A DNA stretch of 61,950 nucleotides, counting the filler. It is 13 parts of 13 records of this genome, joined end to end, with 100 filler letters (N's around TTAATTAATTAA, not from the genome) between each part and the next. Parts side by side here need not be neighbours in the genome. Positions count along the whole stretch, not along the records: positions 43,935 to 50,294 come from SRR9670534_1470; 12 more parts are not named here. One strand, given 5' to 3'. A program made the translations under genes and the position numbers. Positions 1 through 61,950 of this stretch are shown piece after piece; the stretch's first letter is position 1, and every line of letters starts with the position of its first letter. The notes below the pieces were generated by a model, which did no database searches, was not told where the DNA came from, and was given only the letters and a program-made list of their open reading frames with translations.

Positions 1-20
1 AAAAATGAAGTTACACTTAC

Positions 21-2300
21 TAGACGCCGCTTTTTCTGTTCCGCTTTTTTATTATAGGGAAGTTTTAATATTTCATTTGGAGGTAAGACATGGCTAGATG
101 GTTCAGCGTTTTCATTAAAGTTATGTCCATGAACTTTTCCAACTGCTGGATTGAGATGAATGCTATGTGTTGTTTGAGCAGAAGTTGGATTTGAGGATTC
201 TTGATTGTTACTAACTTTCAACCCATGTTCATCCATATTTTCGGAGCGATTATGATCTATTAATAATCTATTGCTCTTGATTGCAAGTTTCTTCTTTTCT
301 TGGTCTCTCAATTCTTTAAAGCACGGATGTTTTAAGGCTTTTGTGGCTGTTATTCGATCTTCAGGATCATATGTACATAATTTGTATATGAGGTCTGTAC
401 ATTCTGGGCTTACATGGGGCATTAGCTTTTCTAAACCAGTTCCTTGTTTATGTGGAAAATTGAAGTTAATTAAACGTGATTTGCTAAAATTAAAAAAACA
501 TTAATATTTATGAAGTTTGTACTAACAAGCTTGTAAGTCGCAAGCAATACTTCCTAAATTTATGGAGGGTTTCTTGATTAGGAGTGCCCATAATATCATG
601 TATTTTGGCTATTTGATCAACCTCATTAGAACCGGGAAATAAAGGGTGCAAGCTACAATAATATAAAATCACCTAATAAAATATTATTGTTGTACATGAA
701 TTTCATGACAATAATAAAATGGCAACATTGTTGTCACAACAAAGCTTATTAATGTGCTTGTGCAACCTACCATAGAACTTCAAAGAAGACACAGCCCACA
801 CTCCATAAATCCATTTTGAAGCCATAGTATCCATCAGTCAAAAGACATTCAGGAGCTCTATACCATCGGGTTGATATATATTCAGTGTACGGCTGTTTTG
901 CAGTTATGGAGCGACAAGATCCGAAATCTGCCAGTTTGATTGCATCACCCTGAAATACGGTGAAGATATTTATGAAAAACATCTAAAATTGTTGTGAGTA
1001 CCTTGACTAAAATGTTTTCAGGTTTAACATCTCTATGAAATATGTGATTTCTGAAATGATAAAATTTTGTATTTAACATTTTCTAATTTAGAAGGAAAGA
1101 AATTGATACTTGTGCATATGGTCTATTGACTTGAGCAACTGATACATATACCATTTGACTCTGGGTTCTGGTAAATAATGCTTTTTTCCTAAACAAGGTG
1201 AAAATTATTCGACAGAAATGGTGATTAATTTTACCATTAACAAAAACATACACGTCATACTCGTTAAATATTAATTATTATTATTAATAATGATGATATT
1301 TGTAGCTTGGTCTTAGAAAACAGATTTGTCACCAGTAACAGCAACGAAATCTAGATGATGACCAGGGTTGGCCTTGGGTTTTATACACTCTACTAAACAT
1401 ATTTCCAGGAACTAATATCTAGAGTCATAGTGCAAATGAGAACGTCAGTTAACTTAGCACTTTGTTACATTTGGCAGAACACAGTAAGAAATTACCCTAC
1501 TACATATTAACGGGATTGGTTATGGTTGAATGGTGTCAAGAGGGGTTAGTTGGTAGAAGATTATTATTATTCTTCTCGATAACAGCTCCCCCTAGTGGGA
1601 GCTTATTGCTCTTGATAAACAATACTGCCTCTCTCTACCTGTAACAATCTATAGTTACCTTACCGATGTATCCCTTTTTTATTAAGCAAGGTGTTTATTC
1701 CGTTTGATGCAGTATGAAAGCAATTATTCTTCAATGAACGCTATGGCTAGTCGATATGACCCTTACCTCTAATGAGTTCATATAAATTGCATTCCATTAA
1801 TTCGCAAATCAGTGCCAAAGTACCAGACTTTTTATCACTAAATAAAAAATTTGTAAAACAGTTTATCGTCCTTATTAATAATTATTAAGGTATAATATAA
1901 TATTGACATTATTGTACTTATTAAGTAAATTTATAGAGAATTATTATTATTATTAAAATACAACTTACAATATAACTTCTTGCAATGACAAGACGTGTTC
2001 ATGGGGGTTTAGCTTTTTCATTGCTTGTATTTCTCGGAGATTATTTACATGGTCAATGCTGAAACGCATATACTATACTATAAAGAACTTACTAAAACAA
2101 TAACTTTATATTGAAGAACCTGTCATAATGTTGCTTCATCCGCTTACATGCCCAAAAGGTTCCATCTGAGACTTTTTGGCACTTTAGTACTTCAGAAAAA
2201 GTTCCTTCGCCTTTTTTACCCAATAGGCGATATTCTATAACAAGATTACGTAACAATGTATATCTTGCTGAACGAATAACTTACTGCTCAGAATTTCCAT
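21..2300 (-). CDS. MOK: MAPK/MAK/MRK-overlapping kinase (MOK/RAGE-1), multi-exon, continues beyond window start
   Basis: GT-AG exons at 2300-2285, 2234-2120, 2058-1969, 1837-1767, 1188-1110, ~1050-1002, ~949-771 and two more ending at 21. They splice to MEILSKYRLLGKKGEGTFSEVLK...ACKRMK...HRDVKPEN...DFGSCRS..KQPYTEYISTRWYRAPECLLTDGYY, the MOK-specific activation segment. A donor at 20 shows the gene runs off the window. Confidence 0.93.
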
Positions 2301-3101
2301 TCTATCAGCATTTACCACAAATTTAATGCCATTTTTAAAAGATAAAGGCGAGCAAATACAACAAGTTGAGTTTACAAAAATGACTGACAGCTAGCTAACA
2401 GTCCAATTCTTTTATATTGAATGCATTGATGTTTTATATTTAGCGTTCGTTTGTTGTTGGTTGTATTGGTGGTGTTACTATTGTATCCTATAGGTATCTT
2501 ATATACAGTCTTCAATTGTAATGATTGGAACAATGATCCCAGAATCAACAAACACTTTATTATAAACAACGACACGAATGGGTGAGATCAATTCATTTAC
2601 TTACTCCCATCAAAGAAAAGAGGCTAGATTCATTCGCTTTATCACAACACCTCAAATACATCTTTAATGGGTTAATCGCTATGGAAACAGGATTCATCGA
2701 TATTACACAGCTGAGCATTATGCTTTTGTTGGTATGGGCTATTGATGGAAAGGAAACCAGAATTATAATATTATTACCGAAACATCTTCTGGTTGGGTAA
2801 TATTGTCTTCTTATTAATAATGATGATAATTTCTTATTATCGAATATCGATAATAGCAGACGTACTGGCACAGATTTAATAAGGATGACATCTGTTGATG
2901 TATTTATTTTAATCCAGATGTCCAAATGTTGCCATCTAAATATAGGAGTTTATTTAGAAGCTGACTAGTATGATGTGTTGAATACTGCTCTTCTTTGGCG
3001 TCCCTTTTAACTCTGTTTTGAGGTTGTGCAAGATCTGTTTTGTACTTATTACACTTCAATACATAGTTCTTAGCAGCATAAATTATAGTCTTAACTGCAC
3101 G

Positions 3102-6100
3102 ATGGCTGATGGTGAAGAAGGAGCTCCCAGTTCTGAACAAGATGATATTTCATTCCTGAGAACGGTTGTTTCAGTTCTTCCAATTTAAATTTACTATGTA
3201 TTACATGCAGTAATATATCTTTATAGTTTTACTAAAATTTAGTAATGAAAAAGTATAATAGTATATGTATATGGAAAATATGAAAAACAATAGAGTATAT
3301 TATCATTAAATATGTTTGCTTAAGTTAAGTTAATAATTATTATTTATTAAATACGAATAATACATTTTTATAAAAGTAACTATATACAATGTCTTTTGTT
3401 TATTGCAGAATGACCTGATTTGTTTAAGTTGCAATACCAACATCTACGACCATGAAGGACAAACTTCTACTGAAAGACTATGTCTTGGAGCCGAAGGATT
3501 TGGTAACAGGATGTGTATGTTGGAATACATATCTCAAGGGGTAAATGCTTCATCATCAGTAACAAGAGATTGAAATCGTTTATAATATATTAATAATCAT
3601 ATGCTACATTATGATACACGTGTAGGCTAGTTATAAAGTGATAACATGGATAATATACAATATCTTTTACTATTTAAATAGTTTTACTATTTATGATTAT
3701 GAAAATTAGCAAATTTCACTTCAATTTTTTTGAAATTTTAAACATTTTTAAATTTTTTTTATTTTGGGGATTTATTCCTACAGCTTTATTATTTATAATA
3801 ATGATTAATAATAATGATTTAGTATCTCATCATACCTGATATGCCACTGTGTGTATTTGTTTTGGAACAGGCATTATCTGTCAGAGCCCTGCAAGAAATG
3901 GTGACAGCTCCTCAAAAAAATCAGGTGCTTTTATTAAAATTACAATGGACATTTTTTACTCAATAGGCCTAAATAAGTTTATTATTACTTATTATTATTA
4001 ATTTAATAATGAATGAAACAGATATTTGTACATTCAATTATTAATAATAATGACGGTTTTTTATTTTTCAAAGAAATCGTTGTATTTATTAGGGAGCAAC
4101 AGCAGGTCATAAAACCCTATTGTATGGACACGCAATATTATTAAGACACAATAACAGTGGGTTGGTAAGTTGAAATTAATGACAGTTGTCTTGCTACAAT
4201 TGTCTTGTTCAAAGTAATAAAGTTAGAAAATCTTTAGTACTTGAGTTGCTTGCTCTCAAGTTCATCAAGCGATAAACTGGCATTCGATGTTGGACTTGTG
4301 GAAGTTCCTGAAGGAGAATCATGCTGGTGGACAATTCACCCTGCATCAAAACAAAGAGCTGAGGGTGAAAAAGTCCGAGTTGGGGATGACTTAATACTAG
4401 TCAGTGTTGCATCTGAAAGATATCTGGTATTATCATACTTTTGTTGGCTTGAGTTTAATAATAATAAACGTGTGCTATTGATTGTATTGCAATGAAATTT
4501 TAGAATGTGTTCTCAAATCCGAACGAACTTTGTGTAATAGCATCTTTTCATCAAACTTTGTGGTCAGTACTACCGTTTTCTAATGGAAATGCAAGGTTAA
4601 GATTTCCTGGGTATGTGTTTGCAAGTGATGTTATAAGACTTTTTCATGGGCATATGGATGAATGCTTGACAGTTAGTCAGGAGTCGGATGAAGACTCACA
4701 GAGGTATGTATAGTAGATGGCGCTAGTTTTCCCTCATGGAATACCTTGCTTTGATATTGTGTACCGTGTACCTATATTGTAGTACGATTATTGTATAAAA
4801 TTCCGTTAATACATAATGCATTGATACTGCACCAGCCATGGCTGAGTATGCAACTACATCTACTGTCTCTAATAAATGAAAACCCTTATCACTATTGAAT
4901 ATAAATAACCATGTTTATTACCTATTATTATTATTAAATATCTGAAATAAACACGCCTACATTCTATACAATTAATTTAGCCTTAGACTTTTGTATGAAT
5001 CTGGTGCTGCATCTTTCCAAGCCAGATCACTGTGGAGAATAGAATATATTTGTTCCAAGTAAATTTCAAATTTTTAATTTCAGTATCCTTAGTTACTAAG
5101 GTTTAATATAACTATTTTAGTAACTATAATTATAATATATTTTGCAAATTAGAATGTTGTGTTGAATATAAGTCAAATATTTTAATAAATGTGGTATTTA
5201 CTTGATAATACGATAATTTCATATAAGAAACTTGGAGTAATTGTAACCTTAACGTTTTAGATGGGGTGGTTGCTTCATTGGGTGGGACATCTTGGTGAGA
5301 TTGAGACATGTCACTTCTGGACAGTACTTCTGTGTTAATGAAGATAATCATACATCATATTTGGCAAAGCGGGACAACTGTGGGGATAGTGAAACCATAT
5401 TTTGCATTAGACAGGAAAAAGACGAAAAGAAGATTGCTGAAGGTAGAGATGAAGAGGGTATGGGCATGTCATCTGTCAAATTTGGTGATACAGTAATATA
5501 TGTCCAACACGAAAGTACAGGACTTTGGCTCTCTTATGAGTCCATTGAAACAAAAAAGAGAGGATTAGGAAAAATATCGGAGAAAAGGGTAGCATTTCTG
5601 GCAGAGGGGCATATGGACGATGGTCTTACACTATCGCGAGCGCAGAATGAAGAATCGCGTTCAGCCTACGTTATAAGAAAATGTCAGTCCATCTTCACAA
5701 AGTTTATAAAGTAAGCATTTTATTTACTATGTTAATTAATGTAACAGTGCTAATTGTTGTACCTATATTTTAGTGGACTAGATGCTTTACGTATTGGAGG
5801 AAGAAATTGTGAAAAGTGGGCAATGGTGAATTTGGAAAATGTCATCTTATCATTGGAACATTTAATTGAATACTTCCAACATCCTTCTGTTCAGGAGGGT
5901 AAATTCTATTGATATTCAATAATTACTGTTATTTCCTGTACTCATGTAAGGTACAGCATTGCTTTACTTCAGCAATCGTATAAAGTTAATGTACGACTAT
6001 GTGTTCATAACAAAATGAATGTTTTAAAATCTAAAAACAAAACAAGCAATGGTCTTAGTAAAACGTATTTAGAGCATGAAGAAAAACAAGCTAAACTCAA

Positions 6101-8290
6101 AGCCTTGAGGAGTAGGCAAGACTTATTTCAGGAAGAGGGAATTGTTTCCTTGATTTTGGAAACTATTGATAAATTTAGCCAATATCATGGTAGAAGAGAT
6201 TTTGCATCACATGCTGGAGAAGATGCAGCTGCAAAGTGGGATTCAATTTTTAATGACCTATATTTATTGCTGGGTATTGCCAAGTACAATAACGTGTAAC
6301 TGTAACTAGAATATTTTGTTACATTAACTTTAGTTTTAAAATTTCCATATAACTTCTAATTTTAAAATTTGCAAATGAATGTCTAGAACTGTACATATTT
6401 AGCTGCAATGATTCGTGGCAATGGCTCTAATTGTGCAATATTTGCCCAGTCCAAAAGGCTTGATTGGTTGTTTAACAGATTGGAAAGTCAGGAAGCGTCT
6501 ACAGGTGTATTGGATGTATTGCACTTTGTCTTATTAGATAGCCCCGAAGCCCTCAGTATGATAAAGGAAAAACACATTAAAACGATCATATCTTTAATCG
6601 ATAAGCATGGTCGTGACGCTAAGGTATTGGTGAATTCCTCGCAAATAAATCTTCAGACTTTACGAACAATTTTTGTCACTGTGTTACATTTAGGTGCTGG
6701 AAGTTCTTTGTTCCCTTTGCGTAGGCAACAATGTTGCAGTAAGAGCGAATCAGAATTTAATTTGCGAAAACTTGTTGCCAAGTGGAGATTTGCTCCTGCA
6801 AACCAGGGTTATTGACTATGTCTCATGGTACTGCTTGCATCTTTGATATTGTTATTCAATATTTAATTGTTATGTATTCAATATTTAATAAGTCTTTTTT
6901 GCTGAAATTTGCAATATCATAGTGTTCGGCCAAACATTTATGTTGGTTATGTGGAGGGTTCTGCAATGTACACAAAGTGGTACTTTGAAGTTGTAGTTGA
7001 CATGATAGAAACTGTAGATGGTACACCTGTACATTGCAGAGTAGGTTGGGCTAATACTGATGGATTCATGCCTTATCCTGGTGGTGGTGAATCTTGGGGA
7101 GCAAATGGTGCAGGCGATGACTTGTATTCATATGCCTTTGATGGAAATAACATCTGGACAGGTTGGAGAAATTCTCTAAAACACTAGCGACAACTTTTTT
7201 AGTTATGTTATTGTACATGTAGGTGGTCATTTTCGTCCTGTCCAATCCTCAGATGGCTGGGCAACAAACGGCTTTCAAAAAGGTGACATAATTGGTTGTA
7301 TGCTAGATTTAAATGCAAGAAAAATATCCTTCACCTTAAATGGCAGGGTTGTTCCCGCATTTTTCGTTGACTTTAATATTTCTGGAATGTTTTTTCCAGC
7401 TATGAGTCTTTCAGCAAGAACAAGGTTTGGCATTTGAAATTTAACAATAATGAATGGTAAATGTTACAATACATTACCTATTCTTTGTATTATAATATAT
7501 TGCAATACGGTATTTCTAAACATTATTCATTTAAGATGTTACATGCTATGTATTTAAATACATTGATAAAGTTAACGAAAAGTACCGATTGGTTTTAACT
7601 TCTTTTTAAATATTGTCAATTAGTTGCCGATTTTTGTTTGGTGCACATCACGGAAGACTAAGATACTTTCCACCAATGGGATTTTCACCGTTAGTTGAAA
7701 CGATACTTCCGAAACAGGTAGTTAAGGTGGAGTCATGCTTTGACATTGGACAAGTTGAAAGAAACGTTTTAATTGGACCTCAAAAGTGTGATGACATTGA
7801 ACCATTTATCCCTATGCCAATTGACACCAGTGAAATTAGACTACCAAAGTACTTTGAAGATATTGTTTTGAAGATGGCTTTTAACTTGCACGAAATTTGG
7901 TCAGCAGAAAAAATAAGTCAAGGTTGGACATATGATACCGGTTTAAACTATGACAAAACGACACATCCATATTTGACAAGTTTTGACATGCTCCCACCAG
8001 AAGAACAAAATTATAACATAAAGGTATCTAGTGATGCAATAAAGGCAATGACAGCCAGTAACTTTCATATTCAACCTGATCCAGCCCTTCAAGAAGGGTT
8101 GAAAATGAAGTGCCAAAAGTTGGGAAATTTATATTTTCAACCTAATGGTTATAAACCAAATCCACTGGATCTGTCTGTAATCCCACTCCCATCAAAATTA
8201 GAAAGAGTCGTAGGAATTTTGGCTGAAAATACACATAATGTTTGGGCAAAGGATAGGGTCAGTAATGGATGGACGTATGGGCTGTCTGAT
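3102..8290 (+). CDS. RyR: Ryanodine receptor, N-terminal part (MIR, RIH, SPRY1, RyR repeat), truncated at contig end
   Basis: Starts [21 protein letters not shown]. Exons encode [91 protein letters not shown] and [13 protein letters not shown]. About 17 exons with GT-AG introns. Last visible donor at 8291. Confidence 0.96.
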
Positions 8291-8560
8291 GTAAGATTAT
8301 CACAATAACGTATGGAATATTTTAACTGAAATTCGCTTAGTGAATTTGTTTATTGTTATAACTTTAAATGAAATACAGTACTTCAAATAATCTCCAAAAA
8401 GTCGTTTACGGTACAAATGTAAATGGTGTATTATATCAGGTATTCCCACATATCTTCATTTCGTAATTACCTTCCTGTCATATTTTCATAACCCTTATAT
8501 ATTGTCGGATTACTATCCTTCTCCATTCGCTTCAACGTTAATCGCCTTTTTGGTTAAACG

Positions 8561-8660
8561 NNNNNNNNNNNNNNNNNNNNNNNNNNNNNNNNNNNNNNNN
8601 NNNNTTAATTAATTAANNNNNNNNNNNNNNNNNNNNNNNNNNNNNNNNNNNNNNNNNNNN
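8561..8660. other. Artificial contig spacer (44 N + TTAATTAATTAA + 44 N), first of 12
   Basis: The same 100-bp spacer, with stops in all six frames, recurs at 18947-19046, 23632-23731, 29368-29467, 31889-31988, 36757-36856, 41655-41754, 43835-43934, 50295-50394, 52942-53041, 55811-55910 and 59062-59161. Genes such as RyR, GPR89 and OFD1 are cut at these points and do not resume. Confidence 0.98.
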
Positions 8661-9394
8661 ATTATTATTATTATTATTATTATTATACTTCAATAATAAT
8701 TTGTTTACTGAACATCAATAAGTAAACATAACTATATTGTTATTTCATGTAATGTATCAACTTTGCTATATATTATTTTGCATAATCCCAATTATACCTC
8801 GCAAGAATTATTTATGCTTAACTACTCCATATTACATTGTTATTAATTATATTGCCAGTCTTCCATAAACGATAGATAGATAAATCTCTGACTGTCAAGA
8901 TTCGTTAAAATGATACAATTATCCCAGTTTGAATTATTAATTAGCCCATATGCTTGTTGACTGTCCTGCTCTACACTGTGCCTAACTTATTTCCATACCT
9001 CCTGCAGATCAGCAGCTACTTTATAATTATCTACATTTCCACAATACATCAATCACTTAACTCAAGATAAATACAAAAGTTCATGTTGGGTATTTATGCC
9101 CATATTTCACACAATTAGCAAAATTATGGGATAACATGCCATAAAATTATGATACTTGATGTATGCCTTGAATGTTCTTTTGAGATGATAAACAAAAAAT
9201 GCACATGCACGCACACGCTCTGCACGCGATAAGAGATTGTCAAATGTGTAAAAGCATATTGGGATGGAAGAAGGTGCCCAGCTTGATGTCACACCCCTTT
9301 AACATTGATAAGATTGACATGGATGGTGCAGTGATAAACCCCAACTACTTCCCCTTGGTGTGATAATTGCTAGATGGGGTAGAGTAGGGCTTAG

Positions 9395-9590
9395 TGGGTG
9401 GGGCTGAGCCGAGACACGTGGCTAACCAATGAGCTTGAAAATTCATTATGGACCAATGGGTTTTATAAATCTGGTTTCCAAGCCAATCCTGCTGCATTGG
9501 CTTTACTTGTTAGAACTGCCTGGTTGCTCTCAATTCTGCCGATAGATCTATCTTTTCCTCGCCTGTCAGTCAACTCTTTTGCACGCTAAG
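9395..9590 (+). promoter_or_regulatory. Putative distal Pax6 promoter and non-coding first exon
   Basis: G-rich box (~9395-9404), E-box CACGTG 9415-9420, CCAAT 9426 and 9453, TATAAA 9464, then a consensus donor AAG|GTAAGT at 9590/9591. Confidence 0.55.
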
Positions 9591-11469
9591 GTAAGTACGC
9601 GGAATAAAATTTAACTTTCTCTCTCTTTCGCGCTTCCTTAAGTGCTAAGCCTTCCGTAAGGCTTTGTAACTTTTCACGCTTCTCCACTCATAATCAAAGC
9701 AAGCTACCAACCAAGCATTTAAAACCCCTAGTAAACAAACCCCTTTTCATGCTTTTATCACTTTTGTAACATTTGCTGCTGCAAATGGAATTTCAGAACC
9801 TTTCATTCGTAAAAGATCTGAATATTCTACTAATATTTCACCATCTGCTGCTGCAAATGGTGGTGAATTTCAGAACCTATCACCATCAGCTGCAAATGGA
9901 ATTTCAGAACCCTTCAAATTCCCTTATTGTTATTATGGCTTGGTTTGTTGCTTGTTTATTATTTCTGTTAGTAAAAATAACTGTGGGCAAAAAGTGGCGC
10001 CAGGGTTGTAGTATCTTCACCAGGTAAGAGGATTATTACCCACCATTATGTGCTATGCGTTGTTGTATTTATCGCAAGTGGGCACTTGAGATCTGTTTTA
10101 AAAACATCTCACTATCATCACTTATCCCATAATTGCCGAAATTTCCCACAAATCCACCCAACCTAAATTCATATTATCATATCTCTCTTCGTTACTTTTA
10201 ATTTGTTTTTGTTACGTTTTAATTTGTATTTCCTTCGTCTTATGATAATTATTACAAATCCCCTGGCACAATACAACTTTTGTTTGCCAGGTGATTTGTA
10301 GAAATGAAATTAGAACATGTAGGATGATGCCCAATCAAGTGTGATGCGATTAATTAGGTTTCAGAAATTAGGGAGAGAGAGAGAGAGGGAGAAGTGCAGG
10401 TGCTACCAGCTACTTATAATGCGAACTTTAATACGGAAGGACGGACGCTGGCTCACTCACGACGCACGCGCCAATCTGTTACCCTTCCTCATTCCTGTTT
10501 TGCTTGCAATTATTACAAAAACAATAAAAATATTGTCACTTGTTAATAAACGACTTCCTCTTGCTGAGTGACCACTGGATGACACTACATTATAATTGTA
10601 TAAATTTATTATTTTTGGAAATGATGATGTATGTCTGTGGGTTAGTTAAGGTTTTGCCTGCCTACATAGTTAAATTTTCATGCTTCTTTGGAAGTATGTG
10701 TTTTTTTAGTTGCTAATTCATGTAGCCGTTAATAACTGATTTTGGTAAGGATGGCTGCTTTAAGAACCAATAATTACTCTTAATTATCATTTAAAATTAA
10801 AGCAGACGTGATTTGGTACAGGTTTTATTGGCATTTATTAAGTTGTTTTTTTTATTAAATTAAGGCAAACTTCTACTTCAAATTAGCACATAATTAGGAG
10901 CTAGAAATAGCGCCATCTTTTTTGACTTTGTAAATGCAGTCATACTAAAGCAATAGACCTATCCTAATTATTGTTACATTAGGAAAAGTTGAAGCAAATT
11001 TTACGATATGGGTGGCTATTAAGTTGTAATTTTTTCTTCCATTGATAGGAAAGTGAAAGAATATAGTGGTAGTGTCTTACACCTATAATAATAACCCCCT
11101 ATTATTTGCTATCATAAATCATCATACATACTTTATTATCATTATTATTATTAAGTGGTAGTAATACTAGAATGGTAGGGATGGTGTTTTGTAATGTATT
11201 GTGCTTTGAAAAGCCATGCACAAGGTAGTTTGTATACAAAGATGATACCTAACAATTAAGTTTATTACCACCTGGCCTTTCCCAACATGGAAATCGCTTG
11301 ATCTGTGCTATTTATACCCCTTTCCTGGGTTTTTGCCAAATTCCCATGGATTACACCCCTGTGCATGCACAGGATGTGAACTGACGAGATCCTTTGAAGG
11401 AAACTTCCTTTTAATTCAAGAATGATCTCTTTTACACATTAGCTTAATGGAACAGCATGATTCAGAGAG

Positions 11470-11979
11470 GCGTTGAGTCATGTGGCCCATTCGTTGAGTC
11501 ACGTGATCTATCCATAGTATAACTAATCTATTTTTAATCTAAAAATTCCTTTTAAAATTTTTAGTTCTGACTTCATAATTTATTAAAAGTTCTGAATTTT
11601 CTATTGTATAAATGGTTCAACTCAACATCAGCTGCAATTGGAATTTCAGAACTCTTCAAGAAATCTCAAAATTTGAAATCATTGTGACAAGGTTCTTGTT
11701 ACTTGAAAAGTTTGAAACTTTTCTTGAAAATCTATAATCGTGTGTTCTACACATTAACTTAATGGCTCAACATCCGTAGCCAATAAGAATAGTCGATGAA
11801 TCACGTGATCAATTCTTGTGTTTTGATTGGCTATTGGATTTTCCATTAGCTTCTCACGCGCTACATTGATAGAGAGCCAGCCTTATAACACAATAACTGT
11901 ATAGTAACGTTTATTTGTAATAATAATATGCTGCATGCCATGAGTAGATGTATTATAGTAAGTAGATATGCTATATAAA
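11470..11979 (+). promoter_or_regulatory. Putative proximal Pax6 promoter/enhancer
   Basis: Twin CGTTGAGTCAYGTG (AP-1 plus E-box) at ~11471-11505. Near-palindromic TAGCCAAT-AAGAAT...ATCACGTGAT...ATTCTT...ATTGGCTA at 11777-11833. TATATAAA at 11972, about 340 bp upstream of the ATG. Confidence 0.45.
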
Positions 11980-12309
11980 CCCTTCTCCACTGCCAAACGA
12001 ACAGCCCCTTTTAGATTAGGTTCATTGATTCCATTACAAAAGATAATAATATCATAATAATAAACTACTGCCAGCTACTTCACTTTGAACTGTACCCTTC
12101 TTCTAGATCATCACTTTCTTATTATTAGTAATAACAATGTGTTATCCAGCCACTCTTCTTTTGAGAAAGTGTTGCTGATTATAATCTATATGATAATTGT
12201 ATTCTATAGTATCCTATCAATCTTGTAGATCAGCAAGTGAATCAGCTACTGATTTTACGGAAATTAAAAAGACTTCATCATTCCTTGGTTTTCTTCGCTG
12301 ACGTGAAAA

Positions 12310-15300
12310 ATGCCTCATAAAGGTAACAATTACTAAATAAGCGATTTTGTAATTACAGGGTTAGTTGCCCAGTTGGGTAATACCCTGCCTTTGGGCTAAC
12401 TCCCACACTACCCAAATTGATGAGTTAGCTGCTAATATCCTTTGAGATAAATATCTGCCGAGCCATTTTGATATGATACCTTCCCAAGTTAATTAGTCAA
12501 AAACCCCAGGTTACTAGTTACAATAACATCCCGTTTAAAACATATTAACAAAGGGTATTAGTAAATTAATAAGTCAATTTTCTTTGAACCATGAGCAAGC
12601 AACAATTTTCAAAATCCACCTGGTCCTTAGTTTCATTTTTGGATGAATTGTACTATTACCTGGGTTCGTTAATTAAATATAATTTATTATTTTTTAATTA
12701 ATTTGTACCCATCAAGTTTTAATTTTTTTAAAGTTAAATTAATTAACAAGATTTAGATTTAGGTCATAGTGGAATCAATCAACTGGGTGGGGTTTTTGTC
12801 AATGGTAGACCCTTGCCAGAAGAAACGAGAAGAAAAATTGTTCAATTAGCTCATTCAGGAGCTAGGCCTTGTGATATTTCAAGAATTCTTCAGGTCTCAA
12901 ATGGTTGTGTCAGCAAAATTTTAGGAAGATATTATGAGACTGGTTCCATCAAACCTAGAGCGATTGGTGGAAGTAAGCCACGTGTTGCTACCGGTGAGGT
13001 GGTTAATAAAATTGCCGACTACAAGCGTGAATGCCCCTCAATCTTTGCTTGGGAGATCAGAGACAAGTTGCTTCAAGATGGTACTTGTAAAGAGGAAAAT
13101 GTTCCAAGTGTAAGTTTAATTTTTCGCCTAAATTAAAAAGTTCTGAACTTGACATCTGCTGCAAATGGAAATTCCGAACTTATGGTGGCTCTGAAAATTA
13201 GAATAAGCTACCATAAATTCTGGAATTTATTCTTCAGAACCTTTGAAAATAACTATCCAAACGTCGTAATTGAGTCTATTTTTAAAAGTTAGAAAGTTTC
13301 CAAGTCTGAAGTACAGATTTGGTAACTGGAGTTTGTGGTGTAGCCTGTTTCTTACATTATTATTATAACAACAATATGCGTGCGGGTAATTTGCCCTAGC
13401 AAATTGAATCAGCATCGCAACAATGCTTTAGTCAGAAACATTAATAGCAATTACTTCCAAACATCTGAGCATCAACTGTATTTTACTAATGAAGCTTACC
13501 CCTTTAGGTGTCTTCAATCAATCGAGTTCTGAGGAATCTGGCAAATGTCGTTAGTGGAAAGGATGTGGCAGCAGCAGTATCTAATAGCACTGCCATGTCA
13601 GCTGCTGCTGCATACCAGAATCAGGAAATGTTGGACAGACTTAGGATGTTTAATGCAGCAGGATCAATGTGGGGCCAAAACCCTTGGTATAACCCAGCTG
13701 GTTCCACCACTGCTGCTTCATTATCAGAGAAATTGGGTGGAGGACATCAACCTAATCCATACCAAGTTGGTGATGATGGTTCTATTAGGAAAGGTCTGAA
13801 GTTTTTATTTTGTATAAAATTTTAAAATAGATGAATTTGTTAAATTGTCAAGTTAAATTTCTTGAAAAGATTTAAAAGTATCCCAAAAACCTCCTGGTTT
13901 AAAACTTTCGAATTAAAAATATCCCATCAATGAAGGTGTTTTTGACACGTTAACTTACTAGTATCTTCTCTTTGGGATAAACATTTGGCAGGTTCCCAAA
14001 CCCTCAAATAAAACCCCCTTTTGTTTGAAAGCATCACAAACCCCGAAGTTAATGAGGCTATTTTTACATATGGTACATTGTTATTGCAATATGTGTGTAA
14101 GGTTGTCTCTGCCTGGGAAGAGGGCATATATCCCACCTCTTACCTTTAGGGCTGTTATCTTTCTTCTCTTCAAAACTTTCCCTGACAGTAAAACACGCAC
14201 GTAAAATAGGATTTGTAAAATAATGAGTGGCGTCGTTATGTCTGGAAGCCCCATTGTAGCCTATGTTTTCACAACAACTTTAATAAGTTTTTATTATTGA
14301 GTGGTTGGGTATTATATTATTGGTTGGCTATGGGTTTTCGATGCAGAAGCACCCCTCCAGCCATCTATCCCACTAAACTCATTGCTGTTTGTAAACACCA
14401 CCAACTTTGTATGTGGTAATATGGATTTTTCTTTTACAACCCCTTTGATACCACCTTAGCACATTCTGCTCCCTAGGTAAGGAAGAGAACCTGGTATTGT
14501 TCAAGCTCAAGGGGTGACTGTTTTGCCTAGAGCCCAAAAGCCCCTTGCTTGTTGCCCAATTTTGCTCAATATCATATGGTGAAGATCCTGTAATTTATGT
14601 TGGTTGACAAATGGTACCTTGTTATTACCTGTTTAATATTAAGTAACTACGAGGGTTTTACCCACTTAAAAACTTGTTATTAGCCCACTTCCATTGTTGT
14701 TCTTTAAGGGTATGTTGAGGACTATTGCATAGCTTGTATGAGAGACTTTGCCACCAATTAGATGGCCTGCTCTTTTTGATCACAGTTAGTGGGCAGCTAT
14801 GGGGTGCAGAAAGGATATACCCTAACGGTATCCCTGTAGTGGGCTAAGTACAGCGGAAATTTGCCAAAAAGACCTTATAATATTGCATACAGGTATCCCA
14901 TCAATGCAGAGAATACACCCTCCTGAGTCCCTCAGGCAGAAAAACCTTATCTCCTGTTAAGAATGCTGACAGCATACTGGGCTATTGGATTCTCCCCTGC
15001 TCTGCCTGATCCCACCTAATCGTTGTTCACCCCTTTGATGTTGCATCTAGCACCTCGCTTACCTGCTTGAATATTTGTTTACCCTTTGAAGAATTTAAAG
15101 TTAATTTTAATACAAAAATATAACAAAAATTTAATTTGAAGTTTTTATAACGAACATAAATACAAATTCTGAAGAAATCTACCAAATACCAAACCTCTGA
15201 AGATTCAGAGATTTTCATAATTAACGAAGATTTTTTTTTTGTTTTTGAAAAAATTGTATTTTTACCAAAGAAGGAATTAATTTTAATAATAAGAAATTTA

Positions 15301-18193
15301 ATCCAACTTCTTAAGATTCAGAACCTTTTTGCAAATGCCAATGGTATTATACCATTTGATGGTGTAGAAATCTTGAAACATCTAAGATTTCTATAACAGT
15401 CAAAGGCTGATCCTCCTTAATCATTCACCCTTTTGATTGCCCAATTGAACGAACGAACGAATTATTGAAACTTAATGAGGCTTCAAATATTTAGCAAATA
15501 ATTTGTTAAACTTATAGTAGCACTTTAGCTCAAATAAGCGCATCTAAACTTGTTTTCTCCATGACTGACTTAAAAACATTGAGTTCAAGTAAATGTGTAC
15601 TAATACTTTAAACCAACCAAGATACCTCCAGATTTCCCTGGAAAGCAAGGATTTTTTCAAATAACAACTGAATTTAAGACATATGTATCTCCTTTGCATA
15701 ATTGTTAAGTGAAGCGAGAAGTTGTAGCCATGATTTTAAGAACAATAGAGCCTTGATAATTAGTCCATAAGAGACTACATCAAAAAATCACCTTTGCGTT
15801 AATAATCTGAAGTAGAATAATGAGTGATGGAGAGGAATTTTGCATCATGTCTCAGTAGCTGCCAGCTTTCTAGCTATTTTTCTACCCTTCTCTTTCTCTG
15901 CATATCAATTTAATAAGGGTTTTTGAAAAGACGATGTACCCATGTAATCGCATTAGCATAATTCAGCACCCTTCTCAAATCCTAATTACTTGCTTAAAAC
16001 TCTACCTACCTTAATAATAGTGTAGGTAAGAACTTACTTTAAACCTCATATGATGCCTGAAGCAATAGGATTAGCTTATACTGCAATAGTAGTTAGCCAC
16101 CTTCATAACCCATATGACGTATGATTTCGTACTTGATAATAAAGATTATTAACTCTAAAGCTTTGTCAATTGATGGAACCGCTTTTGAGACCTTTTGAAA
16201 GAATAATATTTTAATTTAGTAATTTGATATTGTTGAAATTTTAAAAATTTATCAAATTTTAAAAATTTACCAAATTTTAAAAATTTGTATAATTTTATTT
16301 AAAAATTTATAAAATTTTATTTTAACATTTTAAAAATTTATCAAATTTTAAAAATGTATTTAAATTTCATTCATTTTTAGTTGAAGAAAAGGATCCAAAT
16401 AATAGTACAAGTAGTGATAATGAAGGTGATGGTGAAGCTGCTATGAGATTGCGCCTCAAACGAAAACTCCAACGAAACAGGACTTCTTTTGCACCTGAAC
16501 AGTTGGATGCTTTAGAGAAAGGTAGCTACGTAATCACCTTTTAATCCGTTACTAATTGACTAACCATCTGCTAGGTATACATATGTGTGTCTTTATTTGA
16601 TCTAATTGCTTAATAATTCTTGTAGAATTTGAACGAACACATTATCCAGACGTTTTTGCGCGTGAAAGATTGGCTTCTAAAATCGATTTACCTGAGGCAA
16701 GAATACAGGTATGGTTTTCCAACAGGAGGGCAAAATGGCGTCGTGAAGAAAAGTTACGTAGTAATAAAATTGATACGGAGAACATGAGTGGTGGTACCAA
16801 CAACTTATCCAGCCATTCAAATGGCACGGCAGGAACGGTACCAAATAGGATTAATGGTGGACCTTTTCAGAGCACAAGTTACAGCCCCTCTTTCAGTACT
16901 GGTTCTCTTGGTACACCACCAAATATGGCTGATTCCTATGGAAGCTGTTATAATCCTTGTGGACTTAGTACTGCTTCTACTGCATGTCTACAGCAACCAT
17001 CAGCTGGTAGTGCTACCAATTATCCTTCTTTGTTATCTGGTAATCAAGATTGATTAGTGATAATAATAATTTAATAAGTTATTATTTGTTGACTAATTTA
17101 GGTGCGTCTCATAATCCGTATGATTCTTTTACTCATTTAAGTGGTTTTCCAAGACCAGCAACAGGAGCATCGTATTCACCGTATAATCATATTACACAGT
17201 CAACACCAACACATTATCCACTTCATGGACATCATCATCATAGCCATCAAGCAGCCAATGGTATGTGTTAATTCCTATATTGACAACAGATGTCAGTATT
17301 GTTCGCTGTCATAGCCTACCTTTAGTGATAATAAGTAGTTTAATGATCGTTTAAATATAGGTAAATCTATAACCGTGAAATTCTATGGTACACTGTATGT
17401 ATATATTATAATAATACTGTTACGTTACTTTATAATGTGTGATCAAGGGCTACGTCCTAAAGCATTGTAGACTCCAATTTCTGATTTGATTAGATTATAA
17501 TGACGCTGATACAGTTGAAGTAAAATCAATACGATAATATTGTACATCATTGTAACATACAATTCTTGCTATATGAAGTACAATGTATTACATGCACCAT
17601 ATTTATATACAGTGCTTATTTTAAAGTATTATGTGAAATTGCTTATATGTACATTGTACAATGTAACGCTGTACATTACGTGTTGCACGTACCGTCGACT
17701 ATACTTACGCATTACATATCTTGTATATAATATTATTGCAGTTTTAAAGTATTAGTTTACAATATAATATCAGTTATATTATTATAAAGTACCATAAGTA
17801 CATTATCTATCATATTACGTACAGACCTCTACTACAGTACACTACGTATATTGTGCGCAGGATGTATTGTACAATTGCAGTTAACTCACTATACGCATAT
17901 CGTATTGTAATCTACGTCGCGTAAATTATGACTGTACTTAACGCTTTCTATGTATAATTGTATGTACGTACTGCAATGCTCATCACATGTATTATACGCA
18001 TAATAGCGTCATATAAAATAAATTACGTTCACTATTATTCGTAGGTTTTGGAAGTATTCCATTCCAAAGAGATCCTTGTGGAATGTCAGATGTTTCATCA
18101 AGTTACTGGTCAAAAATCCAACAAACATATTCATCATCAGTTGACGGTCATTATAATGCTAATAATAATACCAGTAATGGCTCCCTCAAATGA
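12310..18193 (+). CDS. Pax6: Pax6 (paired domain + homeodomain), complete
   Basis: Exons 12310-12322 (MPHK), 12763-13109, 13508-13793, 16381-16521, 16626-17039, 17102-17260 and 18045-18193. Paired domain has the Pax6 signature RILQVSNG. Linker motif MLDRLRMFN, homeodomain LQRNRTSF...[36 protein letters not shown]-terminal SYWSKIQ. Confidence 0.96.
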
Positions 18194-19046
18194 TAATTGC
18201 AAATCAGCATACCAATTCATGTTCTTACATACTTACTACTCAACGCAATCATATCAGGATGTAGAATGTAACCACAATAATATTATCATAATTTGGGCTA
18301 GTTTTCTTCACAAATTCACTGATAAAGTATTATTATCATCACAAATCTTGCCCTTTCTCATCACCTATTGTGTTGTATTATTTAATAACATGATTATTGT
18401 TCCATGTATTATGTAATTTACGTTATTAATAAATTATGCGATTTTTATGTACTTTTTTCTGAACATGACCGCCATTTCTTTAAAGAAAGACTGATTCGAA
18501 ATAGTTTTTGTCTAACTTTTTTATTCATTTTTTAATTGTTTCGTATTTCAATGTACAAGTACGTAATATATTGTATATGATAAATAGAAAAAATATTGTA
18601 TAACTACAATTGTCTGGTTATTATGTATATGTATTGATGAGATTTTTATTATTTGTTGAAGTAAAAATAAAATAACATTTTGTTGACATTTGTAAGAGTC
18701 AAAATGTGACATTTATTAAAAGTTAGCTGGAAAACTTATTAAAACTTAAATTGGCGGTTATTTTACAGAACTAAACAGTCGACATCTTTTAGCCAAAATT
18801 ATCTTATCAAATAGCGATAACTTTCTTTGAATCATTACCATAAGCATCTGATTTGTAGAAACTGTGAATGGATAAAACAGTTCATCAGTAGTGTATTTTT
18901 AAAAAGAGTTCTTGATATTTGGCGCTTATTTTGCAAAAGTAAATTANNNNNNNNNNNNNNNNNNNNNNNNNNNNNNNNNNNNNNNNNNNNTTAATTAATT
19001 AANNNNNNNNNNNNNNNNNNNNNNNNNNNNNNNNNNNNNNNNNNNN

Positions 19047-19308
19047 AAAAAGCAACAGTTGCTAGAATAAGCATGTGGTATATTCCCGTTCCATAGCAAA
19101 AAAGTACTATCAATAGTCCTAAGACAAAATTAAGCCAAAGTCTAAAGGAAGATCCAACTTTTTCTGGCGTTAAATGTCTTAATAATAAATAGTTAATCGG
19201 AATTTGGCAAAGTTGCATAACCACAAAATTCAGTTTATCGATATCAATCGGAAGACCAAGTCCTTCAAGCACGCGAAATCCATGATAATGTTCACGAGAT
19301 ATTGTCAT
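19047..19308 (-). CDS. MBOAT2: Membrane-bound O-acyltransferase MBOAT1/2 (oysgedart-like), N-terminal exon, truncated
   Basis: LPIDIDKLNFVVMQL...HLTPEKVGSSFR..LNFVLGLLIVLFCYG resembles the recalled MBOAT1/2 N-terminus (LPIDQVNFVVCQL...GLYLALFCFG). Confidence 0.75.
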
Positions 19309-19792
19309 TTTTCTAAAATAAGCAAAGGATCATTTAGACTCAATAATAACGGCAGTCATGAATTACATGCTTCATAAACCTATTTAACATAAAAATCACT
19401 GTGTAATAGATCTAGATCATCAAAATAGAAAACATTCATGTTCATCATCATAAATGTTATCATGTTATCAATAAATTTTCACAGAAATATTGATAATAGC
19501 TAAGAGTTATAATAAATTAGTATTGTATTATTGTCAATAATACTGAATAAAAGGTAGTTTTGTACTGTAGCGCTAACATTATTAATGAATCCTAAATAAA
19601 TTGAAAATTACTGGCTTTGGTCAAATATAATCAAACGTATTTTCATTATACATAATATTCCAAACAGGAAAGGATAGATAGAACCGGTAATGTTCCAATA
19701 CATATGTGTGAAACTTATTCAACCAACGTATAATTATAATTAATTGCTATATAATTAGGTGGGGACATTTTCTTCAACTGACTAAGTAGTAA

Positions 19793-22700
19793 TCATTCCG
19801 ATTCTTCTTCAGATAAAGAAATTTCTGCAAAACCAATCAAATGTTCTTCAGATTTTTCACTGCCAGAATATGATGGCAATGAAAATGTGATACAATTTAC
19901 CGGATGCTCTCTATCCAGAATTCTATTAAGGTTGAAAGCCACTACAATCCTATCTTGCGCATTTATTAATCCAGCAGTATGCATTTCGTTTGTAACGCTT
20001 TCAGATGAATCACTTTTAGAATCATACGGAAATTTGATATCATTTAAGTTACTGGCATTATCACGAATCCTTAAACATAACTGAAATACAGAGGAGGAAC
20101 CAGCATCTGTGTGATCACCTTGTGATTCAGAATCTATAATACATAATAGCCATGTTATTATTATGTATTGTTATTCATTAGTGTTGGTCTGATAAAGTTT
20201 CGATATGAAACGCTTTCCATTAAAAAAGCGTTAAAAATATCGAATATCGAAGTTTCGATATTTTTAACAGTTTCGATACTTTTAACGCTTTTTTAATGGA
20301 AAGCGTTTTATATCGAAAATATCAAAACATTATCAAACCAACACTATTATTCATAATAATAAAGACAACATATCCTGATATCATTCATACGCGGTTTTAC
20401 AAAAAGTTTCTCTAGAACACATTTTACAAAAAATTTGAAAGTTACTGGACAATAAGTAAGGTCCTTCACGATTTTCTCAAGAGGACGGATGGATGTACCG
20501 GCGGCTATTGTAAAAGTAGATGTCATTGTAACGTGTAACTCTCCCCTAAAGTTTTACTATAGGAATAGAAAATTACGCCCATAGACTTTCACATTGGAAT
20601 ATTACGCCTATTGACTTTAACTTGAACCTCTATGTGAACTTCGCAGAGTCCATCGGCTTTCCAGCTATATACAATTTATAACATAGAGTAAGAGGGATCT
20701 CTTACTCTATGATGTATAATGCCTGTGAACAGCAAATGTTTAACCGCTAAATTAAATTAATGTTCTAAAATTTTAAAAAAATTTAAATTGCTACGAAGAC
20801 ATTATGTTTTTTTTTTCATGATAAAATTTGCTGTATTTAACCCAAGAATTATAGGCTACACCTGCCTTTTAGATTTCTAAATAATTTAAGGTAAAAGTCA
20901 ATTATTATAAATGAAATTTTGCTCATCATAGCAACCCTTCAGATGGGCATTATTTTCCATAGAAACTCTTTGCAATGTGCTTATAAATGGGTTAGCATCA
21001 AAACTTTTTAGCACACCCAACCAACCAACCATACAAGTAATCGGATACTGTACTTTGGACATACACCCCTGTTTTAACAGCATACCACATAAAATCTACA
21101 TTTTTAACATGGAAAATAACACTTTCAACTTGCAATACCATTATCCCATTGAGGTACATCAACAATGGCATCATTATATTTACGTCATACTTTATCATAT
21201 TTCACACTGTGATTCACAGTCTGTGAATCATCTTAATTAATAAGCATTCAATTTGACAACTACCCGATGTGTAAAGGCAAAATGACCACCGCAGGCTATT
21301 GTTCGCAACATGGTATAAGTAAAAGCTACTTGCGTCAAATTACAGATACTGTCAAATTTTGAAATTCAAAATTGACGAAGGTAAATAAAAACTGATCTAT
21401 AATTACAAATATCTTCATTTCCATGACGTTTTCATAATATTAGTAATACCTTCGTGTAATCTACGTAGAAAACGGTTTTCTGCGTAAATTGAATGAAGAT
21501 ATTATTATTAATATCCTTGAGATTACAGTACAACATATGTATACCATAGTTGTATTAATACAAATTGTATTATACAATATATTTAATAATAATAATAATA
21601 TACCAAAACCAAGGCGATACCTAAACCTGGTTTAGGTATCGCCTTGACCAAAACGAATATTACTTACTATATATAGAATGTACTAAATCTGATACAGACT
21701 ATTATACTGTATTACAGTAATAACAACTTGTTATTATTAACAAGGAAATTATTACAACGCATAATACTTTGTGATGCTGATTTCTCATCTTCTTTGGGCA
21801 TTTCATCGTCTGAATATATCCATTCACCAACTTCGTTTCTCCGAAGCTTTCCAGACTGACCAGGTACTCGTTTAACTTTCTGAGTTTTGGTTTCAAACCC
21901 AGGAAAATGTGGTAGCATTTTATCCATTAGGTATTTCTTATCCTTAGCTTTCTTAACTATAAATTCAGTTTTCAAAAGTTTTGCTGCCGACGGACGTTCT
22001 AAAGGTGATTTTGACAAGCAAGCATTGATCATTTTCCTAAATAAGAAGAAAATAAGTACCACCAGGATAGCAAAGTATATCTTGAAGATATTATCTTCCA
22101 TTGTTTATGTTCCCTATAGGGTGATTATACTGCACGTAGAAATTAACTAATAATATTCACGTTATTATTATTATTAACTAAATACATTTATACATGTATC
22201 ATTATTATTATTAATTAGTAGCACTCAGCAAGATTCCAGCAACTGGAACAAGGCCAAGTTTTTTTTCCTCTAAAATGTAACAAAAAAGTGACCAAATTTA
22301 TAAACTAACAGAAATGGTTGATGAGTTGTAAAAGCAATTATCAATAACATATACCCGGTATTATTATATTGGGCCAATCAGTATGAGTTCCAAGAAATCA
22401 TATTAGGTATACCATAAAATACGTAGTAGTACATTACCTAAAAGGCTTGCTGAAATGTTTGTATTGATCTTTGTATTCCTCTCCAGAATCGAGCGTAGGA
22501 GGCTCATTCTGCAACGTCAACATCAAAACCTTCATGGGAGGGTACTTAAAATATGGTGGGGACCCTGTTGCCATTTCAATAGCAGTAATTCCAAAACTCC
22601 AAATATCGACCTTTGTGTCGTATCCTTTTTGCTCCATTACTTCCTATAATATCCGTAAAACGTTTCAGCAACGAGAGAGAGACGGTTTACAAAAATTGCG

Positions 22701-23369
22701 AGAGTACCTATACCAAAATAATACCTACCGGGGCCATCCTAAAATATGAAAAAGCAAAATATGAGAATATTTTCGTTATAACCAATACCAGCATGGGGTT
22801 CCAACGAATGAAGTTCGTTCTTTGTCCCTTGTCATATCATTGCAAGAGGATCTCAAGAACGATGCCACACCAAAATCAGCTACAGCAACTGTACCATCAT
22901 CAGCTATTAGTATGTTGCCTGCTTTAATATCTCTATGTATCTGACCATTTGAGTGTAGATAGTCCAACCCAGTTAAAACCTCTTTTAACACTGTTGCTAT
23001 AACAGCTTCATCTTGAAAAACGCCATGCTTACAGTCATGATGCTCCTTTGCATATTTAATGAAATCAAGTAAAGACCCCTTAGAAAACAGTCGCATCACC
23101 AGCCAAACTTCATTTTTTACTATGAAGCTTGTGTGATATGAGGCCAAGTTTTCGTGTTGACATTGACTCATCACCTGAATTTCCTTCAAAAGTTCATCTA
23201 TTGAACTTGTTGCATTCATGTTCTCCAAGTCAATTCGTTTTATGGCACATTTCACAGAACGTGGCTTACAAAAAGCCATTTGAACAGTAGATGTTGCTCC
23301 AGAGCCAATTATTCCATAAAGCTCATAATCTTCACGTTTACAAGGCCAAGGAGATCCGGCAGCTGCCAT
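19793..23369 (-). CDS. OXSR1: STE20-family OSR1/SPAK (frayed) kinase, complete
   Basis: Exons 23369-22789, 22738-22729, 22643-22438, 22036-21768 and 20133-19793. Motifs [63 protein letters not shown], and a C-terminal CCT domain LRIRD...LNDIKF...LIGFAEISL. Confidence 0.94.
20179..20346. mobile_element. 168-bp palindromic hAT-type MITE in OXSR1 intron
   Basis: Termini TAGTGTTGGTCTGATAA / TTATCAAACCAACACTA and long internal inverted arms. Perfect 8-bp TSD TTATTCAT at 20171-20178 and 20347-20354. Confidence 0.85.
20682..20711. mobile_element. 30-bp palindromic insertion with near-perfect 8-bp TSD
   Basis: CATAGAGTAAGAG-GGAT-CTCTTACTCTATG flanked by ATTTATAA / ATGTATAA (7 of 8 identical). Confidence 0.55.
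21610..21646. mobile_element. 37-bp perfect palindromic insertion with 8-bp TSD (hAT-like)
   Basis: CAAGGCGATACCTAAACC-T-GGTTTAGGTATCGCCTTG flanked by ACCAAAAC at 21602-21609 and 21647-21654. Confidence 0.8.
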
Positions 23370-24116
23370 TAGATGTACGGTGCTCTCTTTATTAATAATA
23401 ATAAAATAAGCAAAGGTTGTGATTACGGTGCCACCGCTCAAACCACAAAATTGTCAACGAAGAGAACGTAATGAATATATTCAAATTCTGAATTTCAGAG
23501 GATGTTTTAGTTAAGAATCTAACAAAACAATACATACACATTATATACGCACAATACCCAGGTATGTACCTACCTACTGCAGTACACTACTACATATTGC
23601 CATTGAACTCTTACAGCCATGATGCAACTTGNNNNNNNNNNNNNNNNNNNNNNNNNNNNNNNNNNNNNNNNNNNNTTAATTAATTAANNNNNNNNNNNNN
23701 NNNNNNNNNNNNNNNNNNNNNNNNNNNNNNNGCTGAAAACTAGGTGTCTTATATAATATTTATATGCTATTTATTATATATTTTGCAACATAATTTTGAA
23801 ATTCTAGTAAAAGGTAACCTTTACCTGATAATCCATAATCAATGTTCGTGGAAATTCCACGGTGGAATTGCCCATATGGTTATGGTTGATACTTAACTAA
23901 GTTTGCAGTGTAAAAAAGACTATAAAATGTTTGTGTTTATTTGTGTTAGTGTGATAATTAAATTAGTTCAATTCACAGTCTTCTAATGTCACTTACTTAA
24001 TTTCTACTTTTCTACTGTTATTCTTATTGTTATTTTAGGTTTTATAAATCTTCTTAAGTTTTGTAGCATCTTCTTTTTCTGTAAGATTAATGAATTTAGT
24101 TTAGTGTGTAAACTGC

Positions 24117-24491
24117 ATGATGCCTGGAAAAGGAGGTAAAACAGCCAAAATTACTCCACGATCAAGATCTCAGAGGGCTGGCCTACAATTTCCAGTTGGT
24201 AGGGTGCATAGATTCTTGAGAAAAGGTAATTTGGCTGATCGCATTGGTGGTAATGCACCGGTTTATTTCGCTGCTGTTATTGAATATCTTACTGCTGAGA
24301 TCCTTGAATTGGCTGGAAATGCTGCAAGGGATCACAAGAAAACTAGAATTACGCCTAGACATCTGTTTCTAGCCATTAAAAATGATGATGAATTGAGCAA
24401 GCTTTTAGATGGAGTAACCATTGCTGAAGGTGGTGTGTTACCAAATATCCACTCTGTGTTACTGCCAAAGAAATCAAAATCTGATGAGTAA
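24117..24491 (+). CDS. H2A: Divergent histone H2A, probably a replication-independent variant
   Basis: [16 protein letters not shown]...[29 protein letters not shown]...GGVLPNI..VLLPKK. Solitary gene with a possible 5'UTR intron (23814-24038), AATAAA at 24762 and no histone stem-loop seen. Confidence 0.95.
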
Positions 24492-24802
24492 TTGTGATCT
24501 CGGGTTGATTGATGATCTTCCAGTGAAATTATTATAATTTTCTCGTTATTCCTTTTTTTTTGATTTTTTATTTTCTACGTTGATTTGTAAAATTTAGTTT
24601 GACTCATGAATTGCTGCTTACCTCATCATGACGTTTTAGGCGTCTCGTTTACTAACACTTTTGTTCTTTTATACAATAGTTGTCGTTAGATTGCCATTTG
24701 CATTATGCAAATTGCATATTTGTTGGTTTTGTAGCAGAAATGCTGTTTATAATTCAAATAGAATAAATTCGTTTGAAACACAAGTGCTTTCATACTGTTA
24801 GG

Positions 24803-24850
24803 CCAATCTTTGGTTGTTGTGGCAACTATAATGTCTTCCAATATGGCGCT
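24803..24850 (+). promoter_or_regulatory. Candidate RFX X-box promoter of WDR93
   Basis: CCAAT at 24803, GTTGTTGTGGCAAC at 24813-24826 (X-box-like), and AATATGGCG (YY1-like) at 24841, all within 80 bp of the ATG of a ciliary gene. Confidence 0.5.
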
Positions 24851-24882
24851 GTCCTTTACCAGATTTATTCGTTGTAATAGCC

Positions 24883-27800
24883 ATGCCTTTATTTATCAGG
24901 AAAGAAGCACTAGAGGTTCCAGTCCCATCTTTAATTCATTTTATACCAGATGATTCAGAAGAAGATCAGTTTCTACTTGATCCTGAGAAATATTATGACA
25001 TTCTACCTCAACCATATCGATTTATAAACAAGTTATTACTTGGGATTGTTGACTATTCCTGGCAAATTTTAAAAGTTAGAGAACAACGAAGGATTGAAGC
25101 TGAAAAGGCAACAAAGATCCCAACGTTTAAAGCGGATAAAACTTTGACTGATCATGTTGATGCAAGAGCGTTTTCTGCTACAAAGGATTTTAGATATTTA
25201 TTCTTGGCTGCTGGAACATCGCTGCACATTCTTGATTCTGCAGATTCTTCATTGAAACTATCATCTACAGACCTTGGAAATATCACACTGATATTATCAG
25301 AGGTGTTAGATGTCGAAACCAGTTTTATTGTGACTTTGAATGATGTTGGAAATATTTTTGCATTTGTCTACTCTCGTGAGAAATTGCTTTTTATAAAGAA
25401 TTTCTTTGAAGTTGGTGCGGTGGTAAGATGTCAATTAATAAGTACATAATAAGGCCCTTGTATTAATTAATTTTATTGTCTTAATATCCATATATAGTAA
25501 ATATATACGAATATTAGTGCTAAATATTACGATATATTTGGATCACATATCGATCGTAATATTAATAATTAAGTAAGCATTTATTATTCAATTTAATAAA
25601 TAGTATTAAATATATTTTAATATTATTATTAATAACATTGTATTAATCGAGGGAAAAAGGGAGTTGAGTTTAATAATTGCGTTTAGGAATTGGGAGAAGG
25701 AATGAGTATCACTAACCTACGTTTATCAGAGAATTGTGATTTCTTTACCATTATTATGAAAGGTTAGTCATAAACTATCAATTGAGATAGTACACTAATT
25801 TTAAAGTATTTTTAAAATTGAATTACGCACTGCGTGGCACTCTTTTACGTTATTACAATGTAAAGTTTCACGTTATTAATATATTAATGTATTATTAATA
25901 TATTATTAAATTATAATGTAAATTTAGACCAAGAGGACACATTTGTAATTGATTCATACAAAATTCCAAAAGAGAGTTGGCAGCGAGAAATAGACCATTT
26001 CTTTGAACAACTTCAAAAGGTAATTTCCAGATAAACAGTAAATATTATTATTAATTAATTGTTCCAGATTATTTATGAATCATGTTATGCATAATTATTC
26101 GAATATAATTAAAATATCAGCGACAGGAAAGAGCTAGTGCTGAAAAACAGAAAGGTAAGAATAAAGGCAGTTATTCTAAAAATCGATCGAAAGATAGAAC
26201 TTCAAAGAGAAAGCAGCTAGATGTAATTAAAGAAAAGGCTAACTCTAAGCTCGAAAGTTCAAAACCGAACTCTAGAGGTAGTAGCGCAAAACCGCGTTCA
26301 CGATCGGGGAGTGCTAAGCCAGACTCTAGAGCTGGTAGTGCTAAACCGGGTCCTGGTTCAAAGTCTGGTAGCACCAAACCGGAACCTAGGTCTTCAAGCT
26401 TTCCATCATCTACCAGAATTGGTAGCGCAAAACCAAAACCAGGAGGTGCTAAACCGAAGCAAACGGATGCAAAATCAAAGAAAATGAGCGCTCAAAAACG
26501 CGGCAAAGTATTCTTGTCTTAAATGACATTGTTATGGCATGCTTAGATGATTTTGACTAAAAATGTTCCTTACCTGCTACATACTTCAGTTATTATTCTA
26601 ATATGTACTTGTCAATTATGCTATAGACTTTAGAGCTGTTTGCTTAGTTCGCACAAACTATGTCAATGTAGTGGATTGCAATTTGCAAAGGATAATCATT
26701 ATCCTTGATTATATATTATTATAATAATTATACTATTTATTATAATAATGATTACAATATATAGGTATGTAATCGTGCTTACTTTCCGAAGTTCGTTTTT
26801 TATTAATGTCGTTTTCTATAATACATTAATTTTTACATGTCTAATTTCTAATTAACAAGCGCATATTGTAGGTATGTCTGTAGCTTTCTATAACATCCTT
26901 TGAAGTACAATATGATTAAATTAAAAAATTTCAAAGTTTGATATATGTATTATAGTTAAGTGGAACTCAAAGAACCGATGAGCAAAGCGAACTTCTTTCA
27001 ACGTCATCACAACAACAACAGAAGAAAAGTCGACCATCTTCTAGAAAAAGTAGAAGTAGCTCTGGATCTCCGGTAGTTGCATAGACCTAATGTACCACTA
27101 TCAAATATGTAACATTTATTAAATTTAACAACTAGAGTGCCAGATCAAAAGCAGATGTAGAATCTCCAACCCCGCCATTTGTTCAGCCTCAAGTAGCAAT
27201 TCAGGAGGAAGGTACACCAAATGAACCTCCAAAATTGAAATTTGACACAACCTTAAGTAAAGTGGTTCATACATTGAGGGTGAAGCAACCAATTTTTGGA
27301 CAACGTACAGTTTTTGAGCAGTTTTTGTTATTATTAATAATACATGTATTATAATATTGATAAGCTATATTATACTATTGATTATCTTTAGCTTCAACAT
27401 TTACGTCTATATATCAAGCTCAAAAAGCAATAGACCCATTTTGTGACGTCTTTGGAAATGGAACGAACCACTCTTTACTGACAAGTGGATATTATGAAAA
27501 ATCAAGAAAGGTGTTTGAAAGACTTAATAGTGAACTTTTAAGCTGCCTAAGCTCGTCAGAACTTGAGAAACTGAGAAATGAGCCGCCATTTAAAGCGAGT
27601 GAGCCAAAAGTCCTGTTTTTGCAAAGAAACACATTTTGCAAAGAAAGTGACTATCAGTTGTTGGAAGGTAACTTAGTAATTTTCGGTTAACTTAGTAACA
27701 GAACATTATTATTAAAATCCTCTATTTTAGGATCTCCAAATAGTTTGGCTGTTTGTTGGCCAGGATATGACTTGAACCTCTACATATACCCACTTGCTAA

Positions 27801-29320
27801 ACAAGCTAAAGGTAAACCATTTTTTGAATTTATATCGTGTTGCTTTTGGAATAAATTACTATAATAGTTGTAATGCTTTTGACACAATACATATTCCTCT
27901 TACTATTTGATTTTGCATTAAGAATTTTGATTTTTATTAAAAACATTTTATTAGCATTATAACAAGGATATTAAGAAATTTATCTAAAAGATGTCAGTCT
28001 GTTTGGTAGTATACTAATTGTATACAATTATTATTTGCCACTTATCTAATTGTAAGTTGGATTATGTACAAAAGGTATTTAGAATAATTTGTTTTGATGA
28101 CACTAGCAACACGTATATTTTTATTAATACATAGGTAGTGTATATACGATTAACGGAACGGCTATTAGTATTATAAATCTTATTATTAATAATCTTATGT
28201 CAAATATTCCATTATACTTTACATTACAATTTATTTGTGGATTCCGAAAATGCTAAAAGTAGCGTAGCTCCTGTAAACATTCCCCCACAAAGACCTGGTA
28301 GGGCACTTAAACGAAGATATCAACGAAAGGATGCAGGAACGCCAATATCTCCCGCTGCAATGTTTAAACAGCAGATTGAGAGTAATACAATAATTGCATC
28401 TGTAGCAATCATTGGGAATGCCCAGGATTATTTGTTATTATTAATTATTATTAATTATCACCATAGTGACTTTATAAACCTTAGTGCATGTTTTTAGCAG
28501 GCATTTTGGCAGAATATTTAGCAAAGAATAGCTATATTATGATAAAACACACAATACAATATATGTACATAATAACGAAGCTTAAATTGATTGTATGTAA
28601 TTAGTAATGAATTACAGGATTACTACCTAAATTCCATCATCACATGTCTCATACTATTCTTACTGAAATGGGCATCTGTACTGAAGGTATTGAATGAAAT
28701 TGCACAATGAAATTATTAATAATAATTAAGAAGCTCAGCGGCACAAGAATAGCTCAGATGCTAAGCGGCTTACTAATTATTAGTATACCTATTAAATATT
28801 ATTGATAATTATTAATAATGATGGTGCCGCGTAATAACGATGTGTTTTAAACAATTTGAACTTTTTAATAATAACTCACAACTGATTTGGCATGTTTGAC
28901 CACGATTTTGACTAATTTCATTACTTCTTCAATGTTAGGCATTTATATAACACTTTTAGATGTAACACATCGCCCTTCTTTCGTTCTACCCTTTGCATCA
29001 TACGTCACCTGCATAACAGTATCCAAAAATGATCAAATTTTGGCAATTGGTTTAGAATCTGGGGTTTTGATTTTGAAAAATATTATGACAGGCTTTGACA
29101 TTGCAACTTTGAAAGTTTCTAAGGATCCAATTGAAGACATTATAATTATACCACCAAATGCATTGAATGCTGCACCTATGCCATCACACACTTTTCAACA
29201 TTTCAAAGTTATTGTCCTATCTGGTGAAAAGAAAACACCGATCATAATTGGACCAGTAGGGGGAAATGATTGCTTTGGTACAAATTATACACCTATGGTT
29301 AAGCAAATGGACTTTTCTGG
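24883..29320 (+). CDS. WDR93: WD repeat-containing protein 93 (ciliary), multi-exon, 3'-truncated
   Basis: N-terminus MPLFIRKEALEVPVPSL...DPEKYYDILPQPYRFINKLL matches the recalled WDR93 motif DP....D.LPQPYR.I.K. Phase-compatible exons at 24883-25410, 25687-25762, 25928-26019, 26121-26507 and onward to 28939-29320. Confidence 0.78.
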
Positions 29321-29546
29321 GTATATCACTTTTAATAATAAACATTATTATTATAGTATTTTATGCCNNNNNNNNNNNNNNNNNNNNNNNNNNNNNNNNN
29401 NNNNNNNNNNNTTAATTAATTAANNNNNNNNNNNNNNNNNNNNNNNNNNNNNNNNNNNNNNNNNNNNAATATATAAAATATCATATAATATAATATACTT
29501 ATAAGTATATTATTTATATGTAAATTGTTGCTTTTTGTCCACTCAG

Positions 29547-29771
29547 CTGCAGTATGATTTTGCTGATGAGCCGTTGGCTCTAATGATAAACAAAAAGAGT
29601 ATCAAAATAACTGATTATAAGAAGTTTGACCTGTCAACAGAAGAAATAAGAAATACAATGAATTCGATTTCTGTTGAAAATCGATTGTGTATGCCTCATG
29701 CTTATCTTCAATGTTTTCAAGTTTTGTTAAAGTTTACAGATAATGACTTAGTTTATTACTGCAAGATGTGA
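29547..29771 (+). CDS. Terminal exon of an unidentified gene
   Basis: Acceptor CTCAG| followed by an open frame LQYDFADEPLAL...LVYYCKM*. No family recognised. Confidence 0.4.
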   Translation: MQYDFADEPLALMINKKSIKITDYKKFDLSTEEIRNTMNSISVENRLCMPHAYLQCFQVLLKFTDNDLVYYCKM

Positions 29772-29943
29772 TTAGCAAATCAAAAATATTGATAATATTG
29801 GTTTTTTTTTTGTAAAAATACCGAAAAATAATACAATTGCACTACAAGGGTAATCCTATGGAACATGTCATTAAAATTTGATGTAATTTTGTAGTACTAT
29901 TGTTGCAAAGTGGTTTTGAAAAAACTGCCATATCAAATAAGGA

Positions 29944-31888
29944 CTACCACGCATCAAACTGACAGCAAAAAGTCAAATGAATACCTCCGCTTTTTAAGGC
30001 TAACCAATTTGAAAAATCGTTATGTGCCAACATAACATGTGTGTCACCTGAATTTGGTTCACCATAAGCCCAATTTGTGTATCTTCCACATGACCGTGAA
30101 CCATCTTCCCAGGTAAACTTACATTCCTTTCGGTTACGTACATATGGTGCAGAAAGTCCAATCCAATAGTACCCACCTCCATCAATGTTGTCGATTGCTG
30201 AGGAAAGCCAAGAATTTTCATTGCGGTTGTAAATCCTTGGAAGGAAAGCTCCTCTTTCCTTGCAGAAGCTTGAAGCAGCTGCAAAGCTTTTCTTCATGGT
30301 TTCATTATAACACTTGTAGTATTTCTTAAAACCACTGCTGGTACCGTAGTATTGAAAACCACTGGGAACATTGGTACTTGTCGTAGTGGTGATAGTTGTA
30401 GTTGGGGTTGTAGTTCTGGCTTTCGTGGTAGTCATGGTGGATGTAGTAGTTGGATTCATAGAATTCAACAAAGCCTCAATTCCTTCTATCATATGGTTGG
30501 TATTTTGAACTAAAACGATAAATCAGCATGTTTTCTGCATGCAAAGCTGTACTATTGTACTACACTCTATTATTTATATGAACTATGACTCATCTGATAT
30601 GAGTTATTAATTAATAATAATAAGCATTGCTAAACTAAAGATTATTAATAAATCAAATAACCATGATGTGTAAATATATGATAATAGGATATGGTCGATA
30701 GCAAAGGCGTACGCTCCTTCTTCTTTTCCTCCAAAAAGCTCTCCAGTTGTATGATGGTATCTGTAACATTCTGCTCTTGCATGATCAAATCGCTTTTAAT
30801 TTCAAACATTTTTAGGCATTTTTCATACAAGGATAGTTCATCTTTGGTACATGTTGGGTGTTGCTCAAAGGTAGTCAGCATCTTCGCGAAAAAAGTCTTT
30901 ATTTCAAGTACTGCAAAAAACAGAGATCACTAAGAAATTAGGCTCATTTTTAACATATCTAGGTTTAAAGGAATGGGTGTTTTAATAAAAATGAACAAGT
31001 AGTAAACTTTACGTTTGGATCGATCTTTCTCAGTCTTTTGGATGTTTACTTTAATGCCGCTTGCAATCGATTGTAATCTTTGTTTTGTTTGAGTTAAAAC
31101 AGACACCGACGGCAGATCTAACATATAAATTGCAATACTATGCAGTATAGCCAATGACTCATTATCGGATATATCATATTTATGTACAATGTACACCATA
31201 AGTATGCAGTACTCAACAATTATGTTATAGTGACGCTACGTTTATATTGCCATGATTTAACATATTATTGTATTGTATACTATACAATGTGTACTACTTA
31301 TTTTACTATATAGTATACAATAATACGTAATATATAAAACATATTAATGTATGCTATATATTATAATATTAATAGGTTAACTTATACAATATGATATGCA
31401 TTTTAATATATTTTGTTATATGATATGTTATAATTATTATAGTGTAATTATTATAATAATATAATATATAGTGTACTATATTATGCTTATGAAATACGAA
31501 TTTGATATTATAAAGATTATATTACACGATCGCATATTACTACATAATACATTAACAATATATTGCAGAAATATATCATATATGATACAACAATATTGTA
31601 ATACTATAATACTATATAAAGAATAAAATACTCTATGTATAATAATTTATTTTATATTATAGGTTAGAACACTTAATATTTGAAGAAAATATTATAAACT
31701 GTGATACTAATATATAATTCAATAATATATTGCTATATAATTTAATAATATTATAAATATATTAATCATTTAATATATTAATGTATTATGCAATAATTCA
31801 GTAATATATTGCTATAATATAATAGATACAACTTTGTTCTTCCAATGGAGAGGTGCTAAAAACCATTTCAAGCAGCTGCCTGATCTCA
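29944..31888 (-). CDS. C-type lectin with helical neck and Thr-rich stalk, 5'-truncated
   Basis: Phase-1 exons 31888-31833, 31117-31013, 30910-30713 and 30509-29944. Poly-Thr stalk, then CTLD motifs CY, A..FC, YWIGL, F.W.DG, YTNW..GEPN and FCCQ. Confidence 0.85.
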
Positions 31889-32113
31889 NNNNNNNNNNNN
31901 NNNNNNNNNNNNNNNNNNNNNNNNNNNNNNNNTTAATTAATTAANNNNNNNNNNNNNNNNNNNNNNNNNNNNNNNNNNNNNNNNNNNNACACCTGAAAGA
32001 CCTTCCTTGTAAGTATTATAAAATGTACATATAATTAGTTCTGCTGCTGTACGCCTTCGTGTAATTTCGGTAAGTACAATAAGAACGCTATAGCTTATTA
32101 AATATTATAATAC

Positions 32114-34635
32114 ATTTGAGCTCTTTTGATAGATTTCATTGCATTATATCTTTGAAATCCAGCTTGATGTACAGTAAAGAAAGGTAGCCACCCAAAAAAT
32201 CCACCTACTACCAAAATCCAAAACGAATGACGAATGCCTGGGTTACCATCAAAACTATAATATAAAACAAAACTATACATAAATGTATAATACATTAATT
32301 TCAACATTATCAGTGTACAATAGAGCATGTAGCATAAGTCAATCAGATAGAATAATACTTCCAAGTATTAAGTCTTCCCCCTTCCTCTGCTATCTCAAAT
32401 ACCCTTCCAATACCTCCGACCTGAATGGTTCCCTAAAATCAGTAGGTATATTAATAAGCTTAACATTAGAGCTGCTTACATCGCTTGCATGGCGCCATGT
32501 GCTTCTATTGTAATTGAAATTTCAATTACAATGGATTACTATAAGGGTTTTGTTATTAATAATATTAGTTATTAATTAATAATAGTTTAGTAGTTTAATT
32601 ATTTAGTACCTCTAAAGAAAAAATTAACTTTCAGGTGGCAATATATTTTACCTGTTGCAACTTTGCATAAACATAGTTATTTTTAATATTGCAAACAGAT
32701 GTCACTGGCATAAAACATTTAATTTGGCGGTAACTAGAATCTCTTGTTTATGGAAAGCTATAGCTCAAAAACGAACGATTATGACAACCTGAGATCTGGA
32801 AGGGCTAATCTTCAAATAAGAGAAAAATTATTCAAAGTTTTTGCACCTATGGATGAATGGGCCATTCAGAATGGCACCATCTTTTACAAGTAAATTGCAA
32901 ATGGTAGTTTATGTAGTCATGGTAGTCACACTATTAATAATATCTTTTGTTTTCTTTTGTCATTAATTATTCGCAATTAACTTACATAAGTGCAGACTGC
33001 AATTAAACCAGCTATCAAAATACAAGCTTGAAACACATCTGTCCAAATTCCACCACGCAAACCACCCTTGGAAAAAAATTCAAACAATTTACTAAATTAT
33101 TACTCTTGGATGGAATAACATTATTTTATACTATTGTAGTGTTACTACAGCGTGTCACAAGAAGGCAAATTTCAACAAAATCTTGTTTTTTGGCACACCT
33201 TATTACTAATAATTAATTATTACTAATATGTAGTACGGTTTAATAATTAATAAGGGCGTACAAGTGATGTGTATACTGTGCAGATCACCCCAACAATAAC
33301 CACAAATTTCCAGTCTTCAATTCCAGTCACTATTATCGAATAACTGTAATGATCAACATACATATGTATATCTAATAGATATTGTCTATGCATACTATAC
33401 TTTTAATACAAAGTTAGTTCAAAAATACAAACCAAAATGTGCTAAAGTTACACGTATTATGAATGTTGGTTGTTATAAAATAATTATAGATTATGACAAA
33501 CTGAACATTGCTAAGATTTGCCAAATACTTATCCCTAATTAAAAGTTATTACTGATAATAAAGATATTCACAAATTCAATATAAGTTATAAAATGAAATG
33601 ATTTTGAATTAAAAAACTTAATTATTAACTGTGATATGAACTTAGTTTTAAATAATACTTTAAAAAATTACCACACATTATAGTATCACTACTATATTTT
33701 AATAATAAAGACTTGGTTAACTATCAGGTATTATAATTAATATTATTAATTAATAAGAAAATCACTACAAATGTATTCACTGATTATTCTAAAGTGTATT
33801 CCATTAGACAGAAGGTAAAAATGACATACCTGCTTGCAAAGCAATTGATGGTGCCCATTGAGCTATTCCAACATAGATTAGCTGAAATCGTTTATTAGTA
33901 TATTATTAGCTATTAATAGTCAATATTGCATATCAATAGTATTGGTATTACATGTAATCATTACATTATAATTATTAATGACAATAGTAGGATTTTGAGA
34001 GGTATGTTATTAACATAATAACATAATAAGTTATTATTATTAATAAAATATAATTGAACGTATCGTGAGTTATCGGAAGTTACGATTCGTACATATTTAC
34101 ATACCATTTGAAGCAATGAAAGAAATGCTCCCAAACCTCTGGCTGTCTTAGATTCAAACCTGTATTCAAAATACTAAAAAAACTTTATTAGGTGATGAAA
34201 CTGCTTATTAACTAACTTTATTGTATATAGGTATGAAATACGAACCTCAAAAACAGAAAAGCATTCCATTCTATATATAACTGGGGCAAATAAAAATGCT
34301 GCCACAATGGGTACAAAGAATAACCCAATAACTATCACCCAGTATTGTATTCCATAATAGTACATCTCTGAACTTGAGCCTAAAATACTGATAGCAGAAA
34401 TAAAAGTTACCACCATGCTCAACGCACAAAAGATCGGATTCATTTGCTTCTCTGCAAGGAAGTATTCCTTACTTGTTCCAATTTTAAATGATTTATACGC
34501 ATTTGCAATTGCAATAACCGCAGAAATAACTAATATTAACCCAAAAAAAGTCCAATCGGCGAATTCGAAGGTAAATTTTTTAGGATCCCTATCATCTTGG
34601 CAAGCAGGAATGGTGGAAGTTGGTGTTGATGTCAT
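32114..34635 (-). CDS. Sodium:solute symporter SLC5A (SMCT/SMVT-like), 3'-truncated
   Basis: Exons 34635-34246, 34173-34105, ~33882-33830, ~33329-33262, ~33067-32987, 32432-32359 and 32254-32114. Motifs EYFLA, LSMVVTFISAISILG..SEMYYYG.QY, EY.EYRF, GG...IWTDVFQ, GGRL...FD.NP..RHSFW and Q..FQRY. Confidence 0.9.
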
Positions 34636-35204
34636 ACTAGCAATAATACTTTCCGTCAGATTATAAGCAAAGTGCTTTTAGACTGAAGTTTTAGCATTGA
34701 ATAGTGGGGGTAAAAATGCCTATCTATAACAATAGCTGAAGGATAGAATAAAAGCCATAAATAGCACAAAAGACTGTAATCACGTGCTATCAAAAGTAAA
34801 AAGGTTTAATCATGCATATCGATACTTATTATTATTAATAATAAAAGAATATAAATCTAAAATTAATCTTTCCATATAGCAACTACAATATAGGTAACAG
34901 GTATTATACTTTTTTACTACATTAGCTTGAATCATACAATGCACGATATACAGCCATAAGTTTAATAATAACAGATATATTCAGTAGCAATGTTATGTTA
35001 ACATTGTTAGCACCAGATTTTTGATAAGAACCACAAAACTAATACCTACATACGATAAGTTCACCCGTGATTCACGGGCCGTGAACACATTTACACAATA
35101 ATAAAAGATGTCGTTAGTTCAACACAACTTTTATTTTTGACAGATTTTACCAAACCTACAAATTACGCTACTTTCAACATATCTTACTTAATAACCTAAC
35201 AAAA

Positions 35205-36728
35205 TCAAGGATTTGCCGTGGTAAGGCATTGATGCACTCTTTGCAGCAGTCCATTTAGAGACGTCTGCCATACAGATAACTTATCCTTTAAGTCAACCCA
35301 ATCTTGGTTTGTGAAATTTCTGCAAGAAGTGTGATCAATTAGCAATCTTTCATTAATTTGATCCAATTTTGCCTTCATTAATCCATTTCGAATAACTAGA
35401 ATGGTATGTAAATACTATTGGTATGTAATGAAGGATGATTATAGGAGATATTACCATCAATAATAAAAGATTCCACATCGGCGGGATCAATTTTTAAGCG
35501 ATCCGAAATCGTTGAAAAACGCAGTTCTTTTTCATTTTTTGCCAGATCAATTACCATTAACTGTTTCAACTTTCGCAACAATAATTCATAACTCAATCCC
35601 TTACTGGAAAGAAAATCAGGATATTTCGAATTAAACTCCTCCAAGTCATCCGCGTCACCCCGAACAAAAATTAAAAGAAGCTAAAATGTTTGGAAATAAA
35701 AAGTAAACTGACAAAAACATAACGATATGCTGCAGCAAAGCTATAAATTCAATATGATTAAAAATTAAAACCTCATATGTAGGAGTTCCCTCAAGCTGTT
35801 TAACAGGTTCAAGTTCTAGATGATCATCATATAAATACCTTGAACCATCAGACAAAGAGAAAATTACACATCTAAATTTAATAAAAACGATTTAATTAAA
35901 ACATCGATTGGGCAATGTGTTTATAAGTACTTCTCGGCCAAATCCTTTCTTTCACTTGCTTGCTCTCTATCACATAAAGAGAATAAATACAGGAGAACTT
36001 CATTTGCTTTCTTCCTAAACATATCTAAATGTAGCGCTGTAATCATGAATGCAAGAAAGCACATACGGATCATTGCATTCCAGACAGGATTGATGTAAAC
36101 GCTCATAAAACGCTAAGATTTGAACTTGATTAAAATTCATCTCTCGAACTCGAGATTTGACATCCTCTAAATTTTTGCAAATTCGATCAATTTTACCAGT
36201 CATACCTCCCAACTTCAAGATTGACATGTAAATGGAATATTGATATTTCTTGAGGTTAGCATTTGCTTGACATGAGAAAAGGACATTGGTCAAGACTCGT
36301 ACACGTGCAATATAACTATCAACTTTATCGCCGTGATCGCTGCACTCTTCTAATTTCTCAAGAAAAACGGTAATCATATCCTTGAATCGACTCATAAAAG
36401 CTTCATTAAAAATTAGATTTACAGTTGAATTTAAGGCTCCTTCGATATCTAGTGGAATAAAAAAATTATTACGTAATGTATCGTTTTTCGTTAAATTTAA
36501 CCGTCGTTAACAGGTTAACAGGTATGTACCTTGCTCTGAGCAAGTATCCCATAAACAATTTAGGCATTTTATGATTTCCACAACGTGATTATGTAGTTCT
36601 CTTTGATCGTCTTCTCCCTTTACAGCAATCTCTATATCTGCACCTTTACTCTTAAGAAATTCCTTAAGTTCAGAAATTTGTGAAACTACGTCAAATTCTG
36701 GATCACCAAAGAGTGAATAAGAAAGCAT
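35205..36728 (-). CDS. EIF3M: Eukaryotic translation initiation factor 3 subunit M
   Basis: ELKEFLKSKGADI, DIEGALNS, YLYDDHLELEPVKQLEG, KLKQL, DVESFIID, KLDQ and FTNQDW..LKDKLSVW align with the recalled eIF3m PCI protein. Short GT-AG introns. Confidence 0.88.
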
Positions 36729-36856
36729 TGTTTCCACACCAAAAGTAGCTAAAGGTNNNNNNNNNNNNNNNNNNNNNNNNNNNNNNNNNNNNNNNNNNNN
36801 TTAATTAATTAANNNNNNNNNNNNNNNNNNNNNNNNNNNNNNNNNNNNNNNNNNNN

Positions 36857-39800
36857 ATTCCACATAAGTAGGCCCAATCCCCTTCATTTGGAGCCACACG
36901 GCAGGGATAAGAAAATTGGTTCTTATTCTATAATAACAATTTTACTTTCCTACTATTTGATTGCTTTTGTTTCCCTTTGCTATTTCCAATACTTTGAACT
37001 TATTATGACAGAAGAAGGTACAGAACCTACTGGTGTTGAAGGTGATGTAATGAATAATCCTATCTATTTGAAGAAAAGAAGAGCTGGTTTTAAAGCATAT
37101 ATCACACAACAAATCAATAACATTCAAAGAAGTTATGATACCAATGAACTTTTAATTGCCAATAAGATCAGTGTTCAAGCAGCAATAAACACCATTGACA
37201 GATATGTTCAAAAAATACTTGAAGTAAGTGAAGAATATCAACTTTTCTTGGATGATGCTGAACTAGAAACTGATATTATTTCCACTGCTGAATTTGAAAA
37301 TGATATAACAACTTTCAAAATGAAAATTTTCGATGTTATCAAACCATCTACTTCAACAACTCATTCAAGTTCTTCTGTTGTTAATAATAATCATAACAAA
37401 ATGGGTTCAAAATTACCAGAGAAAAGACTTCCAATTTTCAAAGGCAATATTTTGCAATGGCTTGAATTTGAAGAAAGTTTTAAATCACTAATAACTGATA
37501 ATCCAACTTTAACAGATCAAGACAGAATTGGCTATCTGTGGGATGCATTGGAAGGTCCAGCCAAAAGGGCAGTAAGTGGTCTAACTAAAACAGGTAAGAA
37601 TTTCCATAAAGCCATTGACTTATTGAAAAAGAGATTTGGTAAGGTAGAGCTACTTAAGGAAGCTTATATTTCTAATATAGTTAAGGCTAGTTGCAACAGA
37701 ATGGATGTAAAATCCTTAAGAATATTCTATGATGATATTATCTCTAATATTAGGTCACTCAATACTTTGGGGCTAGAAGAATCTTCATTTTCTAGTTTTC
37801 TAACCCCTGTAATACTTGCTAAGTTGCCTAGAGAAATGCAAACCCACATTTCAAGAACAAGACGTTTGCTCTCCCCTAATGTTAGTTCAGATGCTTTGCC
37901 TACTTTGACATTGACTCAACTTATGACATATCTTGAACAAGAAATCACTTCATTGGAAGTGCCTATGACTTCATATCAATTTCCTCATGAAAGAACAGAG
38001 GTAGTTCGACAGCATTTTGATCAAAATCTTTCTAGTAGTCATAACAATAGTAGTAATAATAGCTCTACATTAACCAATATGTCAACTTCTATTAATAATA
38101 ACAATAATAATAGACTAAGGCCATGTGTTTATTGTAATAGTCAGCATCCACCTTCTAGATGTAATACTGTAGTATCACCCTATGAGAGAAAACAAATTCT
38201 TTCTAGACAACAATTGTGTTATTTATGTCTTAGACCTGGACATAGTATTCGTAACTGTAATAGTAATTATGGTAATTGCAATTGTGGTTTGAAACACCAC
38301 TCCTCTATTTGTACTAGAGGCATTGTCACTACTCTTGGTAGAGGGAATGCTTCTAGTGCATCTAGAAATAGTACTGATAGTAGTTCAAGAAGACAACATT
38401 TTGATATAACACCACCTTCACAAAGTTTACTTAATGCTTCGAATGCAAACAATTTAGAGTCTAATAGTAATGCTAGTTCTTCTAATAATGTTTCAGAGAG
38501 TACTTCTACTCAAACTAGTGCTGATGCTAGTACTGATACCAGTACTCAAATGTGTGTTTCTACTGCTAATAATGATGATATTGAGTCTAATAATAATAAC
38601 AGTATTGATAATGCAACATTTCTATCAAATATTAGTACTATGTTGAATGAAAACTTGCTATTGTCTAATCGTAAAACCATTATGATGATCTTTGAAGCTA
38701 TAATTTGTGATAATAATGGTAATAATTTAAACATTACTGTTATGCTGGATGATGGTTCTTATTACTCACATTTAGCTGACAGGCTTCTTGAATATTTGAA
38801 CTTAGAAATGCTTCAGAATGCACAGCTTAATCTAGGTGTTTTTAATAGCTCTCAAACTAGTACTTGCAATGCAAATTTGTATGCACTAAGCCTGCATAGT
38901 GCAGATACTAACAAAACATACAAAATGTCAGCTTTTGCTACAAATGTAATTTGTCCAAAAATTATACATTCGGTAGACTACTCTACTATGCAAGACTTGG
39001 TTTTGGGACATCAGATTATCAACACAAAGGCAAAGTCCTCAAACATTGATCTTTTGATAGGTTTGGACTATTACTGGTTGTTTGTAACAGGTAAAAATGA
39101 GCATATAACAGATTCATTAGTAGCATCTGAAACAGTCTTTGGTTGGCTACTAAATGGACAATATAGTTGCTTAGATAACTCTAGTATATCTAATAGTATT
39201 GCTATGAACATTGTTCAATCACATTCTGCTTTTGATACTAACACTATTTCTGATAATAATGATATTGCTTCATTGCTTAAACATTTTTGGGCACTTGAAC
39301 ATGTTGGTATTGTAAATGAGCCACTGTCTCATTATGATGAATTTTGCCAAACAGTTTGCTTTGATAATAATGAAAATCGCTATGTAGTTTCATTGCCTTG
39401 GAAGCCTTGCAAAAATCAGCTGCAAAATAATTTATCTAGTGCAAAAAGAAGACTATTTACTGCAGTGGCTAAAATGCCTAAGTCATTATTGCATGACTAT
39501 GATGATATTCTTGGTGAGTATGAACAACTTGGCACTATTGAGACTTTGCCAATCTCTGCTTTGCAACAAGAAAATGACTGCTTTTATTTGCCACATAGAC
39601 CTGTAGTAGATATGACTAGAACTACAACAAAGATAAGACCAGTGTTTGATGGGTCTGCAAAACCCTCAAAAAATAGCTTATCTTTGAATGATTGCTTGCT
39701 GACTGGTGACAACATGTTACCATTGATCTTTTCATTGCTTATTAAGTTGAGACTATTTTCTTTTATCATACTTGGTGATATTAAGAAAGCTTTTCACCAA

Positions 39801-41654
39801 TTAAAACTAACAGATGATGATAAGCATTATTGTAGATTTCTATGGTTCAGTGATGTTAAACACAAAAAATTTTCAATTTCTGTGAAATGCTTTAAACGCT
39901 TGCCTTTTGGACTTAACTGTAGTCCATTTCTTTGTAATGCTAGTATATACTATCATTTTTCTCTTGCTGAGGAAAATGCATCTGCTTATGATAAACCATT
40001 CTTTGATAGACTAAAAAATTGCTTGTATGTAGATGACTTATGTACTGGAACGTTTCTTCCAAAAAATAATGAAAATGCTTCTGCTGAGGTTTTGAAACTA
40101 ATTAGTCTAGCAAAAGATTGCTTAAAACAAGCAAATTTTACATTGCATAAGTTTTACACAAATTGTCCACAATTAACAGAATATTTAGATGAGTACAATT
40201 CTGGATTTGACTTAACTGGAAACACTACTATATTGGGGCTTAATTGGGATCCAAAAGCAGATACTTTTAGCTTTGATCTTTCATTTTTACATACTAATCT
40301 ATCTTGCACTAACTTGACTAAAAGAAAATTGCTTAGTACAATCTCAAAAATCTTTGATCCATTGGGTTTAATTAGCCCTATTTCAATATCAGGTAAGGTT
40401 TTAATGCAAGAACTCATAAAGGAGAAAACTGATTGGGACTGTGTTGTCCCTAATTCCATATTGCAAAAGTTACAAGTTTGGATTTCAAAGCTAAGTAAAA
40501 CTTTTTCATTTGATAGATATGCCTTGCAAAATGCAAATTTTAAAAAGGTAAGTTTGCATGGATTTGCAGATGCTTCTAAAGATGCTTATGCTTGCTGTAT
40601 CTATGTTGTTTATGAGACAGCAAATGGTATACAATCTAAACTACTTTGTGCAAAAAGTAGAGTTGCACCTATGAATAACTTTTCTATAGCCAGGCTTGAA
40701 TTATTAGCTTGTGTTCTATTAGTTAGTTTATTGTCAACTATTCTACCAATTTTTCAATCTGAGCCAACTTTGAATTATGAAAAATGTTATCTATGGACTG
40801 ATTCTCAAGTTGCTTTGACTTGGATACATTCTAGTAATGTAAAATCATATGGTGTTTGGGTCAAACGTAGAGTATCTCAAATTCTTTCTGTTGTGAATTC
40901 CAATAATTTCATGTTTTGTCCTGGAGAACTTAATCCAGCTGATATTGCCACTAGGCCATTTCAAATGGAAATTCCATTACTATGGCATAATGGCCCATCT
41001 TTTTTGCTTGATAATAACTATCCTAATCAACCATTGTTAACATATAGTTCATCTGCTATTTATGAAATGTGCAAACCTTCAAAAAATACTACTGTAGTTG
41101 ATGAAAATGTACTGTTAGCGCCATCTATTGACAATGAATGTGACATTTTTGATTTTAACAGATTTTCTAGTTACAAAAAACTAGTTCGCACTGTATCTAT
41201 AGTACTTAGATTTATCAAGGCATGCAAAAAACTTCCTATTGACTATGGTACTATCTCTGTAAGTGAACAACAAAATGCTGAAAATGTTCTTTTTAAGCTA
41301 CATCAAAATCTGTTTTTTTCAAATTTATACTCAAAACTTAGTGTTAACAAACCTAGTTCTGTTCTATGGGAACTAAGACCTTATTTGAATGATAATAATG
41401 TTATTATGGTAAAAGGTCCTATTGGTAATGCACAAGCTTCTATACCAGTTAATAATGACTATATTTTACTATCTCAGCACTCCTTGCTAACTAAATTAAT
41501 TGTAGTTGATTGTCATGAAAGATGTTTTCATTCTGGAGTAAATTACACTCTTTCATTTCTAAGACACCGTTTCTGAATTCCTAGAGCTAGAACTTTGATA
41601 AAAAGTATTATACATAAGTGTAAGCTTTGTGCACATTTTTCAAAAAATAGTTAT
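36857..41654 (+). mobile_element. BEL/Pao LTR retrotransposon, internal part (both ends cut by spacers)
   Basis: Single gag-pol frame. Possible LTR end CA at 36885-36886 followed by TT-TGG (PBS-like) at 36887-36891. Confidence 0.92.
37005..41654 (+). pseudogene. BEL/Pao gag-pol with a nonsense codon in the integrase zinc finger
   Basis: LP...LP.F.G...W..F gag region, three Zn knuckles (CVYC..H..C, CYLC...GH....C, C.CG.KHH..IC), protease LDDGS, RT (YLPHRPV, DIKKAF, RLPFG, YVDD), Pao RNase H (HGFADAS, RLEL, WTDS, NPAD.ATR). Then HERCFHSG...RF*IPRAR...CKLC with TGA at 41574-41576. Confidence 0.9.
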
Positions 41655-42021
41655 NNNNNNNNNNNNNNNNNNNNNNNNNNNNNNNNNNNNNNNNNNNNTT
41701 AATTAATTAANNNNNNNNNNNNNNNNNNNNNNNNNNNNNNNNNNNNNNNNNNNNTTTAACACTATCATGTTCAGTAGCATTGAAAGACATAATTCGTCGG
41801 TCACCCGAATATTTACGAATTCGTCATGTATTAACAAAACACTACACGGACATTATTATTAATAATTAATAACAATTATTCGCGGACGATGCAAGTGTTT
41901 CTATGCGTCAGATTTGCGCGGCGCAAATTGCGCCTCATACCGTATTGTACTACAATATTTACCTAAATGTATTCACAGCACGTGGATTTTCGTATTTTAG
42001 TAACTAAGAATTTGAACATAC

Positions 42022-43066
42022 AATAAATATCTTCCATATGCAATACAGTGAGAAGAAATATCCCAAAAAATTAAAGTACATTCCTTTCCATGTCGTGGAA
42101 TATTGAATTCTTTCCTAAAGCAATCAAAGTCATAATTTCTTATATGTACATTGTACAAGTTGTTGAGATATCTAGGTACCTTTGTGTTCCTCAAATCAAC
42201 AACTTCAAAAAACAATTGCCTATTGAATTCCTCGTAAATACCAATTTCTTCTTTCAGAGGTTTAGTGTCATGTAACTGTTCCCAACCTCCACTTCTTATC
42301 CTGTTCCAAATTCCACCAATTCCTGATGGATATTCTTGAGTTCTCTTCATCTTGGCATTCTCTCGTTCCATACCCAACAGTCTTCTCTTTTTGTTTAGCA
42401 TCACGTCCATATTTTGCAGCAATTTCTTTTCCATCTTCAAAATATCAGCGTCACTCACATGACCAACGAATATCGTCATAGAAGTATATGGATAATTTAC
42501 AGCACCAAAACCAGAAAGTAAGGCCATTACCGTCACACCAACTATTCCGACCCGTGAAACTGCCTGCTCTATGGATATAATTCCATATTTTGGAGATAAA
42601 ATCGGGAAAGGATCACCAATTTTCCAAAAACACCAAATGATAAATAACCAAATAATCGTTGTTGTTACCATCAAATTTGCACCTTTTAGACGAACTAAAA
42701 AATTACCTATACATTTTTGATAGTTAAAAGTGAAAGGAAACTATTACCAAATGATATATTGGAGACAATTTGGTGAGCAATGTAAAAAGGTAGGATAAAT
42801 AGCAGAATCAGCAAAATTGCATAAAGATGCAGTTTCCAATGGAAAAATCTCGAATCTTTCTCGAAAATACCAACAATTTCAAAGATTATCAGCTCAAAAA
42901 GGCTACAGGCTAAACTTAGGGTTGACGTAAAGACAAACTGGATACCAATTTGGTGAACTTCGAAATCCCTGAATAGAATGGTGTTACAAAAAATCCACCC
43001 AAACCCAAGGAAGGCCAATTGGGAAATCACCATGATGAAACAATCGTACAATACCAAGGAAGCCAT
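42022..43066 (-). CDS. GPR89: Golgi pH regulator GPR89, 3'-truncated
   Basis: Exons 43066-42748, 42694-42180 and 42114-42022. FELIIFEI, FWKIGDPFPILSPK.GI.SIEQ.VSRVG..GVTVMALLSGFGAVNYPY. Confidence 0.94.
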
Positions 43067-43130
43067 CTAAAATGTTCGTTCAGCATAAAAAAGACTCAAA
43101 AAATAAAAGTAAAAAAGCCTATTTAGAAAT

Positions 43131-43707
43131 CTAATTCTTCGTGTTCTTCTTAACTTTGAATTTTGGCACTTTTTCATCAACGATACGAGTAAAGTCCTTT
43201 AGCTGCAAAAGAAAACCGATTAGGCAGATGAAAAAGATGTCGCGATTATCATTATGTGATTGCGTATACAGGTGTACGTACATTTTTTGCACCAGATAGC
43301 TTGAAAATACTGTAGCTAAGTATTACATATACTGACACTACATATAATGTAGCTCTTCTTAATGCTTTTGAAGCCAGTTTGACGCCCTCGTGCGTTAAAT
43401 TTGCTCTACGACTTTCGTATGGCTAAAAATACACATGTGATAATAAGGATGACTGCATAGATACTGTACATTTGTGTATTCTACAAAATATTAAAACATG
43501 CATTTAATAATGATGGTGCCTTGATGTGTCTTTGATCTTCCTCCATTACAGGCATAACTCTTTTTAACAGCCATAGTCCACCACCAAATCCAGTAATTAG
43601 TGACAAAGCACCAATTGAAGCGATCCCGATGTACAACGCATTAGTAGCTACGAAATATGGACAATGTATGTATGTAATACCTAGGGTAAGTTAGGTAACC
43701 TACCCAT
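43131..43707 (-). CDS. TMEM242: TMEM242-like mitochondrial membrane protein (not in ORF track)
   Basis: Exons 43707-43704, 43647-43520, 43422-43282 and 43202-43131 give MATNALYIGIASIGALSLITGFGGGLWLLKR...HEGVKLASKALRRATLY...IFKLSGAKNLKDF...P, resembling the recalled TMEM242 pattern GF...L..AKK / ESG..LA.RAL..G.LY / WK..G...M.DF. Confidence 0.7.
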
Positions 43708-43806
43708 GTACGAAGTATGCCTAACTAATAAACACTCTCACAGTAGCACAGTGTATGTCATAAGCTATATATACACAATACATAATAATTTGATACACAA
43801 TTACAA

Positions 43807-43834
43807 TACAGTCAAATCCCGTTATAACGAATTG
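43807..43834. mobile_element. Tigger/pogo-like transposon end at contig edge
   Basis: TA + CAGTCAAATCCCGTTATAACGAATTG resembles pogo/Tigger terminal inverted repeats with a TA target. The rest is lost in the gap. Confidence 0.5.
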
Positions 43835-44168
43835 NNNNNNNNNNNNNNNNNNNNNNNNNNNNNNNNNNNNNNNNNNNNTTAATTAATTAANNNNNNNNNN
43901 NNNNNNNNNNNNNNNNNNNNNNNNNNNNNNNNNNATAATGATCCAATACTATATTCAGGGAAAAACCATACAGGAAAAAAAACCCAAAAAACATAGTCAA
44001 ACTTTTATGTAAATAATTCTCTATAGATTTTCATGTAGACCTATAAGGGTCCTTCCATTAGGCATGCCTAATGGACCTCCAGGTAAGTCAGTGGATCTTC
44101 AGGTAAGCCAGTGGGCCACCAGGTAGACCTTCCATAGGAGGGTAGGCCAACAGATTGTAATCTTTAAT

Positions 44169-47100
44169 TTACAATAATAAAGGTTTTGTAGAAATGTGAT
44201 CAGATTAAACTTGCCTTTTTACATATATATACGATAATGCTGTTTTTTCTTGTTCATATGTATGAATGGTGCTGGTATGTTGATTAATTCTTAAGCCACT
44301 TGTATTTGCTGTAACTCTGACTTGTTGTTCTTTAAGAACATTTAAGTATTGGTCAAATATAAAATCTTTATTACTAACTCCTTTACATTTAACCATTGAA
44401 CTATCTGCTGTTTTTAAAATATAGTTCTTGGAACTTAGACCAACATAGCCAATACCTTCAGCCTCTAGTTTAAATAATCTAAATATATTATTTATTATTA
44501 ATCATTATTAACAATTATAAAATTTACCCAGGAACTCTATTATATCTCTTGTCTGTAACAATAAAACTTGATTTAACTGTATTATATTCATCAAATAGCT
44601 CAGGCTTTACTATTTTATCAATATGGTCTTCAGAAATATGAAAGTAAAAACTATCCTAAATAAATAACATTAATCTTTAATTCTTTATTAATAATGATAA
44701 ATCTTACAGTATCTGTATGTAGTAATTGATATTTTGAAGAATCCAAATACTTTTGAATAAAATAGTAATAAAATTGCAGCATATGATCTTTTGAATTGCC
44801 ATATACACTTGCCCCTATTTGCAATGGCAACTTATGTGTAATATGAGACTTCAACATCTCAATTTCATAAACTTCACCATAAAGTTGATCTGCTGATTGG
44901 AAATGAGGACTTTTTGCTAGCTTAAAAAACTGGTCATCATTGCTAGCATATTTGACTTCTCTATATAAATCAACTCTTTTTAAGGTGGTTCCATATACAG
45001 AATTTCCAACTAACTAAAATAATATATATTATTATAATATAAATTATAGTAAATATACCTTCCAAGTATTTCCAATAATTTGCTTTGATGAGTCTCTATC
45101 AACTAATTCTCTAGCTTCTTGACATTTTGTAGACAAGAAGTTAAATGGTGCATTTGGAACAAATTCAATTATCTGTGTTATATCATCAACAATTAAGCCA
45201 AGATTAATAAATGTCTACATTTGATAGGTAGTAAATAGTTGGCATTTAGCAGTAAAACTTGATATTAAAGCTTCCTTTTTATTAAAATTGATATCATTAT
45301 CAAGTATAAACTTCTTCATTGTTTGGCCAATATCATCTATAGAAATATTATATACCTTTTTTACAAAAGGTGGATATTTCTCAAACTTTTCATATTCTGA
45401 TGGATTCACATGTAAACTAGCTACTACAAAGCCAAATATTTCTCCAGTTTTGATTTTTGAAATAATTTCATCAATATTGTGATAACTACTATATTTTATA
45501 GTTGCTGGAATACACTTATTCAAGGCTTGCTTTGTAGCTACTGTTCTTTGGAAATTACATTCCCAAATAGTTCTAACAATATAACCAGCCTCTCTTATTT
45601 TTTGTAATCTTGTTAGTGTTTTTTGATATATTTCCTCATCTTGTTCATTTCTAGATCTCCCTTTGATGCAATTACAGGTATGTTGATGATAATAACATCT
45701 ACAATATTAAATAATATAGGAAATCTTAAAATATTTTTAAAATTAAATGGAAATTTTTAAAATATTATACTATTTTTAAAAATATTAGTAAGATTTTTAA
45801 AATATATAAAGATTTTTAAATATTATGACTACTTTTTGTTCAATTTTTACATTTTTCAAATGTTTTTAAAGTAAAATAAATGTATTGAAATTAATTATAA
45901 TTTAATTAAAATTGTATGGAACTTATTTATTTTTAAAATATTTTTAAAATAAGCTAATATTTTTAAAAATTAGTGCGATATTTTAAAAATATTGTATTAA
46001 TTTTAAAAATACTTAGAAAATTTTAAAAATAATATTATATTTTAAAATATATTTAATTATTTAATATTTACCCTAAGAATTCAAACACTGTATTTGTTAC
46101 TTTTTCAAAACCATCTACTGGATAAGCATTGCCTTCAATTGTATAAATTATGTGTTGTTCTGGACTATTAAATTGATGTTGTATGAATATATTTTCAACA
46201 TCCATAATATATTCAAGCCATTCAATTTCTTTGATAAATCTTACATGGTTTGGCAACTGTGGTGCAAAAAAGTCACTTTTTTCTCTGTAAATATAAATAC
46301 CTGTAGGTAATTTATATTTTTCACTTGTTGTATTAAACATATATAAACTATTGGCATCATATCTAAAAAATAATAAATAATTAACAAATTATAATATTTA
46401 TTTAATTTACCCAATAATTTTCTTTGTTACATTATTAGAATTTCTAATACAAGTGACATCTTTTTCTGCATATCTATGAAAAATTACAGATAGTCCTCCT
46501 TGTAGACTATATCTGAACAGGTTTGTTAAATCTTCATTATCAAATAATGTAAAGAATGTTCTTTGATTCATGTTATCCATAACATATTTCAAAGATATTC
46601 CAGAAATGCTTAAGGCATCTTTAAATATATCCAAACCCATATTTTCATAGATTTCTTTCATTCTCTTAATAGCTGTTACACCTGGTTGAACATCTAGTTC
46701 ATTATAATACTTCAACATATCCATGAGATTTGTCCAACCTTTCTCATACCATGTTTGCTTTACAAAGTCATAGTCAATGTCTGAAATAGCCTTATTTTTC
46801 AAGGTACTATAAAAGCTATCTTTGTTAGGTAATACTGTTTCATATAATTTTGAAAAATTTGTAATATATTCATAACAAAAGAAAAATTTTTCTTCATCCA
46901 CATTATAAGCTTTTAAAAATTTTGCATAAGAGAAGCCTGGAGCTAAATAATTTAATAAATCCAAAAACTTTAGCCACTTTGTCTGAATAGTCATATATGT
47001 ATTTCCTCTTTTAATGGTAAATTTGTATTGGTCTTCATTGCTTTCAACTTTATCAAATAGTACTTTGAAAAAACAATTTCTAATTAAATTTAAGTCATAA

Positions 47101-48584
47101 AACTTTGAATTAAAGGCCAATACAATAAGCTGATTTAAAAACTGTTCAAATCTTGGAATAATATTAATAGTTAAATAGTCAATCAGCTTATTATTATTAA
47201 AAACTTTTGCCATTTCTAGCATATTCTTTAAATCCTCAATTATAGTACCATAATTATTTTCTTGCATACAGATATTATATGCTGTTTTACTTATATTCAG
47301 TAAATAATTATAGAATTCTTCAATCAGAGTCAATGGATTTTCATAACAAATAAATTTACAAGTTTTATATCCTGGAACATTTGAACTAATACAGCAAGAC
47401 AATGGTACATGTTCATGAGTATATACTGTATTAGTGAAACTTTCTTCCTCAACTTTCTTCATTCTTGCTTCAAAGTCATAAAATGCAAAGAATGGATAGA
47501 ATTCTTTACCAGGAAATTTCTTATTAAGTAGTACTTCAATATCTTTGATTATATTTGTTGTATATTTAAAAGCTTTTCCAGGATATTTATTACTAATTTC
47601 ATTGTCATCTTTTTCAATGCATTGTTCAAAGTGTTCTTTCATATGATCAGTTCTTGAAAATCCAACCTGACATTTAGGACAAATAGCATTTACTAGAAAA
47701 TTTTGCATATTTTTTATAAAATATACATGATTCTCATGAAGGTAAACACATAAATTCTTGTCAAAATTTTCATTGCTTTTATAAGCATATTTGTAACCAG
47801 TTGAGTTCAAGTTGGCTGTAATTACATAAATATTCATTTCACATGATCTTTCTAAAGGATTAATATCTTCTGGAACTTGAATTCTATTAAAATCTGTCAA
47901 ATTTGTATAACGTTTATATTTTTGAAATAGTTGTTCAACTATTAAATTAAGTAGTCTTAATCTTGATTTAACCATCTTTAATTCTGTAATATTTAAATAG
48001 CTTAATGCCATACAGCGAAACATACATTTGTTATCTGTATACAGAGTTTGCTTTGTTGGATGATAAACTAATGAAATTAACTTTCGACTTTTCATTATCT
48101 ATTTAGGTATTTCATTATTTATACCAACATTATCAATAATTCTCTGCTTATCCAAATAGGTTATCATTACTTTATAGGCTATTAATGAATGTAATTGCCA
48201 TTTAGTACTTGGTCTTTTCTCAAGAAATTTTTCATAGACAGAATCAATGGTAACATCTGTAATTTTATTTAATAAGTCTTCAAAATTACTTCTTGTATAG
48301 ATGTAGTAAGGTTTTTGAAACACTGATGTATTAGTACTTGGTAAAAAACACATGTAAGTTGGTGGATTCTTATGTTTGTATCTCAAAATACAAGCCAATT
48401 GAATATTTATCTTAAAAGAATGATTAATTTTGGCAAATAAATTTTCAATTGTAACTTTGACATCATCAGCCAAGAATCCTTGTGTATTTAAAACACTTTC
48501 CCACAAAACTTTTTGTGTATTCTTCTTAACTGTAAGTACTTTATTATATTTGTGTAATAATTGCTCAATATTTGAAAATTCCAT
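44169..48584 (-). pseudogene. Intron-containing protein-primed family B DNA polymerase of Polinton/Maverick type, three in-frame stops
   Basis: Exons 48584-46411, 46362-46072, 45698-45059, 45013-44708, 44655-44528 and 44478-44169. OTU-like DNKCMFR...ENHVY, C2HC finger, ExoI YDFEA, ExoII FNSKFYDL, ExoIII YNELDV, motif A GYDANSLY, VSR-like insert VDG...EFLGCYYH...IWEC, motif B KLVGNSVYG, motif C DTDS, PGLFKLE, KNY, KCKGV and terminal KRQV..D.IST.PL. Confidence 0.9.
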
Positions 48585-48859
48585 CTAAATAAATATATCT
48601 TATATACTTAATATATATTACAATATTAATAATTAATAAATTACATAGTGCATATAAACAACTATATTAGATTGAATACATTTCTATAGAAACATTTTCA
48701 AAATTGTAATAAGAAATAGAAAATAACAGATAAGAATAGAATTTTAAATCTTTGGGCAAAAAACAAGGGTTACCTACTCTGCTAAGAAAGAATTTTTAAG
48801 TTACAACAATTATCAAGTTACTTATATAGTAATTTAGTAGTGGCTATAATTAGCAAATT

Positions 48860-48980
48860 ACATCATAGCTAATTTTAGAATATGATTTTACAGTTATTTT
48901 TAGAATATGATGTCATAGTTAAATTTAGAAATTAGTGTTATAGTTATATTTAGATAATGATGTCATAGCTAAATTTAAAT
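48860..48980. repeat. Degenerate ~26-bp tandem repeat upstream of pPolB
   Basis: About 4-5 copies of CATAGYTAWWTTTAGAATATGATGT-like units. Confidence 0.6.
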
Positions 48981-49468
48981 AAAAAATCTCTTCATAAAGA
49001 TTCCAGGTATAATGATTCTAGAATTGACAGTATTTGCAAGATAGACATCTTTTCTTATTTTGCACTGTTTTGTACCTACATTAATTATATAAATTACTAA
49101 TATATAATAGAATTACTAATTACTAAATGATATAAATTACTATTAATTAAATAACATTGATTAATGAATAAATACTGTAATATATGAATTAATAATAAAT
49201 AAAGAGCTAATTAATTAATAATATTAATTATTAAATAACAAATTAATAAATATTATATAATTAACACTTATTTACATCTTTTATTTGAGTACATATATTC
49301 TATGGAACATTGTTTGGTTACAGGTATTCATGTCAAATAACAGGTTTGTTTTTATTCAATATTTAAAAGCTTTAAATATTTAATAATATGTTTGAGTGTT
49401 TTGAAGATCTGTTGATTTTTGATTGGTAGCCAAGTGAAGGAAGCTACATTTGCCTACACTAAAAGCAT

Positions 49469-49870
49469 AGGACTTTATGCCTACATACTAGTAATATACT
49501 AGCAATTGTAGGACTTTTGTCACAATTTATAAGTTCCTATCTAATGATAGTTCCTATGTGACATTGCCTTGAAAACCTCCAAGGGCTTTATTACATTTCT
49601 TAAAGATTTATCTTAACAAATAGTGACATCTGTGACGGCAGTCATGCTAAGTTTGCCTAGGCTATACTAGAATAGTAACTTAGTCAAACAGATTTCACTA
49701 TCTTAAAGTTAAAATCTATCTTTAAGATTTGTAATTTAGTGCCTCAAAACACTAGGCTTTAAGGACATTTTGCCTTGAAAAATATCAAGGACTTTTGCCT
49801 TAAAAATTTCAAGGACTTTTGCCTTAGATTATTTCAATGAATGAAATATTCTAAGGACTTTGTGCTACAT
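49469..49870. repeat. Clustered AGGACTTTTGCCT motifs upstream of pPolB
   Basis: Copies near 49469, 49509, 49581, 49761, 49787, 49811 and 49853, three of them in tandem at ~25-bp spacing. Confidence 0.65.
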
Positions 49871-50394
49871 AAGCTCCCTAAGGCTTCTATAGCCATGTAG
49901 CTTTCTTCAAGCTACCTCTGCACAACATTGTTCAATCTTTGATTTAATATGTGAAGTTTTCTTATGATTCTAAATAATATATATTATTAATAATTACATG
50001 TATTAAATAATGATTTACTAAAATTAAATTATTTTAGATTTACCAAAGTTTTCACACATGTAGCCTATTTATAAATATCAAACAATTATGTATTTGATTA
50101 ACTTGTATTAGCATGGAATAACACTGCCATCTATGTGGGCACAAGTACTATTGCCATTATTTATGTTTATTGCAAAGCTTGTTTAGTTGTAGTGATAAGT
50201 TATACTACCAACAGTTATTATCTAAAAAGTATAAGGTGTAAAGTATTATTATTATATTATTAATACTGTTATTATTTATTATTAATAATAATAANNNNNN
50301 NNNNNNNNNNNNNNNNNNNNNNNNNNNNNNNNNNNNNNTTAATTAATTAANNNNNNNNNNNNNNNNNNNNNNNNNNNNNNNNNNNNNNNNNNNN

Positions 50395-50421
50395 GCCATA
50401 CCTAGTGTAGGTATGGCCTTG
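50395..50421. mobile_element. Truncated palindrome related to the 37-bp element at 21610
   Basis: GCCATACCTA-GTG-TAGGTATGGCCTTG shares the terminus TAGGTAT(C/G)GCCTTG. The left end is lost in the gap. Confidence 0.55.
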
Positions 50422-50522
50422 GTACATATGTATATGCCTAACTTATACATTTACTCTATACAGCATAGACTATACTATGTTTATGCTTTAGTAATGTACT
50501 TATCCTAATTCTTCAGTGTATA

Positions 50523-52941
50523 ATGGAGAAGTCTTTTCAAAAAAGCTTGTACAAAAAATATCACAAATTTTCTGGAATAAATGCTCTGAAGGCAGACTTG
50601 AGAAGTACTATAATCAGTGACTTGAACGGAAGTATAAATAATAGGCCATTAAGATTTGATAAAGATGATCGTGGAACGTTAAAACTTTTATCAGATTTAA
50701 TTGTTCTTCACCATTTGCACCACAGAAAATATAGTTACTCTGAAAGTGTGTTTTTGCCAGAAGCATCAATTTCTAGCAATGATGATGAAGGTTTGTTTTT
50801 AAAATTGATCGATTATCTTGAACTTGATCATGGGTCAAATTGCTATCGTCTTATGAAGTCCTTTTGCGCTGGAAAACAGCCGGTTAGTATGATTGATGGA
50901 TTGCTATCTTTTTTGAATGAGTTTTTGGCTGAAACCACAAAGAATGGCTCATTTTCAAAATTTTCAAAAGATGTTGGTATTCAGGCATCTCATAAAGAAG
51001 ATTTTGGTTTAGTAACCAATACCTCTCGCAATATATCTTTCAGCGACAGAATTACTGCCTTAGAAAATGAATACATTGAGAAAGCTCACACTGCTACATA
51101 TACAGCATCATTTGAGGACAAAGTTCTTGCTTATCAAAAGTATTTGGATGTTGAGTCTCAGAAATTGGTTAAGATTGAGATCGAACGCTTTAAAGAGCAA
51201 GAAATAAGCAAAGTAAAATTTGATGAAAGGAGGAGATATGACGACGAAATCACATCATATAAAAAACAATTAGATAATACATACGAAGTGAAGTTTAGTG
51301 CCCTTGCAGAAAGAGAACGGAAGTTAAGTGATCGGTTAAAAAATGAAAAACGCCAGTTAGAACATGAGCTTCATCTGGAAAGAGAGTTGATATTGCAGAG
51401 ATCTGAAAATATTACCACAAGAGAGTTAGAATTAGGTAGGTTGAAAAACCATCTAGAAACTTTGGAAGAAGTAGTTAAATCAAAAACCGAAGAACAGGAA
51501 AAACATCTAAAGCTGCAGGAAAGTCAAATTTCTGAACGTGAAGTTAATTTAGATGCCATTGTGACCCAAAAGGTTAAAGTTCTACTGGTGGACCAAGATC
51601 GACAATATCAAGAAAAGTGTAAATCACTAGATTTGTTAGAAAGATCTACCCTAAATAAATCGGTTACCCTTGAAAAGAGAATGAAGGAGTATGATGATAA
51701 GCTCGCTGAACTTTCACATCTGAGAGAAGACAACGCTGCATCCAAGCGTCTTATAGGCTCCTTGGAAACTGAACTTTTGAAATGTCAAAATGAAAACACT
51801 TTCAAGGATCAAATTTTGATGAAACATTCAGATTATGATATGGTGAAAGCAAACAATGAATCTTTGCAGCAGAAGGTTCAAGATCTTAACAATTTGCTGG
51901 AACATACCAGGCAAGAACTGCATGCACTTAGGAGGAAACACGAAGAAGGTTTGAAAGAAATTGCATTACAAGCGTCAAAAGAGCCAGTAGAATTATCAAT
52001 TGTTAGAGAACAACTTGCTAATGCTAAAGCTCGATTGTATGAGAAAGAGTTGATTCATAATTTCACAAGCGAACAAAATAGGCAGAAGCTTTCGGACGAA
52101 ATTGAAAAGTCCCGTTTTATGGAAATCGAAGTTGAACGTGAAAAACAACGAAGAATTGAGTTGGAGAAAGGGTTTATTGCTCTCAGAAATCAAGTTGTTT
52201 CACTACAACGTATTGGTGAAGTAACAACAAGAATTCCACCTGCTATACCAGAACTTCTAGCTGCAATACAGCATTCGCAAACCAATACTCACATCCCTAT
52301 TCCTAATATTTCTTTTGAAAAAAGCGCAAAGCATTCAAATATTCCATTGGCACACCCTGTAGATGATCAAAAAGACCCGACGGTAACTTATTACATAAGT
52401 GTGCTATTTTAGAATATTATGGTAAGAAGTATATGGACCATTGGTGCATGTTGTACTGTAATAAAATGTAATACTGTATTGCACGGTGTACACTGTACAC
52501 CATGACATGGTAGTACAATGTATACGATATTATGTCATATACTGTATGCCAAGGCACAGTGTGCCTTGTGCTCATACCAATTTGCACATATGTACGTACT
52601 ATGCCATGTATTGTACAGTATACACACATGTCTTTGGTGCGGAGTGTGTAGAAGTTCTAAAGTAGAACTACGTCTGTACGCACGCCAATAAGTTATTGAA
52701 AAATAAGTACATAGCGTATGCAATACTATATTATGTGTTACATATAATGTGTAGTACAGTCTGTACTACGTGTATAATAATAACGTATTGGGTACAATAT
52801 ATTCAATTCAATGGTACATGATGTACATGATGTCATCATATAACTTATGTTATGTCATATAACTGGTATATTTATTTATTTATTTGACAGGCTTTACAAT
52901 CTACGTACTTCCAGCAAAACCGAGATTGACGGTGCATAGCA
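50523..52941 (+). CDS. OFD1: OFD1 centriolar satellite protein (LisH + coiled coil), 3'-truncated
   Basis: KSLYKKY...GINALKADLRSTIISDL...LIVLHHL...YSYSESVFLPEA...FKEQEISKVKFDERRRY aligns with the recalled OFD1 N-terminus. Exon 50523-52382, next exon from 52891. Confidence 0.82.
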
Positions 52942-53066
52942 NNNNNNNNNNNNNNNNNNNNNNNNNNNNNNNNNNNNNNNNNNNNTTAATTAATTAANNN
53001 NNNNNNNNNNNNNNNNNNNNNNNNNNNNNNNNNNNNNNNNNGTAATGCTGATAAATTATCACTTAC

Positions 53067-53168
53067 TTTCAGAATCTTCTCTTTTTTGTTAAAAACATAC
53101 ACGTTGTTTAATGTAGTGATGGCGCCAACTACTATTGATATTAATAATTTACATACTACTAAATTCAT
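53067..53168 (-). CDS. Possible first exon of an unidentified gene with a hydrophobic N-terminus
   Basis: TTTTAG|ATG, MNLVVCKLLISIVVGAITTL..., then a consensus donor AAA|GTAAGT. Truncated by the spacer. Confidence 0.3.
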
Positions 53169-53618
53169 CTAAAATCTACCTCCTCCCTACCTTTTTGAGC
53201 AGTTCATGACATAGCCTATGAAAAAAGAAAGATGTCACCAATAAAAATTGTATTTTTACACTAGTATATAAATTTTCACTAAAGGTATCTAATTGTTATC
53301 TAAACTAGATTCCAAATGTTCGAAATCAGCATTTCTGCTTTTGTGATATAAGTGTTTAAACACAGCCCAGTCTGATCCTACCATTGGCATTCTAAACGTT
53401 GTTTTCATGTATTTATAAAAGATAATTTTTTAAATAGCTAAATGTTATCCTGTTATAATTTATAGAATTTAGCATAGATACAATGGCAAAGAACAACACA
53501 AAAATCTTGCAGCTATACTTATACGACATCATAAATTTCGTGACACTCTATAAAAATGCAAAGACTAGGCCATATGCTTACTTTCCTTGTCATTAGCAAA
53601 GACTTAAAATACAAAACA

Positions 53619-54748
53619 ATGTATTCTCTATTGCATGTGTTGACCATTGGCTGTTGCTGCCTTTTCGCATTTCTAAATAACGCGGAATGCTTTGGTTTGT
53701 AATTAATTTTAATAATAACTAATAATTTTAATTCTTTTCAATTTTTAAGCTTTAAAAATAATAATGATAGCATACAATTTTAGATGATTTCATACAATGT
53801 AATGCAATGGATTATAGCAACTGTCACAGTCAATGTAAAAGCAAAGGCTATGATGGTGTGAATCGATGTTATCATCATTATCAGGAAGATCTGGATTGCT
53901 CATGCAAAAAGGCTTGTAGCAGAACTGTCTGGGAATCTGAGTTCCGAAGAGCTCAACAATATGGTTACGATACAGTAACTGAATGCTATGTTTTTGATAA
54001 TACTGGTGATGACATGGTGATATCAAAAAGGAAGAGGTTTTGCAGTCCTGAAGCATTCGCAGTTTGCTTCAAAGGTTGTCAAGCTGCTGGAGGAAGAGCA
54101 GCTGCTCTCGAAGATTGTGAAGCTTCATGCTTGCCAAATACCGATTTGTCAGCAATGTGGGTAAATCTAAGTTGCAGATGTGATTCAATTCTTGGCGTTA
54201 GCAAAGCTATTCACCATGTGAGTATACCATTGACTTTCTATTGCAATCAATATTATTCAATATATGTCCTTCTGTGGGACCTTTAGTAGGGTGTTGTCCA
54301 TGGGTCATCTTCCGTCAAAATTCGTGCACAAAGTAAACTAGTCAGCTTATTTTAAAACAATTGGCGGTGGCAATATCACTAAGCAACACCAATTCTTGAA
54401 CATGAAAATATCAATCGCCTTATGCAAGAATAGATGTCGCCTTGTATTTAAATTACCAAAAAGTCTTGTTTTTGTAGTCTGGGGCATTCCTGCATTTATT
54501 ATTGCTGAAACTTTTAGTTTTTATCAGGATTGGATCACGTGACTCTTGTCTTGATGAACACTAGTAGGTCTTGCACTAGTAGGGTTACCCATTGAAACTA
54601 TAAGTCATTTTATGGAAGTAACAATTACTAAATTCATGAATAAAAAAAGGTTTTGTTATATAACTACGATATGTATTTTTAGGAACCATGGGTCAAAGAG
54701 TTTTGTAAGCCTCATGTTTATGAGAAATTTAGAACCGAAAGTTGCTAA
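53619..54748 (+). CDS. Secreted cysteine-rich protein with tandem defensin-like modules
   Basis: TATAAA at 53549. Exon 53619-53694 encodes a signal peptide (MYSLLHVLTIGCCCLFAFLNNAEC). Exons 53784-54217 and 54683-54748 are phase-compatible. Two C..CxxxC..C..CxC arrays. Confidence 0.78.
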
Positions 54749-55551
54749 AGCTGTGCTACTTTAGAAAATTACATTATTAATTCAAAATACAACACCATAT
54801 TTATTATTAAATTGCATGACGTATGAGGTATACACATCATTTACAATAGCTGCATTACTGCAGTACCGCAATGAGTCATTACCAATGACTCATATGTCTA
54901 TCTTACTACAGATAAAGGGTTAATAACAATTTAACTTGCTATTTGTTAATTGGGTATAACAATATTTGCTGATAAAGTAAGTAGGTGTCTCTTTTTTTTC
55001 TTTAAAATACCATTATAAACATATACTTACTAAAATAAATTCGGAAAGCATGAGTAAATGTTGTATTTATTAGTAAAATATGTTAACCTATATTTGAACT
55101 GGCATCTGAAGGTCTTGAGTTTAAACAAGCAATAATAGAGGTCCTCTGTTAGAGGACCCATGTTCATTTTTCTTAATAGGTATCGCTAATATTAAACTTA
55201 TACAAAGAGTTATCGTTTTTTAGGTCTACGAGTCTATGTTGCATACGTTTACATTTTGCCTATGGGCAATTATATTTACCAACAAGTAATAGTCTAGCAA
55301 TCTATAAAATTGCGAATACCATTTTTAAGAACTTTCAAAATAACAGCTATCCTGCAAAACCTTGCAGACATTGGTATTGAAATAAAGATTCGCAAAGGTT
55401 AATTTGCAAATCGTAAATTTTCAACACTCTTCTTCAAAAACAAACTTCAACATTTTTGGCTCTTGTCCAAAACGAACTGTTTCCATGAGAGATGTCGTAA
55501 AGATAAACATTACATAAATGTCTCCTTTCCATTATAATCATTATATTGTTA

Positions 55552-55775
55552 TGACATATGACATACAATATTTAACATATGCCTTTATCCAAAAAACGCT
55601 ACTTTTTCATAAAGCAATTATATATACCAACAAAGTCACATACAAAGCGGTACACATGTAACAAAGGCCATTATGAAGTATATAAAATATGTAATACATA
55701 TGACATACAATATGTAACATATGACATACAATATATAACATATGCCTTCATGCAAAAAACGCTATTTTTTCACAA
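55552..55775. repeat. Local duplication with a short ATATGACATACAATAT tandem
   Basis: TGACATACAATAT.TAACATATG units plus a duplicated CATATGCCTT...AAAAAACGCTA.TTTTT block. Confidence 0.6.
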
Positions 55776-55910
55776 CATACATATTTATAAATATATATAT
55801 ATATATATATNNNNNNNNNNNNNNNNNNNNNNNNNNNNNNNNNNNNNNNNNNNNTTAATTAATTAANNNNNNNNNNNNNNNNNNNNNNNNNNNNNNNNNN
55901 NNNNNNNNNN

Positions 55911-57237
55911 AGTGCCCAAATGCCACTCAAGTAAAGATTAACCCTTTTTGGTGGAGAAACAGGAATATTCCCTTTAACAGATAGCATATCCAAACTCAAA
56001 CATAAGATATATCCACCATTTGCATTTTGATGCCCATATGTAGTTTTAAAGTCATTGTCTGTTGGTTTTAATTCGGTAAACCCCACCCTTTTGATACCCT
56101 CATAAAATTTAGCCTCTCTCAACTTGAACCAACAGCCAACTTGTGCAACACCTCCGGTATCTGAGTTACTTGGCGCTTCCCACTTCCATTTCCATTTGAT
56201 AGGCAATGGCCATTGCTCACTTTCATAATGAATCAAGCATACCCCAAACATATGTTTGTATATATACCCATACCCTTCACGATTTATAAAGTAAGGACAA
56301 TATATAATTCCTTCATCTTGTAAAACCATGGCTGGACCAAATATATGATATAGAGATTGCTCTGTCAGAAATAAATGAAAGTCTCCAGGAAAATCTAAAG
56401 GGATCCATTTTAGCAAAAGCAAAAATAGATGTCTGCACAATACTTTATTAGAACATGTAGTATGCAAGACAAACCATTGCAGGTTATCTGTCTACTCAAG
56501 TTTGGAATTTCAGCAAAACCACAAATATTAACCAGCTCTATTGACTCCTTTAAATAAGCCATTCTTTCTTTTTTGTGTTTAACTTCATGTTCAAAAGTAG
56601 TGATCATCTTTCCAGCAGCTTTATAAACTTTGTTCTCAGAAATTATATCTTCAGACAAATCATATGGTGCTGGAGTATGACAAGAATGCTCCTTCAATGA
56701 ACATTTGATGCAAAGAATGGTGCAGCATTGTTCACAAAGGTAGCTTTTAGGGTATAATGCATGTTTTGGACAATTCTTAAACCTTGGTTCTATAATAATG
56801 TAGTTGAATATACTATAGTATGTAATAATACACAATAATATATAACAAAAATTATATAATATTATAATATTACATTGGTATATACAAGTCTGAGACTTCA
56901 AACTTTGAAGTTCAAAGTATAAAAATTTTGGTATATGATAATATAATATTAGGACTTTAAAATTTAACTGTGCTTATGACTAAATGAACTGTTCAAGAAA
57001 CATGTGACCTGTTCGAATATTATTAATACATATTAATTAATAAATTTTTAGTAGGTACATATTTTATTATAATTATTATGTTAATTCTCATATGATAGTA
57101 TCACATTAATGGAGTCAATTGTAAATAGTAAAAATTTTAGATTATACAACATCATTTTAAAAACATATATTTGTTACCAATCCCAGATATAGCATAAAGA
57201 CGTCTTCTTTTCTCAGGATGAAGGAGTTCTTCTTCTT
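55911..57237 (-). CDS. B-box zinc finger / coiled-coil gene with a beta-rich C-terminal domain, 5' structure unresolved
   Basis: Phase-1 exons ~57237-57178, 56789-56475 and 56394-55911 join the two overlapping ORFs. CPKH....LCEQC..ILC..C...EH..H is a B-box-2 pattern. Confidence 0.6.
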
Positions 57238-57730
57238 TTATAAAATCATGTACCTGGTCAGAATGAATCTGAGAAGAAGTACTCAACCAGGGATTGGAAA
57301 AATAGTATTCAATAATATCATGATAATACATGTATACTATTTCAATGTGTTATTAATAATAATAACTTATTATTGATATAATTTTGAAGTTACTCCAAGA
57401 ATAAAGATTCTTTGAACTTCATTCAAATGGTCCTATTACTATTGCTAATAATTAGATATTGATAAATGATTTGCATCCACAATTTGAATTTTACAATGAA
57501 ATCATACTCAATATTTCTCATACAGAATGTTTTTTCTACTGAGAAGTTCTTACAGCAAACAATTTTAGCCAATTTTACTGATGGTGACATTTCCTAAAAG
57601 TTGTTTAAAAATTATCATGCACCTTTATTAACAGAAAAGAAATGTGCCTTAGTACACCACTTATTAAATTATCATTTGGAAGACTTTGTACTGTTTCCTC
57701 TTGAATTATATTACAACATAAAATATTTTT

Positions 57731-58293
57731 CTAATCCCTCTTGCCAATGCCAGTAACATCTTCATCATTGTCTGTGGTCAGTTGCGCCTTTTCTTGTTTT
57801 AACAATTCTAATTCATTTGCAACCTTATTGGCATGAATAACCGAATTAACAAGCTTGTCAAAGAGATACTTCAGAACTCTTTCTCCTTCCACCATAGAAC
57901 CAAATTTCAAATTCACACCTGCACCTATAACATTTTGTAAATCAGTATATTCGAACATATAATAAGAACATTTGCATACACCTTCATGAAAACAGCCATG
58001 CACCGTCTCCGGATGTTCTTTTGCATAAATTGCACAAGCAAGTTTCTCTTCCAGGGCAGTCTAAAAGGAAATGTAAAACCCAAGCATTATTTGGCATAGA
58101 ATAGATATTTTATATTATCAAAACCAATAAGTTGTTAGTTATGAGTAATTAGTAATAACTATAGTAATGTAATATTAATAAGTATCCCATAGAATCTAAC
58201 AATAATGATATTAATAACAAAACTAACTATTATGTGATCTTCCGACCCAGTTAAATCAATGACCTCAATGGATGAAGGGCCTTCATTTGTCAT
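57731..58293 (-). CDS. Unidentified ~131-aa two-exon protein
   Basis: Exons 58293-58228 and 58060-57731 are in phase 0. MTNEGPSSIEVIDLTGSED...CFHEGVCKC...LELLKQEKAQL. Confidence 0.45.
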
Positions 58294-59031
58294 TCCTTCA
58301 AGGAATCCTTGTTGTGACTTTTAACTATGAGGCATATCTTTTTCACCACAACTGATGACAACTAACTAAAATGCATACAGTGATACAATATTCACGTCAA
58401 GACCAAAGAGCAAAAAACTTGTAATATACAGTGTCACACTACAGTGTTACTACGGTAGTGCTACTACGTTGTAATATATACCGTACAGCGTTAGACCAGA
58501 CTGTCACCGTTTTTATTATACAACTCTAACAGTTAAACGGTTTTCATTACTCTAAAGTCATGTGCGTCGTACTATGTTTTAATAATAGTATGTATGTAAT
58601 AGTAACTGTATAATTTTTATTTATTAAACAATGGCCCGATGTACGGTGCCAACCGATCGTTCATCAGAGTCTGATCATCAGTCAATATTCGGATATCACC
58701 TATTATAATACCATTACATACTTAGTAGTTAATAATAATATTTCCAAAATCACGAACTTCAAGTTCGTACAATACTTGTATTAGTAAATTCAAACTTGCA
58801 ATACTTGCATTACTACATACATACCTATTAGGTAGTACCACCTACAGTACGTAGATACATACGTATCATAAAGTTTAAAAGTTTACTACGACAGAGTCTG
58901 TACATGCGTACATAAAGTTTACCTACGACAGAATCTGCAGATATCGGAATCCGATAATCGGATATGTATATAGGTCACCTGTAGTACAGCCTGTACAGGT
59001 GTATGTATTAATTATGTATGCACAACTCAGC

Positions 59032-59061
59032 TACTGTATTTACTCGATTAGAGCCCCCGGG
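59032..59061. mobile_element. Tc1/pogo-like transposon end at contig edge
   Basis: TA + CTGTATTTACTCGATTAGAGCCCCCGGG resembles CCGTATTT-type terminal inverted repeats. Truncated by the gap. Confidence 0.4.
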
Positions 59062-59805
59062 NNNNNNNNNNNNNNNNNNNNNNNNNNNNNNNNNNNNNNN
59101 NNNNNTTAATTAATTAANNNNNNNNNNNNNNNNNNNNNNNNNNNNNNNNNNNNNNNNNNNNGATTGACAAATGGAAATATTATGTATTCTATATTTATTC
59201 ACATTCAAATTGCTTGGTAGCCTATTACACAAGAATTTAATAAATTATTTATATTAGATATTTAATAAATTATTTGTATTATACAAAGCAGTAAGAATGG
59301 CATAATATGCCAGGCATATTATTGAATATATAAATATATTAAAAATGTAATTTATAAATAATAGTTAGATTTATTTATATTTTTGTTACATCTAACTGTT
59401 TTTATTTCAGCAAATGATTTCAGGACAGGATTTATTTAATATAGTCTTGATAAGTTATGTTTTTAATAAAATGAACATGAGTTTTATATATTTAACAAAT
59501 ATTTTTAAGGAATTTGTATAAGTTATGACTTTATTGTAAGTTTATAACATTGTAAATAATATATAGTGCCCTCAAAAATAGTATCATAATATATGTTCTA
59601 TGTAATATAATAAAATAAATAAAAATTATGTAATACTTTTTAGAAAAATCTTTTGTTGGTTGAGGGTGTTTGCAAAGAAGTTTACAACTCCTCAGGTACA
59701 AATGGATTAATCTATATGATGTAAAGAATTAAGAATGAAATTTGTTTTTAGTATATTGTTTTTATTAATAATAATGTTAGATATTATAATATTTTTTATT
59801 GCTAG

Positions 59806-59981
59806 AAAGACTTAAAACACCAAAATACTGTAAAAAAGATGTGTATTTTATAATGATGGCATGTTGGTGGTTCAAGCCTTATCATAAGGTTAATTTTAGT
59901 TATTTTGTTACTAAGTTTGAAGAACTGCTAAAGAAATATTCTCTATCATTACCATCAGCCTTTGCAGGAGAAATTGAATAA
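59806..59981 (+). pseudogene. Degenerate tyrosine-kinase C-terminal exon
   Basis: ERLKTPKYC..DVYFIMMACW..KP is a tyrosine kinase subdomain X-XI pattern, but the conserved RPxF reads KVNF. No convincing upstream kinase exons, and the flanks are locally duplicated and AT-rich. Confidence 0.5.
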
Positions 59982-61062
59982 GAAAACCAAACTCTACCAC
60001 AAGTTGATGGGAATTATCTTTGTCCTATTTCACAAGTAGATTATAATCTATATTTGATATAAATCTTTTAACTGTCTCATAATTAATTTTAGTATTTTTG
60101 CATTTAGATAATATAAATAATAAAAAATAGTAAATGCTTTACATAGTAAGAAAAAAGAAAATAAATAATTTAAATATAAACTAGACTTTAGATTGGCAGG
60201 AAAAACAACAAAAGATTAGTATAAAAGATATGGATCTTAAAAGTAAAAGTTAATAATATATCTATACTATCTATTTATTAATGTTAGATATTATACTATT
60301 TTTTTATTAAAGAAACATAATATTTGATATGGATCTTTTAACCATTTCTTAATTAATTTTGATATTTTTAGTATCTTGGTATCTAAGTAAAAGTAACTAA
60401 TAATATATCTATCCAAAAAATGTATTAGAAATCTGCTAAATAAAAATATTTTACATCAAATAACTTTGGTTTTGAATTTAATAAGAAACAAGTTTAAATC
60501 AAGTTAAAAAATAAATTTAGTTTTAAATTTAAGAACAAAGTTTAAATCAAGTTAAAAAATATAAAAACATATATTTATCAATACAAATTATTATATACCA
60601 AAGCATATACAAAATAAAACTTATTGCTAATAAATTTCAAAACTTACTATTAGCAAATAAAACCTTAATATTTCAAATTATAATTACAAAATTTTACTAT
60701 ATACTATATAGGTATACTATATATTTATTTTATACATATATTTATGTCAAAATGTTTATTAATAACATATAAAAACTGTAAATCACTGATATAGAAATTA
60801 ACAATGTTCACAAATAATTGCTTATTTATTTGCTATAATTTTATTAATGTCAGAAAAAATAACAAACAAAAATTTTAACAAAAAAAAAATTGCAAGAGTT
60901 TATATTTCAAAAGTTAATGTAAAGTTAATCATTTTAATAAACTTTAAAATATCCTGACCAGTCTATTTTTTATCTTTATTATTAATAAAGACAATAACTT
61001 ATTGTAACAATAAAGCATGTTATTAAAATGTACTAAATTTTAAGGCACATAAATAAGGAATA

Positions 61063-61874
61063 TCATTCTGAGGAATGTTCTTCCAAAAAGCTTGTTCTCC
61101 ATAGATCCACCTCAGCCATTTTTGCTCTGATTGTCTAAAATTCATAAATTTATAATAAAAAAAAAAAGTTCATCATTTTCTTGACTTACCACAGTTGCAT
61201 CTTTAACAGTGTCAACATTTTCTACCATATGAGCAAGGTTCTCAACTTCATGTTCAAGCGTTCCTTGCCTATATTCAAACTAAAAATATAGTCATTATTA
61301 TTAATAACAAATACATTATTATCAATAAATGACAAAATATATACAAGTTCTCTTTCATTTGCATCTTCAATGTAAAAAGCAGCTGGGTAGGAATATTTCA
61401 ACGTATATCTGGCCTAAAAATTAGTATAAAAATATTGTTTATTAATAATAATTAATATATGTTATTAACCTTTGTCAAAAGTTCGGCACCTTCATACAAA
61501 TAATTATAATCAATGATGGTTCCATAACCACCGGTAACTTGAGCATCTATCATGTTTCGAATATTTTGCTTCTGGACTTCTTCAAAATCAAAGCTTTGCG
61601 AATGGTTAAGCCATCGATTATAATAATGCATATATTTCTCAAGAGCAGCACGTTGCTCATTTTTATGAGCCTCCAGCTCTGCATTGTGCTTGTTACAGTT
61701 GTAGTTGTCCTTATGTGCTTTCCAATCTAATAACATTGAAAACTGTACAGGATTTTTAAGAAATGAGCAAGACACACCTCCCATGCAAACCCAACAAAAT
61801 TCGTAATTGCACCTTGAACAAGTCATGTGGTTGCAACCACCATTCTTTTGAATGCTGACCTGGCATTTTGGACA
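61063..61874 (-). CDS. ARIH2: RBR E3 ligase Ariadne-2, 3' part (RING2 + Ariadne domain)
   Basis: CPKC...[12 protein letters not shown]...FCWVCMGDWK.H...ALEKY..YY.RW.NH...GT.ID..YL...A.LL.K.RYTL.YSYP.A.Y...LFEY.Q..LE.EVENL, spread over five short-intron exons. The 5' part lies beyond the window. Confidence 0.9.
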
Positions 61875-61950
61875 CTAAATAATAGCGACATCTTTTACAT
61901 AGTAAGTGAAGTACGGTACATAATACAGCAGGTATATGATAACAATACCA

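Follow-up and report, generated by a model that had tools for sequence, protein, structure and literature searches.

A Polinton-type DNA polymerase gene in an animal genome assembly, interrupted by nonsense codons and by five predicted spliceosomal introns

Adenovirus DNA polymerase is a related protein-primed family B enzyme of a nuclear DNA virus, and its mRNA is made by host splicing, so that it provides a precedent for a replicase that depends on the spliceosome. In adenoviruses, splicing attaches leaders to a coding body that is largely continuous, and is not known to interrupt motifs A, B and C. To our knowledge, the adenovirus enzyme has neither an OTU nor a Vsr region. We analyzed a putative polymerase gene in a stretch of 61,950 nucleotides (the window, spacers included) that consists of 13 short contigs chained by spacers in no given order. 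The gene lies alone on a 6.36-kb contig (43935-50294, SRR9670534_1470), and its map is given in Table 1.

Among the closest described genes are the 'pPolB2' genes with a Vsr insert, which Jeong et al. (10.1101/2023.08.22.554363, in the text available) reported from marine molluscs and the marine nematode Trissonchulus latispiculum. According to that text, pPolB2 is, as we predict for the window gene, a protein-primed family B polymerase with Exo I-III, Pol A-C and a Vsr domain between A and B, and the named relatives of the window gene likewise come from marine invertebrates (Pecten, Branchiostoma, Apostichopus). However, the pPolB2 genes are described there as continuous, and both uses of the word 'intron' in the available text refer to group I introns, whereas the window gene has five spliceosomal-type introns and three stop codons. 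Rfam covariance models for group I and group II introns and other RNA families gave no match at the gathering threshold on either strand of 43935-50294.

In the accessible part of Starrett et al. (PMC8502044), the polymerase of alpha adintoviruses and Polintons is described as OTU-pfam03175. The window gene resembles it in three respects: its homologues match pfam03175; it has a conserved N-terminal D..C and H, as expected of a Cys protease; and its relatives adjoin genes for an integrase, an adenain-like protease and a protein of capsid size. It differs in that its family has no Pfam OTU match (0 of 41 members; 0 of 10 even at E ≤ 10), that its contig carries no virion or integrase genes, and that the gene is intron-bearing and broken. 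Barreat and Katzourakis (PMC8097293, in the portion available) reported that most endogenous vertebrate Mavericks are eroded, with polymerase genes fragmented by stop codons; intact Mavericks are given there as intronless, and where gene models contain short 'introns', these are regarded as insertions. The window copy is similar to these degraded Mavericks in having stop codons in the polymerase, but its interruptions have canonical splice sites and can be excised exactly, and its stops are not accompanied by frameshifts. Gozashti and Corbett-Detig (10.1101/2025.03.18.643946 / PMC12166617, as far as the text was available) described introner-bearing Maverick-Polinton-like proviruses in dinoflagellates, which share with the window gene the presence of spliceosomal introns inside nuclear-integrated Polinton-like elements. 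The dinoflagellate introners, however, are recognisable transposon families in protists, whereas four of the introns in the window gene are only 45-52 nt long and the gene is in an animal. More generally, the available parts of PMC8097293, 10.1101/2022.07.12.499685 and PMC10120064 treat the core genes of Polintons/Mavericks and adintoviruses as intronless, and surveys therefore use prokaryote-style gene callers.

Table 1. Parts of the polymerase gene in the window, in coding order. E values and profile positions refer to the family profile; a slash marks the place of an intron.
Feature	Position	Strand	Description
Exon 1, first part	48102..48584	-	ATG and 161-codon conserved polymerase N-terminal region; profile positions 15-154, E 2.3e-20; homologues align throughout
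In-frame TAG no. 1	48099..48101	-	nonsense codon within conserved sequence
Exon 1, second part	46411..48098	-	562 codons and 2 bases; profile positions 166-710, E 9.8e-153; Cys/His region called OTU-like, C2H2-type zinc finger, exonuclease motifs Exo I-III
Intron 1	46363..46410	-	48 nt, phase 2 (GG/A), gtaaat...ttttag, 6% GC; just ahead of motif A
Exon 2	46072..46362	-	291 nt; motif A (YDANSLY) and first half of Vsr-like insert (..VDGF..FEFLG); profile 713-799, E 9e-21
Intron 2	45699..46071	-	373 nt, phase 2, gtaaat...ttgtag, 10% GC; splits Vsr core motif G/CYYH
Exon 3	45059..45698	-	640 nt; remaining Vsr-like insert (CYYHQHTC...IWEC) and region up to motif B; holds TAG no. 2; profile 802-964 (E 9e-37) and 969-1019 (E 3e-11)
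In-frame TAG no. 2	45215..45217	-	nonsense codon inside exon 3
Intron 3	45014..45058	-	45 nt, phase 0 (AAG/TTA), gtatat...ttttag, 7% GC; within motif B (K/LVGNSVYG)
Exon 4	44708..45013	-	306 nt; runs from motif B (LVGNSVYG) into motif C (HTDT, its first half); profile 1020-1120, E 1.4e-31
Intron 4	44656..44707	-	52 nt, phase 0 (ACT/GAT), gtaaga...atttag, 13% GC; within catalytic motif C (DT/DS)
Exon 5	44528..44655	-	128 nt (DSFYFH...NRVPG); profile 1121-1155, E 8e-8
Intron 5	44479..44527	-	49 nt, phase 2 (GG/A), gtaaat...atttag, 8% GC
Exon 6	44205..44478	-	274 nt including premature TAA 44207-44205; LFKLE..., SSKNY (KxY-type motif), ...YVKRQV*; profile 1173-1261 of 1273, E 1.8e-23
In-frame tail past premature TAA	44169..44204	-	SDHISTKPLLL, then second TAA 44171-44169; still like homologue C-termini

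The sequence marks the window gene, which stands in an animal assembly, as a Polinton/adintovirus-type gene for a predicted protein-primed family B polymerase, as the original prediction had it, on the strength of its motifs, its homologues and the module genes of its relatives. A search with the 562-residue piece recovered 2902 homologues at E ≤ 1e-3. Exo I (DxE, D208/E210), Exo II (Nx3(F/Y)D, N330/Y334/D335) and Exo III (Yx3D, Y465/D469; all in the numbering of that piece) occupy columns with full or at least 90% conservation across alignments of 15, 55 and 41 sequences. Patterns were tested for motif A (DxxSLYP-like), motif B (Kx3NSxYG), motif C (DTDS) and KxY, and once the introns were set aside these could be read as YDANSLY, K/LVGNSVYG, HTDT/DS and SSKNY, with the same motifs aligned in the homologues. 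A C2H2-type zinc finger (C140, C143, H156 and C160, about 47681-47619) matched PDB chains at E 5e-8, and its residues are near-invariant or invariant. From the N- to the C-terminus, the predicted protein would thus carry the conserved N-terminal region, the Cys/His domain that is OTU-like in the literature, the zinc finger, the 3'-5' exonuclease motifs, motif A, the Vsr-type endonuclease insert, and motifs B and C.

The window's own pieces had no match to the Pfam polymerase, OTU or Vsr models (for the polymerase model, 0 of 8 pieces at E ≤ 0.1; the 562-residue piece was rescanned). The homologues did: DNA_pol_B_2 was matched at E ≤ 0.01 by 14 of the 41 alignment members (40 homologues and the window piece, the latter without a match), and 4 of 7 homologues scored above the Pfam cut-off. 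A family profile of 1273 positions, built from 40 homologues, matched the window pieces at E 1e-152 to 8e-8, and in the top named Atlas cluster (score 0.93) PF03175 is present in 80% of members. The window gene is, as judged from these matches, a divergent member reached via its relatives, and its family assignment rests on the homologues.

The gene neighbourhood of the relatives (27-47% identity) pointed in the same direction. They adjoin genes encoding an rve-chromo integrase, an ATPase for packaging and an adenain-like protease, as well as a gene of capsid size, suggesting that the polymerase is of the Polinton/adintovirus type. By Pfam, the neighbours gave rve and Chromo, Peptidase_C5 (22.2 bits against a cut-off of 21.3) and, weakly, an Adeno_IVa2-like ATPase; genes for proteins of about 440 amino acids also adjoin the polymerase. 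Among the 34 loci of at least 9.5 kb, many of them near-duplicates, 27 had at least one module gene and 21 had the integrase.

An OTU-like N-terminal region and a Vsr-like insert had both been predicted. The second was supported at the family level by PDB matches, but the sequence tests did not detect the first. The Vsr chains 1ODG, 1VSR and 1CW0 matched the family profile (E 9e-5 to 1.2e-4) over ..vfqfhGCyyHgheC...ikEC, for which the window counterpart is ..VFEFLG/CYYHQHTC...IWEC, with Leu replacing His ahead of the G of the hGC motif. Pfam Vsr matched 5 of the 41 members, all under the cut-off where scores were shown, and a PHROG endonuclease family matched the stretch in 2 homologues. These data support, at the level of the family, a predicted endonuclease domain of the Vsr type that lies between motifs A and B. 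In the Cys/His region, D22, C25 and H124 (numbering of the 562-residue piece) are conserved. A profile of this region gave nothing significant against PDB. Six chains came up at E ≤ 10, and three of them were 'RNA-directed RNA polymerase L' fragments of 170-187 residues (E 0.5-1.8), with alignments that run between the Cys and the His.

All five interruptions lie in the 3' 43% of the gene. Given a dead copy, inserts of extreme AT content and an intron 2 that consists mostly of a host-type minisatellite, they could be taken for AT-rich insertions that piled up in an already dead gene and were never spliced. The ends of the inserts argue strongly against this. Each of the five originally predicted introns was found in place with GTA at its 5' end and a T-rich tract leading to TAG at its 3' end. 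From the dinucleotide frequencies of the contig itself, the chance of GT and AG at all five is 8e-14, rising to 5e-9 when three placements are allowed per end. Four of the five fall in the narrow size class of 45-52 nt, and their removal reproduced the expected joins IIG/YDANSLY, EFLG/CYYH, WK/LVGNSVYG, DT/DS and PG/LFKLE.

Excision was also base-exact when compared with the homologues and the family profile. In 10 of 15 full-length homologues, the residues that border the 373-nt gap were n and n+1. Among 174 proteins, the flanking alignments lacked no residue in 56 of 70 cases for intron 2, in 12 of 12 for intron 4 and in 2 of 3 for intron 5, the third homologue having one extra residue at the junction. 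Introns 1 and 3, which are in frame, fell opposite gaps in 98-143 of the 146 and in 93-102 of the 102 homologue alignments, respectively, and the in-frame stops of intron 1 fell on such gaps. On the profile the pieces abutted at positions 710 and 713, 799 and 802, 1019 and 1020, and 1120 and 1121, and all eight were collinear over 15-1261 of 1273, as they were with intronless relatives. The gain or loss of coding bases that is expected of random insertions was absent, and in relatives whose exons lack stops, GT-AG introns occupy identical or neighbouring sites and have to be removed to keep the frame. Taken together, these results leave the piling up of insertions barely credible, and we conclude from sequence that the five interruptions are genuine U2-type GT-AG introns, predicted to be removed by the spliceosome.

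These introns lie before motif A, in the Vsr core and in motifs B and C, suggesting that the ancestral polymerase could be produced only from host-spliced nuclear transcripts; as originally argued, any full-length product of this gene lineage would require host splicing. The further claim that excision restores the frame was correct in that the eight coding pieces become collinear, but two in-frame TAGs and a TAA stay, and there is no open frame.

The three nonsense codons occupy sense positions in the homologues. The first TAG stood opposite Y in 45, F in 29, H in 14, W in 4 and a gap in 16 of 122 alignments, and the second opposite K in 56, R in 25, Q in 17 and N in 6 of 113. Of the 74 alignments that span the premature TAA, 30 have L at this position and 13 have A, with other residues also seen. 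This TAA sits 12 codons ahead of the next in-frame TAA, which had been predicted as the end of the gene, and the tail between them aligned to ..NDGITTLPL and ..ADGVTTSPL, 2 residues short of the ends of the homologues. Each stop is one base change away from a common codon. Because three nonsense codons remain at sense positions, this copy cannot encode a full-length polymerase, even when spliced. It could yield truncated products at most, and is a molecular fossil and not a working replicase. Thus, the proposal that expression depends on host splicing does not apply to the present copy, whose full-length product is blocked, and fits its ancestors instead. Nothing favored the proposed host-domesticated pPolB, given that the copy is broken.

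We also considered whether the gene is alive, either in an active element or domesticated by the host, with the stops being assembly or sequencing errors or strain-specific alleles, or being overcome through read-through or RNA editing. No Exo or Pol motif residue is lost, the ten splice-site dinucleotides are all preserved, there is no frameshift over 3813 nt, both internal stops are TAG, homology extends beyond the terminal TAA, and intron-bearing relatives with intact exons exist. Nevertheless, a live gene is unlikely, since three independent nonsense codons stand where 74-122 alignments have sense residues, and substitution errors of the assembly at three such sites would be improbable. 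A single recoding of both TAGs was rejected, as the aligned residues differ (Y/F/H at the first, K/R/Q at the second), and a reassigned genetic code was ruled out by the presence of only 2 TAG and 1 TAA in the 1271 codons of this 27% GC gene. The indels are fewer than expected from long neutral decay, so the breakage may be recent, or some of the stops may be artefacts of the assembly or the strain.

We therefore consider it probable that the window holds a decaying endogenous copy of a Polinton-type polymerase lineage that depended on host splicing. In this lineage the gene would have gained five short U2-type GT-AG introns, and the ancestors would have made the polymerase solely from nuclear, host-spliced transcripts. 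The window copy has since taken three single-base nonsense changes, which are directly seen, and intron 2 may later have been enlarged by an AT-rich minisatellite of a kind also found in a host intron. Annotation as a pseudogene is appropriate for this dead copy on a short contig.

That the contig belongs to the animal was examined through its composition. The introns had been said to match those of the host in size and composition, but this holds only loosely: the five measure 45-373 nt with 6-13% GC, against 41-548 nt and 19-37% GC in 11 host introns that were inferred heuristically, so that those of the polymerase are mostly shorter and far more AT-rich. The coding GC3 of the polymerase is 18.8%, compared with 26-40% in eight host exons, and the contig, at 25.0% GC, is the second lowest of the 13. 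The window is an unordered chain of contigs, and these values would suit a contig from an accompanying eukaryote whose introns are tiny and AT-rich (a symbiont, parasite or food organism, for example). However, a BEL/Pao retrotransposon elsewhere in the window likewise has a low GC3 (21%), another contig, with an animal Ariadne-type gene, has 23.5% GC, and the shortest host introns are about 41 and 64-65 nt by the same heuristic. Moreover, most of intron 2 (45721-46055) is an AT-rich minisatellite whose unit measures about 20 nt, and in a comparison with the other contigs that covered intron 2 and the two flanks, the repeat resembled an array in an intron of a PAX/homeobox gene (16236-16364; 69-84% identity, E down to 6e-9), although both are of low complexity and the evidence is weak. 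This match suggests that the polymerase contig comes from the same genome as the animal contigs, and we regard a foreign origin as very unlikely.

The surroundings of the decaying copy are short. The contig ends 270 nt past the gene and begins 1.7 kb ahead of it, margins too short to show a complete element; genes elsewhere in the window are uninformative on its context, because the contigs are unlinked. No integrase, ATPase, protease or capsid gene was found on the 6.36-kb contig or elsewhere in the window (best match E 0.3). Inverted repeats on the contig were low-complexity AT matches, and both contig ends are too close to the gene to show terminal inverted repeats or a 6-bp target-site duplication.

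GT-AG introns are also present in 10 of 80 related metagenome loci, with 18 introns in total and one to seven per locus, some of them at sites shared or nearly shared with the window gene, which is a new observation. The view that polymerase genes of this kind usually lack introns is in line with the available text of the three sources cited above, although these 10 relatives do carry them. Four loci (L040, L042, L043 and L059) have one intron each, stop-free exons and a change of frame across the intron, so introns can be functional in this family. With the five-intron polymerase and these relatives in mind, surveys in prokaryote style would split or miss part of the diversity, and some lineages of Polinton-like elements would have to undergo nuclear transcription and splicing.

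The positions of the introns raise the possibility, which we put forward only tentatively, that spliceosomal introns entered Polinton-type polymerases repeatedly at preferred sites, namely around catalytic motif A, within both motif B and motif C, and at PG/LFK. If so, this would mean that introns of a virus-derived gene were gained in parallel at specific sites or were passed between co-resident elements; alternatively, an old intron-bearing lineage was inherited vertically and spliced by its hosts, and the five-intron copy in the window would be its relic. Should the clustering of positions across lineages hold up, it would offer a compact natural case for how and where introns arise. Several introns of the relatives lie at the sites of the window gene or within 1-3 nt of them, and one position is identical: an intron in L073 equals intron 4 (motif C) in position and phase. 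An intron in L060 is one base off intron 5, in the same Gly codon of the PG/LFK site, and the motif-B intron of the window gene is 3 nt from that of another lineage. The intron-bearing lineages are scattered across the tree of relatives, and a phase-1 intron interrupts one motif-B Gly codon in at least two separate clades (L040, L043 and L044; L042), and also in L060, which is off the trees.

The polymerase gene had been predicted to carry five GT-AG introns, and all five were found exactly at the predicted places when the minus strand was read (coordinates are collected in the table of features). Given the contig's own dinucleotide frequencies, the chance that five inserts would all have GT and AG ends is 8e-14, or 5e-9 when three placements are allowed per end. 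Ten of the 15 full-length homologues aligned to the contig had consecutive residues flanking the 373-nt gap of intron 2, and the full-length homologue P0002 was consecutive across introns 2, 4 and 5. Among 174 proteins, no residue was missing at intron 2 in 56 of 70 cases, at intron 4 in 12 of 12 and at intron 5 in 2 of 3. Since the lengths of introns 1 and 3 are divisible by three, both can be read through; the in-frame stops inside them faced gaps in 98-143 of 146 alignments for intron 1 and in 93-102 of 102 for intron 3. A profile of 40 homologues (1273 positions) matched the eight coding pieces, that is, the exons split at stop codons, in the order 15-154, 166-710, 713-799, 802-964, 969-1019, 1020-1120, 1121-1155 and 1173-1261, with the gaps 710/713 and 799/802 accounted for by split Gly codons. 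All eight pieces also mapped in one continuous frame to L010, a related metagenome locus. Because the homologue residues abut and the pieces are collinear, the interruptions behave as exactly excisable introns. A self-splicing intron was considered for the 373-nt insert and rejected, as there was no Rfam match.

Features of the polymerase gene, its contig and the other contigs of the window
Feature	Coordinates	Strand	Size	Details
Contig of the polymerase gene	43935-50294		6,360 nt
Intron 1	46410-46363	minus	48 nt	gtaaat...ttttag, phase 2
Intron 2	46071-45699	minus	373 nt	gtaaat...ttgtag, phase 2
Intron 3	45058-45014	minus	45 nt	gtatat...ttttag, phase 0
Intron 4	44707-44656	minus	52 nt	gtaaga...atttag, phase 0
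Intron 5	44527-44479	minus	49 nt	gtaaat...atttag, phase 2
First TAG	48101-48099	minus		cuts first 161 codons off rest of exon 1
Second TAG	45217-45215	minus		between Vsr-like insert and motif B
Premature TAA	44207-44205	minus		12 codons ahead of next in-frame TAA (44171-44169)
Upstream tandem repeats	48845-48981; 49761-49826			upstream of polymerase start
GC-rich repeat	44072-44125			20-nt unit, 2.7 copies, about 80 nt past polymerase stop
PAX/homeobox gene, paired box	12747-13136
PAX/homeobox gene, homeodomain	16601-17053
AT-rich minisatellite	16236-16364			18-22-nt unit, in PAX/homeobox gene intron
BEL/Pao polyprotein frame	36857-41576		1,572 codons	matches Peptidase_A17, RVT_1, DUF1759
Golgi-pH-regulator gene	41997-43066			separate contig from polymerase gene
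Apparent intron in Golgi-pH-regulator gene	42707-42747		about 41 nt	heuristic placement
Coiled-coil ORF	50469-52412			separate contig from polymerase gene
Spacers (twelve, N44-TTAATTAATTAA-N44)	8561-8660; 18947-19046; 23632-23731; 29368-29467; 31889-31988; 36757-36856; 41655-41754; 43835-43934; 50295-50394; 52942-53041; 55811-55910; 59062-59161		100 nt each

Intron removal was also expected to restore the polymerase frame, but the spliced frame is still closed by two TAGs and a TAA. The coding sequence of 3,813 nt comprises 1,268 sense codons and these three stops, each of which is a single base change from a common codon. The first TAG was aligned to Y (45), F (29), H (14) and W (4) in 122 crossing alignments, the second to K (56), R (25), Q (17) and N (6) in 113, and the premature TAA to L (30), A (13) and others in 74; homology to the relatives' C-termini runs on past this TAA. 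A ciliate-like reassigned code, in which TAA and TAG would be sense codons, was excluded: only two TAGs and one TAA occur in 1271 codons of a gene with 27% GC, the residues opposite the two TAGs belong to different classes, and a TAA stands at the homologues' end. The window's copy is thus a pseudogene; the most it could yield is truncated products. Because there is no frameshift and all catalytic motifs and splice sites are intact, the breakage may be recent, or some of the stops may be artefacts. If intron 1 were left unspliced, translation could stop at once (GG/gtaa, the slash marking the junction, reads GGG TAA), and the product could contain the N-terminal region, a Cys/His domain, the zinc finger and the exonuclease.

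No single piece of the gene reached a Pfam model, single exons alone gave chance-level matches, and the window's pieces had no match in PHROGs. The 562-residue second part of exon 1, searched against proteins, found 2,902 at E<=1e-3, the top match having 38% identity. DNA_pol_B_2 was above the cut-off in 4 of 7 homologues and at E<=0.01 in 14 of the 41 alignment members scanned, and the nearest named Atlas clusters were eukaryotic PF03175 clusters (score 0.93). The residues of motifs Exo I, II and III show no or almost no variation, and direct reading of the window gene reveals motifs A, B, C and a KxY-type motif. After the N-terminal domain comes a C2H2-type zinc finger, which matches solved zinc fingers at E 5e-8. 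The predicted Vsr-like insert was recovered, the family profile matching Vsr endonuclease structures at E about 1e-4; the match spans the window's ..VFEFLG/CYYHQHTC...IWEC, so intron 2 cuts the Vsr core motif. Vsr-bearing polymerases are reported from molluscs and a marine nematode (10.1101/2023.08.22.554363). Polinton and adintovirus polymerases are described as having an OTU-like N-terminal domain (PMC8502044). For the window gene the OTU likeness stays a prediction: D22, C25 and H124 are conserved, while Pfam OTU was found in none of 41 members, nor in any of 10 at E<=10, and a PDB profile search gave only non-significant matches.

The module genes typical of Polintons (integrase, packaging ATPase, protease, capsid-sized gene) were undetected anywhere in the window (best E 0.3), though the gene's contig is too short for this absence to speak against an element. 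The 1.7 kb upstream of the polymerase gene hold no ORF longer than 53 codons and several tandem repeats, one with a 25/50-nt unit in 2.8-4.4 copies and another with a 24-nt unit in 2.7 copies, which may represent an element's subterminal repeats or the debris of a promoter. The GC-rich repeat past the gene, whose unit is absent from the rest of the window, lies in a contig of otherwise 25% GC and could be an element edge or part of another gene. We searched for relatives elsewhere. Among IMG/VR viral contigs there were 39 pattern matches, none a confirmed relative; a metagenome collection yielded 308 confirmed relatives, and the analysis went on with the best 80. In loci L066 and L033 the polymerase has as neighbours a chromodomain-bearing rve integrase and a protein of about 440 aa; L066 also encodes a dUTPase, a protease matching Peptidase_C5 (22.2 bits vs the 21.3 cut-off) and a protein with a weak match to an IVa2-like ATPase. 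There are 34 loci at least 9.5 kb long; one or more module genes occur in 27 of them and an integrase in 21, counts that are not independent because many loci are near-duplicates. The polymerase family is thus Polinton/adintovirus-type, as originally predicted.

We also asked whether the relatives carry introns. A split-alignment scan of the best 80 of the 308, followed by reading of the junctions, revealed 18 GT-AG interruptions in 10 loci: one each in L040, L042, L043, L044, L058, L059, L064 and L078, three in L073 and seven in L060. Four further candidates from the scan stand outside this count: L001 (621 nt), L075 (537 nt), L079 (100-118 nt) and an extra 270-294-nt stretch in L059. A split in L052 was rejected as an intron, since a single stop separates its parts. 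In L040, L042, L043 and L059 the exons are stop-free and the frame changes across the intron, so that a full-length product needs splicing; the exons of the partial loci L044 and L058 are likewise stop-free. L040 and L043 also hold module genes, so there the intron is carried by an element. Stops or frameshifts are present in L060, L064, L073 and L078.

L059:5351-9678, on a 9.9-kb contig, is a seemingly intact two-exon polymerase gene (exons 5351-8846 and 8929-9678) with an 82-nt GT-AG intron in motif B. The 5 kb upstream of it are free of integrase, ATPase, protease and capsid genes. At about 2814-3017 there is a C-terminal polymerase fragment in reversed orientation, and the likeness to L064 is limited to the polymerase. 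L060:1935-6517 is the most intron-rich among the relatives examined; its seven GT-AG introns of about 100-180 nt are all in the 3' half, and it has several stops. L073 and L058 have a common motif-A intron position though their exons are about 67% identical, and L073:4838-5896 and L058:608-1673, stretches of 1.1 kb upstream of the polymerase, are about 65% identical at the nucleotide level. This suggests that the intron is old and has been stably kept, and that a gene upstream is conserved.

Intron positions in the window gene and in related loci, read by eye in the numbering of the full-length homologue P0022
Region	Window gene	Other loci
Before motif A	G800, phase 2	none
Motif A	none	codon 805, phase 2 (L073, L058); codon 809, phase 1 (L060)
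Vsr region	G889, phase 2	codon 879, phase 2 (L060)
Motif B	K1109/L1110, phase 0	L1110/V1111, phase 0 (L059, L064, L078); G1112, phase 1 (L040, L043, L044, L042, L060)
Motif C	T1211/D1212, phase 0	identical (L073); D1212, phase 1 (L060)
PG/LFK	G1285, phase 2	G1285, phase 1 (L060)
Elsewhere	none	G779, phase 1 (L060); E989/, phase 0 (L073); G1095, phase 1 (L060)

Three of the five introns of the window gene lie within 3 nt of another lineage's intron, and two within 1 nt. Random placement would bring at least three of five within 3 nt with a probability of 4.5e-5 over the alignable gene, or 4.6e-4 when limited to the 3' half, values that depend on by-eye positions, on detection favouring conserved regions and on 80 loci. 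Trees of the exonuclease-palm region place the intron-bearing rows at scattered positions. The 227 rows given to FastTree were the window's own piece, 73 of 80 loci (L060 and L078 were lost) and 153 of 174 proteins; a quick IQ-TREE run used 55 rows hand-chosen to thin near-duplicates. On the latter tree the intron label needs 6 changes, at least 5 of them forced by well-supported branches; deep branches are poorly supported. The window gene is without close kin (top identity 47%) and groups with the clade that includes L066, L070, L052, L040 and L043 (SH-aLRT 86). The clustering at motif A, motifs B and C and the PG site could be explained by parallel gain at favoured sites, by exchange between co-resident copies, or by ancient introns that shifted slightly and were lost many times. 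The exon base preceding the intron is G in most cases.

Vertebrate Mavericks, when intact, are described as intronless (PMC8097293); in nematode Mavericks the core genes are reported to be intronless, with introns in cargo genes only (10.1101/2022.07.12.499685); and the methods of another study state that endogenous viruses 'do not contain introns' (PMC10120064). Introner transposons are reported within Maverick-Polinton-like proviruses of dinoflagellates (10.1101/2025.03.18.643946). Full-text literature searches brought up no account of spliceosomal introns within an animal Polinton polymerase gene, although one may exist. We propose that intron gain took place at a time when nuclear transcripts of the gene were being expressed, since splice sites persist only where splicing matters. 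With introns gained in a nuclear-transcribed gene, the lineage's polymerase would have relied on the host spliceosome, and the window copy would have died after intron gain. The cross-lineage pattern of intron positions, more than the locus itself, is the part that deserves further study.

The introns had also been said to match those of the host in size and composition. Eleven host introns, each located heuristically by taking the closest GT-AG pair between homologue alignments that kept the frame, are 41-548 nt long (median 95) with 19-37% GC. The polymerase introns (four of 45-52 nt and one of 373 nt) have 6-13% GC, so the claim holds only loosely. Coding GC3 is 18.8% in the polymerase vs 26-40% in eight host exons. 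The apparent intron of the Golgi-pH-regulator gene suggests that the host is able to process introns this short. The filler of intron 2 is a unit of about 20 nt, of the same repeat kind as the minisatellite in the PAX/homeobox gene intron; the likeness favours an origin in the same genome, although both sequences are low-complexity.

The window of 61,950 nt is not a single chromosome stretch but is made of 13 contigs of 2.1-10.3 kb each, with 24 runs of exactly 44 N around the 12 copies of TTAATTAATTAA in its spacers. Because the contigs are unlinked, gene order across spacers is meaningless; the Golgi-pH-regulator gene and the coiled-coil ORF, being on other contigs, are therefore uninformative on the context of the polymerase gene. 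The remaining contigs bear animal genes: a PAX paired box and homeodomain, histone H2A, a protein kinase, a C-type lectin, an Ariadne-type IBR protein, a sodium:solute symporter and a ryanodine-receptor-like gene. Judged from this gene content, the host lineage is an animal, and the ryanodine-receptor and Golgi-pH-regulator pieces are about 46-55% identical at most to any named animal. The BEL/Pao retrotransposon frame is open from the contig start to its stop, about 80 nt short of the contig end, and its GC3 of 21% is low, as in the polymerase gene.
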